A stretch of 64,000 nucleotides of DNA. Origin: Ignavibacteria bacterium. Lineage in GTDB: Bacteria > Bacteroidota > Ignavibacteria > Kapaibacteriales > UBA2268. How positions within the stretch are numbered: the first letter of the stretch is position 1; each line of letters opens with the position of its first letter. The translations under genes and the position numbers were made by a program. The stretch is taken from assembly GCA_026416955.1 (NCBI GenBank), contig JAOAEE010000008.1:90608-154607 (forward strand). The letters run 5' to 3'. This document shows positions 1 through 64,000 of the stretch, one piece after another. The notes beneath the pieces are model-generated. The model worked only from the letters and a program-made list of their open reading frames with translations, ran no database searches and was not told the DNA's origin.

Positions 1-1059
1 ATTATAGAGGAAATTAAAAGAAGAAATCCCGAACATTTCATTGTTGCAACATTTTTTTCTCCTTCTGGTTACGAGAATCAAAAAAACTATAAGTTTGCCG
101 ATAGTATTCTATATCTTCCTTTTGATTTTTTTTGGAATGTAAAGAAATTTTTGGATAATATTCAACCAGACATTGCTATTTTCATTCGTTATGAATATTG
201 GTTGAATTATTTGTATGAATTGAAAAAAAGAAGAGTTCCTACTTTTTTAGTGTCAGCAACTCAACCATATCGAAATATTTCTTGGTTTTACAAGTTGTTC
301 TTGAAAAGGTGCTTGAATTATTTTACCAAAATATTTGTAATGGATGAAAAAGATATTACTTTTTTTCAAAAAATGAGATTAGATGTTCCTTTAAGTTTAG
401 AATACGATACAAGATTTGATAGAGTTTATTTTAACATTCAAAATCTTAATAATCCAATTTTACATAAGGAAATCTTTGAAGGTGAATTAATAATCGTTGC
501 TGGTAGTATTTGGGAAAAGGATGCTGAACTAATTATATCCACGAAAGAGATGTTGAAAGATAGGGTAAATTTGAAAATTATATATGTCCCTCACGAACCA
601 ACAGGAAAGATAATTGACTTTATTGAAAATAATGATAAAAATATTGTTCGATTTTCGAACCTTTTGCATTTTGAGGAAAATAAACGAATGTCTTTAATAA
701 AGGGTTCCAACATTCTTGTTGATAGAATTGGTTATTTACTTGCTTTATATTCTATTGCAGATATTGCGTATGTTGGAGGAGGCTTTGGGCGTGGCGTTCA
801 TAGTGTTATTGAACCAGCAGGTTACTTTATACCAATTGTCTGTGGAGGAAATGTTTCAAATTCTATTGATGCAATTAACTTAAAAAATCTGGGTGGACTT
901 TTTCTAGTTCAAAATGAAAAAGAATTTGTTGATACAATTAATTACTTGTTTGATAAAAAAAACTATACCAAGGTTAGCAACATAGTAAAAAATTATTTTC
1001 TTCCTCGGATTGGTTCCTCTAAACGAATAGTTGATATTTTATATAAATATATTAATTAA
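1..1059 (+). CDS. waaA: 3-deoxy-D-manno-octulosonic acid (Kdo) transferase, 5'-partial (gene starts upstream of window)
   Basis: Frame 1 is open from nt 1 into ORF 151..1059. The translated N-terminal part (IIEEIKRRNPEHFIVATFFSPSGYE...YLPFDFFWNVKKFLDNIQPDIAIF...WLNYLYELKKRRVPTFLVSA) aligns motif-by-motif with E. coli WaaA (YPDLPILVTTMTPTGSE...YLPYD...W.N...K.IP). The remainder is a C-terminal GT-B fold. Confidence 0.85.
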   Translation: MIEEIKRRNPEHFIVATFFSPSGYENQKNYKFADSILYLPFDFFWNVKKFLDNIQPDIAIFIRYEYWLNYLYELKKRRVPTFLVSATQPYRNISWFYKLFLKRCLNYFTKIFVMDEKDITFFQKMRLDVPLSLEYDTRFDRVYFNIQNLNNPILHKEIFEGELIIVAGSIWEKDAELIISTKEMLKDRVNLKIIYVPHEPTGKIIDFIENNDKNIVRFSNLLHFEENKRMSLIKGSNILVDRIGYLLALYSIADIAYVGGGFGRGVHSVIEPAGYFIPIVCGGNVSNSIDAINLKNLGGLFLVQNEKEFVDTINYLFDKKNYTKVSNIVKNYFLPRIGSSKRIVDILYKYIN

Positions 1060-1931
1060 ATAGAGGAAATTATTTTTAAAAATTCACTTGATTTTTTGAA
1101 ATCTTCTTCCAATTCGAACGTAAACTTTTCAAGGTCTAATTCATTAAGTTCTGGGAATCTTTCCTTTAAAATTTTCCAAGAGGGTTGCTCTTCGAAATTA
1201 ATTATTTGGTAACCTTCGAAGAAATCAGCACCCCACATCTCGCATAATAAATCTGAAAATCTTATTATTGCAGAAAGTTCAATATCTTCTTTCAATCTTG
1301 TTAACTTCGAATGGTAGCCAATTACGTTGACTATCGGAAGAGGCAATTTCCATTTCTGAGCAACGAAAGAACCAACTTCAAGGTGGTCAACTCCAAAAAT
1401 TCTCTTCTCTGCTTCGGTATCAAGAACACCTTCGTTGGTAACAATTTCTAAGACTTTTACGTAATCTGCTAATTTGTATTGAAGTAAAATTAGTTTACCA
1501 AAGTCGTGCAAAAGACCTCCAATAAATTCAAACTCCTTGTAATTTTTCCCAATTTTATTCGATAAAGTTTTCGAAACAATACCAACGGAGGCAGAGTGCC
1601 ACCAAAATTTTTCCATCAATTGTCTTGTATGATGTTGGCTGTGCAGCATAAAACGGGAGAAAATCGAGACCCCAATAACGATATTAGCTAATCTGTTTAG
1701 ACCGATAGTAATGATTGCTTGCGAAATAGATGCAACTGGTGTTCGAAGCCCATAAATAGCAGAGTTGGCAACTTTCAGAACTTTTGCAGTTAAGGATGCA
1801 TCGGTTTCTATTGTATGAGCTACATTTCTTATATCTACATTGTTGTCCTCAATTTGTTGTAGAATTTTTGTTGTTACAGTTGGCAAAGTTGCTAACTCTT
1901 GAATTTCAAGTAGTTTTTCTAAAACAAGCAT
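1056..1931 (-). CDS. HDOD (HD-related output domain) signalling protein
   Basis: 291 aa. Carries the HDOD signature (DASLTAKVLKVANSAIYGL...ISQAIITIGLNRL...GGLLHDFGKLIL). Its stop overlaps the waaA stop (TTAA shared). Confidence 0.7.
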   Translation of the reverse strand: MLVLEKLLEIQELATLPTVTTKILQQIEDNNVDIRNVAHTIETDASLTAKVLKVANSAIYGLRTPVASISQAIITIGLNRLANIVIGVSIFSRFMLHSQHHTRQLMEKFWWHSASVGIVSKTLSNKIGKNYKEFEFIGGLLHDFGKLILLQYKLADYVKVLEIVTNEGVLDTEAEKRIFGVDHLEVGSFVAQKWKLPLPIVNVIGYHSKLTRLKEDIELSAIIRFSDLLCEMWGADFFEGYQIINFEEQPSWKILKERFPELNELDLEKFTFELEEDFKKSSEFLKIISSI

Positions 1932-1942
1932 AAAATAATTTG

Positions 1943-4900
1943 CTACTCAGTTTTTATAAAACTTTTTATATAATATTTACCTTCAATTTCAAAAATAATA
2001 AAGAAAATTCCTTTTTCCAAATTTGTCAAATTAAGTCGCAAAGGCTCAGTAAAGTTTTCAATCTTATTAAGTTGTAGTATTGTTTTTCCAAGAATATTGG
2101 TTACTTTTATTGTTACTTTATTTATACTTTCGGGCAAAGTTATGTATACTGTACCATTACTAGGATTGGGGAAAATTGAAATCTTTTCGACAAATTCATT
2201 GTCTACGAATTGAGGCGCATTTTTGGTTGTGAATTTCCAAGTGGGAGACCAGTCGCCATACAATTGTTGGACTTTGCCCCGAACTTTCCAATAGTAAGTG
2301 GTTGAATATGATAAACTTTGTACAAGCAGTTGAGTTGTTGTTAATTGGTCGTTAGAGAAAATAATATCTTGGGAGAAATTTGGGTCTTTTGACAAAAGAA
2401 ATTCGTAATATTCTGCACCTTCAAGTGGTTCCCATTGAAATGTAAGGAATAATGGCATATTAGTTGTGTCGTTAGGGGGATAAATAAGAGTAACTTGTCC
2501 AATGGAAGTAGAGAACGAGAAAGTCTCGCTCCACAAGCCAATATAGTTATTTGCAATGTATCTAACTCTCCAATAATACTTTGCATTTGGTTCCAGAGAA
2601 CTGATTTTTAAAGAGGGTTTAGTTAATGTAGAGTCTTCAAAAACAATTTGTTTGAAGTTTTTGTCTTTGGCAATTTGAATGTGGTGGTAACTTGCCTTTT
2701 CGAAATTTTCCCACTGGAAAACAATGGGAAGTTTCAAACTTTTGCTATCGTTAGCTGGAGCAATAAGAGTGGGTGCTTTAATGATAGTAATAAACCACCA
2801 GGCTTCAGACCAATCTGTGGGTCCGAATTCATCGGAAGCCCTAATTCTCCAGTAATATTTAGTAAAGTATTCCAATAATTTTGGTTCGAAATAGTCGCTT
2901 GCTTGCGAAATTCCGTCGAAAAATTTGTTTTCGAAATTTTCATCTAACGCTATTTGTACTTCATATGTCGAGGCTCCATTCGATGGCGACCACTCCAATT
3001 TTGTTGAAATTGGTACACCGTAAGTAGTGTTTGGTGGTAGCCTAAGTTTTACAGGTTGTACTTTAGTCCTAAATCTCCATACTTCGGACCAAGATGATTG
3101 AGCGCTTCCTACTTTTGCCGAAACTCTCCAGTAGTAATCGGTAGCGAATTCAAAGTTTACATTATGGGTATAAGTTGTATCGGATATTTTGTTAAGTGTT
3201 TTTTCAAATAAGACATTGTTAAAATTGGGTGATTTCGAAACTTGTAGGATATAGCCAGTTGCATCTTTTACTTTCGACCAAACAAAAGTTGGGCGAAGCG
3301 AAAGAGCGCCTTGGTTATTTTTTGGGGAAATTAATGTAGGTGGTTCAACAATTGTTGTAAATGCAAAGGCTGGGGACCATCTTCCAAGAGCGTTGTTTAA
3401 TTTGGCTCTAACTCTCCAAAAGTATAAAGTATTGTAAGTTAATGGATAGTAGTTTTGACGTGAAGTATCCCTTAGGATAATTCTTTCTTTAACGGTGTTA
3501 AAGTCCATTTCGTCGGAAAGTTCCATTTCGAAAATGTCCCCGTGTGCAATGTTGTTCCACAGAAATGTTGGTGAAAGTTCTACACCTAAAGCATTATTTT
3601 TGGGTTCAAGTAAGTTAGGAATCGAAAGTGCATAAGGGTCGATTGCACGATAGATGTTTGTACCAGTGACTAACCAAATGTACCCATTTTTGTCGGATTT
3701 AATAAACAATATGTTTTCTTTTAGGTGTCCCAATTTAATAGAAGTTGAATCCCAAGTAACCCCATTGTTTATAGTTGTTTGCATTTCCCCAAAGTAAGTT
3801 GTAAAAATTATTTGGTCGTAAACTGTTGCAGTCAAAGACCTAATGTATTGATAAAGCCCACTGACACCTTTTGTGGACCAAGAACCACCATCGTTTGTTG
3901 AGCGAAGAATTGCAAAATCTCCTGCAACAAAGACTGTACCGTTTCGAGTAAAAGCGATATCGCGATAGTTATTCGCAGATTTATTAATAGCAATTGACCA
4001 AGTATTACCATTATTAGTTGATTTGATTACACTATCGGTTAAAGAAACAAAAAGTGTACCGGTGTAGTTAAACCCAATTGCACAAATTCCTTGAACCGAT
4101 AAAGAACGAACTCCAAGAGAATTCCAAGTTGTTCCACCATCAGTGGAACGAAGTAAGTCGTTCCTAGGGGAAGCAGGGTCGCGTGGGTTTGCTGGTTGAA
4201 AACTAATCGCAACGAAATAGATATTATTTTTGTTTGCAAATACACCGAACAATGTATCATTTTTAGCAAGTACAGTATCCCAATTTTCACCTAAATCAGT
4301 AGAAACAAGAAGATAGCCCCGTGGGGACCCAAGGGATTTTGCTGTAGCGAACAATCGATTGGACGAGTCGTTATAAAAAGCTGTAATAGCAAATTGTGGT
4401 GTGTTCAATTCATTCCAGCTCAAACCAAGGTTGGTACTTTTATATGATTTATTATTGTTTAAAGCAACAAATAGGACATTGTTAAATGAATGAAAAGCAA
4501 TTATGTAATTATTTGGGGAACGGATAGCCTCCCAATTTGCTCCACCATTTGTACTTTTGTAAAGAGCACCGTCTATTGTTGCTGCGAAAAGAATACCTTG
4601 TCTACTTCGACCCATTGCAATAATACCTACATCTCGCAAATTTGTAAGTCGCCAATCTTCGTAAGCCCTGGAATCGTATCTTAGAACTCCGATTCTATCG
4701 GTACCAGCAATTGGTTCGGCATTATTATAGTATGTAACAGCAGTTACGTTTTTAAGTGTATCATTCCTTTTAAATACTGCCCAAGTTAGCCCGTGGTCTG
4801 CGGAGGAAAAAACCCCACCTTGGTAAGTACCACAAAAAATTTCGCCAAGACCACTTTTGGCAAAAGAAGTGATAACTTTGAAATTATTTCCATATCCACT

Positions 4901-5509
4901 TCTGCGCCAGTTAATACCACCGTCATCAGAGTAGTATATTCCATCCCCGTTTGTGCCAATAACAATTGAACCGTTGTCTCCGATAGTGATACAATTAACG
5001 TCATAGTTCCATAGTCCTTTTGTCAATCGAATTTTTGTTGCACCACGGTTGGTGATTTTGTAAACACCATACCCTTCAATTGCGGCATAGCAAATGTCTG
5101 GGTACTTTATTTTTAATGCTTTGACTTTTAGACTTGGAAGTCCATTATTTATAGGGGACCATAAAGCACCATTGTTGGTCGAAATAAAAATTCCGCCTCC
5201 ATAAGTAGAAGCGTAAAGAATTCCATTTGAGTCTCTTTCAATAGCAGTAATGTACTTATTAGTTAAGCCATTGTTCATTTCGGTCCAATTTTGCCCAAGA
5301 TTTAGAGAGCGGAAAATCCCTTCTCCCCATATTCCAATATACATTACGTCGCTACTGTCGAATGTGATTACACGAATATGGGATGGGTTAGGAACTGGAA
5401 TCGTATTCCACATAGGAGCCAAACTATCGCGGGAAGGTTGAGAATATGAAGAAAAAACTGTTGAAAGAAAGATAAATAAAAAAAGATATGGTATAATTTT
5501 TGCTCTCAT
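1943..5509 (-). CDS. large secreted T9SS cargo protein: Asp-box/BNR-like beta-propeller repeats, about 6 FN3-like domains, T9SS C-terminal sorting domain
   Basis: 1188 aa with an N-terminal signal peptide (MRAKIIPYLFLFIFLSTVFSSYSQ). Has more than 10 S-x-D/N-x-G-x-T/N-W repeats (STNNGALWSPI, SDDGGINWRRSG, STDGGTTWNSLG, STDLGENWDTV...) and six Y-[YF]-W-[RK]-V-[RS] FN3-type motifs (YFWRVRAK, YYWRVSAK, YYWRIRAS, YYWRVRYI, YYWKVRGK). The C-terminus is Por-secretion CTD-like (IFPNPSNGTVYITL...GIFFIIFEIEGKYYIKSFIK). Confidence 0.65.
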   Translation of the reverse strand: MRAKIIPYLFLFIFLSTVFSSYSQPSRDSLAPMWNTIPVPNPSHIRVITFDSSDVMYIGIWGEGIFRSLNLGQNWTEMNNGLTNKYITAIERDSNGILYASTYGGGIFISTNNGALWSPINNGLPSLKVKALKIKYPDICYAAIEGYGVYKITNRGATKIRLTKGLWNYDVNCITIGDNGSIVIGTNGDGIYYSDDGGINWRRSGYGNNFKVITSFAKSGLGEIFCGTYQGGVFSSADHGLTWAVFKRNDTLKNVTAVTYYNNAEPIAGTDRIGVLRYDSRAYEDWRLTNLRDVGIIAMGRSRQGILFAATIDGALYKSTNGGANWEAIRSPNNYIIAFHSFNNVLFVALNNNKSYKSTNLGLSWNELNTPQFAITAFYNDSSNRLFATAKSLGSPRGYLLVSTDLGENWDTVLAKNDTLFGVFANKNNIYFVAISFQPANPRDPASPRNDLLRSTDGGTTWNSLGVRSLSVQGICAIGFNYTGTLFVSLTDSVIKSTNNGNTWSIAINKSANNYRDIAFTRNGTVFVAGDFAILRSTNDGGSWSTKGVSGLYQYIRSLTATVYDQIIFTTYFGEMQTTINNGVTWDSTSIKLGHLKENILFIKSDKNGYIWLVTGTNIYRAIDPYALSIPNLLEPKNNALGVELSPTFLWNNIAHGDIFEMELSDEMDFNTVKERIILRDTSRQNYYPLTYNTLYFWRVRAKLNNALGRWSPAFAFTTIVEPPTLISPKNNQGALSLRPTFVWSKVKDATGYILQVSKSPNFNNVLFEKTLNKISDTTYTHNVNFEFATDYYWRVSAKVGSAQSSWSEVWRFRTKVQPVKLRLPPNTTYGVPISTKLEWSPSNGASTYEVQIALDENFENKFFDGISQASDYFEPKLLEYFTKYYWRIRASDEFGPTDWSEAWWFITIIKAPTLIAPANDSKSLKLPIVFQWENFEKASYHHIQIAKDKNFKQIVFEDSTLTKPSLKISSLEPNAKYYWRVRYIANNYIGLWSETFSFSTSIGQVTLIYPPNDTTNMPLFLTFQWEPLEGAEYYEFLLSKDPNFSQDIIFSNDQLTTTQLLVQSLSYSTTYYWKVRGKVQQLYGDWSPTWKFTTKNAPQFVDNEFVEKISIFPNPSNGTVYITLPESINKVTIKVTNILGKTILQLNKIENFTEPLRLNLTNLEKGIFFIIFEIEGKYYIKSFIKTE

Positions 5510-5584
5510 TTTTTTGCTTTCAATTGTTTTACTTAAATTTACAATATAAATTAATTATTTTTTTAAAAACATTAAGCATTTAAT

Positions 5585-7732
5585 ATGAAGGAAAAAGATA
5601 TTTTAGTTAAGAAAAACGGAAAACCAGTAAAATCTAAAATAAAAACAATGTTTTTCAATCGTGAACTTAGTTTTTTGGAATTCAATAAAAGAGTTCTTTA
5701 CGAAGCTAGAGACAAAAATCATCCACTGCTCGAAAGACTGAAATTTCTTAGTATTTTTAGTTCAAACCTCGATGAGTTTTTTATGATTCGAGTTGCAGGT
5801 TTGAAAAGGCAAGTTGAATCTGGAGTTGTCGAATTATCAATGGACGGATTAACACCAAAAGAGCAACTTGATGAGATTAGAAAAAAAGTTGTCGAACTTT
5901 ATCAATTGCAAGAAGACATATATTTTCACGAAATATTACCAGAGTTGAAAAGCGTAGGTATTTTTATTCACAATTACAAAGATTTAACAGATGATGATAA
6001 AGATTTCCTTAGAGAATATTTTTGCAAGGAAGTTCTTCCTTTGCTTACTCCAAGAATTCTTGACCAAGCCCACCCATTTCCAAATTTAATAAATCGTGCT
6101 TTGAACATTATTTTTGTTTTGAAAGACAAAACTGTAGATAGTTCTCCTTTATTGAAAAACTTTGTTCAATTATCCGATAAGATAAATCGTTTTGTCCAAC
6201 TTCCCTCGAAAGTTCCGAACGAATATCATTTCGTTCTTATCGAGCAGGTAATCAAAGCAAACAAAGATTTACTCTTCCCGGGTTACGAAGTAATATCGGC
6301 AAATACCTTTCGTGTTACAAGAGATGCAGATATTGATATTGCTGAAGACGAGGCTGAAGATCTTCTTAGTGCAATTTCTGAACAAGTTAAACTTCGTCAT
6401 TGGGGAACTGCTGTAGTTCGCCTTGAAGTAAGTAGAAAAATGGATGATAATGTCTTGAATTTTTTAAAAGAAAATTTAAAAATAACAGATGATGACATAT
6501 ATAAACACTCGAGACCTTTAAATATGCCCGATTTTATGAGACTATTATCAATAGATAGGCGTGATTTGAAAGATATTCCTTTTCAAACTCGAATCCCACC
6601 TGAACTTTCTATTCCACACAAAAGTATTTTTGAATGCATTTCGAGTTCCGATATTCTTGTTCATCATCCTTTTGACTCTTTTACTAATAGTGTTCTTAGA
6701 TTTATTCGTAGTGCTGCCGATGACCCCGATGTAATATCAATCAAAATAACTTTGTATAGGGTAGGTAAAAATGCCCCGATTGTTGATGCTTTAATGAGAG
6801 CAGCCGAAAATGGGAAAGATGTAGTTGCTTTTGTTGAATTAAAGGCTCGATTTGATGAAGAAAGTAATATTGGTTGGGCAAAGGAATTGGAGGCCAAAGG
6901 TGTAAATGTTATCTATGGTGTGGTTGGTTTCAAAACACATTGTAAAGTGGCGTTAATTATTCGTAAAGAAGGGAATAAATTAAAAAAATACATACATTTA
7001 AGCACAGGAAATTATAATGCAGTTACTGCTAGAATTTATACAGATATCGGTTTGTTTACATCTAATGAAGATTTTGCTTGGGATGCAATACATTTGTTTA
7101 ATATGCTAACTGGTTATTCCAAATATTCCGAATGGAGGAAATTTATTGTTGCTCCTGTACATTTAAAACAGAAGATAATTGAATTAATTAGAAGAGAAGC
7201 AGAATATTCGACACCCGATAATCCCGGTTTAATTTTTGCAAAGATGAATTCCTTAGCACACGACGAGGTTATTAAGGAGCTTTATAAAGCCTCGCAAAAA
7301 TATGTTCAAATTAAGTTGCTTGTTCGTGGTATTTGTTGTTTAGTTCCTGGTGTTAAAGGTGTAAGCGAAAATATTGAAGTTAGGAGCATTTTAGGCCGAT
7401 TTCTTGAGCACAGTCGTATTTTTTACTTCAAAAACAATGGAAACCCAGAAGTCTACTTATCGAGTGCAGACTGGATGACAAGAAATCTTCACAGAAGAAT
7501 TGAACTTATGTATCCAATTGAAGACGAAAAAATCAAAGCTCAACTAATAGAGCTTCTTGAGTTGTATTGGGGAGATAATATTAAATCTTGGAAATTGCTA
7601 CCAAATGGAGAATACGAAAAACTTGTTCCTTTACCAAACCAGGAACCTTTTTCAGTTCAAAAATATTTACTTGATACTTTGGAAAAAGAAAGAAAGACCA
7701 CAAAATTTAGAATATTTGCCATTCCAAAATAA
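5585..7732 (+). CDS. ppk: polyphosphate kinase 1
   Basis: 715 aa. PPK1 N-terminal signature (FFNRELSFLEFNKRVLYEA...LKFLSIFSSNLDEFFMIRVAGL) and C-terminal PLD-like domains with the HxK region. Confidence 0.9.
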   Translation: MKEKDILVKKNGKPVKSKIKTMFFNRELSFLEFNKRVLYEARDKNHPLLERLKFLSIFSSNLDEFFMIRVAGLKRQVESGVVELSMDGLTPKEQLDEIRKKVVELYQLQEDIYFHEILPELKSVGIFIHNYKDLTDDDKDFLREYFCKEVLPLLTPRILDQAHPFPNLINRALNIIFVLKDKTVDSSPLLKNFVQLSDKINRFVQLPSKVPNEYHFVLIEQVIKANKDLLFPGYEVISANTFRVTRDADIDIAEDEAEDLLSAISEQVKLRHWGTAVVRLEVSRKMDDNVLNFLKENLKITDDDIYKHSRPLNMPDFMRLLSIDRRDLKDIPFQTRIPPELSIPHKSIFECISSSDILVHHPFDSFTNSVLRFIRSAADDPDVISIKITLYRVGKNAPIVDALMRAAENGKDVVAFVELKARFDEESNIGWAKELEAKGVNVIYGVVGFKTHCKVALIIRKEGNKLKKYIHLSTGNYNAVTARIYTDIGLFTSNEDFAWDAIHLFNMLTGYSKYSEWRKFIVAPVHLKQKIIELIRREAEYSTPDNPGLIFAKMNSLAHDEVIKELYKASQKYVQIKLLVRGICCLVPGVKGVSENIEVRSILGRFLEHSRIFYFKNNGNPEVYLSSADWMTRNLHRRIELMYPIEDEKIKAQLIELLELYWGDNIKSWKLLPNGEYEKLVPLPNQEPFSVQKYLLDTLEKERKTTKFRIFAIPK

Positions 7733-7741
7733 TGATGTTAT

Positions 7742-8860
7742 ATGAATCCCACCACGATTTTTATCATTGCCGGTGAAAATTCCGGAGACCTTCATGCTTC
7801 TAAGTTGATGAAAGAACTTAAAAGAATGAAAAGTGATATACAATTTATTGGTATCGGTGGAAAAAGGATGGTTGATGAGGGTTTGAATTGTATTTACCCT
7901 TTAGATAAAATTTCTGTTGTTGGCTTTACCGAGGTAGTCAAAAACATTAGTAAGATCAAAAAGGCTTTCGACAAATGCAAGGAAACTTTAAGGAGTAACT
8001 TCGTTGATTTAGTTGTGCTTGTAGATTTTCCGGGTTTTAATTTGCGAGTTGCTGAATCTGCTAAGAGGCTTGGTTTGCCAGTTTGTTACTATATTGCACC
8101 TCAGTTGTGGGCTTGGGGTACACATAGAATTGAGAAATTGAAGAAATTTGTAGATCTACTCTTGGTAGTTTTCCCTTTTGAAGAGAAATTTTTTTCCACT
8201 TATATTGACAGAGTTGTATTTGTAGGACACCCTTTACTTGATGAACCAATGTTCCAGGACAACTTTCCGGACTTTGAAGAACGAGAAGATGCGATTGCAT
8301 TACTCCCTGGTTCTAGGAAGACCGAACTATTTCACCATCAGAAATTAATTTATGAACTTGTCGCAATACTAAAGAAAAAATTACCCAATTATAAGATAAA
8401 AATTCCAGTTACTAATATATATGAAATTGAAACAATAAAAAAAATATTAGGTTTATATTCAAATGAAGTTGAAATAAGTTTGAATTCCTACGAAATTTTA
8501 AAGCACAGTAAAGTTGGTATTATTAAATCTGGGACATCGAATCTCGAGGCTGCACTTTTAGGATTGCCATTTGTAATGTTTTACAAAACTTCAATCCCAA
8601 CATACTTAATTGCGAAATTGCTTATTAAAATAGAATATTTATCGATTGTCAATATTCTTTTGAGTGGAAGGTATGTGCCAGAGTTTATTCAAAAAGAAGC
8701 TTCTGCTGAAAAGATTATTAAGGCAATGTTAGAAATGCTTACAAACCGTGAAATTTATTTGGAAATCCAAAATAAGTTTCGAGAAATTAAGAACATTATT
8801 GGTGGTAGCGGTGCTTCCAAAAGAACAGCACAAGAAATATGTAATCGTTTTAGAATTTAA
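7742..8860 (+). CDS. lpxB: lipid-A-disaccharide synthase
   Basis: 372 aa. N-terminus IFIIAGENSGDLHASKLMKEL is typical of LpxB. The length fits, and the gene sits directly downstream of ppk. Confidence 0.85.
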   Translation: MNPTTIFIIAGENSGDLHASKLMKELKRMKSDIQFIGIGGKRMVDEGLNCIYPLDKISVVGFTEVVKNISKIKKAFDKCKETLRSNFVDLVVLVDFPGFNLRVAESAKRLGLPVCYYIAPQLWAWGTHRIEKLKKFVDLLLVVFPFEEKFFSTYIDRVVFVGHPLLDEPMFQDNFPDFEEREDAIALLPGSRKTELFHHQKLIYELVAILKKKLPNYKIKIPVTNIYEIETIKKILGLYSNEVEISLNSYEILKHSKVGIIKSGTSNLEAALLGLPFVMFYKTSIPTYLIAKLLIKIEYLSIVNILLSGRYVPEFIQKEASAEKIIKAMLEMLTNREIYLEIQNKFREIKNIIGGSGASKRTAQEICNRFRI

Positions 8861-8915
8861 TTTAAGCAAAATTTTTAGTTAGCTTAATCGTTACTTTTCT
8901 TTTCACAATTGAGGG

Positions 8916-9479
8916 ATGCATATGGCAGCAACTGAATCCAAAATGATACCATTAGGCACAGAAGCACCAAATTTCAAATTAAAGGATGTAGTTTCTGGAA
9001 AGGTCTATTCTTTAGATGATTTCCGAAATGGCAAACCTTTACTTGTTATGTTTATTTGCAACCATTGTCCATATGTGATGCACATCATAGAGAAATTGGT
9101 GGAAATAACCAGAATGTACATCCAAAAGGGAGTGAATGTAGTAGCTATCAATCCTAACGACTATGACAAATATCCAGAAGACAGTCCGGAGAAAATGGTT
9201 GAGTATGCAAATAGATTCAATTATCCTTTTCCTTATCTTTTGGATGAAACTCAAGAAACAGCAAAAGAATTTGGAGCAACCTGTACCCCAGATTTCTTTC
9301 TTTTCGATAAACATTTGAAACTTATTTACCGCGGTCAGTTTGATGATTCCCGCCCGGGGAACAACCTTCCTGTCAATGGTGAAGATTTATCCAAAGCATT
9401 AGAATTTGCCCTTTTAGATAAAGAAATTGATTTTTTACAAAAACCTTCTGTTGGATGTAGTATTAAGTGGAAAAAATAA
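8916..9479 (+). CDS. thioredoxin-fold redoxin (AhpC/TSA / thiol-disulfide oxidoreductase-like)
   Basis: 187 aa with a CxxC-like motif, FICNHCPYV, in a redoxin context (PLGTEAPNFKLKDVVSGKVYSLDDFRNGKPLLVMF). Confidence 0.6.
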   Translation: MHMAATESKMIPLGTEAPNFKLKDVVSGKVYSLDDFRNGKPLLVMFICNHCPYVMHIIEKLVEITRMYIQKGVNVVAINPNDYDKYPEDSPEKMVEYANRFNYPFPYLLDETQETAKEFGATCTPDFFLFDKHLKLIYRGQFDDSRPGNNLPVNGEDLSKALEFALLDKEIDFLQKPSVGCSIKWKK

Positions 9480-9488
9480 TTTATTGGT

Positions 9489-10340
9489 TTGAAAATGAAT
9501 AACAAAAATCTATTAATAAGGACGTTAGATACTGGAATTTTTGGGCTTGATGGCGGTTCTATGTTTGGCGTTGTTCCTAAGGTATTATGGACAAAAGCAT
9601 ATAGTGAACCCGATGAGGAGAATAGAATTCCATTAGCTGCTAGACCCTTGCTAATACAATACGATACTAAAACTATTTTAGTCGATACGGGAAATGGTGC
9701 AAAATTTAATGAAAAAATGCAAAAAATTTATAAAATTGACTTGAATAAATCCAATATTCTCAATGCATTAAATTCTATTGGTTTACAAAAGGAAGATATC
9801 ACTGATGTTATTTTAACTCATCTACATTTTGACCATTGTGGGGGTTCTACATCAATGGTTGATGGTAATATTGTTCCAACATTTCCTAACGCAATATATC
9901 ATATTCAGTTGGAACAATGGGAATGGGCGCTCAAACCAACCGAAAAAGATACTGCTTCGTTTATTCCTAATGACTTTCTTCCATTGAATGAGCATAAGGT
10001 AATAAAATTTCTAGATGGAAATTTTAAGTTTAATGATTTCATAGAACTTATTACGTTTTTTGGGCATACTCCTGCTATGCAAGGTGTTAAAGTTAATCTT
10101 AACGGCCAAATTTATTTTTATCCAGCTGATTTGTTTCCAACTTCTGCACATCTGAATCTACCATACATTTTGGCTTACGATAACTATCCATTAACCACCT
10201 TGAAGGAAAAGAAGGAAATTTTAGAAAAAATTATTGAAGAAGATTGGATAGTTATTTTTGAACACGATGCATTTGTTAAAGCTGGAAAAATTGGTTACGA
10301 AAAAGGAAAATACTTCGTTAGAGAAAAGATTGATTTATGA
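9489..10340 (+). CDS. MBL-fold metallo-hydrolase
   Basis: 283 aa with the metallo-beta-lactamase motif ILTHLHFDHCGG. Its stop overlaps the next start (ATGA). Confidence 0.65.
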   Translation: MKMNNKNLLIRTLDTGIFGLDGGSMFGVVPKVLWTKAYSEPDEENRIPLAARPLLIQYDTKTILVDTGNGAKFNEKMQKIYKIDLNKSNILNALNSIGLQKEDITDVILTHLHFDHCGGSTSMVDGNIVPTFPNAIYHIQLEQWEWALKPTEKDTASFIPNDFLPLNEHKVIKFLDGNFKFNDFIELITFFGHTPAMQGVKVNLNGQIYFYPADLFPTSAHLNLPYILAYDNYPLTTLKEKKEILEKIIEEDWIVIFEHDAFVKAGKIGYEKGKYFVREKIDL

Positions 10341-10726
10341 AAGTTGATTCTAATTCTGTTTTGCAAATAAATGGAAACGAATACATACCATTAATTGAAT
10401 ATCAAGACTTGAAAGATTGTATCCCCGTTAGAATTCAACTTTATGGAAACTTTGATGAACGAATTGTTGTTGTTAGGATAGGCAATAATGTTTACGCATT
10501 TTCCGAGTTTTGTCCTCATCAACATAAACCGAGTTTAAGCCAAGGATATATCGAAGACGGATGCATCGTTTGTCCTGAACACGGATGGAAATTTGAAATC
10601 GAAACAGGTGAACAATATGACAAAAGTGTGGGAACCCATAAAATAAAGAAGTTTGAAATTCTTGTTTTAAACAACCAAGTTTTATTGGATACTAAAAACC
10701 TTCTAACAAAAAAGTGGATATTTTAG
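10337..10726 (+). CDS. Rieske [2Fe-2S] domain protein (NirD-like small ferredoxin)
   Basis: 129 aa with the Rieske ligand boxes CPHQH and CPEHGW. Confidence 0.7.
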   Translation: MKVDSNSVLQINGNEYIPLIEYQDLKDCIPVRIQLYGNFDERIVVVRIGNNVYAFSEFCPHQHKPSLSQGYIEDGCIVCPEHGWKFEIETGEQYDKSVGTHKIKKFEILVLNNQVLLDTKNLLTKKWIF

Positions 10727-11679
10727 AAGAAAAACAAAATAACATAAGTAACTTAAAGAAGTCTATTCAAAATTTTGCCCGTGAATTGGGATTTGAAAAG
10801 GTTGGGTTTGCTTTACCTTCTCCTTTGAAGAAGGATTTTGAGTATTACAATCAATGGTTATCTTTGGGTTATAATGCTTCAATGGATTATTTGGAGAGAA
10901 ATTTAGATAAAAGAAAAAATGTAGAGTTGATATTACCCGAAGTTAAAAGTGTGATCGTTTTTGCACATTCCTATTACACTGGAATTGAGCATAAAAACAA
11001 TTTTTTAAAGATTTCAAGATATGCGTGGGGTAAAGATTATCATAAGGTAATTGCAAAGAAACTAGAGTGCGTTGTTGAGTTTTTAAGTAGCAAGTATAAA
11101 AATTTTAAGGCGAAAATTTATGTCGATACCGGTCCGATTTTAGAAAAGTATTGGGCTGTTATTTCTGGCATAGGATGGCAAGGGAAAAATAGTTTAGTTT
11201 TGAACAAGGAATTGGGTTCCTATTTTTTTATTGGAATTTTGTTAACAAATATTGAGTTTGAACCAGACCCTAAAGTTGAAGATCATTGTGGTAAATGTAC
11301 TCGTTGTATTGATGCTTGTCCAACGGGTGCGATTGTTCAACCAAAAGTAATCGATTCAAGAAAGTGTATTTCTTTTTGGACTATCGAAAAGAAAAGAGAA
11401 GAAATAATTTCCGAAAGTGTTGACCTAAATGGCTGGATATTTGGTTGTGATATTTGCCAAGAAGTGTGTCCTTGGAATAAAAAAGCCAAAATTACGAAAG
11501 AGACCGATTTTTATCCGGATGAAATAGGAACTAATCTTACCGAAGAAATTATTTTGAACTTAACAGAAGAAAATTTTCGAAATATTTTTAAAAATTCAGC
11601 TATAAAGAGAGCTAAATACCAAGGCTTGTTAAAAAATTACTTTCATATTTTGAGGAAAAAATGTACACAAATCGATTAA
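10714..11679 (+). CDS. queG: tRNA epoxyqueuosine(34) reductase
   Basis: 321 aa with two 4Fe-4S ferredoxin motifs ([16 protein letters not shown]; [11 protein letters not shown]) in a QueG-like N-terminal context. Confidence 0.75.
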
Positions 11680-13745
11680 TAAATGAAAAAAGCCCTTATT
11701 TGCTTCAACACGCAAAAAATCCAGTAGATTGGTATCCTTGGTGTGATGAAGCATTTGAAAGAGCTAAGCAAGAGGATAAACCAATTTTTCTTTCAATTGG
11801 TTATTCCTCGTGTCATTGGTGTCACGTTATGGAACGAGAAAGTTTCGACGACCCAGAAATTGCTCGTATCCTTAATGATGTTTTCGTTTGTATCAAAGTT
11901 GACAAAGAAGAACGACCAGACTTGGATGCTTTCTATATGAAGGTATGTCAAATTATGACTGGAAGTGGAGGCTGGCCTTTGACCATCATTATGACACCGG
12001 ACAAAAAACCTTTTTTTGCGGGTACATACTTCCCAAAAGAAAGTTACCCTAATCGGATAGGACTAAAAGATTTAGCAATTAATGTTCAAAGAATATGGAG
12101 GGAGCGAAGATTTGATGTTGAAAATTCTGCTAATAATTTATTGAATTACATTTCCACTATGGAAAAAGATTTAACAGAAAAAAAGCTCGATAATGATTAT
12201 TTATTGAGTGTTTACAATAGTTTGGAATTTTCTTACGATAGAATTTATGGTGGCTTTTCACCAGCTCCCAAATTTCCAACTCCACAAAATTTATTGTTTC
12301 TTTTAGATTACTTTGTATTGACTGGAAATGAGTTTGCTTTAGAAATGGTAACCAATACACTAACCAAAATGAGGTTAGGTGGAATTTTTGACCAAATTGG
12401 TTTTGGGTTCCATAGGTATTCAACAGATGGAAAATGGTTGCTACCCCATTTTGAAAAAATGTTGTATGACCAAGGAATGTTGTTATATACATATTCGCAA
12501 GCATATCGTATTACTCGCAACAAATTTTTCTTTGATGTAGCAAGTGAAATCGTAGAATATGTTTTACGCGACTTATTGTTCGAGAATAAAGCCTTCTTTA
12601 CAAGTGAAGATGCAGACAGTGAGGGTGAAGAAGGTAAATATTATTTGTTCGAATATGAGGAATTAGAAGAACTTTTACAATCTGATTTTGAACTTTTCTC
12701 CAAGATTTATAATATCAATGTCAAAGGAAATTTTTCTCACTTCTTTGAAAGAAATGAAGGGAAAAATATTTTATTTTTAAATAAACCATTAGAGGAAATA
12801 GCTAATGAAATTGGTTTTTCAGAGGAAGACTTAATAGAGAAAATTGAAAGTTTTCGGAGCAAACTTTTTGATTATCGTTCACAAAGGACAAAGCCTTTTA
12901 AAGACACAAAGATACTTTCCGATTGGAATGGACTTATGATTGCTGGTTTAGCCAATTTTCTATCTATTTCTCAAAGGGAAGACATTAGTCAAATTCTTTT
13001 TAATTATCTTTCTTTTTTTAGGGAAAATGTCTTAAAATCAGATGGTACAATTTTCCATATGTTTATGGACGGTGAAAGTAGGGTAGAAGGGCTATTAGAT
13101 GATTATGCTTATAATATTTTTGGATTCGTTGAAGCCTTTAAAAATACTTATAATCAGGAATTTCTTGTTCAAGCACAAAAATTATTAGACAAATCGATTG
13201 AATTATTTTGGAATAATAAGGATGGGGTATTTTATCTATCAAAATATGAAAGCGATAACAATTTTTTAAATACATACGAACTTTTTGATGGTGCAATTCC
13301 CTCTGGGAATTCAGTTATGTTCTATAACCTTAACCAACTTTATTTGTTTTCCGGAGAAACAAAATATAAAGAAATTTCAAAAAAACTTGAAGGTAGTTTT
13401 TCAAAATATTGTGCTGATAATCCCACAGCATACAATTTCTTCAATTTTGCACTTCAACGCTCTTTGAAACACAAATTTGAAGTTGTTGTAGTTTACTCAG
13501 AAGTGATGGATGAATTGTATAAAAAAATAAAAGAATTATTTCAAAATACTTACATACCTAATGGATTGGTAATATTTTCTCAAAAAAATAGAAAAGAAAA
13601 TTTAGATTTTCCTTATTGGAGTAACTATCAATTAAAAGAAGGAAAGACAACAGTTTATCTTTGCTCAAATTTTTCTTGTAGCGAACCAATTACTAATTTT
13701 GAAATTTTTATTAAGGAGTTTAATAAAATTGTCCAAGGAGATTGA
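11661..13745 (+). CDS. thioredoxin-domain protein, DUF255/YyaL (spermatogenesis-associated protein 20-like)
   Basis: 694 aa. N-terminus [54 protein letters not shown] is the DUF255 thioredoxin-like signature. The C-terminal region is glycosidase-like six-hairpin. Confidence 0.75.
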
Positions 13746-14592
13746 AAAATTCGTATTCGTTACTATTGAAAGCAAAGAAGAATTCTCTGATAATATTGTT
13801 GCTATTCTTTCCATTTTCCCAATACTTGGAATAGAGGAGAAGAACGACATATTTGTTGTTCATTTTAAAAAAGAAGATTGGGAAAAAATTGATTACAAAT
13901 TTTTTATTGATTCTCTAAAAATTGTTGACCCAAGTGTTAATATTATTTCCATCGATACAATCCAAGATAAAAATTGGAACGAAGAATGGGAAAAGATAAT
14001 TACCCCAGTTATTGTTACAGAACGAATTTCAGTAGTTCCTTCTTGGAAAAAAGGTGAAACTGGTAAAGAAATTGAATTAGTCATTGACCCAAAAATGTCC
14101 TTTGGGACTGGACACCACGCGACAACAAAAATTGTTATGACACTTGCCGAAAAATATGTAAAAAGGGATTCCTTTTGGATTGATGTTGGTACTGGAACTG
14201 GCATTCTTGCAATTCTTGCTATAAAACTCGGAGCAAAAGAAGTGCTTGCTATTGACAACAATTCTTGGGCTATACAAAATATATATGAGAATTTGAAAAA
14301 TAATAACATCTCCTCTGGTATTGATATTGTGGAATTGGATATTGATACATTGCCAAATTTACCTATCGCCGATGGAATTTTTGCTAATTTGAATTATGAT
14401 GTTGTAGTACGAAATTTGAAAAAGTTTCGCTCATCTGTGGAAACCACTTCTGGTGTAGTTTTGGTTAGTGGGATTTTGTTGTTCGATTACGACGATTTCG
14501 CACTCGAGGTCGAAAGGTTTGGTTTTGATATCATAGAAGTTATGAGACTTGAAGAATGGTTTGGGGCTGTTTTGAAATCATCAAAGGTCTAG
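13729..14592 (+). CDS. prmA: ribosomal protein L11 methyltransferase
   Basis: PrmA SAM-binding region ([14 protein letters not shown]...[13 protein letters not shown]). The ORF is open from 13699, but a strong SD (AAGGAG at 13714-13719) sits 9 nt upstream of an in-frame TTG at 13729, so that is the preferred start. The alternative ATG is at 13699. Confidence 0.75.
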
Positions 14593-14595
14593 CTT

Positions 14596-15507
14596 ATGCG
14601 CGTTGCGGGGATTGATTTAGGAACAAATACTATTCTAATGCTGATTGCTGATGTTGATAATCAAGGTACTATTTTACCAATCGAAGATTACCATTCTATT
14701 GCTCGTCTTGGTGAAGGATTAAATTTAACTGGGGAAATTTCCACTGCCGCTCTTGATAGAACAATTTCAATACTTTCGGATTATAAAAACTACATTGAAC
14801 TACACAATGTCGATAAAGTGTTTTGTGTAGGAACATCTGCTCTTCGCGACGCTTCTAACTCGAAAGAAGTTATTGATAAGATAAAAGAAAGAACTGGATT
14901 TTCAGTAGAAGTAATAAATGGTGAGTTCGAGGCATACTTAAGTTTTTTGGGTACTGTTGAGAATAATAAGTATTCTGTCGTCTTTGACATTGGTGGTGGA
15001 AGTACCGAAATTATTGCGGGCGAAAACCAAAACATCATTTTCAGAAAGTCTTTCGATTTTGGTGTAGTAAAGTTTACTGAAAAATACATATCTAACCATC
15101 CTCCTTCTCAAGTTACAATTAAAACAATCAAGAAAGAATTACTTGATATCTTTTCCTCTGTTGGTAAAGATATTGTTAAAGGAACAATTTATGCTGTAGC
15201 GGGTACACCAACAACAATTGCAGCGGTTGTACAAGGGCTTCAACAATACGACCGTTCAAAAGTGGATAATTATCCTTTGTCCCTACTTGAAATAAGAAGA
15301 GCAAAAGAAATGTTTCTTTCTCTTTCAATAGAAGAAATTGTTCGTAAACTATATGTACCACCACTTCGTGCGGATGTAATAACTGTTGGGGCAATAATTT
15401 TAGAAACATTTTGCGAGTTTTTCGATTTAGATAACGTAATAGTAAGCGATAAAGGTCTTAGGTACGGGATTGTTAAATATTATTCGCAATCGAATTTTAG
15501 TTTTTGA
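14596..15507 (+). CDS. ppx: Ppx/GppA family phosphatase (exopolyphosphatase / guanosine pentaphosphate phosphohydrolase N-terminal domain)
   Basis: 303 aa. N-terminus MRVAGIDLGTNTILMLIAD matches the Ppx/GppA actin-like ATPase-fold signature. Confidence 0.75.
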   Translation: MRVAGIDLGTNTILMLIADVDNQGTILPIEDYHSIARLGEGLNLTGEISTAALDRTISILSDYKNYIELHNVDKVFCVGTSALRDASNSKEVIDKIKERTGFSVEVINGEFEAYLSFLGTVENNKYSVVFDIGGGSTEIIAGENQNIIFRKSFDFGVVKFTEKYISNHPPSQVTIKTIKKELLDIFSSVGKDIVKGTIYAVAGTPTTIAAVVQGLQQYDRSKVDNYPLSLLEIRRAKEMFLSLSIEEIVRKLYVPPLRADVITVGAIILETFCEFFDLDNVIVSDKGLRYGIVKYYSQSNFSF

Positions 15508-15539
15508 TTTATTGATAATCCAAAATTAGATTATATTAT

Positions 15540-16583
15540 TTATGTTTGATCTGTTAACTTAGGAAAGTCGAAAATTAACTCTTTTGTTTCTTTCCAAAGT
15601 CGTTCTAAAATTTGTATAGCATTCGAAGCTGCCCCTTTTCGAACATTATCTGCTACAACCCATAAGTGAAGACCGTTTTTTTCGGTAGGATTTCTTCTTA
15701 TTCTTCCAATGTAGACAAAATCTGTTCCTTCAGCAATCTTTGGTGTGGGGTATTCTTCATTTTCGGGTTGATCCACAATTCTAATTCCCGGACTTTCGAG
15801 AAGAGTTTGTTCGACTTCTTCTAACCCAAAAGGCAATTTCGTAACAATTGAGACTGACTCAGAATGTCCAACTAACACTGGAATTCTAACGCAAGTTGCA
15901 GTTATTTTCAAGTTGCTACGATGCAATATCTTTCTTGTTTCGTTAATAATTTTGTTCTCTTCTTCTGAAAATCCAAATTTTGTTGTAATGGAATGGAAGT
16001 TGATATTGAAAGAGATAGGGTGCTTAGAAAGTACTGGAACAGTTTCTCCAGTTTGAATTTCTTTCATAAGTTTGTCGATACCCTTTTGGCCAGCACCACT
16101 AATTGCTTGATAGGTGGAAACTTCTACCTTTTTTATTCCAAATTTATCTTCTATTGGTTTAAGGGCGACTACAAGTTGTATTGTAGAGCAATTAGGATTT
16201 GCAATAATTCCTTTGTGCTTAAGTACATCGTGAAAATTAACCTCGGGCACTACGAGAGGAACATCTTTATGCAACCTCCAATAGCTTCCATTATCAATCA
16301 CAAGAGCACCAGATTTTACAGCCAATGGAATGAGTGTTCTGCTTGCTTCTTTTCCAGCGGAAAATAGGGCAACATTATACTTTGAGAAATCAATGTTAGA
16401 AATGTCGTTTACGATTAATTCCTTGTTTCTAAAAGGAAGTTTTATTCCTTTGCTTCGAGGGGTTGCAAACAAATCTAATTTTGCAATAGGCAAAAAACTA
16501 TCTTCGATAACTTTCAAGAAAGTACGACCTACAAGACCAGTTGCTCCAATAATTGCAATACTAAGATTGTCTTTCATCTTCAT
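15540..16583 (-). CDS. asd: aspartate-semialdehyde dehydrogenase
   Basis: 347 aa with the Rossmann N-terminus IAIIGATGLVGRTF and the active-site region NPNCSTIQLVVALKPI. Confidence 0.85.
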   Translation of the reverse strand: MKMKDNLSIAIIGATGLVGRTFLKVIEDSFLPIAKLDLFATPRSKGIKLPFRNKELIVNDISNIDFSKYNVALFSAGKEASRTLIPLAVKSGALVIDNGSYWRLHKDVPLVVPEVNFHDVLKHKGIIANPNCSTIQLVVALKPIEDKFGIKKVEVSTYQAISGAGQKGIDKLMKEIQTGETVPVLSKHPISFNINFHSITTKFGFSEEENKIINETRKILHRSNLKITATCVRIPVLVGHSESVSIVTKLPFGLEEVEQTLLESPGIRIVDQPENEEYPTPKIAEGTDFVYIGRIRRNPTEKNGLHLWVVADNVRKGAASNAIQILERLWKETKELIFDFPKLTDQT

Positions 16584-17403
16584 TTACTATTTGCTTATGT
16601 TTAACAAATTCTGGATAGAAGAACCTTTCTATTTTTAGGCATTTTCCATCTTGTGGGTTAATTTCTAAATAAACGCCAGCAATATGTTCATCTCCAATTG
16701 CTTGTTCGAATTTGTGTGGAGTTTGTAAAACAAATCTTCGTATAGCGATATCTGTTTTCAAACCTACTACAGAGTTGTAAGGTCCAGTCATCCCGACATC
16801 AGTAATATAGGCTGTTCCATTTGGTAAAATTCTTTCGTCGGACGTTTGGATATGAGTATGAGTACCAATAAACGCGCTAACTTTTCCATCTAAGAAATTT
16901 GCTAATGAAATTTTTTCGGCGGTAGCTTCTGCGTGGAAATCCACAACTATTATGTTTGTTTTGGTTTTAATATCATTAATTGCTCGCTCGGCACTTCGAA
17001 AAGGGCAATCTATTGTGTGCATAAAGGTTCTACCTTGAAGATTAATCACACCAATATTATAATTGCTTTGGGTTATTGGATAGACGAAATAACCAAAACC
17101 GGGATTACCGCTTGGATAATTCATAGGACGCAGAATTTTGTTGTTCTTTGCCAAAAGGGGTCTCGATTTCCAATTGTCCCAAATATGGTTACCAGTTGTT
17201 AAAACATCAAAACCACTCGAAAATAATAGTTCGGCAATTTCATCTGTTAAGCCTTTCCCATCTGCAGCGTTTTCAGCATTTCCAATAACAAAGTTCGGTT
17301 GGTATTTTTCAAGAAAGATTGGGAAAAAATTTGAAATTGCCAATAATCCAGATTTGCCGAAAATATCTCCAATAAACACAATTTTAATTTTTTCTTTGAG
17401 CAA
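16561..17403 (-). CDS. YmdB-family metallophosphoesterase (TIGR00282)
   Basis: 280 aa. IKIVFIGDIFGKSG...VIGNAENAADGKGLT is typical of the YmdB/2',3'-cyclic-nucleotide phosphodiesterase family. Confidence 0.7.
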   Translation of the reverse strand: MLKEKIKIVFIGDIFGKSGLLAISNFFPIFLEKYQPNFVIGNAENAADGKGLTDEIAELLFSSGFDVLTTGNHIWDNWKSRPLLAKNNKILRPMNYPSGNPGFGYFVYPITQSNYNIGVINLQGRTFMHTIDCPFRSAERAINDIKTKTNIIVVDFHAEATAEKISLANFLDGKVSAFIGTHTHIQTSDERILPNGTAYITDVGMTGPYNSVVGLKTDIAIRRFVLQTPHKFEQAIGDEHIAGVYLEINPQDGKCLKIERFFYPEFVKHKQIVNEDERQS

Positions 17404-17452
17404 TTCTATTATTGTAATTTTAAAAATTATTAATTTAAAAAATATAACTTAA

Positions 17453-18016
17453 ATGGTTTTAATGATGAAAATTTATACAAAAAGTGGAGATGAAGGAAGA
17501 ACCAGTCTTTTCGATGGTACCCGTGTTTCCAAAGAAAATTTACGGGTCGAGGCATACGGTTGTGTTGATGAATTAAATGCTTACATTGGAGTTATTTCAA
17601 CATTTGATTTATCAACTAGGGAAAAAGAAAGTTTACAAAAAATAAGCAAATTGCTTTTTTCCATAGGTACCGATTTAGCAACCCCTGATGAAAAAAAATT
17701 ACCTAAAGATTTTAATAGGATAAACGAAAAGGATGTTGCTTTTTTAGAAAACTTAATTGATGATGTAAACGAAAAATTACCTGAATTACAAAACTTTATT
17801 TTGCCCGGTGGATGTTTTGAATCTGCCTTCACACATATTGCAAGAACTGTATGTAGGAGAGCAGAACGACGTGTTGTGGAATTGAAACAAAAGGAGAGAA
17901 TAAATCATCATATTATTGCTTTTCTAAATAGATTATCCGATTTTCTTTTTGTTTTTGCAAGGTATCTTAATTTGCTAAAAGGCATAGAAGATAATATTTG
18001 GAAAAGAGATGATTAA
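17453..18016 (+). CDS. PduO-type ATP:cob(I)alamin adenosyltransferase
   Basis: 187 aa. N-terminus IYTKSGDEGRTSLFDGTRVSKENLRVEAYGCVDELNAYIG is a diagnostic PduO/MMAB motif. Confidence 0.8.
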   Translation: MVLMMKIYTKSGDEGRTSLFDGTRVSKENLRVEAYGCVDELNAYIGVISTFDLSTREKESLQKISKLLFSIGTDLATPDEKKLPKDFNRINEKDVAFLENLIDDVNEKLPELQNFILPGGCFESAFTHIARTVCRRAERRVVELKQKERINHHIIAFLNRLSDFLFVFARYLNLLKGIEDNIWKRDD

Positions 18017-18052
18017 TTATTAATTTGCTTTTTTATTAATATCAAAATTCAA

Positions 18053-18541
18053 ATGAATAAATCTTTTTTTTATGTGATCTTTTTTTTCTTTTTCAGTTTT
18101 GTTGGGTTCGTATTTGCCCAGGAAGGGAAACTTCCACCTGCTGACTCTGATGGAAAAAATAGGAAAATTGGAATTCTTGGTGTTCCACAGGAAATTTTAG
18201 ATAAATGCCACGCATTTTTCGACAATATTATTGCGAATAAAATTGAAAAAGCCTTTGACGACCTTATTGGAAATAGTCCTTTGAAAAAAAAGACAGATGA
18301 AATTCAGAAACTAATTACAGAAACAAAAAGAGCAAATACTTTATATGGCACTATTCGTTCCTATGAACCTATTAACTCAGAAATTGTTACTGAATCATTT
18401 ATACGAGTGCGCTATTTAGCCTACCATACAGATTTTCCAATGCGTTGGGTATTTACTTTTTACAAATCCCCTAAACTTGGGTGGATTGTTGTAAATATTA
18501 GGTTCGACGATTTGAGTGAATTCTTCTTTAAAGAAGACTAA
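18053..18541 (+). CDS. hypothetical secreted protein
   Basis: 162 aa with a signal peptide (FFYVIFFFFFSFVGFVFAQE). No recognisable domain. Confidence 0.4.
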   Translation: MNKSFFYVIFFFFFSFVGFVFAQEGKLPPADSDGKNRKIGILGVPQEILDKCHAFFDNIIANKIEKAFDDLIGNSPLKKKTDEIQKLITETKRANTLYGTIRSYEPINSEIVTESFIRVRYLAYHTDFPMRWVFTFYKSPKLGWIVVNIRFDDLSEFFFKED

Positions 18542-18592
18542 ACAGAAATTTTCAATCTCTTCTTTCGTTTTATTTCTTTTAAATTTTTGTAG

Positions 18593-20689
18593 TTGTTTAT
18601 GCATTTTATTAATCCTTGGTATTTGTTGGGACTTGTTTTTGCTGCTATTCCAATAGTAATACACCTACTTATCATTCGGAAAAATAAATTGGTCGAATTT
18701 TCATCATTGCGTTTCCTTAAAGAACTGCAAAAGAGCCAAATACGTAAACTAAAGTTAAAACAGTTGCTTTTGTTAATACTACGAACCTTAATCATTGTAT
18801 TTTTAATCCTTTCTTTTGCACGCCCCGTAGTTCGAAGTGATTTTCCTTTATTTAGAAATTATGCAAACATTTCTGCAGTAGTCATTTTAGATAATTCCTA
18901 TTCAATGGATATTTCTGACGAGTATGGAAGTCGATTTAGGCAAGCAAAAAATATTGTTACGAACTTATTGGAACAGTTCAAAGAAGGAGACCAAGTTAAT
19001 TTGATTTTAACATCGGAATCTGCTAACAATTTAGAATTTACAACGGATTATAAGTTTTTGATAGATGAAGTTGCAAGGGCAAATGTCTCTGTAATACCTG
19101 CTTCGTACGAAAATTCTTTGCGCCTTGCACAGAAGATACTCGACAAATCCAAAAATTATGTTCGAGAAGTTTTTCTAATTTCTGATTTTCAAAAGTCTAA
19201 CTTAGTTCCTTTTGCTGATTCTACACGACTTTTCGATAATCAGACCACTTTAAATTTATTTCACATTGGTGCAAAGTCTAAAATTTCGATTGAAAACATT
19301 TCTATCGATTCGGTTATTCCTTTGACAAAAGTATATGAAATTGGCAAACAAATTGATTTTGAAGTTTATTTATCGAATTATTCAAATAAAAACCTGGATA
19401 ACTTAGTGTTAAGCTTATTTATAAACGGCGAAAGAACTGCTCAAAGGCTTTTCACAATTTTGGCCAAAAGTAAACAAAAAGTTATTATTGGAGGAACTAT
19501 TAAAAATAGTGGAGTTAACAAATGTACTTTCGAAATTGAAAATGATGCTCTTGATTATGATAATAAAAGGTGGATAGGTTTCATTGTTCCTGATATTATT
19601 AAAGTTGGGCATATTGGAGCAAAAGAAAGTGGTTTTGTAAACACATTTTTCAAGTCTTTGGATAATAATAAAATTAAGTATGTTTACATACCTAATTATG
19701 AATTATCGAAAACTAATCTTTCCGACTTTAATACACTCGTTGTAGAAGATTTGCCAACAGAACAAGATGGAATATCAAGTCTTCGGGATTATATCAATTC
19801 TGGTATGGGATTTTTACTTTTTCCACCAAATTCTGGTAATGTATCATTATTAAATAATTTTTTCAATTCTCTTAATATTAATTTGACTTTTTATTACAAA
19901 ACTTTTGCAAAAGATAATCCACCAGTATTTACGTTCGTGGACCAAGTACATCCTCTTTTTGCAAATGTTTTTACACCTCCAAAAGAAGGTAATGTAGTTT
20001 TACCAGAACAACCCAAAATAACAAATTTCGTAACTTCAACGAGTGGTATTACAGTAGTTCAAACAACAGGGGGGCAGTTTTTAACTGAATTTAACATTGA
20101 GGGAAGTAAAATACTTTTCTGCGGAGTCGCTCCTAATTTGGATTGGGGAAATTTTCCTTTTACATCTTTGTTTCCTGTGGTATTGCACCGCTCAATATTA
20201 TATTTGAGCAAAACAAACGAATATAATTATTTGGTAAATTGTGGTCAGCCACTTACTTTGTCGTTTCCTAAAGGTTTAACTGCAACTAATCTTTTTAAAC
20301 TCGAAGACCCGTTGAGAAATGAAATGTCTATACAAAGTGTTCATTTGCCTTCGGGTAATATTATTGAATTAAGAGACTTAAATTTGTTGGGAACTTACAC
20401 TTTAAAAAACAGTGAGGGGAAACCGATAGGAACCATTTCAGTTAACGTAGATAGTAAAGAATCGATGTTAGATCTTGCAGATAAAGAACAAATTTTGTCT
20501 TATTTTGAAAAAATTGTTGTTAAAGACACGAAAGTCAATTTTATTGATGAAACTAAAAGAATTAAAAGTGAGAGCTTTCGAGAATATGCTGGAACTGAAC
20601 TTTGGAAGCTGTTTTTGATACTTACATTAATTACTGCCGGAATCGAGATGTTTGTTGCAAGGACAACAAAAAATGAAATGGAGGTTTAA
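18593..20689 (+). CDS. BatA-like N-terminal double-transmembrane domain / vWA-domain protein
   Basis: 698 aa. The N-terminus (INPWYLLGLVFAAIPIVIHLLIIRK...LLLLILRTLIIVFLILSFARP) has the BatA/TIGR02226 double-TM topology. It is followed by a vWA MIDAS motif (VVILDNSYSMD). Confidence 0.6.
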   Translation: MFMHFINPWYLLGLVFAAIPIVIHLLIIRKNKLVEFSSLRFLKELQKSQIRKLKLKQLLLLILRTLIIVFLILSFARPVVRSDFPLFRNYANISAVVILDNSYSMDISDEYGSRFRQAKNIVTNLLEQFKEGDQVNLILTSESANNLEFTTDYKFLIDEVARANVSVIPASYENSLRLAQKILDKSKNYVREVFLISDFQKSNLVPFADSTRLFDNQTTLNLFHIGAKSKISIENISIDSVIPLTKVYEIGKQIDFEVYLSNYSNKNLDNLVLSLFINGERTAQRLFTILAKSKQKVIIGGTIKNSGVNKCTFEIENDALDYDNKRWIGFIVPDIIKVGHIGAKESGFVNTFFKSLDNNKIKYVYIPNYELSKTNLSDFNTLVVEDLPTEQDGISSLRDYINSGMGFLLFPPNSGNVSLLNNFFNSLNINLTFYYKTFAKDNPPVFTFVDQVHPLFANVFTPPKEGNVVLPEQPKITNFVTSTSGITVVQTTGGQFLTEFNIEGSKILFCGVAPNLDWGNFPFTSLFPVVLHRSILYLSKTNEYNYLVNCGQPLTLSFPKGLTATNLFKLEDPLRNEMSIQSVHLPSGNIIELRDLNLLGTYTLKNSEGKPIGTISVNVDSKESMLDLADKEQILSYFEKIVVKDTKVNFIDETKRIKSESFREYAGTELWKLFLILTLITAGIEMFVARTTKNEMEV

Positions 20690-20724
20690 CAAACAGGTGA
20701 GAAAAATATTAATTTTGTATTACG

Positions 20725-21555
20725 ATGGAACAAAATAATGTAATAGTAATCAATAAAAGAATAAGGGCACTTCAACAAGAAATTGATGAACAAAAGAAGC
20801 TTCTTTTGGAGTTAGTTGAAAAATGGTATTATCTACGATATATTCTTAAACCCAAACTACAATTCGAATACGAAAAAATTTTTGGTGACCTTGAAAGCGA
20901 ACTTGAAGAGAAGGCTTTAATTTGTAGCAAGATGGAAAGAAAAATTGAGCTATTTTTTGTAAAAGTAAACAGAGGAATGAGAATAACACTCGATGTCTGG
21001 AATTTCATTGAAAAATCAGTCGAAGGAGTATCCGAAAAAAGGATGGATAATAAAAATGGAGTAAGCAATGACAATCATAAATCTTTCCATACTAATACTA
21101 CTATGGAAGGTAATGATAATCTTTTACAGGAACTAAGTCGAATGTACCGCGCCTTAGTTAAACAGTTGCACCCGGACGTTTCAGGAGAGACCGAATTCTT
21201 TAGGAAGTTTTGGGTCCCCATTCAAGATGCATATAAAGAAAAAAATTTTTCAAAAATTAGAATATTTTATAAAATATTAAGCAACGATTTTGATAATTTT
21301 GAATTTGAGGAGGATAAAATAAAAAAATTAGAAGAAGAATTAAAAGAACTTAGGTTAATGATTGGTATAGAAAAAAGATTGATTGAAAGGATGTTGCAAC
21401 AAGAACCTTTTATTTTTGAGAAAAATTTTTCAAATCCAATATGGATTGAGGAACACCGTAATAGGTTAAAAGAAAAAATAAAATTGTTAGATAAGCAAAT
21501 TGATTTTAACAAAAGGTTACTTCAGAAAATTCAAGAGAATTTGGAGGTTGAGTGA
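20725..21555 (+). CDS. hypothetical coiled-coil protein with J-domain-like segment
   Basis: 276 aa. The internal segment LSRMYRALVKQLHPDVSGETEFFRKFWVPIQDAYKE resembles a DnaJ J-domain with the HPD motif. The flanks are coiled-coil-rich. Confidence 0.35.
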   Translation: MEQNNVIVINKRIRALQQEIDEQKKLLLELVEKWYYLRYILKPKLQFEYEKIFGDLESELEEKALICSKMERKIELFFVKVNRGMRITLDVWNFIEKSVEGVSEKRMDNKNGVSNDNHKSFHTNTTMEGNDNLLQELSRMYRALVKQLHPDVSGETEFFRKFWVPIQDAYKEKNFSKIRIFYKILSNDFDNFEFEEDKIKKLEEELKELRLMIGIEKRLIERMLQQEPFIFEKNFSNPIWIEEHRNRLKEKIKLLDKQIDFNKRLLQKIQENLEVE

Positions 21556-21878
21556 GAGATATTTTTGAAAATGTGAGAAAAATTTCCGATTTAATATTAT
21601 TTCAAGAAAATTCAATTGTTAGTAAAGTTCTTTTTAAGACAAATTCTGGGAACATTACGCTATTTGCTTTTTGGAAAGAGCAAGAACTAAGTCCCCATAC
21701 CTCTCCTTTAGATGCTTTTGTATATTGTGTTGAGGGAGAAGGTTTAATTATAATTGATAACAAAGAACATTTTTTATCTTCTGGTGATGTTATTTTGATG
21801 CCTGCTAATCGTCCCCATTCTGTTAAAGCTTTATCAAATTTTAAAATTCTTCTGGTGATGATAAAGAATTCTGAATAG
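21552..21878 (+). CDS. cupin domain protein
   Basis: 108 aa with a GTG start overlapping the upstream stop. Cupin motifs G(X)5HXH-like (VYCVEGEGLIIID...GDVILMPANRPHSV). Confidence 0.55.
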   Translation: MRDIFENVRKISDLILFQENSIVSKVLFKTNSGNITLFAFWKEQELSPHTSPLDAFVYCVEGEGLIIIDNKEHFLSSGDVILMPANRPHSVKALSNFKILLVMIKNSE

Positions 21879-21889
21879 ATACAGGTTGA

Positions 21890-22906
21890 ATGATGGAAGC
21901 ACAAACAACTCCGAAATTAATTACCATTGACCGTCACATCAATGAGGAGCAAGACCTTCATCCCGAAGCGACTGGCGAATTTACTTTCTTGCTCCACGAT
22001 TTTACATTTGCAATTCGTTTGATTGAAAGAGAAATTAGGCGTGCTGGTCTAACCGATATTCTTGGTTTAACTGAGAACACAAACATCCATGGTGAAGCAG
22101 TTAGAAAACTTGACCAATTTGCTTTCGAAGTAATTTACCGAGCTATGGACCATAATGGAAATTTATGTGTGATGGCTTGCGAAGAATCTCAAGGTCTTAT
22201 GAAAATCCCGGAAAAGTATCCGAAAGGAAAGTACGTTTTGGTTTTCGACCCTCTCGATGGTTCCTCTAATATTGATGTAAATATTACTCTTGGTACTATA
22301 TTTGGCTTCTACAAAAGACTTGACCCAGATTTGAGGACCGATGGAAGCTTGGAAGATGTCTTGCAACCGGGAAGAAAACTTGTTGCTGCTGGTTATGTCC
22401 TTTTTGGAAGCAGTACAGTTTTTGTATATTCCACTGGTCATGGGGTCAATTTGTTTACCTACGACCCAACAGTTGGTGAATTCTTGTTAACTAAAAGAAA
22501 CATCAAAATACCAGAATGGAACAATCAATACTCTGTAAACGAAGGCTATTACCACAAATGGGACGAAAAATTTCAAAAGTACATTGATTTTATTAAAACC
22601 CCCTCTACAGATAAAAAGAGACCATACAGTCTCAGATATGTAGGTACTGCTGTTGCCGATGTCCATCGAGTTCTTATTTACGGGGGAATTTTTATGTATC
22701 CCGGCGATAAATCAAATCCGAACGGTAAGCTTCGCTTGATGTATGAAGCAAATCCGCTTTCTTTTGTGATTGAGCAAGCCGGTGGCTTGGCAACAGATGG
22801 GAAAATGAACATTTTGGACATTGTTCCCACTTCTGTCCATCAAAGAACCCCGTTGTTTATTGGAAGCAAAAGGAATGTAGAAGAGTTAATGGAATTTCTT
22901 TCTTAA
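21890..22906 (+). CDS. fbp: fructose-1,6-bisphosphatase class 1
   Basis: 338 aa. N-terminus LITIDRHINEEQDLHPEATGEFTFLL and GEAVRKLDQFA are typical of class I FBPase. Confidence 0.9.
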   Translation: MMEAQTTPKLITIDRHINEEQDLHPEATGEFTFLLHDFTFAIRLIEREIRRAGLTDILGLTENTNIHGEAVRKLDQFAFEVIYRAMDHNGNLCVMACEESQGLMKIPEKYPKGKYVLVFDPLDGSSNIDVNITLGTIFGFYKRLDPDLRTDGSLEDVLQPGRKLVAAGYVLFGSSTVFVYSTGHGVNLFTYDPTVGEFLLTKRNIKIPEWNNQYSVNEGYYHKWDEKFQKYIDFIKTPSTDKKRPYSLRYVGTAVADVHRVLIYGGIFMYPGDKSNPNGKLRLMYEANPLSFVIEQAGGLATDGKMNILDIVPTSVHQRTPLFIGSKRNVEELMEFLS

Positions 22907-23121
22907 TATTTTGAAATTCTGAAAAATAAATAGATTGTTACTGAAGTAAAATTGTTTATTGTTTTCTTAGTTTAGAAAATCTTTTTAAAAGGAATTCCAA
23001 TCTAAAACTTTAAGCGATACCAAGTTTTAATATCTTATATGACTAATTTTTAATTTTTTTTTAATTGTGAGTATATCTAACCTTAAATAATTTTGTAACT
23101 TGAAAACAATTTGGGAAAATA

Positions 23122-23892
23122 GTGAATTTTAAAAAAGAAAAATTTTTGTTTTTTGTTTTAATATCGTCTGCTTTGTTACTTGGTGGGATTTCCTTTCTAA
23201 TAATTGGGAAAAACTTTTTGTTTGCCGAATGGGGTAATGGAACGAAAAGCAGTAACACAAAAATACAGAACATAGAAGATTATGATATTTCAGAGTTTTT
23301 CTATTACAAGCAAGAAGGAAAATCCTCGTGGTATGGCAAGAGATTTCATAAAAGGAAAACCGCCAGTGGTGAAATATTTGATATGAATAAATTTAGTGCT
23401 GCTCATAGATTTTTGCCCTTTGGAACGATAGCAAGAGTAAAAAATACAGAAAACGATAAAGTAATTTTAGTAAAAATTAATGATAGAGGACCTTTTGTTT
23501 TTTCTAAAATAATCGATTTATCTTATTATTCTGCAGAGGTACTTGGTAGTCTTGGCAATTCGAATGTTGTTATAGAAGCATTAATACCCCAAGAAAAAAC
23601 CGAGATAGAACTTTCGGAACCTTATTTCTTTGGTATTTCGTATGAGTATCCATTAGTTTGTTTACCACAAAGTAAGATTGAAATAATAAAAGAGTTTAAT
23701 AGTTTTGATGAAGCAATAAGTTACTACGATTTTATTCAAAATAATTTGGACAACTTCTACTATATATTTGTCCCAATCAATCAAACTTACAAGAATATTT
23801 ATAATTATTCAGAAAGATACTTTATTGGTAGGTACCAAAATCGATTAGTTGAAAAAAATCCTTTCTATGTTGAAAAAGATAAATCTAAATAA
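23122..23892 (+). CDS. rlpA: septal ring lytic transglycosylase RlpA family (DPBB domain)
   Basis: 256 aa with a GTG start. SWYGKRFHKRKTASGEIFDMNKFSAAHRFLPFGTIARVKNTENDKVILVKINDRGPF is the RlpA double-psi beta-barrel signature. Confidence 0.75.
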   Translation: MNFKKEKFLFFVLISSALLLGGISFLIIGKNFLFAEWGNGTKSSNTKIQNIEDYDISEFFYYKQEGKSSWYGKRFHKRKTASGEIFDMNKFSAAHRFLPFGTIARVKNTENDKVILVKINDRGPFVFSKIIDLSYYSAEVLGSLGNSNVVIEALIPQEKTEIELSEPYFFGISYEYPLVCLPQSKIEIIKEFNSFDEAISYYDFIQNNLDNFYYIFVPINQTYKNIYNYSERYFIGRYQNRLVEKNPFYVEKDKSK

Positions 23893-23955
23893 ACACCATC
23901 CATCTATACAATTTTTAGTAACTTTGTAATTTGATGAAAATATTTTGGAGTAGAA

Positions 23956-25449
23956 GTGAAAAGGAATTTTTTATTAATCTTCGTTTTTATAGCTTTTTCA
24001 ATTATAATTCAAAGTTTTCAATGTGAATCCCCAGAAATGACTACTGCAAAACTTGCAATTCGAAACAAAGACCTCGACAAAGCAGAAATGAATTTAGAGA
24101 AGGAAATTCGAAACAATCCTTCGAACGCTGAAGCCTATATCATTCTTGCAGAAGTTAGACAAATGAAATACGATTTTATGGGTGCCGCACAAGCAATTAA
24201 TAGTTCCGACTCGATAATTAAAGATTTCCGTTTAAGAATTCAAGCAGAACAATTCAAAGGAAACCTTTGGAGGCTTTCTTATAATTTTGGAATTGATTTA
24301 TTCAATAGGTACTTCGCAACAAAAGAGATTAAATTCCTTGATTCTGCAATTAAAGTCTTTCAAGCGGGGGTTTATGTTCGACCTCAAATTTATGATTTTT
24401 ATCCTTTGATTGCACAAGCTTACGAAGTTAAAATGGATACTCAGAATGCAATAAAATATTATACAATGTATTCAGAAATGATTAAAGAAGAGTTGAATTT
24501 TAGCAAGGATTATGGAGTTTATCTTAAAATGCCTCGCGAAGATTTTATTTTAAAGGTTGGTAAACCCAATTATTCAAGAGGAATTCGATTTTCTCCAGAA
24601 AGAGATTCGATATTAATAGACAAGTTTGAAATAAAAGGTAAGGAAGTTTATTTGTATTCGAGTGACAAAGTTGGGTTTTTTACTGTTTTTGGTTGGAGAG
24701 TTAACCCTCCGAAACATTGGCTTAACGATGAAAAAGAACAACCGACAGAGTTGAATACAACCCCCTTCGCTGCTTTAGCACAAACCTATTTTAACCGTGG
24801 TGATTATGCAAATTCAGTAAAATACATTAAATATCTTCTCCTTCTTGAACCAGACAATTCCGAAGCTAATGCTTTTTTGGTTAACATTTATCAATTGGAA
24901 AATAAACAAGATGAAGCGATTAAGTTTGCTCAATCCCTTATTTATCAGGACCCCAAAAATAAATTGTATCACGCAATATATGGTGATATTTTGTTACAAT
25001 TAGGAAAGTACGACGATGCAATTGCAGAATATGAAAAGGCTCTTGAAATCGACCCAAATTATGACATCGTGATTAGAAATTGTGCTGCTGCTTATAAAAA
25101 TAAAGTTGCTATTATTCAAAAGAGACAAATCGAAGAAAACAAAATAAACGAAAAGGAATATATAGGGGATTTGGAAAAGTCCGCAAAATATTTTGAAAGA
25201 GCTAAAAGAACCCCCCGATTCGCAAATGATTTTGAACTCTACAAAGACCTTGCCGAAATTTACTTTGTTATGAATAAGCAAGACAACTTAAAGCAAATAG
25301 TTGCAGAAATGGAAGCATTGGATGCTCTTGTTAAGGATGAAGATAGAGAAGCCTACTTACTTGCCCTATTAAAAATTTATAGTTCTTTCCTTAAAGATGA
25401 AAAGAAAACAAAAGCTATACAAGACAGAATAGAAAATTTTAAAAAATAA
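23956..25449 (+). CDS. TPR-repeat protein, secreted
   Basis: 497 aa with a signal peptide and multiple TPR-like helical repeats (e.g. AIAEYEKALEIDPNYD). Confidence 0.6.
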   Translation: MKRNFLLIFVFIAFSIIIQSFQCESPEMTTAKLAIRNKDLDKAEMNLEKEIRNNPSNAEAYIILAEVRQMKYDFMGAAQAINSSDSIIKDFRLRIQAEQFKGNLWRLSYNFGIDLFNRYFATKEIKFLDSAIKVFQAGVYVRPQIYDFYPLIAQAYEVKMDTQNAIKYYTMYSEMIKEELNFSKDYGVYLKMPREDFILKVGKPNYSRGIRFSPERDSILIDKFEIKGKEVYLYSSDKVGFFTVFGWRVNPPKHWLNDEKEQPTELNTTPFAALAQTYFNRGDYANSVKYIKYLLLLEPDNSEANAFLVNIYQLENKQDEAIKFAQSLIYQDPKNKLYHAIYGDILLQLGKYDDAIAEYEKALEIDPNYDIVIRNCAAAYKNKVAIIQKRQIEENKINEKEYIGDLEKSAKYFERAKRTPRFANDFELYKDLAEIYFVMNKQDNLKQIVAEMEALDALVKDEDREAYLLALLKIYSSFLKDEKKTKAIQDRIENFKK

Positions 25450-25462
25450 AAGGAGTTGCTAA

Positions 25463-25786
25463 ATGGCAGACAAAAAAGAACCACAACCAATTCAACAACA
25501 AATCAATATTGAACTTGGTGAAAAAGAGGCCGAAGGGATATATTCCAATTTGGTGATACTTTCGCATAGCCCCGCAGAGTTTGTTTTTGATTTTACGAGA
25601 ATTTTACCCGGACTACCTAAAGGGAGAGTTTTGGCAAGAATTATTATGACCCCACAACACGCTAAATTGTTTATGCGGGCTTTGATTGAAAACATACAAA
25701 ACTATGAAAATCAATATGGAGAGATAAACATCGATAGGGGAGACAAAATTTTTCCGGGGATGGGAAATCCTCCAAAAATTAATTGA
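25463..25786 (+). CDS. DUF3467 family protein
   Basis: 107 aa. EGIYSNLVILSHSPAEFVFDF...ARIIMTPQHAKLFMRALIENIQNYENQYGEI matches the conserved DUF3467 pattern. Confidence 0.6.
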   Translation: MADKKEPQPIQQQINIELGEKEAEGIYSNLVILSHSPAEFVFDFTRILPGLPKGRVLARIIMTPQHAKLFMRALIENIQNYENQYGEINIDRGDKIFPGMGNPPKIN

Positions 25787-25951
25787 TTATTCATTTTCAT
25801 TGGCTAAAAGTGTTTATTCACTTTGAATTTAACGTGGCTTTATTTGTTAATGGGTCAAATTTTTTACTTACCCATAAACTATTTTTTTTATAATTTTTTT
25901 CGACCTTTACTTTAGTATATGAAAAGTCAAATAAGAAAAATTCAGTAATAA

Positions 25952-27667
25952 ATGTTTTCTGGTTCATACGTACTTGTTCTTCATACTCACTTACCTTGGG
26001 TAATCCACCACGGTACTTTCCCTCACGGTGTCGACTGGCTTAATGAAGCAGTTGCAGAATGTTATATACCTTTATTAAATGTTTTCAACCAGTTATTGGA
26101 AGAAGGAATACTACCAAAGGTAAACATCGATATTTCACCAGTGTTATGCGAGCAACTTGAACATCCCGATTTTCCAAAAATATTTGAAAACTATTGCAAA
26201 AATAAGATTGAACTTGCTCAAAAAGATGAAAAAAACTTTACTAATTGGGGATACCATCCACATCATATTTATTTGACAAAGTATTGGCAAAAATGGTATA
26301 GCGATAGGCTCGATGATTTTGTGAATAAGTACTCAAAATCGATAGTCAAATCATTAAAGACTTTGCAAGATTTAGGGGCAATTGAGATTTTCACTTGTGC
26401 TGCAACACACGGATACCTCCCCCTACTTGGGGACGATAGAAGTGTAGAATGTCAAATAAAAGTTGCAGTCGAAAACTATAAAAAACACTTTCAACGAGAA
26501 CCCAAAGGAATTTGGTTACCTGAATGTGCCTACAGACCTTCTTACATTTGGAAGACTTTAATTCCAGTGAATCCATATCACCAAGAACGTCTACGTCCAG
26601 GTTTGGAACAAATTCTTGCAAGATATGGATTGAATTATTTTATTACCGACCAGAATCTACTCGAAAGGTGTTTACCTATTGGTAGGTTTTTGGATTTAAG
26701 GAAAGAAAAAATAGAATTATTTAAAAATTTTAGTGGAAGCGCATTCGATATAAATCCACTGCGACTTGTGAATGTATCGTCAAGTGAAAGAGTTGAATAT
26801 GGTACTTCTGTCGTTTTTACACGTCACCAAATGATGTCGATGCAAGTTTGGAGTGGTGAAGTTGGATATCCGGCTGAACCAGACTATCTTGATTTCCATA
26901 AACGCCATCTCGATTCTATGTTGCGATATTGGAGAGTAACCGATAAAAAAGCTGATATGCTTTATAAAACTTTGTATTATCCCGATTGGACAGCAAGGAA
27001 AATAGACTTACAATCCAATCATTTTATTCATCATCTCGAAAATACTTTGAATTGGTTCTATAATAATTCTGGAATTCAAGGGACATTGTGTACACCTTTC
27101 GATACTGAACTCTTTGGTCATTGGTGGTTCGAAGGACCTGAGTTCATTCGAGCGGTTATAAAAGGTTTGAATTTTTCTCCTTGGGTCAAGATGGCAACTT
27201 GCAGTGAAGAACTTTTTAGGGTTCAACCAGATTTGATTGTGAAACTTCCAGAAGGTTCTTGGGGTGTCAATAATAATCACGACGTTTGGAGTAACCCCGA
27301 TACTTATTGGACCTGGGAGGCAATCTATAATGATGAGAAAAGATTTGGAGATATTATTGAAATTGCAAAACATAAACCAAACAATGAACTTGGAAAAAGA
27401 ATTTTAAAGCAAGCACTAAAAGAACTTTTACTACTTCAAGCGTCTGATTGGCAATTTCTTATCTATACAAAGTCTGCTAAAGATTATGCTGAACAAAGAT
27501 TTTTTTATCATCACTCCGACTTTAATGGTTTGATAGACCTTGTAGAAAAGGTACTTGAAGTTGGTGAAATAACCCCCGAAGAAGAACATTTTCTTACAGA
27601 ATGCGAGCGAAGGAACTCGTTGTTTCAGGAGCTGGAGATAGATTGGTGGAGTTTTAACCCTAAATAA
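25952..27667 (+). CDS. glycoside hydrolase family 57 (DUF1957) 1,4-alpha-glucan branching-type enzyme
   Basis: 571 aa. The N-terminus YVLVLHTHLPWVIHHGTFP is the GH57 catalytic N-terminal signature. Confidence 0.75.
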   Translation: MFSGSYVLVLHTHLPWVIHHGTFPHGVDWLNEAVAECYIPLLNVFNQLLEEGILPKVNIDISPVLCEQLEHPDFPKIFENYCKNKIELAQKDEKNFTNWGYHPHHIYLTKYWQKWYSDRLDDFVNKYSKSIVKSLKTLQDLGAIEIFTCAATHGYLPLLGDDRSVECQIKVAVENYKKHFQREPKGIWLPECAYRPSYIWKTLIPVNPYHQERLRPGLEQILARYGLNYFITDQNLLERCLPIGRFLDLRKEKIELFKNFSGSAFDINPLRLVNVSSSERVEYGTSVVFTRHQMMSMQVWSGEVGYPAEPDYLDFHKRHLDSMLRYWRVTDKKADMLYKTLYYPDWTARKIDLQSNHFIHHLENTLNWFYNNSGIQGTLCTPFDTELFGHWWFEGPEFIRAVIKGLNFSPWVKMATCSEELFRVQPDLIVKLPEGSWGVNNNHDVWSNPDTYWTWEAIYNDEKRFGDIIEIAKHKPNNELGKRILKQALKELLLLQASDWQFLIYTKSAKDYAEQRFFYHHSDFNGLIDLVEKVLEVGEITPEEEHFLTECERRNSLFQELEIDWWSFNPK

Positions 27668-29077
27668 ATGGGAAATGTAGTAAAAAATACCATTCTTGTT
27701 GGAATCTCAGAAATTTCTAGTAAAGGTATTATTGCTCTTGCGATGATAATTTTGGTAAGAACACTTTCCCCCGAAAGTTATGGTATCTATTCCTTAGCTA
27801 TCACATTAACATACTTGTTTATAGGTTTTATTCATTCTGGTTTTTATACAATTGGAATGAGAGAAATTGCGAAATATCCAGAACTTTCCAATAAATATGT
27901 AAATAATGTAACAACTCTCAAAATAATAATAAGTATAATTTCATTTGGTATTCTTTCCATTATTGTATTTTTTTTGGATAAACCAATCGAGGCCAAAATA
28001 GCCTTTCTTTTAGCGGGAGTTTTTCTATTTTTACTTGCTTTCCATATCGATTGGTTATTTCGTGGGCAGGATATAATGGAAATACCTTCAATAGGTAGTA
28101 TTCTTCAAGGAATCTCTCTTTTAATTTTTATTTTTTTGTTCGTTAAAGAAAAAAATGACTTTAAAGTTGCTGTTGTAACCTACCTTGTGTCGTGGTTTAT
28201 TTATATTTTTTTTGAACAACTTGTTTATACTCGCAAATATGGTTTACTGAAATTTGAACTCGATAAAGGTTTTTGTAAAACTTTAGTGAAAGCTTCCTTT
28301 CCAATTTCAATTTCCGCTTTAATTATTACTCTTTATGGCAATAATAATATTTTGATATTAAATTATTTCAAAGGGGATTACGAAACTGGGATTTATTCTG
28401 CTATGGTTAGGTTGATGAATTTATTGCTTTTACCGAACAGTGTACTTCAAATTGCATTCTTTCCAGAGTTATCGAGGTCGGTTTTGGATGGTACTCTTAA
28501 GCTTTCGCAAAGGCGCTATTTAGTAGTGCTATTTTCCATTGGTTTCTTTGCAATTTTTGGTATGTTTGGATACTCCAAAGAAATTATTGGTTTCTTTTTT
28601 GGTAAAAACTATTTGGCTGGTGACAATGTTTTTAAAATTTCATTAATTGCTTGCTTCTTTTCATATCTTAGTGCTTCTTCTGCGATTATTGCTGTCGCAC
28701 TTGATAAGCAAAAAACTTTGCTTCTTTCTACTATTAGTGGGGTTATAGTATCTATTTCATTAAACCTTCTTCTTGTTCCCAAATTTGGTGCAATTGGTGC
28801 TGTAGTTACTCTTTCAATAACGGAAATTATCGTATTCCTGGTTTTACTGATTTTAAATTGGAATAAGTCTTTTTTTGAACCTTACTTGGAATTGACGAAG
28901 CCTTTCCTAATAGGAATTTTATCACTTGGGGTATCGAAAACTATTGGAAATATTACATCAACATTATTTGGGATTTCTTCTTATGTGATTTTGTTTCTTC
29001 TTTTTGCATTCGCAACAAAATTAATAACTTTCGATATATTAAAGAAATTAATTAACATCAGAAATAACTCACAATAG
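27668..29077 (+). CDS. polysaccharide biosynthesis protein / oligosaccharide flippase (Wzx-like, MOP superfamily)
   Basis: 469 aa with about 12-14 predicted TM helices. Its start abuts the GH57 stop (TAAATG). Confidence 0.65.
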   Translation: MGNVVKNTILVGISEISSKGIIALAMIILVRTLSPESYGIYSLAITLTYLFIGFIHSGFYTIGMREIAKYPELSNKYVNNVTTLKIIISIISFGILSIIVFFLDKPIEAKIAFLLAGVFLFLLAFHIDWLFRGQDIMEIPSIGSILQGISLLIFIFLFVKEKNDFKVAVVTYLVSWFIYIFFEQLVYTRKYGLLKFELDKGFCKTLVKASFPISISALIITLYGNNNILILNYFKGDYETGIYSAMVRLMNLLLLPNSVLQIAFFPELSRSVLDGTLKLSQRRYLVVLFSIGFFAIFGMFGYSKEIIGFFFGKNYLAGDNVFKISLIACFFSYLSASSAIIAVALDKQKTLLLSTISGVIVSISLNLLLVPKFGAIGAVVTLSITEIIVFLVLLILNWNKSFFEPYLELTKPFLIGILSLGVSKTIGNITSTLFGISSYVILFLLFAFATKLITFDILKKLINIRNNSQ

Positions 29078-31855
29078 TTTATATGAATTTTGTTTTTCTT
29101 TGTTCATTATTTCAGTAAAATAATAATTATTTTCATTTAATTCATCTGGTTTGATGAATTTTACATCTAAGGGTTTTGGATGCTTGAAACCTGTATTTAA
29201 AAAGATTATGTCTTGAAGCAATAAATTCCAAGGTTCTAACCAAGATTCTAATCTTGAAAGATTGTCAGGTTTCCCATCGATGTAAAATAACAAATCTAAA
29301 TCGGAAGTTGCCGAAGCAGTTCTTGAATACACTGTTCCAAATAAGTAAATACCTTTAACTCCATATCGGTGGGGAATTAATTTTTCGACCATTTTCTCAG
29401 CAAATTTCCATCGAATTTCCCAAGGTTCTTCCAGTGTAGTAGTGGATTTTTTTGATGTCTGTGCTTTGTAAACTTTATAAATTGGAGTGATAGAGGTTTC
29501 TGTTAGGAAGGCAATAGATAGATTTTGTTCCGAATTACTAATTACTTTTAGCACTTTACCCCCACTTTCTTTTGTAACTGATATCACTTTAAGCACATAA
29601 GAAATATGAGCGTATTCTGGTAAAAGGTCGGCTAAGATATTGTAAGATCTATGAATTAAGAGTTCGTTAAAAATTGTTTCTTGGTCTTCTAAGAAAATAG
29701 GTATGTAAAGAATGTTTGATTCCACCAAGTCTTGGAAGAAGTGTGTACCAAAGGATACTTCTGGTGAATAATTTCCAACTCTGTGTGCTATTTCTACTAA
29801 ACAAGCTGTGTTGTAAATTGATGAATAAGTGACTTTTACTCCAAGCCGAACATCGTCGCGAGTTCCCCAGCGCCCGGGCCCAATTAGAATAAATTTTTTC
29901 GAAGGGAGTATTGTATTCAATTTCCCAATTGCTTCGGAAATTTGGTAGTAATCGTTGATGGAATCAATTTTAGAGTAATTAGTCGGGTCGACATAAACAA
30001 TGTATTCAACATCTGGCGATTTGCCATTACTAACGAATTTATGCGTTTTAAACAATATTTCCTCTTCTGAAAGATTAGTTGGAATTTCAAAAAGTGTATT
30101 ATCTTTTGAAGTACTTTGAGAACGACATTGTAAAAGATATAGATGTTCACCATTGAATGCAAATTCGATATCAACAGGGGTTGAAAGTTCATTTTCTAAT
30201 AATTTTAGAATTTTGCTTATTGTTTCAAGAAAGTTAGTATTTGCAAAAAGGTTATCAAATGTTACAACCAGAGAATTTTCCAATGGATTGACACTTAAAC
30301 CTATTGGCCTACGTAAATGGTTCTCCTCGATAATTGAAAAAACTAAGTTCAACATTGGGAAGTTATTTCCGACCTCGCGAAGCATTTCCTCTATTGTAAT
30401 AGTCTCGAAACGGTTTGTTTCAAGGTTAATTAAATCGACTTTGTTTGGAGAATACTTGATGTAGTCTGTTGGTTCTACGTATATAGAAATGTTAGGTTTA
30501 CCTGGTGAAATTAAAATTGTGTAATCATCACCAATACGGTCGACTGCTCTTGTTCCTAAACCAACAACCATTCGAATTAGTCCATCCTCGCGTTGTATTC
30601 TTGGGGACCACCTAAAATCATTGTAACTAAAGGCAACTCCAGAGAATGCTGGGAAAAAGTATTTCCCAATTTTCTTTCCAACAACCTCTTGAATCATAAT
30701 TCCCATTTCTTCGTTAAAGTCCAAGAGATTGTGTTCAATGCGATATCCAATTGGGTCGGGGCTAAATGTAGAGGCATATACTTCGGCTATTGCGTCCATA
30801 AGAGCAAACAATCGTTCTTGTTTTGTACCTTGATTAGCAAGGAAAATGCTTTTATATTTCCCTGGGAACGAGGTTCCTAATCTGTCTTCCAAAAGGCTTG
30901 ATGAACGGACAATAATTGGATTTTCGCCAAAATCGTCCAAAGCACGAGCAAGCCCGTTTACCAATTCAGGTGGAAATTGAGAATTCTTAAAAACTTGAAT
31001 AATATTAGGATACTCACTTCTTATTTCATCAATTGGTTTATACTTTTGCTCGATAATGTCTTCAAGATTGTTGTATGTTAAGAAGTCGTAAAAAGAATCG
31101 GATGGAATAAACCAAGTTTTAGGAACTTGAACTTTTGCAAGGGAAAACAATTTTTTTTCGTTAACTAAGTGTGGATTTTCGCTAATATATTTTTTTATAA
31201 TTTTTTCGGCAAGTATTAGACCTGCAGCCTTTCCACCAAATCTTCCTATTCCTTCTGTTGTAATTATTGTTCTTTGGAGAAGATGATTAAAATCATTTAT
31301 GGTAATAAAGTTTTTCGATATTTGAACATATTCAAGTTGGTCGGAAAGTAACCTTCTCGATAAAGCAACTCTAATTCCTTGAACTGCTGGGGAAGATTTA
31401 AATTGTTCTTCCAGTTCATCAAGGTTAGGATTTTGAAAAGAATATTTTCGGAGCGACTCTGAAATTTCTTTCAAAGGTATTGATTGGTTGGAAAGTAAGC
31501 GAAGTAAATAACTTGCTTTTTCTTCGTAAATCCATTTTTGAATTAAATAAACTATCTGCTCGTTAGAAAGATGAGATGATGCTAACGTAAATATTTCGTT
31601 TGAATATTTTAACGAATTTTCTAAAACATTTTTCTTTGTCGGTTGGTTTGTTTCGATAAGCAGGTTTTCTTTTTGGAAATCACCATTTCCCAAAAGCAAA
31701 CTAATACTTTGTGCGTCTTTAACTCCTCGGCAAAGCAAATAGTTCAACATTTTCCTTGAAAGAACGGAAAGTAAATAAGGGTCGATTTTGCTTAGTGTGT
31801 TAATTATTTGTACCCAATTATTTGCATCTTCATTTAAATTAATTTCTTTCTCCAT
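29069..31855 (-). CDS. PEP/pyruvate-binding (PPDK_N ATP-grasp) domain protein fused to a C-terminal Pol-beta-type nucleotidyltransferase domain
   Basis: 928 aa. PPDK_N motifs (GGKAAGLILAE...VQVPKTWFIPSD...IIVRSSSLLEDRLGTSFPGKY...MGIMIQEVVGKKIGKYFFPAFSGVAFSYN...DIEFAFNGEHLYLLQCR). The C-terminal minimal NTase motif is hG[GS]x10DxD (IYLFGTVYSRTASATSDLDLLFYIDG). There is no His-swivel (PEP-utilisers) domain. Confidence 0.6.
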   Translation of the reverse strand: MEKEINLNEDANNWVQIINTLSKIDPYLLSVLSRKMLNYLLCRGVKDAQSISLLLGNGDFQKENLLIETNQPTKKNVLENSLKYSNEIFTLASSHLSNEQIVYLIQKWIYEEKASYLLRLLSNQSIPLKEISESLRKYSFQNPNLDELEEQFKSSPAVQGIRVALSRRLLSDQLEYVQISKNFITINDFNHLLQRTIITTEGIGRFGGKAAGLILAEKIIKKYISENPHLVNEKKLFSLAKVQVPKTWFIPSDSFYDFLTYNNLEDIIEQKYKPIDEIRSEYPNIIQVFKNSQFPPELVNGLARALDDFGENPIIVRSSSLLEDRLGTSFPGKYKSIFLANQGTKQERLFALMDAIAEVYASTFSPDPIGYRIEHNLLDFNEEMGIMIQEVVGKKIGKYFFPAFSGVAFSYNDFRWSPRIQREDGLIRMVVGLGTRAVDRIGDDYTILISPGKPNISIYVEPTDYIKYSPNKVDLINLETNRFETITIEEMLREVGNNFPMLNLVFSIIEENHLRRPIGLSVNPLENSLVVTFDNLFANTNFLETISKILKLLENELSTPVDIEFAFNGEHLYLLQCRSQSTSKDNTLFEIPTNLSEEEILFKTHKFVSNGKSPDVEYIVYVDPTNYSKIDSINDYYQISEAIGKLNTILPSKKFILIGPGRWGTRDDVRLGVKVTYSSIYNTACLVEIAHRVGNYSPEVSFGTHFFQDLVESNILYIPIFLEDQETIFNELLIHRSYNILADLLPEYAHISYVLKVISVTKESGGKVLKVISNSEQNLSIAFLTETSITPIYKVYKAQTSKKSTTTLEEPWEIRWKFAEKMVEKLIPHRYGVKGIYLFGTVYSRTASATSDLDLLFYIDGKPDNLSRLESWLEPWNLLLQDIIFLNTGFKHPKPLDVKFIKPDELNENNYYFTEIMNKEKQNSYKLL

Positions 31856-31945
31856 ATATCATTCCATAAAAAGTATTATAACGAAAACAAAAACTATTTT
31901 TAGTTAAGTTAAAAATAAAATGAAATTCAAATAAAAATATTGTAA

Positions 31946-33823
31946 TTATGTTGAATTTGATTGTATTGAGAATAATTTATAGTAAACGCCTTTTATTTCC
32001 ATTAGTTCCTTATGTGTTCCTCGTTCAACAATTTTTCCATTTTCGAATACAAGGATTTGATCTGCGTTTGTAATAGTCGAAAGACGGTGGGCGACAATTA
32101 TTGCTGTTTTATCCTTCAGTGAAAAGTTTATTGCTTCTTGAACAATCTTTTCTGATTCAGAATCCAAAGAAGATGTTGCCTCGTCGAATATTAGAATTTT
32201 TGGATTTCTTACAAGGGCACGTGCAATAGCAATTCTTTGCCTTTCGCCTCCAGAAAGCATAACTCCTCGCTCCCCAATAATTGTATCCAATCCGTTAGGT
32301 AATTTGAGAATAAAATTGTATGAATTGGATATTTTGCAAGCTTTAATGATATCTTCTTCTGTTGCATTTGGATTTCCAATAAGTATGTTATTTCTTATTG
32401 TATCGTTAAAAAGAATAATTTCTTGTGAAACAATGCCAAATAATTGACGATATGATTTAATATCATACTCTTTAATGTTGATTCCGTCAAGAAGAATTTC
32501 ACCATATGTTGGGTCATAAAATCTAACGACTAGGTCTACAATCGTTGATTTTCCACTTCCACTTGCACCAACGAGAGCGATTTTTTTCCCTTTTTCAAGT
32601 ACGAAATTTACGTTTTTAAGAACCATTTCTGAATCGTATGCAAACGAAACATTTTTGAATTCAATGTTATTTTTAAAGGAGGCAATTGCTTTTTTTGTAG
32701 AAACAACCTCGACTTTTTGGTCGAGAATGTCAAAGACACGCTTTGTGCTAACAATTCCGCGCTGAAATTGGGAAATATTGTGGACAATTGTTGCCACTGG
32801 GCTCATAATTGAAAATAGTGCAAAAAGGAAAAGCATTAAATCTTCCCCTTTCATATTTCCGCTTAAGACATAGGAACCACCGACCAGAAAAACTACTACA
32901 AGAGCAATTATAGCAAAAATTTCGTTTAAAGATGGAACCAATGAAATAACAGACTGAAACTTTAATGATGAACGAAAATATTTATTTGTTTTATCGAGAA
33001 ATTTTTCTTGAATTTTTTCTTCAAAATTGTATGCTTTAATAATTCTAATACCAGAAAGAGTTTCTTGGAGTACAGTGGTAAAATCGGCCATTGCTCCTTG
33101 CATTCGATTGGCATATCGGCGTAAATAATGAGTTGAAACTCGTAAAATTCCAATTGTAGCAATACTTGAACTAAAAGCAATCAGAGATAAAAATGGAGAT
33201 ATTGATAAAAGTAAGAAAAGGAAAAGGATAACTTGAATAACTTCGCGAAGTAATCCTGTAAGGGCGGAAATTGTAGTTGAATTAACGACATTTACATCAT
33301 TGGTAAGTGTTGAAATAATCGTTCCTGCTTTTGTTGAGTTAAAAAACTTGATATCCAGTGTTGTTAATTTAAGAAAAAGCTGATTTCTAATGTAACGAAT
33401 GATATTTTCTTCCAACCTCGCATTAGTTATATTTCCCAGATATTTAAAAACATTCTTAAAAATAAATAAGATAACAATGAAAAAACTAAGATTTATCAAA
33501 GTTTTGTGAACATCGATAGGGTTTACGACAAGATTTTTTAAAAAGTTAAAAAAAGAGTGTTTTACAGATTGTAGAAAAGAAGTCGAAATAGATGAATTTT
33601 CTATGGTAATTTTTGAATTAAAAATTAGTTCGAATATTGGTTTGATTGAAGCTACAGTTGTTGCCGTTAAAGTTGAAAAGATAGTGTTCAAAATAATTGT
33701 AGCAAAAAACAAACCTACGAAAGGTTTAGCAAAAGTGAAACCTCGAAGGAAATAGGAACCTTTAAAATTTTCACTCATTGATTTGTTTAGGATTTTCTTT
33801 TGATTCCTTTCCTTCCTCCTCAA
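31946..33823 (-). CDS. ABC transporter permease/ATP-binding protein (MsbA-like exporter)
   Basis: 625 aa with a 6-TM domain followed by an NBD. Walker A is GASGSGKST, the ABC signature is LSGGERQRIAIARAL, and Walker B is ILIFDEATSSLD. An alternative start at 33778 (MSENF) would remove the overlap with the next gene. Confidence 0.8.
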   Translation of the reverse strand: MRRKERNQKKILNKSMSENFKGSYFLRGFTFAKPFVGLFFATIILNTIFSTLTATTVASIKPIFELIFNSKITIENSSISTSFLQSVKHSFFNFLKNLVVNPIDVHKTLINLSFFIVILFIFKNVFKYLGNITNARLEENIIRYIRNQLFLKLTTLDIKFFNSTKAGTIISTLTNDVNVVNSTTISALTGLLREVIQVILFLFLLLSISPFLSLIAFSSSIATIGILRVSTHYLRRYANRMQGAMADFTTVLQETLSGIRIIKAYNFEEKIQEKFLDKTNKYFRSSLKFQSVISLVPSLNEIFAIIALVVVFLVGGSYVLSGNMKGEDLMLFLFALFSIMSPVATIVHNISQFQRGIVSTKRVFDILDQKVEVVSTKKAIASFKNNIEFKNVSFAYDSEMVLKNVNFVLEKGKKIALVGASGSGKSTIVDLVVRFYDPTYGEILLDGINIKEYDIKSYRQLFGIVSQEIILFNDTIRNNILIGNPNATEEDIIKACKISNSYNFILKLPNGLDTIIGERGVMLSGGERQRIAIARALVRNPKILIFDEATSSLDSESEKIVQEAINFSLKDKTAIIVAHRLSTITNADQILVFENGKIVERGTHKELMEIKGVYYKLFSIQSNST

Positions 33824-34313
33824 GTAATTTTAAAATTCTTTGGTAAAGGTATTCCTCGTCTCCTGTTGCGTAACCATTATGTTCCCAAACTATTTCGCCT
33901 TTTGAGTTAATAAGGAAGGAATGTGGCGGGTTATTAACATTCATTGCACGACGGAAATCACCGTTTTCATCTAAGTATATTTCAAATTTCCAATTTCGTC
34001 CTTTCACAAATGGTGCGACTTTTTTTGAATTTCGGACATCATCAATCGATACAGCAATTATTTTAATCCCAGTTTCTTGTTGCCATTTTTCGTACACTTC
34101 GTGAATGTTGTTCAATTCCATAATGCAGGGTTTGCACCAAGTAGCCCAAAAATTGATGACAAAAGGTTTTCCTTCGTTGTTAAATGTTTTTGTTTCTACT
34201 GTTTCTCCCTTGATGTTCTTTACTTTTACATTAGGTATTGTTCTATTTTCTTTTGCGAAACAGATAGAAATTGCAACAAACAAAAGTAACAAACCTATCT
34301 TTTTCATTTTCAC
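33771..34313 (-). CDS. TlpA/ResA-like thiol:disulfide oxidoreductase
   Basis: 180 aa with a signal peptide and the thioredoxin motif WATWCKPC. Confidence 0.7.
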   Translation of the reverse strand: MKMKKIGLLLLFVAISICFAKENRTIPNVKVKNIKGETVETKTFNNEGKPFVINFWATWCKPCIMELNNIHEVYEKWQQETGIKIIAVSIDDVRNSKKVAPFVKGRNWKFEIYLDENGDFRRAMNVNNPPHSFLINSKGEIVWEHNGYATGDEEYLYQRILKLLEEEGKESKENPKQINE

Positions 34314-34373
34314 TTAAAATTTTGTAAAAAAATCATTATTTTAGTTTTTTAAAGAACAAATTTAAGAAGAAAT

Positions 34374-35057
34374 ATGAAAAGACTTATTGTTTTATTTATT
34401 CTGATTGTTTTTATCCCAATTATCCTATTTGCAAAAAGTATAGAAATTGTTTCTGGTGAATTTCAAGTTAATACTTCTCCAAATATTGACGAGGTTAAAG
34501 CACATTGTGTTTTTAAGAATGTTTCCCAACAGGAGATTAGTGTTAAACTTAAGATAAAGCTAATTCAAGCCACAGAAGGTTTAGATGTTGCTTTTTGTTG
34601 GGGTCCAGTTTGTTATCCACCTTTAACCCTTGGTGAATTTCGTGAACCAAGCGATGCTATCTCTCTACTCCCAGGGCAAACAAGTGGACCCAACGAGTTT
34701 TATTTGACATTTTCTCCTAATGGTTACCAAGGTGAAGCTATTGTCGAGGCTATTCTTTATGTAAAAGATAATCCCGAGGATTCATTAAATTTAGTTTTTC
34801 GTCTATCTACAGTTTTGGGTGTACCTCATTCTAAATTCGATAGCCAAATTCTTGCTGTATCGGTAACTGGTGACTATTTCACTTTAGAAAAATTTGGGTT
34901 TACTCCTGGTACAATTTTTGTTTATACTATTGATGGTAAACTCTTATACAAATCTTTTATTTTTGAATTATTAAATATTTCATCTTTTCCTAAGGGGTTA
35001 TATTTAATTAGACAATTGGAACCAAATATAAAGACAATTCTTGTCAATAAGTTATAA
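34374..35057 (+). CDS. hypothetical secreted protein with putative T9SS C-terminal sorting domain
   Basis: 227 aa with a signal peptide (LIVLFILIVFIPIILFA). The C-terminus (GTIFVYTIDGKLLYKSFIFELLNISSFPKGLYLIRQ) resembles the Por secretion CTD. Confidence 0.45.
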   Translation: MKRLIVLFILIVFIPIILFAKSIEIVSGEFQVNTSPNIDEVKAHCVFKNVSQQEISVKLKIKLIQATEGLDVAFCWGPVCYPPLTLGEFREPSDAISLLPGQTSGPNEFYLTFSPNGYQGEAIVEAILYVKDNPEDSLNLVFRLSTVLGVPHSKFDSQILAVSVTGDYFTLEKFGFTPGTIFVYTIDGKLLYKSFIFELLNISSFPKGLYLIRQLEPNIKTILVNKL

Positions 35058-35127
35058 TTTTTCTTGGTGTGAAAAAATTTCACCCATTAAGTAAAAATTA
35101 ATAATCAAAATAGATTGGAGCAAAAAA

Positions 35128-38100
35128 ATGATAGTTTATGATTTAGTCCTAAAATTATCATTACTTGTAACTCTTGCTGTTCTTTCGGGATTTATTGATA
35201 GATTTTGGCCTCGTAAGACACTTATTGGGAAAATATTCCAAGGTATACTATTTGGTTTTACTTCAATAGTTGGAATGATATTTCCGTTTGAACTTGCTCA
35301 AGGTTTGATTTTTGATGGAAGAACAATTATTATTAGTTTATCTACTTTGTTTTTTGGGCCTATTTCAGGTGGAATAGCTGCATTAATGTCCTTTGTATAC
35401 CGCACTTATGTTGGTGGCGTGGGATTACCTATGGGACTTGCAACTATTGTTGAAGCATTTATTGTTGGTTTATATTTCTACAGAATTAAGGAGAGAAGGG
35501 ACATTTTCTGGCTTAACACTTTAAGATTATATTCTTTTGGTTTTATTGTACATATTATTATGGTACTTTTAGTTTTTATGCTTCCTTCTAAATATGCTAA
35601 AAGTGTCTGGGATGAGGTTGCTTTAACAATAATTTCAGTTTATCCAGTGGTTTCTTTGTTAATTGGTAAAATCCTTCTTGACCAAGAAATATCATCAAGA
35701 TATTTAAAAGATTTAATTAGAAGAGAATCTTTGTATAGAACCACTTTATATTCCATTGGTGATGCAATAATTACAACTGATGCTAATGGATTTATTCATA
35801 ATATGAACTCTGTGGCCGAGGCACTTACTGGTTGGACAGAGAAAAATGCGAGAGGTAGGGAAATCAACCAAGTTTTTAGAATTGTTAATGAGTTTACTTT
35901 AAAAGAAGCAGAAAATCCTGTTGAACGAGTTCTTCGAGAAGGAAAAGTAGTTGGTCTTGCAAACCATACTGTTCTTATTTCCCGTGATGGTAGAAAAATA
36001 CCAATTGCAGATAGTGGAGCTCCTATTAAAGATGAAAATGGAAACATTATAGGTGTAGTTTTGGTGTTTCGGGACCAAACTAAAGAGCGTGAATATTTAA
36101 GAAAAATTGAAGAGCAAGAAAAAAGATATCGTCAATTTGTTCTATCAAGTTCTGATGGAATATGGAGATTTGATATTGATACTCCAATAAACATTAACTT
36201 ACCCATAGAAGAACAAATAAAATTAATTTTTCAAGGTGGCTATCTTGCGGAATGTAACGATGCATATGCAAAAATGTATGGTTTTGAAAAAGCAGAGGAT
36301 ATTGTCGGTATTCGTTTGATAGATGTTTTAAAACCAGAAGACCAGGAAAATATTGAATATCTTACTAACTTTATTAAAAATGGTTATCGTCTGACTGGAG
36401 GAATTTCCAAAGAATATGATAAATATGGGAATGTATTGTATATTGAAAATAACTTAGTTGGAATAATTGAAGATGGGTATTTAATTCGTGCTTGGGGGAC
36501 ACAGAAAAATATTACTGAAAAATATTTCCTTGAACTTTCGTTAAAAGAAAGTGAAGAGAAGTTTCGCCTTCTGTCCGAAGCATCGTTGGTGGGTATCTAC
36601 TTAATTCAAGATTATAAATTTATTTATGTTAACCAAGCCTTAGCAAATGTATTTGGTTATGAAATTGATGAAATAGTCAATAAGCTTGGTCCTTTGGATT
36701 TAACTCATCCAGATTACCGTCCAATAGTAATTGAGAACATAAACAAAAGAATTTCTGGCGAAATTGAATCGATTAATTATTCATTTAAAGCAGTAAAGAA
36801 AGATGGTTCTACAATTTTCATTGAAGTTTTTGGGAAAAGAATTGAATTTCGTGGAAAACCCGCCATTATTGGGACATTGATGGATATTACTGAAAAACTT
36901 CGTCTCGAAGAGGAAAACCGTATCCGAAATTTACAATTAGAAAGTACTTTGGAAAATACTCCAAATGTTGCTATTCAGTTTTATAATATCAAAGGTGAAG
37001 TTCTCTATTGGAACAAAGCCTCGGAAACAGTTTACGGTTGGACTAAAGATGAAGCACTTGGGAAGACACTGGACCAACTTATGTTAACCAAAGAGGAAAC
37101 AGCAAAATTTTTATCTGTTCTACAAGAAGTTTATTCAACTGGAAATCCTGTTGGTCCAAATGAATGGAAAGTAAAGAGAAAAGATGGTAGTGAAGCTTGG
37201 ATTTTAAGTTCTATTTTTGCTATTCCTTCCAAAGTTAACGAAAAAATTATAGTTTGTGCTAACGTTGATATCACAGAACGAAAAAATGTTGAGATCGCTC
37301 TTAAAGAACAAAATGATTTATTCCAAACACTTATTAATACTTTGGAAGCTGCAATTTTACTATATAGAGGTAAAGATATTGTATTTTGTAATGATGCAAC
37401 ATCTAAAATAACCGGTTATTCACTTGAAGAATTATATTCTATTCCTATATGGGATTTAGTGCATCCAGACCAGAGAGAAAAAGTGAAAAACATTGTCCTT
37501 GCAAGATTCAGAAACGAAGAAGTCCCAAATCGTTACGAAATTAAAATACTCAAGAAAGATGGTTCTACTGGTTGGGTAGATTATTCTGTAGGTATGATAA
37601 AATGGAAAGGAGAATTGACTGCCATTGGTACAGCAATTGACATTACTGAAAGGAAACTTAATGAAGAGATAATACAAATTCAGTATAATATTGCGGATGC
37701 TTTAGTAAAGCAAAAATCTCTTTATAAGTTTTTCGAGGTTGTACGAAAAGAACTTTCGAAAGTTTTGGATACTAAGAATCTTTTTGTTGCTTTTTATGAT
37801 GATGAGAAAGATGAACTTTATAGTCCCTTCGAGTGGGATGAAAAGATGGACGGACCTACAAGATGGAGTGCGAAAAAATCGTTGACTGGGAAAGTAATTA
37901 AAGAAAAAAGAAGTATTCTTTTAAAAAAGGAGGAAATTCAAAAGGAAATAGAAGATGGTCAAATAGAACTTATTGGTTCTTTGGCTGAATCTTGGCTTGG
38001 TGTTCCTTTAATTGTAGAAAATAGAGCATATGGAGCACTGGTAGTACAAAGTTATGATAATCCTAATTCTTTTGATGAGAGAAGTGTTCGTTTGATGGAG

Positions 38101-39702
38101 ATAATAGCTTCCCAACTTTCAACATATATTATCCAAAAGATGCAAACTGATGAATTAACAAAGTTGTCACTAGCCATTTCAAAAAGCCAAGTGGGTGTTG
38201 CAATTACTGATGTCAATGGGATTATTGAATTTGTGAACCCTAAAATGTGTGAAATAACAGGTTATTCTTCGGATGAACTTATTGGAAAAAAAATGAGTAT
38301 TTTAAAATCTGGATATCATACAAATGACTTTTATGCCAATATGTGGTCCACAATACTAAGTGGTAAAGATTGGTCTGGTGAATTATTAAACAAAAAGAAG
38401 GATGGACAATTGTACTGGGAAAAAACTTTGATTTCCCCTATCTTCAATGAATTTGGAAAAATACAACATTTTGTTTCAATAAAAGAAGATATTACTGAGC
38501 AAAAGAAACTTATCAATGAACTGATACAAGCAAAAGAGAAAGCACTTGAAAGTGAAAAGTTGAAAACTGCTTTTCTTGCAAATCTTAGCCACGAGGTTCG
38601 CACTCCTTTAAATGGGCTTATGGGGTTTGCACAAATTTTGGAAACACAAGATCTTTCCAATCAAGAGGTGAAGAGATTTGCTAATATTATAATTAAAAAA
38701 GCGAATGAACTCCTCTCCCTTTTTAACGACATACTTGATTTGTCAATGATAGAAACTGGGCAACTTAGGATTAGTCCAAAAAGTGTGAAATTAAACAGCA
38801 TTCTTTATGATGTCTATTCATCTTTCCTTGTAGAGGATAAAATAAAAAATAAGGAAATAGAATTTAGAATAGGTAAATTATTACCAGAAGACTTTGAAAT
38901 TGTTACCGACCCGATAAGATTAAAGCAAGTATTATATAATCTGGTAAACAATGCAATAAAATTTACAAAAAGAGGATTTGTAGAATTTGGAGCTGTTAAA
39001 GATAAAAATAATACAATTCAATTCTATGTGAAAGATACTGGGATTGGTATTGCGAAAGAAAAGTTTGATTACATATTTGAAAGATTCCAGCAAATTGATA
39101 CAGATTTCTTACGAAGGGAATATCAAGGAGCTGGAATTGGTTTACCACTTTGCAAAGGATTAGTTAAGTTATTGGGTGGTGACATTTGGCTAGAATCCCA
39201 ACTCGGGGAAGGTTCAACCTTTTACTTTACAATATCATCATTAAGTAGTATTGAAAAAGAAACATTAACCAAAGAAAAGTTTTCTTTCAAATTTGACAAA
39301 ATTCAGTTTGAAGAGGAGATTACTATTTTAATTGCAGAAGATGATTATGTAAATTTCGTGGTATTGGAAAAAATGTTAAGTAAAAATTACAATTGCGAAG
39401 TGTTACACGCTAATACTGGTAAAGAGGCTATTGAGTTTGTCAATAAGAGAAAAGATATTAACATTATTCTGCTTGATATTCGTATGCCAATAGTAGACGG
39501 ATATAGTGCTTTTAAAGAAATTAAGAAAATAAATCCCAGTATTCCAATAATTGCTGTGACTGCATATTCATATTCAGATGATAAGAGGAAAATTGTGGAA
39601 ATGGGTTTTGATGATTATGTTTCAAAGCCTTATGATTTTGAAGAAATAATTGAAAAAATAAATAGAGCGATTTTGAAAACAAAGACAAGTCAAATGGAAT
39701 AA
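35128..39702 (+). CDS. hybrid sensor histidine kinase/response regulator with 5TMR-LytS-type membrane domain, multiple PAS domains and a GAF domain
   Basis: 1524 aa. N-terminal 5TM LytS-YhcK-type sensor (FGPISGGIAALMSFVYRTYVGGVGLPMG). About 6 PAS/PAC repeats (e.g. IGDAIITTDANGFIHNMN). A GAF domain. HisKA (ANLSHEVRTPLNGLMGF). HATPase_c (NLVNNAIKFT...DTGIGI...GAGIGL). C-terminal REC (ILIAEDDYVN...LLDIRMPIVDG). Confidence 0.8.
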   Translation: MIVYDLVLKLSLLVTLAVLSGFIDRFWPRKTLIGKIFQGILFGFTSIVGMIFPFELAQGLIFDGRTIIISLSTLFFGPISGGIAALMSFVYRTYVGGVGLPMGLATIVEAFIVGLYFYRIKERRDIFWLNTLRLYSFGFIVHIIMVLLVFMLPSKYAKSVWDEVALTIISVYPVVSLLIGKILLDQEISSRYLKDLIRRESLYRTTLYSIGDAIITTDANGFIHNMNSVAEALTGWTEKNARGREINQVFRIVNEFTLKEAENPVERVLREGKVVGLANHTVLISRDGRKIPIADSGAPIKDENGNIIGVVLVFRDQTKEREYLRKIEEQEKRYRQFVLSSSDGIWRFDIDTPININLPIEEQIKLIFQGGYLAECNDAYAKMYGFEKAEDIVGIRLIDVLKPEDQENIEYLTNFIKNGYRLTGGISKEYDKYGNVLYIENNLVGIIEDGYLIRAWGTQKNITEKYFLELSLKESEEKFRLLSEASLVGIYLIQDYKFIYVNQALANVFGYEIDEIVNKLGPLDLTHPDYRPIVIENINKRISGEIESINYSFKAVKKDGSTIFIEVFGKRIEFRGKPAIIGTLMDITEKLRLEEENRIRNLQLESTLENTPNVAIQFYNIKGEVLYWNKASETVYGWTKDEALGKTLDQLMLTKEETAKFLSVLQEVYSTGNPVGPNEWKVKRKDGSEAWILSSIFAIPSKVNEKIIVCANVDITERKNVEIALKEQNDLFQTLINTLEAAILLYRGKDIVFCNDATSKITGYSLEELYSIPIWDLVHPDQREKVKNIVLARFRNEEVPNRYEIKILKKDGSTGWVDYSVGMIKWKGELTAIGTAIDITERKLNEEIIQIQYNIADALVKQKSLYKFFEVVRKELSKVLDTKNLFVAFYDDEKDELYSPFEWDEKMDGPTRWSAKKSLTGKVIKEKRSILLKKEEIQKEIEDGQIELIGSLAESWLGVPLIVENRAYGALVVQSYDNPNSFDERSVRLMEIIASQLSTYIIQKMQTDELTKLSLAISKSQVGVAITDVNGIIEFVNPKMCEITGYSSDELIGKKMSILKSGYHTNDFYANMWSTILSGKDWSGELLNKKKDGQLYWEKTLISPIFNEFGKIQHFVSIKEDITEQKKLINELIQAKEKALESEKLKTAFLANLSHEVRTPLNGLMGFAQILETQDLSNQEVKRFANIIIKKANELLSLFNDILDLSMIETGQLRISPKSVKLNSILYDVYSSFLVEDKIKNKEIEFRIGKLLPEDFEIVTDPIRLKQVLYNLVNNAIKFTKRGFVEFGAVKDKNNTIQFYVKDTGIGIAKEKFDYIFERFQQIDTDFLRREYQGAGIGLPLCKGLVKLLGGDIWLESQLGEGSTFYFTISSLSSIEKETLTKEKFSFKFDKIQFEEEITILIAEDDYVNFVVLEKMLSKNYNCEVLHANTGKEAIEFVNKRKDINIILLDIRMPIVDGYSAFKEIKKINPSIPIIAVTAYSYSDDKRKIVEMGFDDYVSKPYDFEEIIEKINRAILKTKTSQME

Positions 39703-39703
39703 T

Positions 39704-42700
39704 TTAACTATTCAAGTTAATATCACATTGAAAGTCCTTGAAGGTTACTATGCAAGATTCTTCCAATAAATAACTAAGGAAATCTTTATAATTCATTGTG
39801 CTACTTAGAAGTGAAAAATTACCAAAAATTACTATGAATTCTCTTGAACGGGTTAAGGAAACATTCAACTTTCTGTCAATAACCTTTCCATTATCCATTT
39901 TGAGTAGGTTAGAGGAGAGAAGTATATCTTTATTTGAATTAAAAGGCAATGACAAAAAGATTATGTCTCGCTCGGAACCTTGAAATCTTTCAACGGTGTC
40001 GATAGTGACTTTTTGTCTTGCTTTAAAGCTTAGTTTTGAATAAATCTCGGCATTTTGTATTCTAAAGGGTGAAATAATTCCAAAGGTTTCATTAGTAATA
40101 ATACTTTCAAAGTTTTCAAAACATTCATTGATTAAACTGGAAATAATTTTTGCTTGAGAGATGTTTAATTTTCTCTTTTTTTCCAAAGGTAAATCAACAA
40201 ACAAAACCCTTTTATTTGCATTCGAATTCAATTTCTTTCCAATAAACTCGATAAGAATAATATTCTTTTCTTTTGATTGCCTAAATAATGGGGTTTTAAT
40301 CAATCCATCATAAAATATTCTATTAATTGGTTCTAAAACTAAAGGATGCATTCTTCCTTGGTTATTCAAAACTCCAATTGAAAAATTCCAATTCTTTATT
40401 CTATTATGATTTAAAAGAAATTCAAAATAAGACATTGACAATTGTGAGTAACCCAGTTTATTTAAATTTTCATTAGCATTAGAAAATTGTGAAGTTTGTA
40501 AAACTACAGCTGGAAGTTGTTTTTCGTCGCCAATTAGAATAAATTTTTCAACCTGAGTAAGTATACCGGCAAGATGTGGGAAAAGAAGTTGAGAAGCCTC
40601 GTCAACTATTGCTACATCAAATTTAATTAATTCAAAAATTTCGGGATTTGCTAGGAAAGAGTATGCAGTGCCAAGAAAAATCCTGCAATTAAGTATTTTT
40701 TCTTCAAGTTCATCAGTTTCTAATTCCTCTGACAAATTAGGTAAGAGATTTTCTTTTATTTCAGTTGATTCTTTCGTTCCAATTCGAATATAATGGTTCT
40801 GTAAATTTTCTTTATGTAATATGTCTGCAATTTCGTCTACTGCTCTGTTTGTATAAGTGCAAACAAGGATTTTATTCTCCGTTTGTTGAAAGTAAAATTT
40901 AAGAAGTTCCTTAACGACTATTCTTGTTTTTCCAGTTCCTGGGGGCCCAATGATTAAATAATATGGATAATATTCCAGAGCAGATTGAATAATCTCTTTG
41001 TAAGTATGTAAATTTTCTAAATTATCTATTTTGTATTTTCTTTCGGGTGGTTTTTTACCCAAGAGAAAAGAAATTTTTTCTTTGCTTTGAAGGAGAAAAT
41101 TAAACAACGAATGAAAAAGATATTTGGTATTGGAATCCAAATAATCTTCTTCAATAATCCATCCGTCCAATATCTCAAAAAGATTTAAAGAAGTAAACTT
41201 GTTTCTTAACGAGACCACTATAAAATCGGGTTCAATTTGTTTAATCACACCCTTTAACAGTTGAAAAGAGAGTTCATTTTTAATGTAATAGGGATGGTAA
41301 AGAATTATTGGGTCACCTTTGCGAAGAGAACAAAAGTTTAAATCCTTAAATTCCCTCTCGAAAAAAAGATGCTCTTTCGAGAAATCGGATTTGTCATTAA
41401 TTAACTTTAAGTTAGTTATTACATTTTCATATTCATTTTTATCTTCTATTGGCACATTCCATAAAGATGCTTGGGAAGGTCGGTTGTTGAGCACTTGTTC
41501 CCCTATCTTGCCAATAATGCTTTCATTTAGAACAAATCTAATGTATTCTTTAATTAAAAGACCTATTTCAGGTTCTTGTGAATTTAAAAGGTTCAAATAA
41601 TCTCCAAAAATAAAAGCGTTTTTTTGTTTGGTTAAATATTTTTCCAGCGTATCAAAAATTCCATAATTTCCTTTTGCTAAATTCATTTCAAGAAGATATA
41701 TCCAATTTCTCGTTTTAAGGAATTCTCTTTTAAGTTCATTGGTGCAATTTGCTTCTCGTAAAGGTTTTTCCTTGTCACGAGAGTATAGTATCATTGAGGA
41801 GCCAAATCTATTAGGAAGAGATGACCCCAAAAGAAGGTTGTAACCAATTGTCTGTGCATAATGTGAATACCACATTCCTATGGTTGTTTTGTTTCCTTTC
41901 CCAAAGCGTAATAAAACATTATTAGTAGGAAAATTTCCAGATTTCAACTCAATAATTGTTTTCCAATTTTTGTCTTGTGGGCTTTCCAAAAGTAAATCCA
42001 TCCTTCCAATAATTCCGAATTCAGCAGAGAAAAATGTAGGTTCTATTTGAAATTGGAATTTCTTGATTATTTCAAGAGCATAAAGCAAGGTTTGGTATTG
42101 TTCTTCAGCTTCTTTCCGGATATTTTTATCTAAGTCTTCAACTTTTTGTTTCAAGACCAAATAAGGTAGTATCTTTTTTGAAATTGCTTTTTTGAATATC
42201 TCTTGAAATGTCGGATTTTCTTCAATCAATAAATAATCAAAAATCTGATTGATTAAGTTACCCAAAAAAGTATAATAAGTTGTCTGTTTAGGAAAAAATT
42301 TGTTAATAAAGTATAGATAAGCATTTGAGCCATTTTTTGAAAAACATTGAGAAATATCAGTAATGTCGTATAAATAGTCGGGCTCAACGACAATTAAACT
42401 TTCTTCTACAGTTTCAAATTTATTTCTATCTTTTTTCGATAAAAACAAGCAATTCAAAGTATTTCCTTGGCTAATGCATTTGGGAATTTCTTCCCAGTAA
42501 TTGCTAAAATCTATTTCAATTTCAATATCTTCATAAAAAAACTCGATAGTACTATTTTCTTTGTTAATTTTTTTTGCAATGATTTTGTATAGACTAATTA
42601 ATTCACCATTGGAAAAGTAATCAAACTTAGTGTTTTCACTAATGGTATTGATTTTTTCTTCAAGTTGTGAAAAAATTTTAAGTTTTTCGGTTTTAAGAAA

Positions 42701-43036
42701 ATAAGAGATAATATCTGCGATAAACGAAATTACAATTAGTAGTTTGTTTTTCGAAATACTTTCCTTTTTTTTCCAAGATAAATTAGAATGGACAAAAAGA
42801 ATTTTCTTTTTTATTTCGTCGCTAATTTTGAAGTTGTTAATTAAAAAAGAAATTCTTGAAAAGTTCGTAGGGAAATACTGCTTTTGGTTTTGTAAGAGAA
42901 AATAAATTAACTCTAAGAATAAAGTATAAATTTCCTTAACAAGATTATTTTTTAATTTACGATGGGAAATGCTGTTTTTTTCGACTTTGTTTAATATCTC
43001 TATAAGTTCATCAAAGAAACTTTCTGCATCGAGCAT
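39704..43036 (-). CDS. PD-(D/E)xK nuclease / Upf1-Dna2-like SF1 helicase fusion protein (Nhi/Dna2-like)
   Basis: 1110 aa. RecB/Cas4-type nuclease motifs around aa 330-420 (SAEFGIIGRMDLL; IIELKSG; QTIGY = QxxxY). SF1B helicase motifs are I GPPGTGKT, Ia LVCTYTNRAVDEI, II IVDEASQ, III ILIGDEKQLPAV, IV NQGRMHPLV...FYDG, V FGIISPFRIQ and VI TVERFQGSERDIIFLS. The ATG sits 1 nt after the recJ stop. Confidence 0.75.
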   Translation of the reverse strand: MLDAESFFDELIEILNKVEKNSISHRKLKNNLVKEIYTLFLELIYFLLQNQKQYFPTNFSRISFLINNFKISDEIKKKILFVHSNLSWKKKESISKNKLLIVISFIADIISYFLKTEKLKIFSQLEEKINTISENTKFDYFSNGELISLYKIIAKKINKENSTIEFFYEDIEIEIDFSNYWEEIPKCISQGNTLNCLFLSKKDRNKFETVEESLIVVEPDYLYDITDISQCFSKNGSNAYLYFINKFFPKQTTYYTFLGNLINQIFDYLLIEENPTFQEIFKKAISKKILPYLVLKQKVEDLDKNIRKEAEEQYQTLLYALEIIKKFQFQIEPTFFSAEFGIIGRMDLLLESPQDKNWKTIIELKSGNFPTNNVLLRFGKGNKTTIGMWYSHYAQTIGYNLLLGSSLPNRFGSSMILYSRDKEKPLREANCTNELKREFLKTRNWIYLLEMNLAKGNYGIFDTLEKYLTKQKNAFIFGDYLNLLNSQEPEIGLLIKEYIRFVLNESIIGKIGEQVLNNRPSQASLWNVPIEDKNEYENVITNLKLINDKSDFSKEHLFFEREFKDLNFCSLRKGDPIILYHPYYIKNELSFQLLKGVIKQIEPDFIVVSLRNKFTSLNLFEILDGWIIEEDYLDSNTKYLFHSLFNFLLQSKEKISFLLGKKPPERKYKIDNLENLHTYKEIIQSALEYYPYYLIIGPPGTGKTRIVVKELLKFYFQQTENKILVCTYTNRAVDEIADILHKENLQNHYIRIGTKESTEIKENLLPNLSEELETDELEEKILNCRIFLGTAYSFLANPEIFELIKFDVAIVDEASQLLFPHLAGILTQVEKFILIGDEKQLPAVVLQTSQFSNANENLNKLGYSQLSMSYFEFLLNHNRIKNWNFSIGVLNNQGRMHPLVLEPINRIFYDGLIKTPLFRQSKEKNIILIEFIGKKLNSNANKRVLFVDLPLEKKRKLNISQAKIISSLINECFENFESIITNETFGIISPFRIQNAEIYSKLSFKARQKVTIDTVERFQGSERDIIFLSLPFNSNKDILLSSNLLKMDNGKVIDRKLNVSLTRSREFIVIFGNFSLLSSTMNYKDFLSYLLEESCIVTFKDFQCDINLNS

Positions 43037-43037
43037 A

Positions 43038-44765
43038 TTAGGATTCGGGCATTACATCTTTCACACGAAGTTGATACTGGGTTTGATTGCCATTGTACAA
43101 TTCTTCGAGAACAAAGACCATAGAAAAGGACTTATTGCTATTTATGTGTTTTATTTTCTCTCCTAAATTTTGTCCTACCGCATCTATTTCGAAGAAAATA
43201 TTTCCATTATTGATATTAATTGGTTGGACTGCGCGGAATCTAAAACTGTTGGAACCAAACATTTTGATTCCATTTTTTGAATACACTCCTTTTGCCAAAA
43301 ATACGGGTTTATTATTTTCGAAACCGAAAGGAGCAAATTTTGTAAGAACTTGGAAGAACCTAGGGGAAAGTTCAGATAAATTAATTTCAGCATCAATAAT
43401 TAGTTCGGGAATAAGCATTTCGTTACTAATATGTTTATGGGCAACCTGGTCGAAACATTCTACGAATTCGTTCAAATTCTCTATTTTCAACGAAAGTCCC
43501 GCGGCGTGCTTATGTCCACCAAATTCTTCAAGTAAATTGTTGCATTCTTTCAAGGCAGAATGAATATCAAAATTCAAAATGCTTCTTGCAGAACCTTTTG
43601 CAAGATTATACATTGTTGTTAGTAAAATAGTAGGTAAATGATATTTATCCACTAATCTACTTGCTACAATACCAATTACACCAGCGTGCCAATCTTCTTT
43701 ATGTAGGATTAAACATCTTCGGTCGCTTTTTGATAAAAATTCTTCCGCCATTGGAATGGCTTCTTCAAAGGTTTTTTCGTCGTAATACCGACGCATTCGA
43801 TTGTCTTGCTCCAGTTGCTGTGCCATTTGGAAAGCAATTATTTCATCTTTTTGAATCATCATTTCGACGGACCGCATTGCATCTCCTAGACGTCCAGCGG
43901 CATTAATTAAAGGAGCAAGAGAGTATATGATATTAAAAGTAGTTAGGTTACCTGGTTTTAAATTGGTGCAATACAATAATCCTTTGATACCGGGCCGTGG
44001 CTTTTCATTTAAAAGTTTTAAACCAAAATAAGACAGGATTCTGTTCTCGTCAACCAAAGGAACCATATCGGCAGCCGAAGCAATAGCAACGTAATCGAGG
44101 TATTGGAAAGCATCCTCTTCTCGATTAAGTTTCTTTGAAATTGCTTGGATAAGTTTAAAAACAACACCACAAGCAGCCAAATGTTTAAATGGGTAAAGAC
44201 AATCTGGTAGTAGAGGGTCGAGAATTGCAAATGCTGGAGGCAATTCTGGTCCGGGCTCGTGATGGTCGCAAATTATTGTGTCTATACCAATACTATTAGC
44301 ATATTTAATTGCATCAACACTTGTAATTCCAACATCCACTGTAATTATTAGGTTAACACCTAGGTCCTTTAATTTTTTAACCGTTTGCGGAATGATACCA
44401 TAACCTTCTTGAAATCTGTCGGGAATGTGGTAAATTACATTACCACCAAGGCTTCTTAAAAATTCAATCAACATTGAAGTACTTGTAGTTCCATCGACAT
44501 CGTAATCTCCATGTACACAGATAGTTTCTTTTTTGTTTATAGCTGCCAAAGTTCTTTCGACAGCTTTATCCATATCCTTTAAAAGAAATGGGTCGTAAAG
44601 GTTATCAAGTGATGGATTGAAATAATCATTGACTTTTTTAGGAGTGTCAAGTCCTCTTGCAACCAAAACTTTAGCAAGACCCCGTGGAATCTTGTAAGAT
44701 TCCACTATGTTTTTAACAATTGACTCCTGAGGTTCACCCCTAAGTTTCCAATTATAAATGGACAT
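43038..44765 (-). CDS. recJ: single-stranded-DNA-specific exonuclease RecJ
   Basis: 575 aa with DHH motifs (ICVHGDYDVDGTTS...VDVGITSVD...ICDHHEP) and a DHHA1 region. Confidence 0.85.
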   Translation of the reverse strand: MSIYNWKLRGEPQESIVKNIVESYKIPRGLAKVLVARGLDTPKKVNDYFNPSLDNLYDPFLLKDMDKAVERTLAAINKKETICVHGDYDVDGTTSTSMLIEFLRSLGGNVIYHIPDRFQEGYGIIPQTVKKLKDLGVNLIITVDVGITSVDAIKYANSIGIDTIICDHHEPGPELPPAFAILDPLLPDCLYPFKHLAACGVVFKLIQAISKKLNREEDAFQYLDYVAIASAADMVPLVDENRILSYFGLKLLNEKPRPGIKGLLYCTNLKPGNLTTFNIIYSLAPLINAAGRLGDAMRSVEMMIQKDEIIAFQMAQQLEQDNRMRRYYDEKTFEEAIPMAEEFLSKSDRRCLILHKEDWHAGVIGIVASRLVDKYHLPTILLTTMYNLAKGSARSILNFDIHSALKECNNLLEEFGGHKHAAGLSLKIENLNEFVECFDQVAHKHISNEMLIPELIIDAEINLSELSPRFFQVLTKFAPFGFENNKPVFLAKGVYSKNGIKMFGSNSFRFRAVQPININNGNIFFEIDAVGQNLGEKIKHINSNKSFSMVFVLEELYNGNQTQYQLRVKDVMPES

Positions 44766-44850
44766 ATGTGTATCCTTATTTTCATAACTGGTACAAAATT
44801 ACAACATAAAACCGAAAAAAACAAATAATTTGTGAAAAAAAATTGTCACT

Positions 44851-44866
44851 GTGTAAAAATTTACAC
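44851..44866. promoter_or_regulatory. perfect 16-bp palindrome (candidate operator) in the divergent recJ / rsgA intergenic region
   Basis: GTGTAAA-AA-TTTACAC. The neighbouring TGTGA-N10-TCAC-like element (44831-44850) lies 48 nt upstream of the rsgA ATG. Confidence 0.4.
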
Positions 44867-44913
44867 ACTTTTTGTAATTTCACATTTATTTTTTATCAAA
44901 AATTCTAATTCTA

Positions 44914-45939
44914 ATGGATAATAATATTATTAATGGCGAGGATTTTGATGTAGAGCAACCCAAACTTGACCGAAATAAGAAGAAAAGGATATTATTAAAG
45001 AATGAAAAGAAAATTTCTGAGGTTGTAAATAGTGGGTTGGTTGTAACTTCAAAAGGTCGGTTTTATTTTGTGAAGAAAACAAATGATGATTCCAATTTTT
45101 TATATAAATGTGTAGTTTCTGGTTCAATCCAAATTAACCACAACCATAAAACAATTTTGACAGTAGGAGATAAATGTGAATTTATTGCCCCCAATGATAA
45201 CACAGATGGACAGGGTTTAGGTAGAATAACGAAAGTTGAAGAAAGAGAGACTTTCCTATTAAGAAAATCAATAAATGGAAATAATGAAGATGTTATTGCT
45301 GCTAATATGCACCAAGTTTTGGTGATTCTTGCAGCCGAAAATCCCAAATATAACTTACATATGCTGGACAAAATTCTAATCTCTTGTGAATATGGTTCTC
45401 TGAAGCCACTTATTTGCATAAATAAAATGGATTTGGTGGAAAGTGAAAAGGTTTTTGAGGATTTCAAAGAATATATTAGATTGGGATATCAAGTCTTTTA
45501 TATTTCTGCATTAAAATTGGAGAATTTAAAACAGGTTTACAAAGCAATTGAAAATAAAGTCACTCTTTTTATTGGTGTATCTGGTGTCGGCAAATCTACT
45601 TTAGTTAATTCACTTTTTGGTAAGGAAATCCAAAAGGTCGGGAAACTCGCCAAAAACTTACGGGGTCGGCACACAACTACCTCTTGTAATTATTTATTTT
45701 TGGACAATAACACAGCAATAATTGATTCACCAGGATTTAGAGAATTCGATTTATTTGGAATAACAAAAGAGGAACTCCCATTTTATTTCCCAGATTTTGA
45801 ACCATTTTATCGAAAGTGTAAATTTCAACCTTGTTCTCATACTCACGAACCAGACTGTGCAGTGAAAAAAGCTTTGCAAAAAGGAAAAATATCCAAAAGA
45901 AGGTATTTTTCTTATCTAACAATTTATGAAAATCTTTGA
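44914..45939 (+). CDS. rsgA: ribosome small-subunit-dependent GTPase A
   Basis: 341 aa with an N-terminal OB region, the circularly permuted GTPase motif (FIGVSGVGKSTLVNSL; DSPGFREF) and a C-terminal zinc knuckle (CKFQPCSHTHEPDCAV). Confidence 0.85.
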   Translation: MDNNIINGEDFDVEQPKLDRNKKKRILLKNEKKISEVVNSGLVVTSKGRFYFVKKTNDDSNFLYKCVVSGSIQINHNHKTILTVGDKCEFIAPNDNTDGQGLGRITKVEERETFLLRKSINGNNEDVIAANMHQVLVILAAENPKYNLHMLDKILISCEYGSLKPLICINKMDLVESEKVFEDFKEYIRLGYQVFYISALKLENLKQVYKAIENKVTLFIGVSGVGKSTLVNSLFGKEIQKVGKLAKNLRGRHTTTSCNYLFLDNNTAIIDSPGFREFDLFGITKEELPFYFPDFEPFYRKCKFQPCSHTHEPDCAVKKALQKGKISKRRYFSYLTIYENL

Positions 45940-45987
45940 AATAAATAGAATAATATTTATTATATTATCTTTTTATTTTGGATAACT

Positions 45988-48900
45988 TTGATGAAAAGAT
46001 GTCTCTATAAAATAACTTTTCTTTTCATTCTTTTATCTGTATCGAATCCTTTGTTTTCCCAATATTGGCAAAAAATACAGAATATTCCTAGCCCTTTTAG
46101 TAATAATTATTGGCTTGATGTTTATTTCCATCCATCTAATCCAAATTATGGATGGATATGTGGATTCAACGGGATGATAATTAGAACGACAGATGGTGGA
46201 AACACTTGGCGAGGTTCTACTGTAAATGCATACCATTTAGAAAGCATCCATTTTCCATCATTACAAATTGGGTATGTTTCTGGGGTTGAGGGAATTTTCA
46301 AATCTACCGATGGGGGAGCTACTTGGTTTGATGTTACTCCACCTAACACAAGAGATACTACTCATTTTTGGGGTTGCTACTTTTTAAATGAGAATTACGG
46401 GGTTTTGGTTGGGGATGGTTGTTTTGGGAGAAATCAGCATTTCTGGCTTACAACGGATGGGGGAAGCACTTGGTCTGTCTTTCTTGGTACTGAAAATAAT
46501 TCAGGTATGACAGATGCTCTGCTTTACCCAAATGGCTTAGGTTATGCAAGTAGTAGCGGTAGGATTTGGATAACAATTGATAGTGGTAGAACTTGGCAAA
46601 TATTTGCAACTTCCGGTCCTAATCTATGGCAAGAAGAAATTACTAACTATGGTTCTTCATTCCTTGTTCCTTATTCTGGAACAACTTGTACTGGTGGAGG
46701 GAATGATGGTGGAATGAGGTTTTCAACAAATAATGGTACAACTTGGAACAGTTTTCGAACTGGTGTTCCAATGTTTGGTACTTTTTTAATTGATTCACAA
46801 AAGGGTTGGGCTTGTGGTTATTACACTGAGGTTTATTATACATCTAATGGTGGTTCTAATTGGCAAAGAAGGAATTGTGGCATACAATCTGGAAATTTAG
46901 ATGACCTCTGGTTTATTAATGAGAATAATGGGTGGGTCGTTGGAGAAGGTGTATATAAGTTATCGAACCCAATTGGAGTAGTGAACAAACAATCCATAAA
47001 TTTTGCGGAATTTTGCGTTGGTTCAAAAAAGTTCGATACTCTTTGGGTAAAAAATTACAACTTCAATGATGTAACCATTTCACTCAATATTAATTCCCCT
47101 ACAAATGAATTTGAAATTTTTAGTCCCGGTACAACTGGTTATATTCAATCTTGCGACTCGATTAGGGTTATTGTTTCATTTGCTCCAAAGACACCAGGAA
47201 CAAAAAATGCAACTTTACAAATTCAATATCCATATCAAAATCCGATTACAGTTTCAATAACCGGAAGGGCAATAGTATCCACTGCAAAACTTATTGATAC
47301 CCTTATCACAGTTAATTATGCTAAATGTGGTTTTACATACCAAGTTGCTGCCAAAATAGGAGTGAATGATGTAGGAGAATTTGTTTCTACTATTATTCCA
47401 AGTAAAGAAAGTAGAGTTTTTAAACTAATTACACAATTACCACTACAATTAGACCCTTCTCGGAACAATCTATTAAATTTCGAAATAACACCATACGATA
47501 CTGGTTGGCAAGAGATAACATATCGAGTTAGATTTTCCCCGTGCGATACTTTCCAGGTTTTGAAAATCAAAGTTTATGCTTTTTCACCAATTATTAATTT
47601 AGATTCAGCCATAAATATTGATCTGCATTGCAAAATAACCCCTATTAAACTAAGAATATTCAACACTGGTAACGATACTTTATTTTTCCGAAAATTTTCT
47701 TTCAGCCCACCAACTAACAAATTAATTCTTCAAGGCTGGGCTTCGGGTAATAATTTGCTTTCAAATTTTATCCTTCCTGGCAGAGATGATACTCTATTGA
47801 TTTTGTTAGATACAAATAATTTAGGTGCTGTATCAACAACTTTAATAATAGAAAGCAACGACCTACGAACTGTAAATGGACAAAGGAATGTTGTTCACTT
47901 AAAAATTAATGTTAGGATTTTTGTTTCAAAAATTACTTTCCAACCCAAAATTGTTAATTTTGGAAAGGTTTGTGTAGGCGATACATCTTATAGAGAAGTA
48001 AATTTTCTTAATCAAGGGAATTTGGAAGAATTGTTTCTTACTTTTGTTCAAAGCAATAAACTCAATTTTTTTGTTAAAAATACTTTTCCGATAACCCTTA
48101 AAAGTTTCGATAGTTTAAAAATAAGAATTGCTTTTTCTCCCAATAGAATTGGTAAGTTTTCCGACACTTTGACTTTTGTTTCATTTAATTGTCGCGATAC
48201 ACTTAAAGTTATCTGCATAGGAGAAGGAGTAAAGGCTGGTATTAATGTTGTACCAAAGCAAATTATTTTAAGAATTCAAAGGGGACTGGGTTCTTCAATT
48301 TTATTTTCCTTTTTCCGAGTTGTTGACGATACTAATCGTTTAGAAAGTATTACTGTCTCAGATTCTCTTAATGAATTGGTGGCAAACATTAAATTGTTGA
48401 GAGATTCAACTTTGATGTCCTTTGACAGTTTGTTAATAGAGTTCAGTTTCTTTGCTTCAAAAAAAGGAAGGTATTTTGGTACAATTTATGTACATTTCAA
48501 AGGAAATTGCGATATTGTTATTTCTATTCCAGTTCAAATTGATGTTTTCGACAAAAATACAGTAATTGACCCTTTGCATATAGATTTCGATAGTATTATT
48601 TGTAAAAAGGAAATTAACAAACGCTCCATAGTCATAAAAAACATATCCGAAGCGAAAGATACTATTAAGAATATTGTACTTTTGCAAAAAACTGGTAGTT
48701 TTTCCTTTAATTCTTTACCTTCATTTCCACTAATATTACCACCAAACGATTCATTCGAAATACAAATTCTCTATTTCCCTTTACAAGAAGGTTACGACAC
48801 AGCAAATATTTTAATAGAGTTTGATGATACAACTCGTAATGTCCAGATAGTCGCAACTGGCTTCTTCGGGTATTCGAAGTTGTTGTCATCACCAAAATTG

Positions 48901-50199
48901 ATAGACTTTGGCAGCCTTGAATATTGCGAAATCCCAAAACAACTTAAATTTATAATTAAAAATATCGGTAATATTGAAGATACTATTCTTATCATCAAAA
49001 ATTTTTCAAGTTCCCTTTTTTCATTTGAAGTATCAAGATATTTTTTGCTTGGTAATTCATTGGATTCTTCGGAATTTCTAATCTCTTTATTAAAAAGCGA
49101 TAAATTAGGAGAGTTAATAGATACATTAGTTATTGGATTTTCCAAATGTCCACAAATGGATACAATTATCGTAAAGTGTTCAATTGTTTCACCAAAATAT
49201 GAAATATTACCAAAATTTATTGATTTAGGAAATTTATGGATTGGTACTCAAAAAAATGGAAATTTTAAAATCATTAACAAACATAATAATGGGATTGGTC
49301 TTAAGGTTGGTTCATATAATGTAAGCAAAAATTTTGGTTTTGATAGTAACTTTTCTATATATCTTGAACCTAATCAAACTAAGACTTTCGAATTTTATGT
49401 TATTGCTACTCAAGAAGGAGAGTATTGGGATACTATTTGTTTCGAAATTAGTTCCGTTTGTAAGTATTACGATTGTATAATTGTTCACTATAATATTCCG
49501 AAAGAACAATATAAAATGACATTCAAGGTAGGGAAATATATTGCAAAACCCGGAGATGATATTGAAATAAAAATAGAAAATCTAACCCCAAATAATTTTC
49601 TGAAACTTGATACTTTATTAATAGGGTTATCATACGATAAATGGTTGTTTTATCCATACTCTTTCAAAGTAGGAGATGTAAATTTTTCTGCTGAAACAAA
49701 TTTCGGCAAAATTTTCTTTAAGCTAAGCGAAAATTATTTAATCGACTTTTTAAATAGTGGCAAACCTATTTCTATTTTTGGTAAAGCCTTATATTCTGCT
49801 CCCGATACAACTTTATTAGAATTAAGTATTGTAGATTATTTCCCAAAGAAAAACATAGATATTTCCCTTTTTAATGGTCTTTTATACGTTTACCCAGTTT
49901 GCGAACCCATTGGTTCCTTAAAGATGGAACTAATACCCTCATTTAATGTGATTGGTTTTTATTATGATGTCAATGATTCATTTGTGGTTTTGATATCAAG
50001 TGAAAACCAACAAATTAGTATTTCTTTGTTCGATGTTTTAGGTAATTCTTTTGGAACAATTCAAACAAATTTGGAAAGAGGATTAAATATTATTGAATTA
50101 TCCAATACATTAAAAATATACCAACAAAATTCCGAATTCTTTCTTGTATTTTCGAATAGTTATTCAAAAAAAATTCTTTTTGTTCCTTTTTTAAGATAA
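45988..50199 (+). CDS. very large secreted T9SS cargo protein: Asp-box/BNR (Ycf48-like) beta-propeller, then about 8 Ig-like/ASH-like beta-sandwich domains, then putative T9SS CTD
   Basis: 1403 aa with a signal peptide. Six S/T-x-D-G-G-x-T-W repeats (TTDGGNTWRGS, STDGGATWFDV, TTDGGSTWSVF, TIDSGRTWQIF, STNNGTTWNSF, TSNGGSNWQRR). Repeated [IV]DFG.[VL]..[CG] beta-sandwich starts (INFAEFCVGSK, VNFGKVCVGDT, IDFGSLEYCEI, IDLGNLWIGT). The C-terminus is CTD-like. Confidence 0.6.
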   Translation: MMKRCLYKITFLFILLSVSNPLFSQYWQKIQNIPSPFSNNYWLDVYFHPSNPNYGWICGFNGMIIRTTDGGNTWRGSTVNAYHLESIHFPSLQIGYVSGVEGIFKSTDGGATWFDVTPPNTRDTTHFWGCYFLNENYGVLVGDGCFGRNQHFWLTTDGGSTWSVFLGTENNSGMTDALLYPNGLGYASSSGRIWITIDSGRTWQIFATSGPNLWQEEITNYGSSFLVPYSGTTCTGGGNDGGMRFSTNNGTTWNSFRTGVPMFGTFLIDSQKGWACGYYTEVYYTSNGGSNWQRRNCGIQSGNLDDLWFINENNGWVVGEGVYKLSNPIGVVNKQSINFAEFCVGSKKFDTLWVKNYNFNDVTISLNINSPTNEFEIFSPGTTGYIQSCDSIRVIVSFAPKTPGTKNATLQIQYPYQNPITVSITGRAIVSTAKLIDTLITVNYAKCGFTYQVAAKIGVNDVGEFVSTIIPSKESRVFKLITQLPLQLDPSRNNLLNFEITPYDTGWQEITYRVRFSPCDTFQVLKIKVYAFSPIINLDSAINIDLHCKITPIKLRIFNTGNDTLFFRKFSFSPPTNKLILQGWASGNNLLSNFILPGRDDTLLILLDTNNLGAVSTTLIIESNDLRTVNGQRNVVHLKINVRIFVSKITFQPKIVNFGKVCVGDTSYREVNFLNQGNLEELFLTFVQSNKLNFFVKNTFPITLKSFDSLKIRIAFSPNRIGKFSDTLTFVSFNCRDTLKVICIGEGVKAGINVVPKQIILRIQRGLGSSILFSFFRVVDDTNRLESITVSDSLNELVANIKLLRDSTLMSFDSLLIEFSFFASKKGRYFGTIYVHFKGNCDIVISIPVQIDVFDKNTVIDPLHIDFDSIICKKEINKRSIVIKNISEAKDTIKNIVLLQKTGSFSFNSLPSFPLILPPNDSFEIQILYFPLQEGYDTANILIEFDDTTRNVQIVATGFFGYSKLLSSPKLIDFGSLEYCEIPKQLKFIIKNIGNIEDTILIIKNFSSSLFSFEVSRYFLLGNSLDSSEFLISLLKSDKLGELIDTLVIGFSKCPQMDTIIVKCSIVSPKYEILPKFIDLGNLWIGTQKNGNFKIINKHNNGIGLKVGSYNVSKNFGFDSNFSIYLEPNQTKTFEFYVIATQEGEYWDTICFEISSVCKYYDCIIVHYNIPKEQYKMTFKVGKYIAKPGDDIEIKIENLTPNNFLKLDTLLIGLSYDKWLFYPYSFKVGDVNFSAETNFGKIFFKLSENYLIDFLNSGKPISIFGKALYSAPDTTLLELSIVDYFPKKNIDISLFNGLLYVYPVCEPIGSLKMELIPSFNVIGFYYDVNDSFVVLISSENQQISISLFDVLGNSFGTIQTNLERGLNIIELSNTLKIYQQNSEFFLVFSNSYSKKILFVPFLR

Positions 50200-50208
50200 T
50201 TTAATTTT

Positions 50209-50982
50209 ATGAAAATTTATATAGGAACTTCTGGTTGGTCTTTCCCTAATTGGGTTGGGATACTCTATCCAGAGGGTTTGCCCCAAAGAAAATGGTTGAA
50301 CTATTATTCCCAAATTTTTAACTGTGTAGAGGTCAATGCTACTTTTTATAGACTATTTCAAGTAAGTACATACCAAAATTGGGTAAAGTCTGTCGACGAG
50401 AATTTTAAGTTCATAATTAAAATTCCACAAGAAATTTCACACAAGAAAAAATTGATAAATTCAATTAAGGACCTTGACGATTTTTTTTGTAACATTGAAA
50501 TAATTAAACCAAAAATTGGCTTATTACTGCTTCAACTTCCACCCAGTTTTAATACTTCTCTCGATGTGTTTTCTGAAGTTGTAAGTTATATTAGGTCAAA
50601 ATTTCCCCTTGCAATTGAATTCCGAAATTTTTATCTTAACTCTGATGATGTGTTAAATATCTTAATAGAAAACAATTGTGTTTTTGTTAATCCAGATTCA
50701 CCTAAATATCCTTTAACAAGCATTGTTACAAATCGCGTTCTATATTATAGGTTGCATGGTAGAGTTGAGTTACATAAGTCTTCTTATACCGAAGATGAAT
50801 TGAAGGAAATAAGTTTAACAATAATTTCTATGCGCGAAAGACTCGACGAGGTATATGTTATTTTTAACAATGGTATGGTTGGTCACTCGATTTCTAATGC
50901 AATCAAATTACAATATTTTTTAGGCATAAGAAATGAAAAAGTTATATCTTTACCCAAATATTCCCTAGGATTGGGTCTGTAG
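50209..50982 (+). CDS. DUF72 (UPF0759) family protein
   Basis: 257 aa. The N-terminus IYIGTSGWSFPNWVGILYP is the DUF72 signature. Confidence 0.7.
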   Translation: MKIYIGTSGWSFPNWVGILYPEGLPQRKWLNYYSQIFNCVEVNATFYRLFQVSTYQNWVKSVDENFKFIIKIPQEISHKKKLINSIKDLDDFFCNIEIIKPKIGLLLLQLPPSFNTSLDVFSEVVSYIRSKFPLAIEFRNFYLNSDDVLNILIENNCVFVNPDSPKYPLTSIVTNRVLYYRLHGRVELHKSSYTEDELKEISLTIISMRERLDEVYVIFNNGMVGHSISNAIKLQYFLGIRNEKVISLPKYSLGLGL

Positions 50983-52135
50983 TATTATGTGAAATTAACA
51001 TTTGAATTGTTCTTTGGGTAAGGGTTACTCCAGATGGTAGCAGTTTTAAACCAGAATATGTGTAAACATCTCTCGAAACCACAAGGCCCTCTTTCAAGTC
51101 TTGCAACTGAAGAGGTTTTTCGAACATACTTCCTTCAAGTTCTCTGAATTCAAGTAAAAATTGTTCGAAGAAGAGAACGACTTTTGGGTCGTAAAGCCTT
51201 CGGGCACCTTGTTTAATGATTTCTAATGCTTCGTCGGCTTTTAATTTCTTGAAAGCACGAAGTTCCTCGAAATCCAAAGCTACACGAATAATACGGGATG
51301 GAGCTGGTATTTGCCAAGATTGAAGTTTCTTTGGTATTCCACTTCCATCAAAATTTTCCCAAATATGGAAAATTATTTTTGCTACGTTTTCAAATGTTCC
51401 AATATTTTCGAGCAATTCTTTCGCTCGAAGTGGTACCTGAAACATTAATTCATTAGTGGGTGCACCGTCGGTGAGAACGGGTTTTTCAAGAAATTCGTCT
51501 GGTAAACATAGTTTTCCTAAATAAGCAAGATACGATGCAAATTCAATATCTTTGAGATCTTCCTCATCGAAGTTCCCAGTCAATTTAGAAATCCAAACCG
51601 ATGCATTGGCTACTTTTTTTAAAATTTCACCAACAAAAGGCATTCGAAGAGTTAGAAACCTTATAGCAAGCTGCTTTGTATCTTGAATTTGCTTTTCCAA
51701 AGCAGTTGCTAACTCGGTTAAAAGTTTATTTTCCTCTATAACTTTTTGTTGCAGTTTAAGTACTCTTATTCCAGCTCTTAATTTTGCTATTAATTCATCA
51801 TATTCGATTGGCTTGTTGATAAAATCGTCGACGCAATCTTCTAATGCTTTGATTTTTAGTTCTTTGTCAACATAACCAGTTGTGAGTATATAATAGATGC
51901 TTCTCAACTTTGGGTTTGCTCGAACTTTTTTGCACAACTCTAAACCATTAATTTCGGGGATGTCATAATCAGCAATGACAATGTCGATTTTGTTCTTTTG
52001 AAGAAGGTTCCAGGCTTCATTCCCTTGAAATGCAATTAATAACCCAGCATTTGGGAAACTTCTTGAAAGGATTGCCCGAATGTTTGCTATTGTTGCTTTG
52101 TCGTCGTCGATGACAAGAAAATTAAGAGTCTCCAT
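50942..52135 (-). CDS. response regulator: receiver domain fused to a degenerate (probably non-catalytic) HD-GYP-like domain
   Basis: 397 aa. REC (FLVIDDDKATI...DIVIADYDIPEINGLELCKKV). The C-terminal domain aligns with HD-GYP, but the HD dyad is replaced (ASYLAYLGKLCLPDEFLEKPVLTD vs ...HDIGK...) and HHE-DGSGYP reads FHIWENFDGSGIP. Confidence 0.65.
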   Translation of the reverse strand: METLNFLVIDDDKATIANIRAILSRSFPNAGLLIAFQGNEAWNLLQKNKIDIVIADYDIPEINGLELCKKVRANPKLRSIYYILTTGYVDKELKIKALEDCVDDFINKPIEYDELIAKLRAGIRVLKLQQKVIEENKLLTELATALEKQIQDTKQLAIRFLTLRMPFVGEILKKVANASVWISKLTGNFDEEDLKDIEFASYLAYLGKLCLPDEFLEKPVLTDGAPTNELMFQVPLRAKELLENIGTFENVAKIIFHIWENFDGSGIPKKLQSWQIPAPSRIIRVALDFEELRAFKKLKADEALEIIKQGARRLYDPKVVLFFEQFLLEFRELEGSMFEKPLQLQDLKEGLVVSRDVYTYSGLKLLPSGVTLTQRTIQMLISHNTTDPILGNIWVKI

Positions 52136-52144
52136 TCCTTTCTC

Positions 52145-53062
52145 TTATTTTGTGTAATTTTTTAGTATTTCCTCCGAACTTATGTTCTTTATTAAAATTG
52201 AAGTTCTTCTGTTTGAGTAATCGAATGGATTTTCTGGATTTTTTAATTTTTTGTCTGCAAATCCAGTTACTTTAACAATTTGTCCTTCCCAAAGACCATT
52301 TTCTTCTAAAACCTTGCGGGCAGCATTAGCTCTATCGGCAGAAAGTTCCCAGTTTGTATACTGCGAACTTTTTGAGTATTGCCGACTATCAGTATGACCT
52401 TCAACTTCGACATAATTTGGTAGCTTCCCAATTTCTTTTGCTAGGGTTGCAAGTAATTCTTTTGCTAATGGTCTTAATTTTGCACTACCCACCTCAAAGA
52501 AAATTGCGTCTTGTTTTTCAATTAATTCAATCCTTAATCCTTCCTTTGTAAATTCAAACTGTATTGAATTTAAAAGTTCTTTCAATTGAGGATTTTTAGT
52601 TAAACTTTCGTTGAATATCTTCTTTATTTCATCAGCAATGGCTTTGACTCTTTCAACTGCTTTAATACTATCTTGTATTGCCTGTTTCTTTAATTTGTCG
52701 GAAACTTTTTCTGCAAGAGTATCTTGTTGTTCTGGAGGCAAAAAGAAAACAAATTGTTGTTTCTCTTTCCCTTCGCCTTTCCCGGTTTCTGGATTTTCAA
52801 AGATATCAATCTTAACTGGAACGGTTCTTTTCCCAGTTATGAAATTAAAAGCACCTGGGTCTTTGAAATATGATGATACCATTTGACGAATTTGTTCACT
52901 TTGTCCAAGTATCCACATAACTATAAAGAAAGCCATCATAGCCGTGACAAAGTCTGCATATGCAACTTTCCAAGAACCACCGTGGGGAGCGTGAGCGTGG
53001 TGTCCCTTTTTCTTTTTAATTATTATTGGTTCTTCTTTATGTTTTTTTTCTTCATCTGCCAT
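52145..53062 (-). CDS. motB: flagellar motor stator protein MotB (OmpA-like C-terminus)
   Basis: The ORF is open to 53197, but an SD-supported start at 53062 (MADEEKK...) avoids a 119-nt overlap with motA. The TM/plug region WKVAYADFVTAMMAFFIVMWIL carries the conserved Asp. The C-terminal OmpA-like peptidoglycan-binding domain reads NRRTSILI. Confidence 0.8.
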   Translation of the reverse strand: MADEEKKHKEEPIIIKKKKGHHAHAPHGGSWKVAYADFVTAMMAFFIVMWILGQSEQIRQMVSSYFKDPGAFNFITGKRTVPVKIDIFENPETGKGEGKEKQQFVFFLPPEQQDTLAEKVSDKLKKQAIQDSIKAVERVKAIADEIKKIFNESLTKNPQLKELLNSIQFEFTKEGLRIELIEKQDAIFFEVGSAKLRPLAKELLATLAKEIGKLPNYVEVEGHTDSRQYSKSSQYTNWELSADRANAARKVLEENGLWEGQIVKVTGFADKKLKNPENPFDYSNRRTSILIKNISSEEILKNYTK

Positions 53063-53078
53063 AGGACATTCCTTATAA

Positions 53079-53933
53079 TTATCTTGCTTGCTTGATTGCT
53101 TGTTCAGTTTCTTGGAAGCTTGGTCGGTTTTCTGGGTCAATAGACCGACGCCCGTATTCGATAGCAACCGAAGCAGGAGCACCTTTTGCAAATGCAAGTA
53201 GTGCCGCCTTTATTGTTTGCAAGTACTTCATCTCTTTTTGTACTATTTTGTTCATAATCGAAGCAGTTGGACCAATGATGCCGTAGCACATCAAAACTCC
53301 AAGAAATGTTCCAACAAGTGCTGCTGCAACGTGGTGACCAACTGCTTCTGCTCCTTCGCTTACAGAAGCCATTGTAACGATAATACCCATAACTGCAGCA
53401 ACAATTCCTAGGCCCGGAAATGCTTCGGCTAAGGTCTGAAGTGATTGAGCTGGAACTTGCTCTTCCTCTAAAATATTTTCAATGTCTATATCCATTAATT
53501 CTTCGAGGTCGTGGGCTGGAACACCACCGCTGAGAACAACTTTTAGTGTATCGGTTAGAAATTCGACTGCTGGTTTGTTCGCAAGGAATGATGGATATTT
53601 CGAAAAAATTGAACTTTGTTCGGGATTTTCGATATGTGACTCAATAGCAATTAAACCTTCTCTTTTAGCGAATTGGAAAAGTTCGTAAAGTAATTGTAGT
53701 AATTCGATGTAAGCTGTTTTATTGACTTTTGGTCCTTTAATGGTACCCAGGGCACCCGAAATAATTTTTTTTAATACGGGCAAAGGATTTGCTATAAGAA
53801 GTGAACCAATTGCTGCACCACCGATAATAATATATTCAGCAGGAACAATTAATGCAAGAGGATTTCCGCCAGCAACAATCAAACCACCAATGATTGAAAC
53901 AAAAACCACGACTATTCCTATAATAACAAACAT
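53079..53933 (-). CDS. motA: flagellar motor stator protein MotA
   Basis: 284 aa. Near-collinear with E. coli MotA (MFVIIGIVVVF...PAEYIIIGGAAIGS...IENPEQSSIFSKYPSFLAN...AFPGLGIVAAVMGII...VEFGRRS-like IEYGRRS). Confidence 0.85.
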   Translation of the reverse strand: MFVIIGIVVVFVSIIGGLIVAGGNPLALIVPAEYIIIGGAAIGSLLIANPLPVLKKIISGALGTIKGPKVNKTAYIELLQLLYELFQFAKREGLIAIESHIENPEQSSIFSKYPSFLANKPAVEFLTDTLKVVLSGGVPAHDLEELMDIDIENILEEEQVPAQSLQTLAEAFPGLGIVAAVMGIIVTMASVSEGAEAVGHHVAAALVGTFLGVLMCYGIIGPTASIMNKIVQKEMKYLQTIKAALLAFAKGAPASVAIEYGRRSIDPENRPSFQETEQAIKQAR

Positions 53934-53943
53934 CTTGCACCTT

Positions 53944-55620
53944 CTATTTAGTTTTCTTTTCCAATTCTTTGATTACTTCCTTGTTGTTTGGGTCGATAGA
54001 TAATGCCTTTTCAAAAAAATAGTTGGCGTTATGTTCATCACCTAAAGCTTTATAAATTAAACTTAAATGCAAAAATGGTTCTGCTCGTGTATTGTCTATT
54101 TCAATAGACTTTTCTATATATTCTTTCGCTTTTTCGTAATTTCCTAATTTAAAGTAATACCATCCATAAGTATCTAAAAAGTTTGGGTCGTTTGGTCTTA
54201 TCTTTATTGCTTTTTCAATAAGCTTACCAGCGAGTACTAAATTTGTATCTCTTTGAATTAATGAATATGCAAAATTGTTCAATGCAATTGGATTCTCTGG
54301 AAATAGTTCCAGGCTTTTAAGATAAAATGAGTCAGATTTCGACCAATTTTCAGTTTCGGAATAGAGCCATCCGAAATTAATGTATATTTGGTAATCATTA
54401 GAATCGAGCATTAAGGATTTATTAAACATTTCTTCGGCAAGTTGATATTGTTGATTGTTGGTATAAAATTCACCTAAGACATTATAGTAAGTAGGAATAT
54501 CAATGAACTTAAACTTGAAACTCTGGAATTTTTGAATAGCTTCGTTTCTCTTTTTCAAATCGTAATATAAAATGTAGGAGGTATTAATTAATGTTTCTAA
54601 GTCGATTTCTTCATTTCCAAGAATGTTGTTGCAAAGCAAATATGAATTAGTTGTGTCGTTTAAGATGAAATATATCTGTAAAAGTTTGGATTTTACTTGT
54701 AAATTATCATTCGAAATTGATGTTACTACAGAAATTAATTTTTTTGATAAGTCTTTATTTATTGAATCAATAGATTTAATTTTAGAAGTAAAAATATCGA
54801 TAATTTGTAAATTTTTGTCCAAAGTTATTTTTCTTTGGAATTCTTCATATTTATTAATTGCTTTTTCGTATTCACCTTTTTCCAAAAGATTGGTAAAGTA
54901 TATATTAAAATAAATAAAATCTAAATTTTTGAAATAATCTGGTTTTGAGAAGATTTTCTCTAATATAACATTTTGATTGTTAGTGTCTTTTTTCAAGAAA
55001 AAGTAGTACAGTAATTGAGAGTTTACAAAGTCCTCTAGACTTGGGTCCTCAATAGAATTTAAGAACGCAATAGAAGAAGCAAATGATGTATCAACTCTGT
55101 CGAGAATATCTAAATGAAGTTTGATGTCGTTTTGATTTAAATTTTTTCTTTTTAAATGAACTAATTTACTCGAGAAAAAATATGCTTCTTTGTATTGATA
55201 TCTCTGGAATAGTGTCCAAGCAAGAAGTTCAATTGTGGGTAAGAAGTTTGTGTCGAGTAGATAAGACCTAAAACCATAATCGAAAGCTAATGTGTATTTC
55301 TCAATCCAGTAAAAATTTCTGGCAATGGCAAAAAGAATAACCTTCGAAGTATCAAACCTTAGGGCATCTAATAAATCTACAATTGCTTGATGATATAAAC
55401 CTAATTGTTCATTTTTTGAAGCATTTACTATTAAGTCGATTAAATATTTATTTTTTACGAATTTAATTGTACTCGAATCCAATTTATTTGCGTTAAGATA
55501 AAGTTCATAAGTATTTGAGTAAAATGAATAATTACTCACAAAAGTTTTATCTGTTGCACAACCAACAAAAAGAATAAAAATAGTAAGAAAATATTGGTAA
55601 TTTCTAAAAATACTTCTCAT
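53944..55620 (-). CDS. TPR-repeat lipoprotein
   Basis: 558 aa with a lipoprotein signal (FILFVGCATD) and multiple TPR repeats (LGDEHNANYFFEKALSIDPNN...). Confidence 0.55.
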   Translation of the reverse strand: MRSIFRNYQYFLTIFILFVGCATDKTFVSNYSFYSNTYELYLNANKLDSSTIKFVKNKYLIDLIVNASKNEQLGLYHQAIVDLLDALRFDTSKVILFAIARNFYWIEKYTLAFDYGFRSYLLDTNFLPTIELLAWTLFQRYQYKEAYFFSSKLVHLKRKNLNQNDIKLHLDILDRVDTSFASSIAFLNSIEDPSLEDFVNSQLLYYFFLKKDTNNQNVILEKIFSKPDYFKNLDFIYFNIYFTNLLEKGEYEKAINKYEEFQRKITLDKNLQIIDIFTSKIKSIDSINKDLSKKLISVVTSISNDNLQVKSKLLQIYFILNDTTNSYLLCNNILGNEEIDLETLINTSYILYYDLKKRNEAIQKFQSFKFKFIDIPTYYNVLGEFYTNNQQYQLAEEMFNKSLMLDSNDYQIYINFGWLYSETENWSKSDSFYLKSLELFPENPIALNNFAYSLIQRDTNLVLAGKLIEKAIKIRPNDPNFLDTYGWYYFKLGNYEKAKEYIEKSIEIDNTRAEPFLHLSLIYKALGDEHNANYFFEKALSIDPNNKEVIKELEKKTK

Positions 55621-55665
55621 AATAAATTTACAAGTAAAAGTATTATAAAATTATGAAAACTTTTT

Positions 55666-55698
55666 TGAAATAAAAAACCTGTCAACAAGGTGACAGGT
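55666..55698 (-). terminator. rho-independent terminator downstream of rpmB
   Basis: Plus-strand inverted repeat ACCTGTCA-ACAAGG-TGACAGGT (55677-55698), preceded on the plus strand by an A-run. This is a T-run (UUUUUAUUUC) after the hairpin on the minus strand. Confidence 0.6.
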
Positions 55699-55729
55699 TG
55701 AAAATTTAAGTAGAGTACAACAAATGGAA

Positions 55730-55954
55730 TCAAAGTAAACCTACTTCCTTCAAAACAGAGGAAATTCCTCTTTTGTCAATTGTTTTAATTGCTTGGGTGG
55801 AAACCCTCAACCGTATCCATCGCTTTTGTTCGGGTATCCAAAATTTCTTCCATTGTAGATTTGGTAGAAATCTCCTTTTTGTTCTGTTATTAGCATGCGA
55901 AACATTGTTTCCAGTTAATGGTTTTTTCCCTGTAATAACGCAAACTCTTGCCAT
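55730..55954 (-). CDS. rpmB: 50S ribosomal protein L28
   Basis: 74 aa. [34 protein letters not shown] is near-identical in pattern to E. coli L28 ([33 protein letters not shown]). Confidence 0.9.
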
Positions 55955-56079
55955 TTTTTCACCATTAAAGAAAACAAAATTAATTATTTTTTCATTAATA
56001 GCAAAGCAGCAAATGAAAAAAACTGTTTATTTAAATTTGTATATTCTAAAAAATTTTCATAATTTTGTGTCGTTGAATA

Positions 56080-56169
56080 GGAGAGGTGGCCGAGTGGCTG
56101 AAGGCAACGGTTTGCTAAACCGTCGTAGGGTTTAAAGCCCTACCGCGAGTTCGAATCTCGCCCTCTCCG
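56080..56169 (+). tRNA. tRNA-Ser (anticodon GCU), long variable arm, CCA not encoded
   Basis: GGAGAGGTGGCCGAGTGG...acggTTTGCTAAaccg (anticodon loop with GCT at 34-36). The long extra arm is GTAGGGTTTAAAGCCCTAC. T-arm is GAGTTCGAATCTC. The acceptor 3' strand CCTCTCC pairs with the 5' GGAGAGG. Total about 90 nt. Confidence 0.85.
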
Positions 56170-56192
56170 CTACATTTTATTAATCGATTGAA

Positions 56193-56621
56193 ATGTTAAA
56201 AGTAAACATTTATCCGACATTTATGGAAATTGTGAAGAAGCATTTAATTTTTATCTAACAATTTTTGGAAATGATTTTACCGCTTTTTCACTTTTCAAAG
56301 ATATCCCCCCAACAGTGCAGAGCATTATAAGCCAACAGAAAAAGAATTAATTAAATTTTACATATTGAATTACCGCTTGGGAAGGATTTTTCATTGATGG
56401 GTAGCGATACAAGTGGTTTATGGGGAAATGTAATTTTTGATAATAACTTTTCAATAAGTGTTATTACAGAAAGTGAAAAAGAAACTAAAAGAATATTTTA
56501 TTTGTTATCTGATGGTGGACAAGTAATTATGCCTTTGTCAAAAACCTTTTGGGGTGATTATTTTGGTATGGTTCGCGATAAATTTTCAATAACTTGGATG
56601 GTTTCGAATAAATCAAATTAA
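56193..56621 (+). pseudogene. PhnB/VOC-family (3-demethylubiquinone-9 3-methyltransferase-like domain) pseudogene, multiply frameshifted
   Basis: PhnB-like sequence lies in three different frames. MLKVNIY starts at ATG 56193. DIYGNCEEAFNFYLTIFGNDF...FKDIPP is in a second frame ending at a stop near 56340. ILHIELPLGKDFSLMGSD...DGGQVIMPLSKTFWGDYFGMVRDKFSITWMV is in the third frame (track ORF 56394..56621). The shifts fall near homopolymer runs (C6 at about 56306, A5 at about 56340). Confidence 0.45.
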
Positions 56622-56675
56622 ACAATATTTTATTCTTTCTTTAGGTGAAAACAAAATTAGTATCATAGTTCATTT

Positions 56676-58106
56676 CTAACCTTTTATGACAGCAAGTGGT
56701 TTCAATTTTGCTAAGGGTTTGGTTATCCTAAGGTTGTTTACTACTTCGACAACTGTTTCAACATCTTTATAAGCATCTGGTGCTTCTTCGGAGAGCGAAC
56801 TTAGGCTGGAAGTCTTAATAATTATCCCTTCTCTTTCTAAAGATTCTTTCAATTTGCGGGGGTCAATTTCGCTTTTTGCTTGGGACCGACTTTTTACTCT
56901 TCCAGCTCCGTGACAAGAACTTCCAAAAGAAAGTTCAAGAGAATTTTCAGAACCAAGGAGAATATAAGATGATGTTCCCATTGAACCTGGAACAAGAACT
57001 GGTTGTCCAATGTTTGCAAATTCTCCTTTAATATATTTTGCAGGGAAAGAACGAGTAGCACCTTTTCGATGGACTACCAATTGTTTTTTCTTACCTTTAA
57101 CAATGTGAGTTTCAAGTTTTGCAATGTTATGAGCCAAATCATAAAATAACTCGAATTTAAGTGGTTTGACTTTCTTGGAATAATTTTCAAGTATTTCCAT
57201 TATTTTATGTGCTATAAGTTGTCTGTTCACAAAAGCAAAATTAGCTGCTGAATTCATTGAATAATAATATTCCTGTCCCTCTTTGGATTTAAAAGGTGCA
57301 CAAGCTAAGCCGCGGTCTACTAATTGAATACCATATTTTTTAGAAACAGTTTGGTACTCTTTCGCGAAATCTGAACAAATTTGGTGGCCATAACCACGGG
57401 AACCAGTATGTATCCAAACCACAACTTGATTTTTAAATAGTCCTAAATTTGAACCCAATTCTTTGTCGAATATTTCCGAAACATACCCAATTTCTATAAA
57501 ATGGTTCCCAGAACCAAGACTTCCAATTTCAGAAATACCTCTTTCAATAGCTTTATCCGAAACACCATTTAAATCTTTAACAATAAGTTTACCTTTATCT
57601 TCAATATGTTCTTTCTCTTTTTCTGTGGCAAAACCATTTTTTATTGCCCAGTCTATACCTTCCGTAACTAATTTTTCGAACTCATTTTTGTTAATTTTTA
57701 TTAAACTTCCTTTTCCAGCTCCCAAAGGGATTGAATTGTAAATGTCGTTGACAATACTACCAAGAATTTTTTGAATTTCAACTTTATTCCAATTTGTGAG
57801 GTTTAATCGAATACCACAATTAATATCATAGCCAACTCCACCGGGTGAAATGATTCCCTCGTCGGCATCGAAGGCTGCAACTCCACCAATAGGGAAACCA
57901 TAACCTTGATGAATGTCGGGCATTGCAAGGGAATATCCAACAATTCCGGGAAGGGTAGCGACGTTAGTTAGTTGTTTTAAGCTGTCGTCCTTTTTCAAGG
58001 TTTCAATTTGAGAAGGATGGGCATAAAAACGTGCAGGGACAAGCATATTTTTATTTTCTTCTGAAGATATTTCGTAAATGAAATCATTTATTTGATTGAT
58101 TTTCAT
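56676..58106 (-). CDS. rtcB: RNA-splicing ligase RtcB
   Basis: 476 aa with RtcB motifs (PDIHQGYGFPIGGVAAFD, GVGYDINCGIRL, HTGSRGYGHQ, HGAGR). Confidence 0.9.
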   Translation of the reverse strand: MKINQINDFIYEISSEENKNMLVPARFYAHPSQIETLKKDDSLKQLTNVATLPGIVGYSLAMPDIHQGYGFPIGGVAAFDADEGIISPGGVGYDINCGIRLNLTNWNKVEIQKILGSIVNDIYNSIPLGAGKGSLIKINKNEFEKLVTEGIDWAIKNGFATEKEKEHIEDKGKLIVKDLNGVSDKAIERGISEIGSLGSGNHFIEIGYVSEIFDKELGSNLGLFKNQVVVWIHTGSRGYGHQICSDFAKEYQTVSKKYGIQLVDRGLACAPFKSKEGQEYYYSMNSAANFAFVNRQLIAHKIMEILENYSKKVKPLKFELFYDLAHNIAKLETHIVKGKKKQLVVHRKGATRSFPAKYIKGEFANIGQPVLVPGSMGTSSYILLGSENSLELSFGSSCHGAGRVKSRSQAKSEIDPRKLKESLEREGIIIKTSSLSSLSEEAPDAYKDVETVVEVVNNLRITKPLAKLKPLAVIKG

Positions 58107-58122
58107 AATCTAACTTCAATTA

Positions 58123-58518
58123 TTAAACATCAAAAACGATAGTTGTTTTAATTAAATTTTTTATTTTAATTATCTTTAAATTATGGAAAGTAGCAGATTT
58201 AATTAATAATTCTCTTTTATTTAATTTTTTAAAATAACATCTTGAGAATAAAGAATTAAATTTGATTGAAATATAGCAGTTTACTAAATAATAATTAAAA
58301 TCTAATTTATTTATAAGAAAGTTAAGCCAATTAACTAATAAGATTTCTTTATCACTTGCGTTATCTTTATATTTTACAATAAATAACTTGTCATCATTTG
58401 ATGTTTCAATCTTTGCTATTTGCATTAATCCAAGTGCAGCGTCGTAAAAGAGGCCTCGATAACTAGTCGATTCTATATATAAACCGATGTCTGCTGTATG
58501 TGAAATTTCTTGAAACAT
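58123..58518 (-). CDS. archease (RtcB activator)
   Basis: 131 aa. N-terminus MFQEISHTADIGLYIESTSYRGLFYDAALGLM is the archease signature. The C-terminus is ...IKSATFHNLKI...IVFDV. It lies immediately upstream of rtcB. Confidence 0.75.
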   Translation of the reverse strand: MFQEISHTADIGLYIESTSYRGLFYDAALGLMQIAKIETSNDDKLFIVKYKDNASDKEILLVNWLNFLINKLDFNYYLVNCYISIKFNSLFSRCYFKKLNKRELLIKSATFHNLKIIKIKNLIKTTIVFDV

Positions 58519-58532
58519 AATCTTATTTTTTA

Positions 58533-59813
58533 TTATTTTTTTGCAATTTCATTGATCGAGTTTGCGAATCTGTCCAAGTCGTCTTCAGTTGTGTATAGAT
58601 GTGGAGTTACTCTTATTCCACGAATATTTTCCCAATTAATTGCAACTGTAAATATTTTGTATTTAGAGAAAAGTATATCCGAAACTTCCTCAGGTTTTTT
58701 ATCTTTTATCGCAAAAAGACCTAGACCACAAGAAAATTCCTTATTAATTGGAGTAAAAATTTCAATATTAGGATTTTTACTTATCTGAGTAATCCAGTAA
58801 TTTTTCAAATATCTTAATCTTTCTTCTTTTCTTTTTGCTCCAATTAAAAGATGGAAATTAATTGCGTCGGCTATCGCCATTTCGGCGGGAAAAGAACGTG
58901 TTCCTAGTGCTTCGAATTTTCTGATATCATCACTATTTGGATTGTCGTTGGGGAATAGAGGAGGAATTTCTTTGATGAGTTCCTTTCGAATATATAACAT
59001 ACCAGTTCCAAAAGGTGCACAGAGCCACTTATGTAAACTTGTAGCAAAAAAATCACAGTTTAAATCGGGTATTTTGAAATTAATATGCGCAAAGGTATGT
59101 GCTCCATCCACTAAAACATATATACCTCGGTCTTTTGCTTCTTTCGCAATCTCGCGGACTGGCAAAATTTGCCCGTTCCAGTTAATCATATGGGTTAAGT
59201 TTACAACCTTGGTTTTTGAAGTGAATTTAGAAACAAAAGCATTGACCAAGTAGTCCAAATTCTCAGAAGGTAATTTCAAGTCTACCCAAACCAATTTAAT
59301 ATTATCTCGTTTTTCTCTATATTTCCAAGCATTTATAACATTTGGATAGTCTTGCTTTGCTAAAATAACTTCGTCTCCTTGATTTAATTTTAACCCAAAA
59401 ATAATAGTATCCATTCCTTCGGTGGTATTTCTGTTGATTGCAATTTCTTCATTGCTACAACCAGCCAGTTCAGCAAGTTTTTTTCGCATAGGTTCACGAC
59501 CTTGGTCGAGAATTCTCCACATAAAATAAGCTGGTCCTTCATTGGAAAGCTGGTTGTATCTTACAAAAGCATCTTGGACCGGCTTGGGTTGTGGGCTGAC
59601 ACCTCCGTTGTTCAAATTAAGTATGTTAGGCGAGACGGTAAATGCTTGTTTAATCCAATACCAAAACTCGTTTGGATTTTCTAAGTCGTTTGAATATTTC
59701 TCGATTTTGGAAACTAAGTCTGAGTTTTTTATTTTCCCAAACAATTCGGAAAAGGGAAGCAACATACCCAAAGCTCCAATAGATTTCATTAATTTTCTTC
59801 TTGATATTCTCAT
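58533..59813 (-). CDS. class V aminotransferase-fold PLP enzyme (isopenicillin-N epimerase/cysteine desulfurase-like) with Tat signal peptide
   Basis: 426 aa with a Tat-type N-terminus (MRISRRKLMKSIGALGMLLPF). AAT_V fold with a PLP-lysine context (ATSLHKWLCAPFGTGMLYI). Confidence 0.7.
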   Translation of the reverse strand: MRISRRKLMKSIGALGMLLPFSELFGKIKNSDLVSKIEKYSNDLENPNEFWYWIKQAFTVSPNILNLNNGGVSPQPKPVQDAFVRYNQLSNEGPAYFMWRILDQGREPMRKKLAELAGCSNEEIAINRNTTEGMDTIIFGLKLNQGDEVILAKQDYPNVINAWKYREKRDNIKLVWVDLKLPSENLDYLVNAFVSKFTSKTKVVNLTHMINWNGQILPVREIAKEAKDRGIYVLVDGAHTFAHINFKIPDLNCDFFATSLHKWLCAPFGTGMLYIRKELIKEIPPLFPNDNPNSDDIRKFEALGTRSFPAEMAIADAINFHLLIGAKRKEERLRYLKNYWITQISKNPNIEIFTPINKEFSCGLGLFAIKDKKPEEVSDILFSKYKIFTVAINWENIRGIRVTPHLYTTEDDLDRFANSINEIAKK

Positions 59814-59872
59814 AATATTCTTTATTACTTTTAAATTATTAATTTAATAAATTTATTTTTATTAACTTATTT

Positions 59873-60808
59873 ATGATTGACTTATTGATTATTACTTATA
59901 ATGGAAGGGAGTTTACAAAAAATGCAATAACCAGTGCAATTTCAAATACTGTTAAACCACAAAAGGTAATTTTAGTCGATAACAATTCTACTGATGGTAC
60001 AGTCCAATACATAAAAGATAATTTTGATTTTGTAGAAATCATTTCCCTTCCTTACAATGCTGGTTATGGAAAGGCTATTAATATAGGAATGAAAAGTGCT
60101 GTTTCACCTTTTGTTGTTGTATCGAATAACGATGTAATTTTTCCCGATAACTTTTTCGAGAAGCTTATAGCTTCTTTAAAACAACTGGATAATAATACAG
60201 GAGTTCTTGGGGTTCAACAATTGTTTCCCGATGGTAGTTTTCAAAATTCGTATGGTAGATTTCACAATATTATTGGCGGATTCCTTGACATTTGTTTTTT
60301 TTCAGTCTTAGAAATTCGTTTTAAAAAGATAATTTGGAAATTTGGACTAAATAAAAAAGTCAAAAAAGTCGGCTATGTTGATGGTGCCCTTTTATGCATC
60401 AACAAAACAGCTTTCGAAAAAGTTGGTGGTTTTGATGAAAACTTTTTCTTTTATTCAGAGGAGGTAGACCTTTGTAAAAGAATGCAAAAATCTGGTTTCA
60501 AAATACTTTTCGACCCTAATATTGAAGTCATACATTACAGAGGGCAAGGAATAAAAAATAATATAGGATTGAGCGAAAACAAAGTTGATTTATTTGTAGA
60601 ATCTAGGATAAAATATTGTAGAAAACATCTTTCAGATTTAGAGACAAAGATTTACATTTTGTTGGAAGCAATTTTCTACCAAGAACTTGGCATTTTACAC
60701 TTCTTGAAACGGTTAATAAAAGCGAATTCCAATCGGGATAATTCTAAAATTTGTTTCTTGATTTCAAAAAGGTTTTTTGGAGAATTAAAAAACAACATCA
60801 ATTTTTAG
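59873..60808 (+). CDS. family 2 glycosyltransferase
   Basis: 311 aa with GT2 N-terminal motifs (LIITYNGREF...VILVDNNSTDGT...SNNDVIF) and a DxD-like element. Confidence 0.7.
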   Translation: MIDLLIITYNGREFTKNAITSAISNTVKPQKVILVDNNSTDGTVQYIKDNFDFVEIISLPYNAGYGKAINIGMKSAVSPFVVVSNNDVIFPDNFFEKLIASLKQLDNNTGVLGVQQLFPDGSFQNSYGRFHNIIGGFLDICFFSVLEIRFKKIIWKFGLNKKVKKVGYVDGALLCINKTAFEKVGGFDENFFFYSEEVDLCKRMQKSGFKILFDPNIEVIHYRGQGIKNNIGLSENKVDLFVESRIKYCRKHLSDLETKIYILLEAIFYQELGILHFLKRLIKANSNRDNSKICFLISKRFFGELKNNINF

Positions 60809-60824
60809 AACAAAAAAATTTTGA

Positions 60825-61091
<267 letters not shown>

Positions 61092-61117
61092 AATCCAGTT
61101 CTATAAACTAAGATAAA

Positions 61118-61150
61118 CCCAGAGATTTTTCTCTGGGTTTTTTTATTTTT
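61118..61150 (+). terminator. rho-independent terminator after ferredoxin
   Basis: CCCAGAGA-TTTT-TCTCTGGG is a perfect 8-bp stem, followed by TTTTTTTATTTTT. Confidence 0.75.
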
Positions 61151-61198
61151 AAACTTAACTAATTTTCCTTCGTCTAATTAATTTAATGCGGAGGCAAA

Positions 61199-64000
61199 AT
61201 GAAAAAAATATTTATCTATTTGATAATACTATTTACTTCCACTTCTTTTTTATTAAGCCAATTTGGAAAAAATAAGGTTCAATATCAAAAATTTCAATGG
61301 AGATATATTCAAACAAAACACTTTGATGTTTTTTTCCACGACAACAATAAAACACTTGCAATTTTTACTGGTATTGTAGCAGAACAATCTCTTGAATCAA
61401 TTCAAAAAACCTTAAAATATAAAATTTCTCAAAGAATACCAATTATTGTTTACAATAGTCATAATCAGTTTCAACAGACTAATGTTATAGATATGTATCT
61501 ACCAGAAGGAATCGGGGGAGTAACAGAATTGTTTAAAAATAGGGTAGTGCTTCCCTTTGAAGGAAATTATGAACAATTCAGACACGTAATCCACCACGAA
61601 TTAGTCCACGCTGTGATTAATGACTGGTTTTATGGTGGAACATTTCAATCAGCTGTATCCAGAGGCAATATGGTTGAAATTCCTTTGTGGATGCACGAGG
61701 GACTATGCGAATGGGAAAGTATTGGAGGAATGGATATTACAACCGATGTTTACATCCGAGATTTGACACTAAGCGAAAATTTACCAGACCTAAATAATTT
61801 GGATGGCTATAATGCTTATCGTGGTGGTCAAACTTTCTGGTGGTTTGTAAGCGAAAGATATGGGAAACATAAAATTCCGGAATTGTTGAACAAACTTAAA
61901 TCGACAGGAAGTGTAGAAAACGCTTTTAAGGCAACTTTTAATATGAAGTTAGAAGATTTTTCAAACGAATGGAAAAAGTTTTTGAAGAAATATTATTTTC
62001 CCGATATTGATAAATTCAATTATCCATCAGACTTTGCAATAAAAATTACTGACCACAAGAAAAAAAGGAATTTTTACAATACTTCACCAGCGATTTCACC
62101 CCAAGGAGATAAAATAGCTTATATTGCAGATAAGGATGGTTTGTTCTCACTCTTTATTTATGATATCGACAAAAATAAAAACGTTGAAGTTGTTTCGAGT
62201 TTTAGGCAACAAGATTTCGAGGAATTAAATGTTCTTACACCCGGAATTTCTTGGAACCCCGATGGTAACAAGTTGTCGATCTCTGCAAAATACCGTGGGG
62301 AAGATGTAATTTATATTGTAGACGCAAATTCGAGAGAGTTTGAAAGAATAAATTTAGGTTTTAAACAAATTTCATCTGTTTCCTGGTCGCCCAAAGAAGA
62401 TTTAATTGCTTTTTCCGCAACAGAATTAGATAGGAAGGATATTTTTTTATATAATCTCCAATTAAAAACCATTACTCGACTTACAAATGATGTTTTCTAT
62501 GATGATTATCCAATTTGGGCAAATGATGGAAAAAGCATTTATTTTATTTCCAGTAGGGGCCAAAACTTAAATAATAATTTAGATTCAACGATAACTTTTA
62601 AACCTTGGGTAATTAATAACTCGATGCGTGACATTTACAAAATTGATTTGTTAAGCAGAAAAATAACAAGGTTAACTTTTAGTCCCGATTTCAATAAAAC
62701 AAGCCTTGCTATTAGTGGGGATGATAAATATCTATATTTTGTCGCTGATGATAATGGAATTGGAAATATTTATAGACTTGACCTTTCTACAAATCAAATC
62801 AAACCAATAACCAACTCATTATCCAACATTACTCAAATTTCACACTCAAAAATTTCTGAAAACTTAGTTTTTTCTGCTCTTACCGAAGGTGGATTTGATA
62901 TTTTTATGCTAAAAAATCCCTCTGCAATAGAATTAAAAAGTGATACTTTACCCTTGACTAAGTTCCGTTCGTCCCAAATTGAAAGCCGTAAACCAGAAAA
63001 AAATGTTTTCGATAGTACTTTCGAAATAACACAAGATACCACAAATATCAATATTTCATATGGAAAATTCAAGGTAGACTTTTCACGGCAAAGTATGGTG
63101 AAACCAAATAAAGACGTGAAAATTCATTTACAAAATTTCTCTCAAGGATATAGTTTCTCCGATAGTGACTTTGTTGATTATGAATATAAATTAAAGTTCA
63201 CACCTGACCTGATATTGGGTAACCCTTATTACGATTCCTTTTGGGGCTTCCAAGGATTGGCACAAATGTTGTTTAGTGATATCCTTGGAGACCATCAAAT
63301 TTATTTGGCAGCTAACTTATGGCTCGACTTAAAGAATAGCAATTTTTATTTGCAGTATTCTTATTTGCCTAACACTATTGATTACCACTTTTCTGCTTTC
63401 CAAAGTTCGATTCTTTTCTCGATGTGGAATAACAATATTTTTGGCTACGAAAGCTTTAGGCTAAGGAATTATGGGGTTGGTTTTACCTCGTCCTATCCTT
63501 TAAGTTTATTTAATAGATTTGAAATGAACATTATTCTTTTTAATGCATCAAAAGAAAATATTTCTAATTTGTATGAACCTTCGGTTTCTAAAGTCATCTT
63601 GTTCCCATCAATAAAATATGTCTATGATGATGTGATTTTTGGTTCATTTGCCCCTGAAAGAGGTAGTAGGTATTATGTAGAATTTCGTGCTGTACCAAAG
63701 ATTTTTACCAACTCGATTAACTTTTTTACCTTAAAGTTTGACTACCGAAAGTATTGGGATTTCGGGTATTTCCTAAAACTTGCAGTTCGTGGCATTGGTG
63801 CGACAAGTTTTGGTTCGAACCCACAAAGATTTTATCTTGGTGGTGTTGATAATTGGATTAATTATCGAGTTAATACTGAAAATTTTCTTTTTGAAAACCC
63901 AGAAGATTTTGCTTTTATGGAGTTGATAACGCCATTACGAGGCTGGGGGTATAGTGATGGAGTAGGAAATCACTTCCTTGCCTCGAATATTGAACTTCGT
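61199..64000 (+). CDS. large secreted protein: HExxH zinc-peptidase-like domain, PD40/TolB-like beta-propeller repeats and a putative C-terminal outer-membrane beta-barrel; 3'-partial (runs off the window)
   Basis: ATG at 61199 with a signal peptide (MKKIFIYLIILFTSTSFLLSQ). No in-frame stop was found before the window end, and the ORF is absent from the track because it is unterminated. HExxH motif is VIHHELVHAV...WMHEGLCEWES. PD40-like repeats are SPQGDKIAYIADKDG, ISWNPDGNKLSI, VSWSPKEDLIAF and IWANDGKSIYFIS. Aromatic-rich alternating C-terminal segments are present. Confidence 0.55.
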   Translation, partial: MKKIFIYLIILFTSTSFLLSQFGKNKVQYQKFQWRYIQTKHFDVFFHDNNKTLAIFTGIVAEQSLESIQKTLKYKISQRIPIIVYNSHNQFQQTNVIDMYLPEGIGGVTELFKNRVVLPFEGNYEQFRHVIHHELVHAVINDWFYGGTFQSAVSRGNMVEIPLWMHEGLCEWESIGGMDITTDVYIRDLTLSENLPDLNNLDGYNAYRGGQTFWWFVSERYGKHKIPELLNKLKSTGSVENAFKATFNMKLEDFSNEWKKFLKKYYFPDIDKFNYPSDFAIKITDHKKKRNFYNTSPAISPQGDKIAYIADKDGLFSLFIYDIDKNKNVEVVSSFRQQDFEELNVLTPGISWNPDGNKLSISAKYRGEDVIYIVDANSREFERINLGFKQISSVSWSPKEDLIAFSATELDRKDIFLYNLQLKTITRLTNDVFYDDYPIWANDGKSIYFISSRGQNLNNNLDSTITFKPWVINNSMRDIYKIDLLSRKITRLTFSPDFNKTSLAISGDDKYLYFVADDNGIGNIYRLDLSTNQIKPITNSLSNITQISHSKISENLVFSALTEGGFDIFMLKNPSAIELKSDTLPLTKFRSSQIESRKPEKNVFDSTFEITQDTTNINISYGKFKVDFSRQSMVKPNKDVKIHLQNFSQGYSFSDSDFVDYEYKLKFTPDLILGNPYYDSFWGFQGLAQMLFSDILGDHQIYLAANLWLDLKNSNFYLQYSYLPNTIDYHFSAFQSSILFSMWNNNIFGYESFRLRNYGVGFTSSYPLSLFNRFEMNIILFNASKENISNLYEPSVSKVILFPSIKYVYDDVIFGSFAPERGSRYYVEFRAVPKIFTNSINFFTLKFDYRKYWDFGYFLKLAVRGIGATSFGSNPQRFYLGGVDNWINYRVNTENFLFENPEDFAFMELITPLRGWGYSDGVGNHFLASNIELR

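Follow-up and report, generated by a model that had tools for sequence, protein, structure and literature searches.

A PPDK_N ATP-grasp enzyme with an undescribed invariant-histidine domain and a C-terminal nucleotidyltransferase, from a bacterial family linked to glutamate dehydrogenase

The open reading frame at 29069..31855 on the minus strand of the window (the whole 64,000-nt stretch of Ignavibacteria DNA analysed here) is a real gene and encodes a member of a large uncharacterised bacterial family. It is complete, with an ATG start, 928 codons, and a TGA stop. In the encoded enzyme, a helical N-terminal region is followed by three further parts: a PPDK_N ATP-grasp domain, a domain not described before whose histidine is invariant, and a small nucleotidyltransferase (NTase). 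Most lineages have the family gene in an operon with glutamate dehydrogenase (GDH); the region analysed here is an exception. Recurrence in thousands of homologues puts the architecture far beyond chance. A sequence-only reading had called it an unusual fusion, which does not agree with the at least 574 loci counted among species-representative genomes of roughly a dozen phyla.

The N-terminal all-helical region (aa 10-195; 31271..31828, minus strand) was delimited by AlphaFold2 secondary structure and conservation and has no Pfam match or assigned family. Alignments of homologues show that it is conserved over about 195 aa, with an invariant W108 and the signature IQKWI.EEK, while E111 is invariant in an alignment of 30 sequences and at least 90% conserved in 106. 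The region is also present in an NTase-less branch of about 770 aa and absent from a short paralogue. It is followed by PPDK_N (PF01326; aa 206-596; 30068..31240, minus strand; Pfam E=1.4e-58, 199 bits), so the dikinase-type ATP-grasp that had been estimated at residues 190-565 is indeed present. Its motifs are intact (GGK209, V316-R-S-S-S-L-L-E-D324, F330-x-G-K-Y, D562-x-E564, and Q576-x-R578), and their columns are invariant among aligned homologues. Foldseek matched this domain to rifampin phosphotransferase (RPH, 5hv3, E=3e-15), PEPS (2ols), HpeI (9goj), and PPDK. The protein scores 10-fold or more beneath all NCBIfam equivalog cutoffs. No match to PF00391 or PF02896 at E<=1 was found in the 928-aa protein, in keeping with the earlier remark that the canonical His swivel domain is missing. 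Pfam and Foldseek showed no PEP/pyruvate TIM barrel and no RIF-binding domain, and no GlnE or GlnD family domain was detected by Pfam or NCBIfam.

The ATP-grasp had been described as joined to an NTase; both domains are there, but they are not simply joined, since an alpha/beta domain of about 190 aa lies between them and the helical region lies ahead. This undescribed domain, here called the GRWG-GTH module (aa 597-795; 29471..30067, minus strand), contains invariant N647, G661, R662, G664, E688, G703, H705, and F706. Modelled alone, it reached a pLDDT of 93 and a pTM of 0.90. It has no Pfam or PDB-sequence match, its model gave no significant PDB fold match in Foldseek, and hhalign comparison with PpsA and PtsI returned probabilities below 1%; kinship with any known phospho-His domain was not detectable by these comparisons. 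The module is the constant partner of this PPDK_N subfamily, following PPDK_N in 1,473 clusters (50% identity) and forming the C-terminus of the forms of about 770 aa. After a beta-strand it carries a glycine-rich loop, G659-P-G-R-W-G664 (29864..29881, minus strand), of which G661, R662, and G664 are invariant in all branches. Further along lies the segment S701-F-G-T-H705-F-F-Q-D-L710 (29726..29755, minus strand), in which H705 (codon 29741-29743) is placed by confident AlphaFold2 models at the N-terminal end of a helix (705-712) between beta-strands. H705 is invariant in every alignment checked, and the family motif reads S-F/Y-G-T/S-H-F-F. A regular expression for this motif matched 324 of 362 module instances (8 of the 362 are without any G[TS]H motif), and the short paralogues keep it as SQG[ST]HFFHN. 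H705 is a candidate phosphoryl-carrier or catalytic histidine, and the module most likely takes over the swivel domain's task of carrying the phosphoryl group. As the module is not detectably related to known phospho-His domains, phosphorylation of H705 is proposed from its position and invariance. A His-bearing partner domain thus exists, but it does not have the PF00391 fold, and the family is uncharacterised.

Beyond a linker of low model confidence (aa 789-807), the C-terminus forms a minimal (MNT-like) NTase of the Pol-beta superfamily (aa 811-928; 29072..29425, minus strand), as indicated by Pfam, NCBIfam, and Foldseek. The GT-x10-DLD motif read earlier is exact (G840-T841-x10-D852-L853-D854; 29294..29338, minus strand) and is complemented by a third carboxylate, D897 (29165-29167, minus strand). 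An alignment of 30 homologues shows no variation at G840, D852, D854, or D897, and each is at least 90% conserved in 106. The profile matches are Pfam Polbeta (E=4.8e-5, 23.9 bits, under the gathering score of 26.9), Pfam NTP_transf_2 (E=0.016), and NCBIfam MntA_antitoxin (E=0.0019). Whether this segment would model as an NTase fold had been raised as a check, and the AlphaFold2 model (pLDDT 85, pTM 0.73) confirms an MNT/MntA-like fold, with Foldseek matches at probabilities of 0.98-1.00 to 2rff, MntA (7ae9_G/7bxo), 8xeo, and HI0073 (1no5). The nearest structural relatives include both protein AMPylators and small-molecule nucleotidyltransferases, and weaker fold matches include aminoglycoside/spectinomycin NTases such as AAD(9) (6xz0).

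The resemblance to MntA antitoxins, together with weak matches to the PADLOC candidate PDC-S09 (E=2.6e-6), could point to a signalling-nucleotide or defence enzyme whose NTase and pyrophosphoryl-transfer module would synthesize or modify a nucleotide messenger, or to an MNT-type toxin-antitoxin or defence module, and the metallophosphoesterase that neighbours family loci could then degrade a nucleotide signal. Such a role is very unlikely, as the PADLOC matches are confined to some 50 residues in the core of the NTase, no HEPN partner or defence-island context was found in the window or related loci, the operon partner is a housekeeping GDH, and the phosphoesterase has no close solved relative suggesting a cyclic-nucleotide phosphodiesterase.

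The fusion was found in Ignavibacteria/Kapaibacteria, Bacteroidota, Calditrichia, Zixibacteria, Acidobacteriota, Planctomycetota, Myxococcota, Gemmatimonadota, and others. The long forms measure 928-1060 aa, and most of them carry a sensor-like N-terminal domain with a weak GAF-like match. The short paralogue consists of the ATP-grasp, with all its motifs kept, and the His module; one variant has a marginal REC domain. Paralogue and long form can also be fused, as in P0121 (1639 aa, two PPDK_N domains) and L012 (1651 aa). The family is vertically distributed over a dozen phyla, where its surroundings are those of a GDH operon rather than of mobile or resistance genes.

The window copy is solitary and has no N-terminal sensor-like domain; no GDH, short paralogue, or phosphoesterase is encoded within the 64,000 nt. 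Upstream on the same strand, after a gap of 90 nt, lies an ABC half-transporter exporter (ABC_membrane + ABC_tran by Pfam; 31946..33823, minus strand), while a convergent Polysacc_synt (Wzx-like) flippase (Pfam; 27668..29077, plus strand) overlaps the gene by 9 nt, with its TAG at 29075-29077 and the enzyme gene's TGA at 29069-29071. This arrangement had been noted correctly. Only relatives at 59-77% identity (L002, L003, L004, L089, and L090) retain the exporter beside the gene, homologues at <=52% identity have neither exporter nor flippase next to it, and both neighbours represent block synteny within the Kapaibacteria lineage rather than conserved functional partners. An enzyme of antibiotic or xenobiotic resistance, combining RPH-like phosphorylation with ANT-like nucleotidylation and working with the MsbA-like exporter, would fit the exporter's position, the AAD(9)-type fold matches, and the fact that RPH is the closest solved ATP-grasp. 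Nevertheless, the antibiotic-like role suggested before is not supported and is the least probable of the explanations considered, because the RPH alignment spans the ATP-grasp only, the RIF-binding and swivel domains are absent, RIF_Ptrans scores 33.9 bits against a cutoff of 999, the GC content is native (33.5% versus 32.3% for the window), the exporter is confined to one lineage, and the vertically inherited family has GDH as its cross-phyla partner.

Among 43 loci of homologues at <50% identity, a same-strand GDH gene lies within 2.5 kb upstream in 31 and anywhere in the locus in 36. The conserved order runs from GDH through the short paralogue to the long form, and a metallophosphoesterase gene converges on it; such a convergent Metallophos neighbour directly adjoins 16 of 49 loci. 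Database matches identify the partner as a true GDH (NCBIfam GdhA_Arch E=1e-144; PDB 1euz E=3e-122), and identity between operon GDHs of different phyla is unusually high (67-74%). NTase-less members are also GDH-linked, including L088 of the cultured Desulfacinum infernum and L093, in which the family gene begins on the final base of the GDH gene. Within the window's own clade, GDH is upstream in none of six loci and anywhere in one.

One possible though rather doubtful explanation is a metabolic enzyme, in which the ATP-grasp and His module would act as a dikinase on a GDH-linked small molecule (2-oxoglutarate, glutamate, ammonia, or a nicotinamide cofactor) and drive GDH flux with ATP, and the NTase of the long branch would contribute nucleotidyl activation as a further step. 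This amounts to the two-step activation proposed earlier, moved into central nitrogen/amino-acid metabolism. Characterised PPDK_N enzymes mostly use small molecules (pyruvate, rifampin, and the phenolic/prodiginine substrates of HpeI, PigC, and RedH), contiguous or nearly contiguous genes are typical of consecutive enzymes or subunits, and the strong conservation of the operon GDHs is also in line with this role. Since the GDH linkage also holds in the NTase-less branch, the core chemistry can do without the NTase. However, no substrate domain for small molecules can be recognised in the protein, the operon shows no conservation of additional pathway enzymes or transporters, and the sensor-like domains and candidate eraser phosphoesterase suit regulation better. 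To our knowledge, no metabolite fits a GDH-linked dikinase reaction.

We tentatively favour, at somewhat short of even confidence, an ATP-driven phospho-His/nucleotidyl-transfer regulator acting on GDH. Like its counterparts in PEP synthase, PPDK, and RPH, PPDK_N would bind ATP and pass a phosphoryl or pyrophosphoryl group on to a histidine, with H705 as the putative acceptor and the G-x-G-R-W-G loop, R662, and E688 as a predicted phosphate-binding site of the His module. The phospho-His would then donate to an acceptor, and in the long-form branch, including the window protein, the MNT/MntA-like NTase would provide a second chemistry, the transfer of a nucleotidyl group (probably AMP). A protein acceptor, most likely GDH itself or a factor controlling it, is suggested by the family-wide GDH operon, the sensor-like domains in most long forms, and the protein AMPylators among the NTase relatives. 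With the convergent metallophosphoesterase as candidate eraser, the whole may form a switch of the writer/eraser type that controls GDH much as GlnE controls glutamine synthetase. As the window copy has neither these adjacent partners nor a sensor domain, its partners would have to be encoded at other sites in the genome. Against a regulatory role, the operon linkage with near-contiguous genes fits a small-molecule metabolic partnership equally, MNT-like NTases include small-molecule nucleotidyltransferases such as AAD(9), the window's own clade lacks the GDH linkage, and the Polbeta score is beneath its gathering threshold. The nucleotidylation of glutamine synthetase by GlnE is an established precedent for NTase control of a nitrogen enzyme. 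SelO AMPylates and inactivates the mammalian GDH GLUD1 (PMC12375108).

Like the Pol-beta NTases GlnE (glutamine synthetase adenylyltransferase) and GlnD (PII uridylyltransferase) and the AMPylase SelO, the proposed regulator would switch a central nitrogen-metabolism enzyme by nucleotidylation, although those regulators have no ATP-grasp and the GDH target is read here from operon context only. With MNT/MntA proteins (type VII HEPN-MNT antitoxins; 7ae9, 7bxo, 8xeo, 1no5, and 2rff), of which characterised members AMPylate protein tyrosine, the NTase shares the small Pol-beta fold with G-S/T...D-x-D and a third Asp, but here it is the sub-threshold C-terminal domain of a 928-1060-aa enzyme without a HEPN partner. 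RPH (5hv1/5hv3/5fbs) and PEP synthase/PPDK share with the family a homologous PPDK_N ATP-grasp and its nucleotide-binding motifs and, likewise, a multi-domain layout in which the ATP-grasp precedes a domain with a conserved histidine. In contrast to them, the family has no PF00391 swivel with its G-G-x-T-x-H-A-A motif, no TIM barrel, and no RIF-binding domain; its histidine sits on an unrelated alpha/beta domain, and the helical region and NTase are additional. The split dikinases HpeI/HpeH (9goj) and phenylphosphate synthase illustrate that an ATP-grasp can work with partner polypeptides, comparable to the short paralogue, which is encoded alongside the long form and in some cases fused to it. 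Their partner polypeptide carries the canonical swivel His domain, whereas here each of the two paralogues combines an ATP-grasp with the novel His module. Succinyl-CoA synthetase and the ADP-forming acyl-CoA synthetases belong to a different ATP-grasp subfamily, and succinyl-CoA synthetase gave no match in the Foldseek top 50 or the profile search; their ATP-grasp phosphorylates a loop histidine of an alpha/beta (flavodoxin-like) domain, and they offer a functional analogy for a phospho-His carrier other than the swivel domain.

The open reading frame at 29069-31855 on the minus strand starts with ATG and encodes a protein of 928 amino acids, and its GC content is 33.5% against 32.3% for the window. 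In scans for promoters and terminators, the surroundings of the gene yielded no signal above shuffled expectation. In an AlphaFold2 model that draws on an alignment of 106 sequences (mean pLDDT 85, pTM 0.73), an all-helical N-terminal region (aa ~13-195) precedes an ATP-grasp domain of the PPDK_N type (PF01326, aa 206-596, Pfam E=1.4e-58), which is followed by a mixed alpha/beta region (aa ~597-790, hereafter the module), a disordered linker (aa 789-807), and a small alpha/beta C-terminal domain (aa 811-928). The sequence-only reading, which had proposed a PPDK_N ATP-grasp domain joined to a C-terminal nucleotidyltransferase (NTase), was right about the domain composition; its further views, namely that the fusion is unusual, that the ATP-grasp domain has no histidine partner, that the protein modifies antibiotics, and that the neighboring exporter is relevant, were not borne out.

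In the PDB, Foldseek matched the ATP-grasp domain to rifampin phosphotransferase (RPH, 5hv3, E=3e-15), PEP synthase (PEPS, 2ols), HpeI, and pyruvate phosphate dikinase (PPDK, 1dik). The ATP-grasp motifs GGK209, VRSSSLLED, FxGKY, DxE564, and QxR578 are invariant or at least 90% conserved in alignments of 30 and 106 homologs. NCBIfam matches to PEPS, PigC, and RPH are sub-threshold and confined to this domain, and the equivalog scores of the window protein are all at most 67 bits against cutoffs of 456-1350 bits. As the RPH alignment, like that of PEPS, ends at the ATP-grasp domain and the NCBIfam matches stay below threshold, the proposed antibiotic-modifying role is highly improbable.

Dikinase-type ATP-grasp enzymes are thought to require the phospho-histidine swivel domain PF00391. 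The window protein gave no Pfam match to this domain (at E≤1) or to the PEP/pyruvate TIM barrel PF02896, and a regular expression for the canonical swivel motif G-G-x-T-x-H-[STA]-[STAV] found none. The strongest conservation outside the ATP-grasp domain lies in the unannotated middle of the protein, with the motifs GPGRWG (aa 659-664) and SFGTHFFQDL (aa 701-710). An exhaustive search with aa 597-928 as the query returned 1,473 clusters at 50% identity, many of which are proteins of ~765-790 aa with the module at the C-terminus and the NTase missing. N647, G661, R662, G664, E688, G703, H705, and F706 are invariant across all branches, and every one of these residues (N, G-R-x-G, E, G-x-H-F) is present after PPDK_N in the window protein. 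The pattern S-[FY]-G-[TS]-H-F-[FY] matches in 324 of 362 module instances; short paralogs, which consist of ATP-grasp and module, carry the variant SQG[ST]HFFHN, and the G[TS]H motif is missing altogether in only 8 instances, all of them divergent members. A minority of the long forms, all of them divergent (P0144, P0157, P0171, P0159, P0141, P0147, and P0177), have neither the GPGRWG loop nor the G-T-H histidine and keep the architecture; these may be pseudo-enzymes or regulatory paralogs.

Modeled alone, the module gives a confident structure (pLDDT 93, pTM 0.90), in which two beta-strands flank a helix whose N-terminal end is occupied by H705. A cryptic canonical swivel was considered, in which FILIGPGRWGT...LVEIA...SFGTHFFQDL would mimic ILV..tdPgW...ivTe.GG.tSHaAIvAR, and was rejected as all fold and profile tests were negative. 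Even at E≤10, Pfam matched PF00391 in none of 29 diverse sequences of the module, a search of the module profile against PDB sequences returned nothing relevant (only chance longin-domain matches at E about 0.03), and hhalign of the module against Escherichia coli PpsA and PtsI gave probabilities below 1%. Foldseek found nothing significant for the module model in the PDB (best E=0.1, LdcA, TM 0.38), and no dikinase or EI His-domain is among its top 50 neighbors. The sequence-only reading, which had described the swivel domain as absent and had named a cryptic His domain as the finding that would speak against it, thus holds for the canonical swivel; what it had overlooked is that a module with an invariant H705 follows PPDK_N. 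In the absence of any Pfam, PDB-profile, hhalign, or Foldseek relative, the module is an undescribed domain. Members of this PPDK_N subfamily always carry it. This constant partnership, together with the invariant His, Arg, and Glu and the glycine-rich loop, marks the module out as the best candidate for a role as phosphoryl carrier or catalytic partner to the ATP-grasp domain.

At the C-terminus, the GT-x10-DLD motif was found exactly as the sequence-only reading had described it (G840-T841-x10-D852-L853-D854), and the tested NTase signature (hG[GS]-x9-13-Dh[DE]h with a downstream third carboxylate) is completed by D897. G840, D852, D854, and D897 are invariant in 30 homologs and at least 90% conserved in 106. 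Pfam scores on the window protein are below the gathering thresholds for both Polbeta (PF18765, E=4.8e-5, 23.9 vs 26.9 bits) and NTP_transf_2 (PF01909, E=0.016, 16 vs 21 bits); precomputed PF18765 or PF01909 matches are present in many homologs, and P0141 scores 39.7 bits. The NTase fold also passed the structure-model check that had been named beforehand: the region is modeled at a pLDDT of about 91-96, and Foldseek matched it to the minimal NTases 2rff, MntA (7ae9_G/7bxo), 8xeo_B, and HI0073 (1no5_A) with probabilities of 0.98-1.00. NCBIfam MntA matches the NTase weakly (18.1 vs 60 bits). PADLOC also matched this domain, which could point to a signalling or defence enzyme; the match covers only the ~50-residue NTase core (candidate PDC-S09, E=2.6e-6), with neither a defence-system context nor a near-full-length model match for the window protein, and such a role is very unlikely.

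Homologs number in the thousands, as 7,755 of the 8,000 candidates scored reached E≤1e-3, and the best 120 share 44-77% identity over at least 91% of the query. The fusion that had been called unusual is in fact a common architecture, with relatives encoded at at least 574 loci in species-representative genomes. Lineages among the loci listed include Ignavibacteria/Kapaibacteria, Bacteroidota, Calditrichia, Zixibacteria, Planctomycetota, Myxococcota, Gemmatimonadota, Acidobacteriota (Thermoanaerobaculia, Aminicenantes, and Terriglobia), Eisenbacteria, Krumholzibacteria, Fermentibacteria, and Spirochaetes, and nearly all carrier genomes among these loci are metagenome-assembled genomes (MAGs). 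The carriers are mostly uncultured, and many belong to lineages seen as protein and amino-acid degraders. Source annotations are generic or wrong (‘PEP/pyruvate-binding domain-containing protein’, ‘pyruvate, phosphate dikinase’, ‘predicted nucleotidyltransferase’, or PEP synthase). NCBIfam holds no model for the long form or for the ~770-aa branch without NTase, and a search of 8 million full-text papers, a collection without subscription literature, turned up none that describes the family or its linkage to glutamate dehydrogenase (GDH).

Most homologs are ~1,050 aa long against 925-936 aa for the window protein and its closest relatives, because about 120-130 aa are added in them as a further domain at the N-terminus. 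This domain has the motif ‘L.ER.KELNCLY.IEE.L ... G.IEV.Y ... F..EE..LL.TIA.R’ (homologs P0013-P0120, alignment columns 1-150) and a weak partial GAF match (E=0.0064). The shorter proteins, that of the window included, do not have it, and the 90-nt gap in front of the window gene (31856-31945) is too small for it. Sensor domains within long N-terminal extensions were also considered and set aside, as only the weak partial GAF and a marginal receiver (REC) match were found and most extensions are probably ORF-calling artifacts.

The neighbors in the window are an AhpC-like protein, an ABC exporter, a flippase, a GH57 branching enzyme, DUF3467, a TPR protein, DPBB, and FBPase. The sequence-only reading had noted a same-strand exporter next to the gene and a convergent flippase with a 9-nt overlap; both are confirmed, the exporter (31946-33823) at a distance of 90 nt upstream and the Polysacc_synt flippase at 27668-29077. 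The same gene block is found in a 77%-identical relative (loci L002 and L003) and in the complete Kapabacteria genome CP058732.1, so that the window stems from an organism of the Kapaibacteria type and these adjacencies reflect vertical block synteny; at 52% identity the gene context is entirely different. A functional tie to the exporter, flippase, or GH57 enzyme, such as a glucan-water-dikinase-like role, was therefore rejected, as the adjacency is confined to the Kapaibacteria block and gone at ≤52% identity. The exporter as called (625 aa, TTG start) overlaps the upstream AhpC/TSA-like ORF (33771-34313, minus strand) by 53 nt (33771-33823). As exporters in relatives measure 608-610 aa, translation probably starts some 15 codons downstream of the called start. 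Beyond it lie a 227-aa ORF without Pfam match (34374-35057, plus strand), which has counterparts of like position and size (225-226 aa) in L002, L089, and L090, the syntenic loci of Kapaibacteria, and a 1,524-aa hybrid sensor kinase (35128-39702, plus strand; 5TMR-LYT, about five PAS, GAF, HisKA, HATPase_c, and receiver domains), which is also kept in syntenic relatives.

Elsewhere in the family, a survey of 83 loci revealed a conserved order of GDH (~428 aa), short paralog (~585 aa), and long form (~1,060 aa). The contexts of homologs P0142, P0208, and P0183 are cut short by small contigs or by a position at the contig end. Among homologs less than 50% identical for which the upstream sequence is long enough, a same-strand GDH lies within 2.5 kb upstream in 31 of 43 loci and GDH is found anywhere in the locus in 36 of 43; the short paralog abuts in 20 of 43, an undercount in high-GC genomes since antisense ORFs displaced real genes in ORF calling. 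A convergent calcineurin-like phosphoesterase (~290 aa) often stands beside the operon and abuts in 16 of 49 loci. The dehydrogenase is, by its sequence, a genuine GDH (NCBIfam GdhA_Arch, E=1e-144; closest PDB entries 1euz, 1gtm, and 1b26, E~1e-122 to 1e-116). The short paralog combines PPDK_N with the His module. It aligns to aa 198-720 of the window protein at 28-31% identity, and all ATP-grasp motifs are retained in it. It is fused to the long form in P0121 (1639 aa, two PPDK_N), L012:2799-7754 (1651 aa), P0123 (1654 aa), and P0146 (1484 aa), and the presence of two PPDK_N and two His modules in one natural polypeptide argues that both proteins work as one unit. Apparent GDH fusions were discarded as Rosetta-stone evidence because the long ‘GDH’ ORFs are start-codon over-extensions from ORF calling.

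Members without NTase are linked to GDH as well. In the cultured Desulfacinum infernum DSM 9756, such a gene, for a protein of 776 aa, follows that of a 416-aa ELFV dehydrogenase, and on a metagenomic contig of 3.4 Mb the family gene starts on the very base with which the GDH gene ends. The GDH association is thus a property of the core (helical region, ATP-grasp, and His module), to which one branch has added the NTase. In the window's own clade, an upstream GDH occurs in 0 of 6 loci against 31 of 43 elsewhere, and the 64-kb window contains no GDH, second paralog, or matching phosphoesterase; this clade has lost the GDH adjacency. The window copy, an orphan and sensor-less member, is accordingly the least informative family representative on its own.

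Further observations concern the operons themselves. Operon GDHs are 67-74% identical across phyla (L038:2521-3807 vs L073, L075, L057, L034, L035, L062, and L083), whereas their co-encoded long forms are each just 42-48% identical to the window protein, which suggests strong constraint on GDH or operon transfer. A third paralog class of ~1,000 aa occurs at L044:4305-7319, L083:13494-16463, L030:11582-14815, and L061:10675-13713, the first with a marginal receiver match before PPDK_N and the His module (E=1e-6, 29.2 bits vs a cutoff of 30.2). Just downstream of the D. infernum gene lie two proteins of 209 and 211 aa without Pfam match (L088:10360-10989 and 11487-12122), and a cluster of ~334-aa proteins, also without Pfam match, is found downstream of family members at 7 loci, including Planctomycetota and Eisenbacteria MAGs (L072:6303-7307). 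These small proteins may be further system components.

By analogy with the chemistry of PEPS, PPDK, and RPH, a phosphoryl or pyrophosphoryl group from ATP would be loaded onto H705 and then pass to an acceptor, and the NTase of the long branch would add a nucleotidyl transfer. The acceptor is possibly, if short of probably, a protein (GDH or a GDH-controlling factor), and the family would then be a writer/eraser regulatory system. A protein is favored because the operon contains no other pathway enzymes or transporters, the phosphoesterase could plausibly act as the eraser, a sensor-like N-terminal domain is present in most long forms and a marginal REC domain in a paralog variant, MntA-type protein AMPylators are among the closest NTase structures, and NTase/AMPylase control of nitrogen enzymes has precedents. 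GlnE controls glutamine synthetase, and SelO acting on GLUD1 provides a precedent for AMPylase control of GDH (PMC12375108). The main rival sees the enzyme as a metabolic dikinase whose substrate is a small molecule from the GDH reaction; operon contiguity fits this reading equally well, and we regard it as rather unlikely. Returning to the protein acceptor, the full proposal is an ATP-driven covalent-modification switch for GDH that combines a new phospho-histidine carrier, charged by the dikinase-type ATP-grasp domain, an MNT-like AMPylase in long forms, and a metallophosphoesterase eraser; we consider it doubtful in this complete form. It would be a counterpart of GlnE that serves GDH and shares none of its parts, distributed over about a dozen bacterial phyla, most of them uncultured.

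What is new is an undescribed His-bearing domain joined to known catalytic modules and an unreported GDH association across phyla. In a whole PPDK_N subfamily (1,473 clusters at 50% identity), the swivel domain is replaced by this domain with its invariant histidine, whose phosphorylation, if true, would mean that phosphoryl shuttling has been solved in a new way. The close linkage to GDH across phyla points to a hitherto unknown layer of control or ATP coupling at the main carbon/nitrogen branch point. The family revealed by the window protein merits experimental follow-up, and D. infernum DSM 9756, a cultured carrier of the NTase-less form, makes the GDH idea testable.

Compared with known systems, the likeness to GlnE and GlnD is one of functional analogy only, as neither Pfam nor NCBIfam matched their NTase or associated domains (GlnE repeats; HD and ACT in GlnD). 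HEPN-MNT type VII toxin-antitoxin systems have an adjacent HEPN toxin and a stand-alone MNT of ~100-140 aa, whereas the window gene has neither, and no HEPN gene is among the conserved neighbors in the 83 loci; in the absence of a HEPN partner, the window NTase belongs to the Pol-beta minimal NTase fold class and not to such a system. With PEPS, PPDK, and RPH, the window protein shares the PPDK_N ATP-grasp domain, yet the swivel phospho-histidine domain PF00391 and the third, substrate domain (TIM barrel PF02896 or RIF-binding domain) are theirs and missing here. Judged from its domains, it probably works like a dikinase-type ATP-grasp enzyme that is devoid of two of the three features defining PEPS, PPDK, and RPH, and it should therefore not be filed or annotated as any of these enzymes.

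Follow-up and report, generated by a model that had tools for sequence, protein, structure and literature searches.

On the minus strand of a 64,000-nucleotide stretch of DNA from an Ignavibacteria bacterium (the window), a gene for a large protein with nuclease and helicase motifs follows recJ almost without a gap, and the question arises of whether this protein attacks foreign DNA or maintains the chromosome. The first-pass annotation of the locus had left two options, an immunity effector like the staphylococcal protein Nhi or a RecJ-partnered repair enzyme; the analysis described here favours the second, and the likeness to Nhi fails.

The recJ–dna2-like operon

A single base separates the stop codon TAA of recJ (43038-43040) from the ATG of the downstream gene. 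Since M1 of the encoded protein is invariant among 23 homologues, this ATG is supported as the start, and the 1110-aa reading frame beginning 1 nt after the recJ stop was confirmed. The product of the upstream gene matched TIGR00644 with 515.2 bits at a cut-off of 396.9, an equivalog-level match, and contains the DHH, DHHA1 and RecJ_OB domains (PF01368, PF02272 and PF17768; Pfam); by these profiles the gene is a genuine recJ. Adjacency of the two genes is conserved in close relatives, so the operon suggested at first inspection was borne out: in the lineage of the window, recJ and the dna2-like gene form a fixed, tightly spaced two-gene operon with recJ first. A promoter scan of the intergenic region between recJ and the divergent rsgA found sites not more numerous than in shuffled sequence and, therefore, the promoter is placed there by position only. 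All features are listed in Table 1.

Table 1 Features of the locus, with position in the window, strand and basis of the assignment.
Dna2-like nuclease-helicase gene, 1110 aa + stop	39704..43036	(-)	ORF list, translation, family profile, Foldseek
recJ, first gene of the operon, 575 aa	43038..44765	(-)	TIGR00644, Pfam domains, junction sequence, conserved adjacency
Divergent intergenic region recJ/rsgA, presumed operon promoter region	44766..44913		ORF map, sequence
HEPN-fold helical bundle, probably non-catalytic, residues 1-133	42638..43036	(-)	
OB-fold domain, residues 146-217	42386..42601	(-)	adjoins the nuclease on its N-terminal side, where Dna2 has its OB domain
Dna2/AddB-type PD-(D/E)xK nuclease domain, residues 212-455	41672..42403	(-)	conservation, alignment to DNA2 residues 118-363, PF08696
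Catalytic D347	41996-41998	(-)	nuclease motif, coordinates checked
Catalytic E363/K365	41942-41950	(-)	nuclease motif, coordinates checked
Catalytic Q395/Y399	41840-41854	(-)	nuclease motif, coordinates checked
Helical stalk (456-535) and beta-barrel (536-632), residues 456-632	41141..41671	(-)	secondary structure of the AlphaFold2 model, alignment to DNA2 stalk/barrel
SF1B helicase domains 1A and 2A, residues 680-1100	39737..40999	(-)	Pfam AAA_11/AAA_12, PDB matches, invariant motifs
Walker A GPPGTGKT, residues 697-704	40925-40948	(-)	invariant motif
DEAS, residues 812-815	40592-40603	(-)	invariant motif
Motif III GDEKQLP, residues 836-842	40511-40531	(-)	invariant motif
Motif V DTVERFQG, residues 1013-1020	39977-40000	(-)	invariant motif
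Motif VI	39848-39871	(-)	helicase motif

Domain architecture

The profile of the protein family matched mouse DNA2 with an E-value of 1e-73 in one stretch, from profile position 212 to 1099, which corresponds to DNA2 residues 118-1044; the second-best match, Sen1 (8e-52), covered the helicase part only. An AlphaFold2 model of the 1110-aa protein (pLDDT 85.3, pTM 0.82) was compared by Foldseek and found 5EAN_A as top match (E 6.5e-42, 1088 alignment columns, TM 0.65/0.68), with Dna2 ranked above Ighmbp2 and Upf1. The window protein is a full-length Dna2 homologue, in agreement with the Dna2 architecture noted at first inspection. It consists, in this order, of a HEPN-fold bundle, an OB fold, a PD-(D/E)xK nuclease, a stalk, a beta-barrel and the SF1B helicase domains 1A and 2A, and the Dna2 layout holds from the OB fold onward.

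The nuclease lies N-terminal to the helicase and carries the motifs GRMD (344-347), ELK (363-365) and QxxxY (395-399), which are 99-100% conserved among 177 family members; D347, E363/K365 and Q395/Y399 align with the active-site motifs of DNA2. The Pfam family Dna2 (PF08696), which is precomputed for many homologues, matched residues 179-312 at a borderline 22.1 bits (cut-off 22.4). R572 and D575 (both 99%) and W626 (96%) stand out by conservation in the stalk/barrel region. The arrangement of stalk and beta-barrel resembles that of Upf1-family helicases and Dna2. The helicase half matched AAA_11 (E 7e-26) and AAA_12 (E 1e-22) in Pfam and Dna2, Upf1, Ighmbp2 and Sen1 in the PDB, and R1063 and all other helicase motifs are present and invariant (99-100% conserved, like the catalytic residues of the nuclease). 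Judged from their motifs, nuclease and ATPase are intact, and the description as a RecB-type nuclease and an Upf1/Dna2-like SF1B helicase in a single polypeptide stands.

One feature of Dna2 was not found. In Dna2-type nuclease-helicases an “iron staple” is built from one Cys in the N-terminal extension and CX2CX5C in the C-terminal extension of the nuclease; in Dna2, AddB and Bad the Fe-S cluster props up a loop closing the nuclease tunnel, and the proteins become unstable when the cluster is lost (PMC4716839, PMC7430649). A CxxCx(3-8)C motif upstream of Walker A was present neither in the window protein, as annotated before, nor in any of 53 family members checked, and the DNA2 segment CKYCSQIGNC falls within an insertion that is absent from the family profile. 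The 4Fe-4S staple that Dna2, AddB and Bad carry is, on this evidence, absent from every member checked (n = 53). C231 (42344-42346), which is 79% conserved, may be a vestige of the first ligand of the cluster. By analogy with the enzymes named, the bacterial proteins may thread DNA through the tunnel even without an Fe-S cluster. A description of this bacterial Dna2-like nuclease-helicase family was not found in the searchable literature.

About 320 N-terminal residues had been annotated as free of any recognisable family and as a candidate new sensor module. The first statement holds in part: the borderline PF08696 match already starts at residue 179 and the alignment to DNA2 at residue 212. 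The proposed module is reduced to a HEPN-fold bundle of approximately 135 aa and the OB fold, which are followed by the first part of the Dna2 nuclease domain. Residues 1-133 have the four-helix up-down HEPN fold, and the OB fold is located immediately N-terminal to the nuclease, as in Dna2. The HEPN fold is common among defence and RNA-targeting proteins. The Rx4-6H motif of HEPN RNases is conserved neither in the clade of the window protein nor in the whole family: within residues 1-215, F55 alone is conserved to at least 70%, and the best candidate column contains Arg in 55% of the members and H83 in the window protein, with no paired His column. Some distant members retain an FR-x2-AN-x3-H-like motif in the bundle. 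The bundle is probably non-catalytic; more speculatively, it may, together with the OB domain, contact SSB or RecJ or mediate self-association.

Distribution and gene neighbourhood

At 50% identity the family falls into approximately 800-1000 clusters; almost all have a length of about 1100 aa, and they come from Ignavibacteria/Kapaibacteria, Bacteroidota and Cloacimonadota (FCB group). A search starting from the Dna2-like protein found recJ directly upstream in the window, in L001, L003, L024, L053, L081, L082 and L101-L104 and on the P0025 contig. These recJ-linked members have 26-58% protein identity to the window protein, the two genes overlap by as much as 17 nt or lie up to 105 nt apart, and the other flanking genes change. 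In the search anchored on RecJ, the dna2-like gene was located immediately downstream in 12 of 12 metagenome loci with a RecJ of at least 57% identity, and 65 of the 80 RecJ-anchored loci were without it. Linkage to recJ was absent in L002, L004, L039 and all Bacteroidota and Cloacimonadota loci examined. It is lineage-specific, and the idea that recJ is always adjacent in related genomes holds only for the close relatives sampled.

Around the window gene, the block DUF72 - BNR protein - rsgA - recJ - dna2-like gene is syntenic in other genomes. Neighbours of other members are mutL (downstream, P0025 contig), recD2 (overlapping the upstream end, L085), ogt (upstream, L026 and L035), a Y-family polymerase gene (1 nt upstream, L079), a second Upf1-like helicase gene (overlapping upstream, L043), uvrA (nearby, L104), and gmk and greA. 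In the complete 2.4-Mb genome L083, dnaN-recF-dciA-gyrB is located upstream and the dna2-like gene just downstream. A DNA methyltransferase adjoined none of the members examined; the sole methyltransferase-like neighbour was the repair protein Ogt/MGMT. The Dna2-like proteins of L001 and the window are 49% identical and their RecJ proteins 82%, and by this measure the Dna2-like protein evolves at about twice the rate of RecJ.

We propose, with a probability of roughly 0.6, that the protein is a RecJ-partnered 5'-strand and 5'-flap processing enzyme for chromosomal DNA repair and not an anti-phage protein. Gene order suggests the partnership with RecJ, which may be physical or functional. The strongest competitor, though rather unlikely, is an enzyme that acts independently of RecJ on replication flaps and forks (long Okazaki flaps, reversed forks), with the recJ adjacency in one lineage due to co-regulation or a chance operon fusion. 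Eukaryotic Dna2 has such flap and fork roles (PMC6943134, PMC4347643), the gene lies just downstream of dnaN-recF-dciA-gyrB in one genome, and most members, those from Bacteroidota and Cloacimonadota, have no recJ neighbour. On the other hand, the pair with recJ is kept across 26-58% identity while the flanks change, usually with a gap or overlap of a few bases, a classic signature of a functional operon; moreover, in other clades the gene is accompanied by genes for repair (ogt, Y-family polymerase, mutL, recD2, uvrA) and not by those of the replisome. Replication and repair roles are not mutually exclusive.

Composition, inheritance and mobility

The gene had appeared AT-rich and its product rich in Lys, Asn and Ile, which was taken to fit horizontal acquisition. 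The impression is real but modest: the GC content is 0.288 compared to a mean of 0.327 for the genes of the window (z -1.46, fourth lowest among 38 genes; recJ, 0.362). The proposed check of GC and codon usage gave a GC3 of 0.251 (window, 0.259; z -0.25) and an RSCU distance of 0.300, which is typical (window mean, 0.354). Synonymous usage is within the norm of the window, and the lower GC content stems from the first and second codon positions through the amino-acid composition. In a neighbour-joining tree the family members group broadly by taxonomy. With native GC3 and codon usage, conserved flanking synteny and a tree that approximately follows taxonomy, horizontal acquisition finds no support. 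Within the lineage of the window the family is conserved, apparently vertically inherited and located beside recJ in each of the 12 RecJ-anchored loci with at least 57% RecJ identity, a pattern that the first-pass annotation itself had named as speaking against its proposal.

None of 50,697 phage records contained a family match. Among 72,556 plasmid records there were three, all non-mobilizable Bacteroidales replicons, one of them 1.77 Mb in size. The scanned neighbouring genes of the window (25952-35057 and 43038-59813) encode neither an integrase nor a defence protein. PADLOC found no match in residues 1-690, searched in three pieces; the PADLOC/NCBIfam defence matches cover the generic barrel/helicase part only and are far below curated cut-offs. 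Mokosh MkoA matched residues 767-1091 only, with 179 bits, PLuB_AAA reached 157 bits (cut-off 999) and ProA 43.5 (cut-off 1500); membership in these systems was rejected, as there was no full-length match at the curated threshold. The gene is chromosomal and apparently vertically inherited, and it most likely serves maintenance rather than mobile defence.

These data bear on a second alternative, an anti-phage or anti-plasmid effector that unwinds and degrades invading DNA, either as a stand-alone immunity protein comparable to Nhi or as the motor-nuclease subunit of a restriction-like system, a role proposed for Bad. Single-polypeptide nuclease-helicases do serve defence, as Nhi does (bioRxiv 10.1101/776245), and Bad constantly adjoins a Type III-like methyltransferase (PMC7430649). 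The similarity of the helicase half to MkoA and to the PLuB/ProA helicase models, the HEPN fold, the AT-rich gene and its faster evolution than RecJ would also fit. Against this stand the sub-threshold, helicase-only nature of all defence matches, the lack of PF09848/DUF2075 and of a conserved Rx4-6H, the lack of a methyltransferase, restriction or other defence gene adjoining the examined members, the conserved housekeeping synteny with native codon usage and a tree that follows taxonomy, and the absence of the family from phage and its near absence from plasmid records; we consider a defence role improbable. Less probable still is an enzyme acting on RNA or RNA-DNA hybrids (R-loop or primer removal, RNA surveillance), for which the helicase core from the mostly RNA-acting Upf1/Ighmbp2/Sen1 branch, the HEPN fold and the FR-x2-AN-x3-H-like motif of some distant members could be cited. 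Both sequence and whole-chain structure, however, place the protein closest to Dna2, a DNA enzyme, and not to Upf1; its nuclease belongs to the DNA-directed RecB/AddB/Dna2 type; it shares an operon with RecJ, an ssDNA exonuclease; and neither in the window clade nor in the whole family does the HEPN-like domain show a conserved catalytic dyad.

Proposed mechanism

As a RecJ-partnered enzyme of 5'-strand and 5'-flap processing, the protein would, by analogy with Dna2 and Bad, thread its nuclease tunnel onto a free single-stranded 5' tail. The conserved motifs and the biochemistry of Bad and Dna2, both of which move 5'->3' on ssDNA and cleave 5' flaps as endonucleases (PMC7430649, PMC4716839), suggest that the SF1B motor translocates in 5'->3' direction; the endonuclease would cleave the 5' strand or flap. 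Thereby, structured, protein-bound or chemically blocked 5' ends could be cleared; DNA2-mediated resection is reported to deal with 5'-adducted ends (PMC4705695). The cleavage would feed or complement RecJ, a processive 5'->3' exonuclease, and recombinational repair, gap repair and the processing of stalled forks or flaps are the expected settings.

A more far-reaching and tentative idea is that the operon encodes an undescribed two-protein machine for 5'-end resection, the main or only one in Ignavibacteria/Kapaibacteria, in which the Fe-S-free motor-endonuclease clears 5' ends, including blocked ones, and hands the strand to RecJ, while the HEPN-fold/OB N-terminus docks or regulates RecJ or SSB. 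If so, the Dna2 architecture would be an old bacterial solution for repair and the iron staple would be dispensable for a threading nuclease-helicase.

Comparison with known systems

Nhi (SERP2475) of Staphylococcus epidermidis, to which the window protein had been likened, has 606 aa, joins an HsdR-like nuclease to a DUF2075/PF09848 (Dda/Schlafen-like) helicase, unwinds in a bipolar manner, is plasmid-borne and is associated with defence neighbourhoods (bioRxiv 10.1101/776245). Both proteins combine a PD-(D/E)xK nuclease N-terminal to an SF1 helicase in one polypeptide. The window protein, however, has 1110 aa, AAA_11/AAA_12 with stalk and barrel, a Dna2-type nuclease and a chromosomal repair context. 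It had no PF09848/DUF2075 match at E 0.01 or better (Pfam) and no Nhi-named match in PADLOC-DB 2.0.0, which may hold no Nhi model, and an Nhi-like identity was rejected.

Bad of Geobacillus stearothermophilus is a 5'->3' ssDNA translocase/helicase and an endonuclease for ssDNA and 5'-flaps, which likely threads a free 5' end (PMC7430649). It is also a single-chain bacterial RecB-type nuclease with an SF1B helicase and the best available biochemical model. Compared by description, it differs in its Fe-S cluster on four cysteines and in its nuclease at the extreme N-terminus (D150; PMC7430649). Bad is described as a rare, sporadic enzyme of Firmicutes and some Proteobacteria, Mycobacteria having a second class, with no mention of Bacteroidetes, and it always adjoins a Type III-like methyltransferase, which suggests restriction (PMC7430649), whereas the bacterial Dna2-like family adjoins repair and housekeeping genes.

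With mouse Dna2 (PDB 5EAN/5EAW/5EAX) the family shares the OB fold, the nuclease with N- and C-terminal helical extensions, the stalk, the beta-barrel and SF1B domains 1A/2A in the same order, as well as the catalytic D/E-K/Q-Y residues and the LK-x-RNW helix. Unlike Dna2, it has no 4Fe-4S cluster, and its N-terminus is a HEPN-fold bundle of approximately 133 aa where Dna2 has a short RPA-binding alpha1 helix. Further, the hosts are bacterial and the window gene is operonic with recJ, whereas the partners of Dna2 are RecQ-type helicases (BLM, WRN) and RPA; the sequence identity to the window protein is only 17-18%.

Among bacterial nucleases, that of AddB is structurally closest to the nuclease of Dna2 (PMC4716839). 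AddAB/RecBCD and RecQ-RecJ of the RecF pathway would resemble the proposed system in that a helicase motor and degradation of the 5' strand lead to 3' tails, with RecJ as the shared exonuclease. The family lacks a second subunit, and nothing points to Chi recognition. In RecQ-RecJ the motor is the 3'->5' helicase RecQ, whereas here a predicted 5'->3' SF1B motor is fused to an endonuclease of its own.

The Dna2-like gene and its product

The gene encoding the Dna2-like protein starts a single base past the TAA stop of recJ, a spacing reported in the first-pass annotation and borne out by the junction sequence. The start codon is supported by the homologues, since M1 is invariant and the N-terminus 'ML(D/E/N)' is conserved among them. 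The upstream recJ is genuine (TIGR00644 score 515 bits, cut-off 396.9) and its product has DHH, DHHA1 and RecJ_OB domains. At the other end, one base lies between the stops of the Dna2-like gene (39704) and of a convergent kinase gene (39702), so that no space for a terminator remains between them on either strand; the scan revealed no terminator-like site at this junction, and the number of promoter and terminator sites in 39300-45100 was not above that in shuffled sequence. All nuclease and helicase motifs quoted in the first-pass annotation were found in the protein and their coordinates were checked.

Features of the Dna2-like gene, its product and its surroundings (window coordinates unless a locus is named; motifs in residues of the protein; L and P designate loci or contigs of relatives)
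Feature	Position	Strand	Description
Dna2-like gene	39704-43036	-	1110 aa, from ORF list and translation
Nuclease motifs	GRMD 344-347; ELK 363-365; QTIGY 395-399		Dna2-like protein
Helicase motifs, first half	GPPGTGKT 697-704; DEAS 812-815; GDEKQLP 836-842		Dna2-like protein
Helicase motifs, second half	DTVERFQG 1013-1020; LTR 1061-1063		Dna2-like protein
C231 codon	42344-42346
ORF	34374-35057		227 aa
Hybrid histidine kinase	35128-39702	+	1524 aa; 5TM-LYT membrane module, at least 5 PAS, GAF, HisKA/HATPase, C-terminal receiver
BNR/Sortilin-like protein	45988-50199	+	1403 aa; choice-of-anchor D and Ig-like domains
DUF72	50209-50982	+	follows BNR/Sortilin-like gene
TPR-repeat protein	53944-55620	-	lowest GC in window
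tRNA-Ser (anticodon GCT)	56080-56170	+	sole tRNA gene in window
RtcB RNA ligase	56676-58106	-	about 500 bp from tRNA-Ser gene
Second Upf1-like SF1B helicase / Dna2-like gene, L043 (Prevotella MAG)	4451-6406 / 6403-9741		helicase of 651 aa, upstream; 4-nt overlap
recD2 / Dna2-like gene, L085	4884-7004 / 7001-10285		4-nt overlap
mutL, P0025 contig	downstream of Dna2-like gene
ogt/MGMT, L026 (Segatella salivae) and L035	upstream of Dna2-like gene
UmuC-type Y-family polymerase, L079	1 nt upstream of Dna2-like gene
dnaN-recF-dciA-gyrB, L083	upstream of Dna2-like gene
uvrA, L104	near Dna2-like gene

A Pfam search returned AAA_11 and AAA_12, as had been expected, together with a borderline match to PF08696 (Dna2) at residues 179-312. 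The top match of a single-sequence search against the PDB was mouse DNA2 (E 2e-20). A1, a profile built from 23 members of the family, matched mouse DNA2 in one unbroken stretch with E 1e-73; A1 positions 212-1099 align with DNA2 residues 118-1044 and thus cover the nuclease, stalk and barrel and the two helicase domains. The runner-up matches of the profile, Sen1 (8e-52), Ighmbp2 (4e-51) and Upf1 (about 1e-44), were to helicases only. An AlphaFold2 model built on A1 (mean pLDDT 85.3, pTM 0.82) was compared with the PDB by Foldseek; its best match was Dna2 (5EAN_A, E 6.5e-42, TM 0.65/0.68, 1088 alignment columns), and Ighmbp2 and Upf1 covered just the C-terminal part. In 177 family members the catalytic residues D347, E363, K365, Q395 and Y399 and the Dna2-like 'RN' (443-444) show 99-100% conservation. 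The protein is a homologue of Dna2 in sequence and structure. In mouse Dna2 an OB domain (21-122) immediately precedes the nuclease (PMC4716839); an OB fold at this place is common to both proteins and therefore belongs to the shared architecture.

Loss of the iron-sulfur cluster

One of the defining features of the Dna2/AddB/Bad nuclease class is a 4Fe-4S cluster, the iron staple, but the Dna2-like family is without it. None of the ten cysteines of the window protein form a CX2CX5C triad, and an Fe-S cysteine triad upstream of Walker A was absent in all 53 members checked, so that the absence of the cluster noted from the window protein holds for these as well. In the profile alignment CKYCSQIGNC, which comprises three of the four Fe-S ligands of DNA2, is an insertion without counterpart in the family. 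C231, 79% conserved in the motif 'EPDYLxDxTxIxxCF', lies close to the first ligand of DNA2 ('PDxxISGTSxASSIRC'), the remaining three being missing; judged from this resemblance, C231 may be what is left of the iron staple.

Linkage to recJ and other genome-maintenance genes

The gene order in the window is DUF72 - BNR/choice-of-anchor-D protein - rsgA, followed by the divergent pair recJ - dna2-like. This block recurs in two relatives (L081, L082) and, in a third (L101), without DUF72, which falls past the end of the fetched stretch; the BNR/Sortilin-like and DUF72 genes are thus syntenic with rsgA-recJ-dna2-like in several Ignavibacteria/Kapaibacteria genomes. At the position of the convergent kinase, L081 and L082 have an ORF of ~240 aa and relA/spoT, which shows that the locus was rearranged where the kinase now lies. 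recJ is located directly upstream on the same strand in the window, in L001, L003, L024, L053, L081, L082, L101, L102, L103 and L104 and on the P0025 contig, with Dna2-like proteins of 26% to 58% identity to that of the window. The two genes overlap by up to 17 nt or lie up to 105 nt apart, and the remaining flanking genes vary by locus.

For an unbiased view, the linkage was also determined from the side of RecJ, by fetching 80 metagenomic loci with the window RecJ and inspecting the downstream gene. With RecJ of at least 57% identity, the Dna2-like gene directly followed recJ in 12/12 loci, and three further loci had it at 50-53%. No such gene was found downstream at 47% identity or less, nor in one RecJ group at 54-56%. 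The operon proposed in the first-pass annotation is therefore fixed in the lineage of the window, where all 12 close loci have it, and lineage-specific beyond. A third operon gene was considered and dropped: ORFs without Pfam match of about 240-247 aa lie behind the Dna2-like gene, in its orientation, in L001, L081 and L082 (about 11250-12060) and in L101 and L103, but the ORF of the first three is not homologous to that of L103, with no detectable homology between the L081 and L103 versions, and the window has no counterpart, its 227-aa ORF not being homologous.

In other clades the immediate partners of the Dna2-like gene are again genome-maintenance genes, as listed in the table, and some members lie among plain housekeeping genes (gmk, nadD-like, greA). 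In L043 and L085, two 5'->3' SF1B motors are paired in one operon.

A candidate partner of RecJ in 5'-strand processing

The architecture, the intact active-site motifs, the missing Fe-S cluster and the operonic link to recJ are established; in its action the protein presumably resembles Dna2 or Bad, the DNA2-like helicase-nuclease of Geobacillus stearothermophilus. RecJ is a processive 5'->3' ssDNA exonuclease which requires an accessible 5' tail, and a Dna2-type motor-endonuclease could make or clear such tails. What is known of Dna2 and Bad (PMC4716839, PMC7430649) suggests by analogy that the nuclease would be threaded with a free 5' ssDNA end, the SF1B motor would travel 5'->3' behind the threaded end and the endonuclease would cleave the 5' strand. 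For eukaryotic DNA2, there is a report of resection at 5'-adducted breaks (PMC4705695). The need of RecJ for a 5' tail, tail clearing of the Dna2 type and this precedent together suggest, with a probability of roughly 0.6, that the protein is a RecJ-partnered enzyme which processes 5' strands and 5' flaps in recombinational repair, gap repair and at stalled forks. A role in replication or fork processing independent of RecJ would be compatible with the many members that have no recJ neighbour, but it leaves the persistent, tightly spaced operon unexplained and we consider it unlikely.

Distribution, inheritance and composition

Among the matches listed, full-length homologues of 42-58% identity come from Ignavibacteria and Kapaibacteria and those of 24-35% from Saprospiraceae, Chitinophagales, Prevotella/Segatella, Bacteroides, Dysgonomonas, Proteiniphilum, Muribaculaceae, Paludibacteraceae and Cloacimonadota; gut and oral Bacteroidales are among the carriers. 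A search of genome_contigs listed at least 600 matches, the helicase motifs being generic. Family size was determined with residues 1-680, which exclude the helicase core, against 1.84 billion cluster representatives; the number matched was 990 at E <= 1e-3, 801 at E <= 1e-10 and 348 at E <= 1e-30, which puts the family at about 800-1000 clusters (50% identity). Their length is ~1100 aa in nearly every case, and many alignments begin within the first 50 residues. The family is thus large and uniform in architecture, and its neighbour-joining tree groups broadly by taxonomy.

The gene had appeared rich in AT and in Lys/Asn/Ile, and its GC content is indeed low (0.288 against a mean of 0.327 for the window genes, n = 38; z -1.46, 4th lowest), with a K/N/I/F/Y fraction of 0.407 compared to 0.314 in RecJ. 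The horizontal acquisition proposed on this basis is not supported: the GC deficit is confined to codon positions 1 and 2 and, apart from amino-acid composition, nothing deviates, neither GC3 (0.251, mean 0.259, z -0.25) nor the RSCU distance of the gene from the remainder of the window (0.300; mean 0.354, z -0.67, both n = 38), and synteny is conserved. Such a composition is typical of a protein under weak constraint that drifts with an AT-rich genome, and not of foreign DNA, in line with a divergence ~2x that of RecJ (49% vs 82% identity in L001). The TPR-repeat protein gene has a GC content of 0.271, under that of the Dna2-like gene, so such composition occurs in other genes of the same genome.

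A defence effector of the Nhi or Bad type is an improbable reading. It is contradicted by gene context, inheritance, native codon usage and absence from mobile elements, and matches to defence families were confined to the generic helicase core. None of the members examined had a gene for restriction, a methyltransferase, toxin-antitoxin, an integrase or another defence function beside it, and the window genes scanned (25952-35057, 43038-59813) are ordinary chromosomal genes throughout. The N-terminal half had 0 matches in 50,697 phage records and 3 in 72,556 plasmid records, all on non-mobilizable Bacteroidales replicons, one of 1.77 Mb; in IMG/VR only the helicase core was matched among the matches listed, and absence from viral contigs is to be taken as indicative. 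The suggested kinship with Nhi, the nuclease-helicase immunity protein of Staphylococcus epidermidis (SERP2475), did not survive either: Nhi has 606 aa and DUF2075 (bioRxiv 10.1101/776245), but the window protein has no PF09848 match and its N-terminal half gave zero matches in the PADLOC search, which rules out membership in that family.

The N-terminal HEPN-like bundle

Relative to Dna2, the N-terminal domain of HEPN fold is an addition: where Dna2 has a short RPA-binding alpha1 helix, the Dna2-like protein has a HEPN-like bundle. Across 177 members, F55 alone is conserved at 70% or more in residues 1-215 and no Rx4-6H motif is conserved; therefore, the bundle is unlikely to be an RNase, and the reading as an active HEPN RNase was rejected on this ground. 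It may instead serve in docking, dimerisation or regulation. Some distant members (P0024, P0025, P0038, P0043) have an 'FR-x2-AN-x3-H'-like motif in the bundle, in the form R-x7-H but R-x5-H in P0043. It lies in A1 columns about 85-110, equivalent to window residues 76-90, where the window clade has KKILFVHSN and the motif is lost; it could be left over from a HEPN site that was active in an ancestor, or be fortuitous. An RNA-directed role, suggested by helicase subfamily and HEPN fold, is highly improbable, since the nuclease is of the Dna2 type that acts on DNA, the partner is RecJ and the HEPN domain has no catalytic motif.

If 5'-strand processing together with RecJ is the function, the family would offer a natural experiment on the contribution of the Fe-S cluster to Dna2-/AddB-type nucleases, a bacterial equivalent of end resection by Dna2, open to study in culturable Prevotella or Bacteroides, and a functional name for proteins now labelled by helicase or AAA domain alone. 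It comes off the list of candidate defence genes and is a solid, testable lead for the DNA-repair field that bears on the role of the cluster.

Comparison with known systems

Dna2 has long been viewed as a eukaryotic (and archaeal) enzyme. To our knowledge, Bad, which is rare, is its sole characterised bacterial relative, and we know of no function for it. Bacterial DNA2-like proteins are said to be rare and to occur sporadically in Firmicutes, in some Proteobacteria and in Mycobacteria; Bacteroidetes go unmentioned (PMC7430649). Our search of the open-access literature found nothing on an FCB-group Dna2-like family, on Dna2-like proteins in Bacteroidetes or on a recJ-dna2 operon, and annotation pipelines name just the helicase ('DNA2/NAM7 family helicase', 'AAA domain-containing protein'); the database entry for the identical protein reads 'MAG: DNA2/NAM7 family helicase [Ignavibacteria bacterium]'. 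We do not regard the Dna2-like protein as a defence system or as a machine of a categorically new kind. Bad contains the Fe-S cluster, whereas the Dna2-like family has kept the whole Dna2 architecture without it and is repeatedly tied to repair genes, chiefly recJ.
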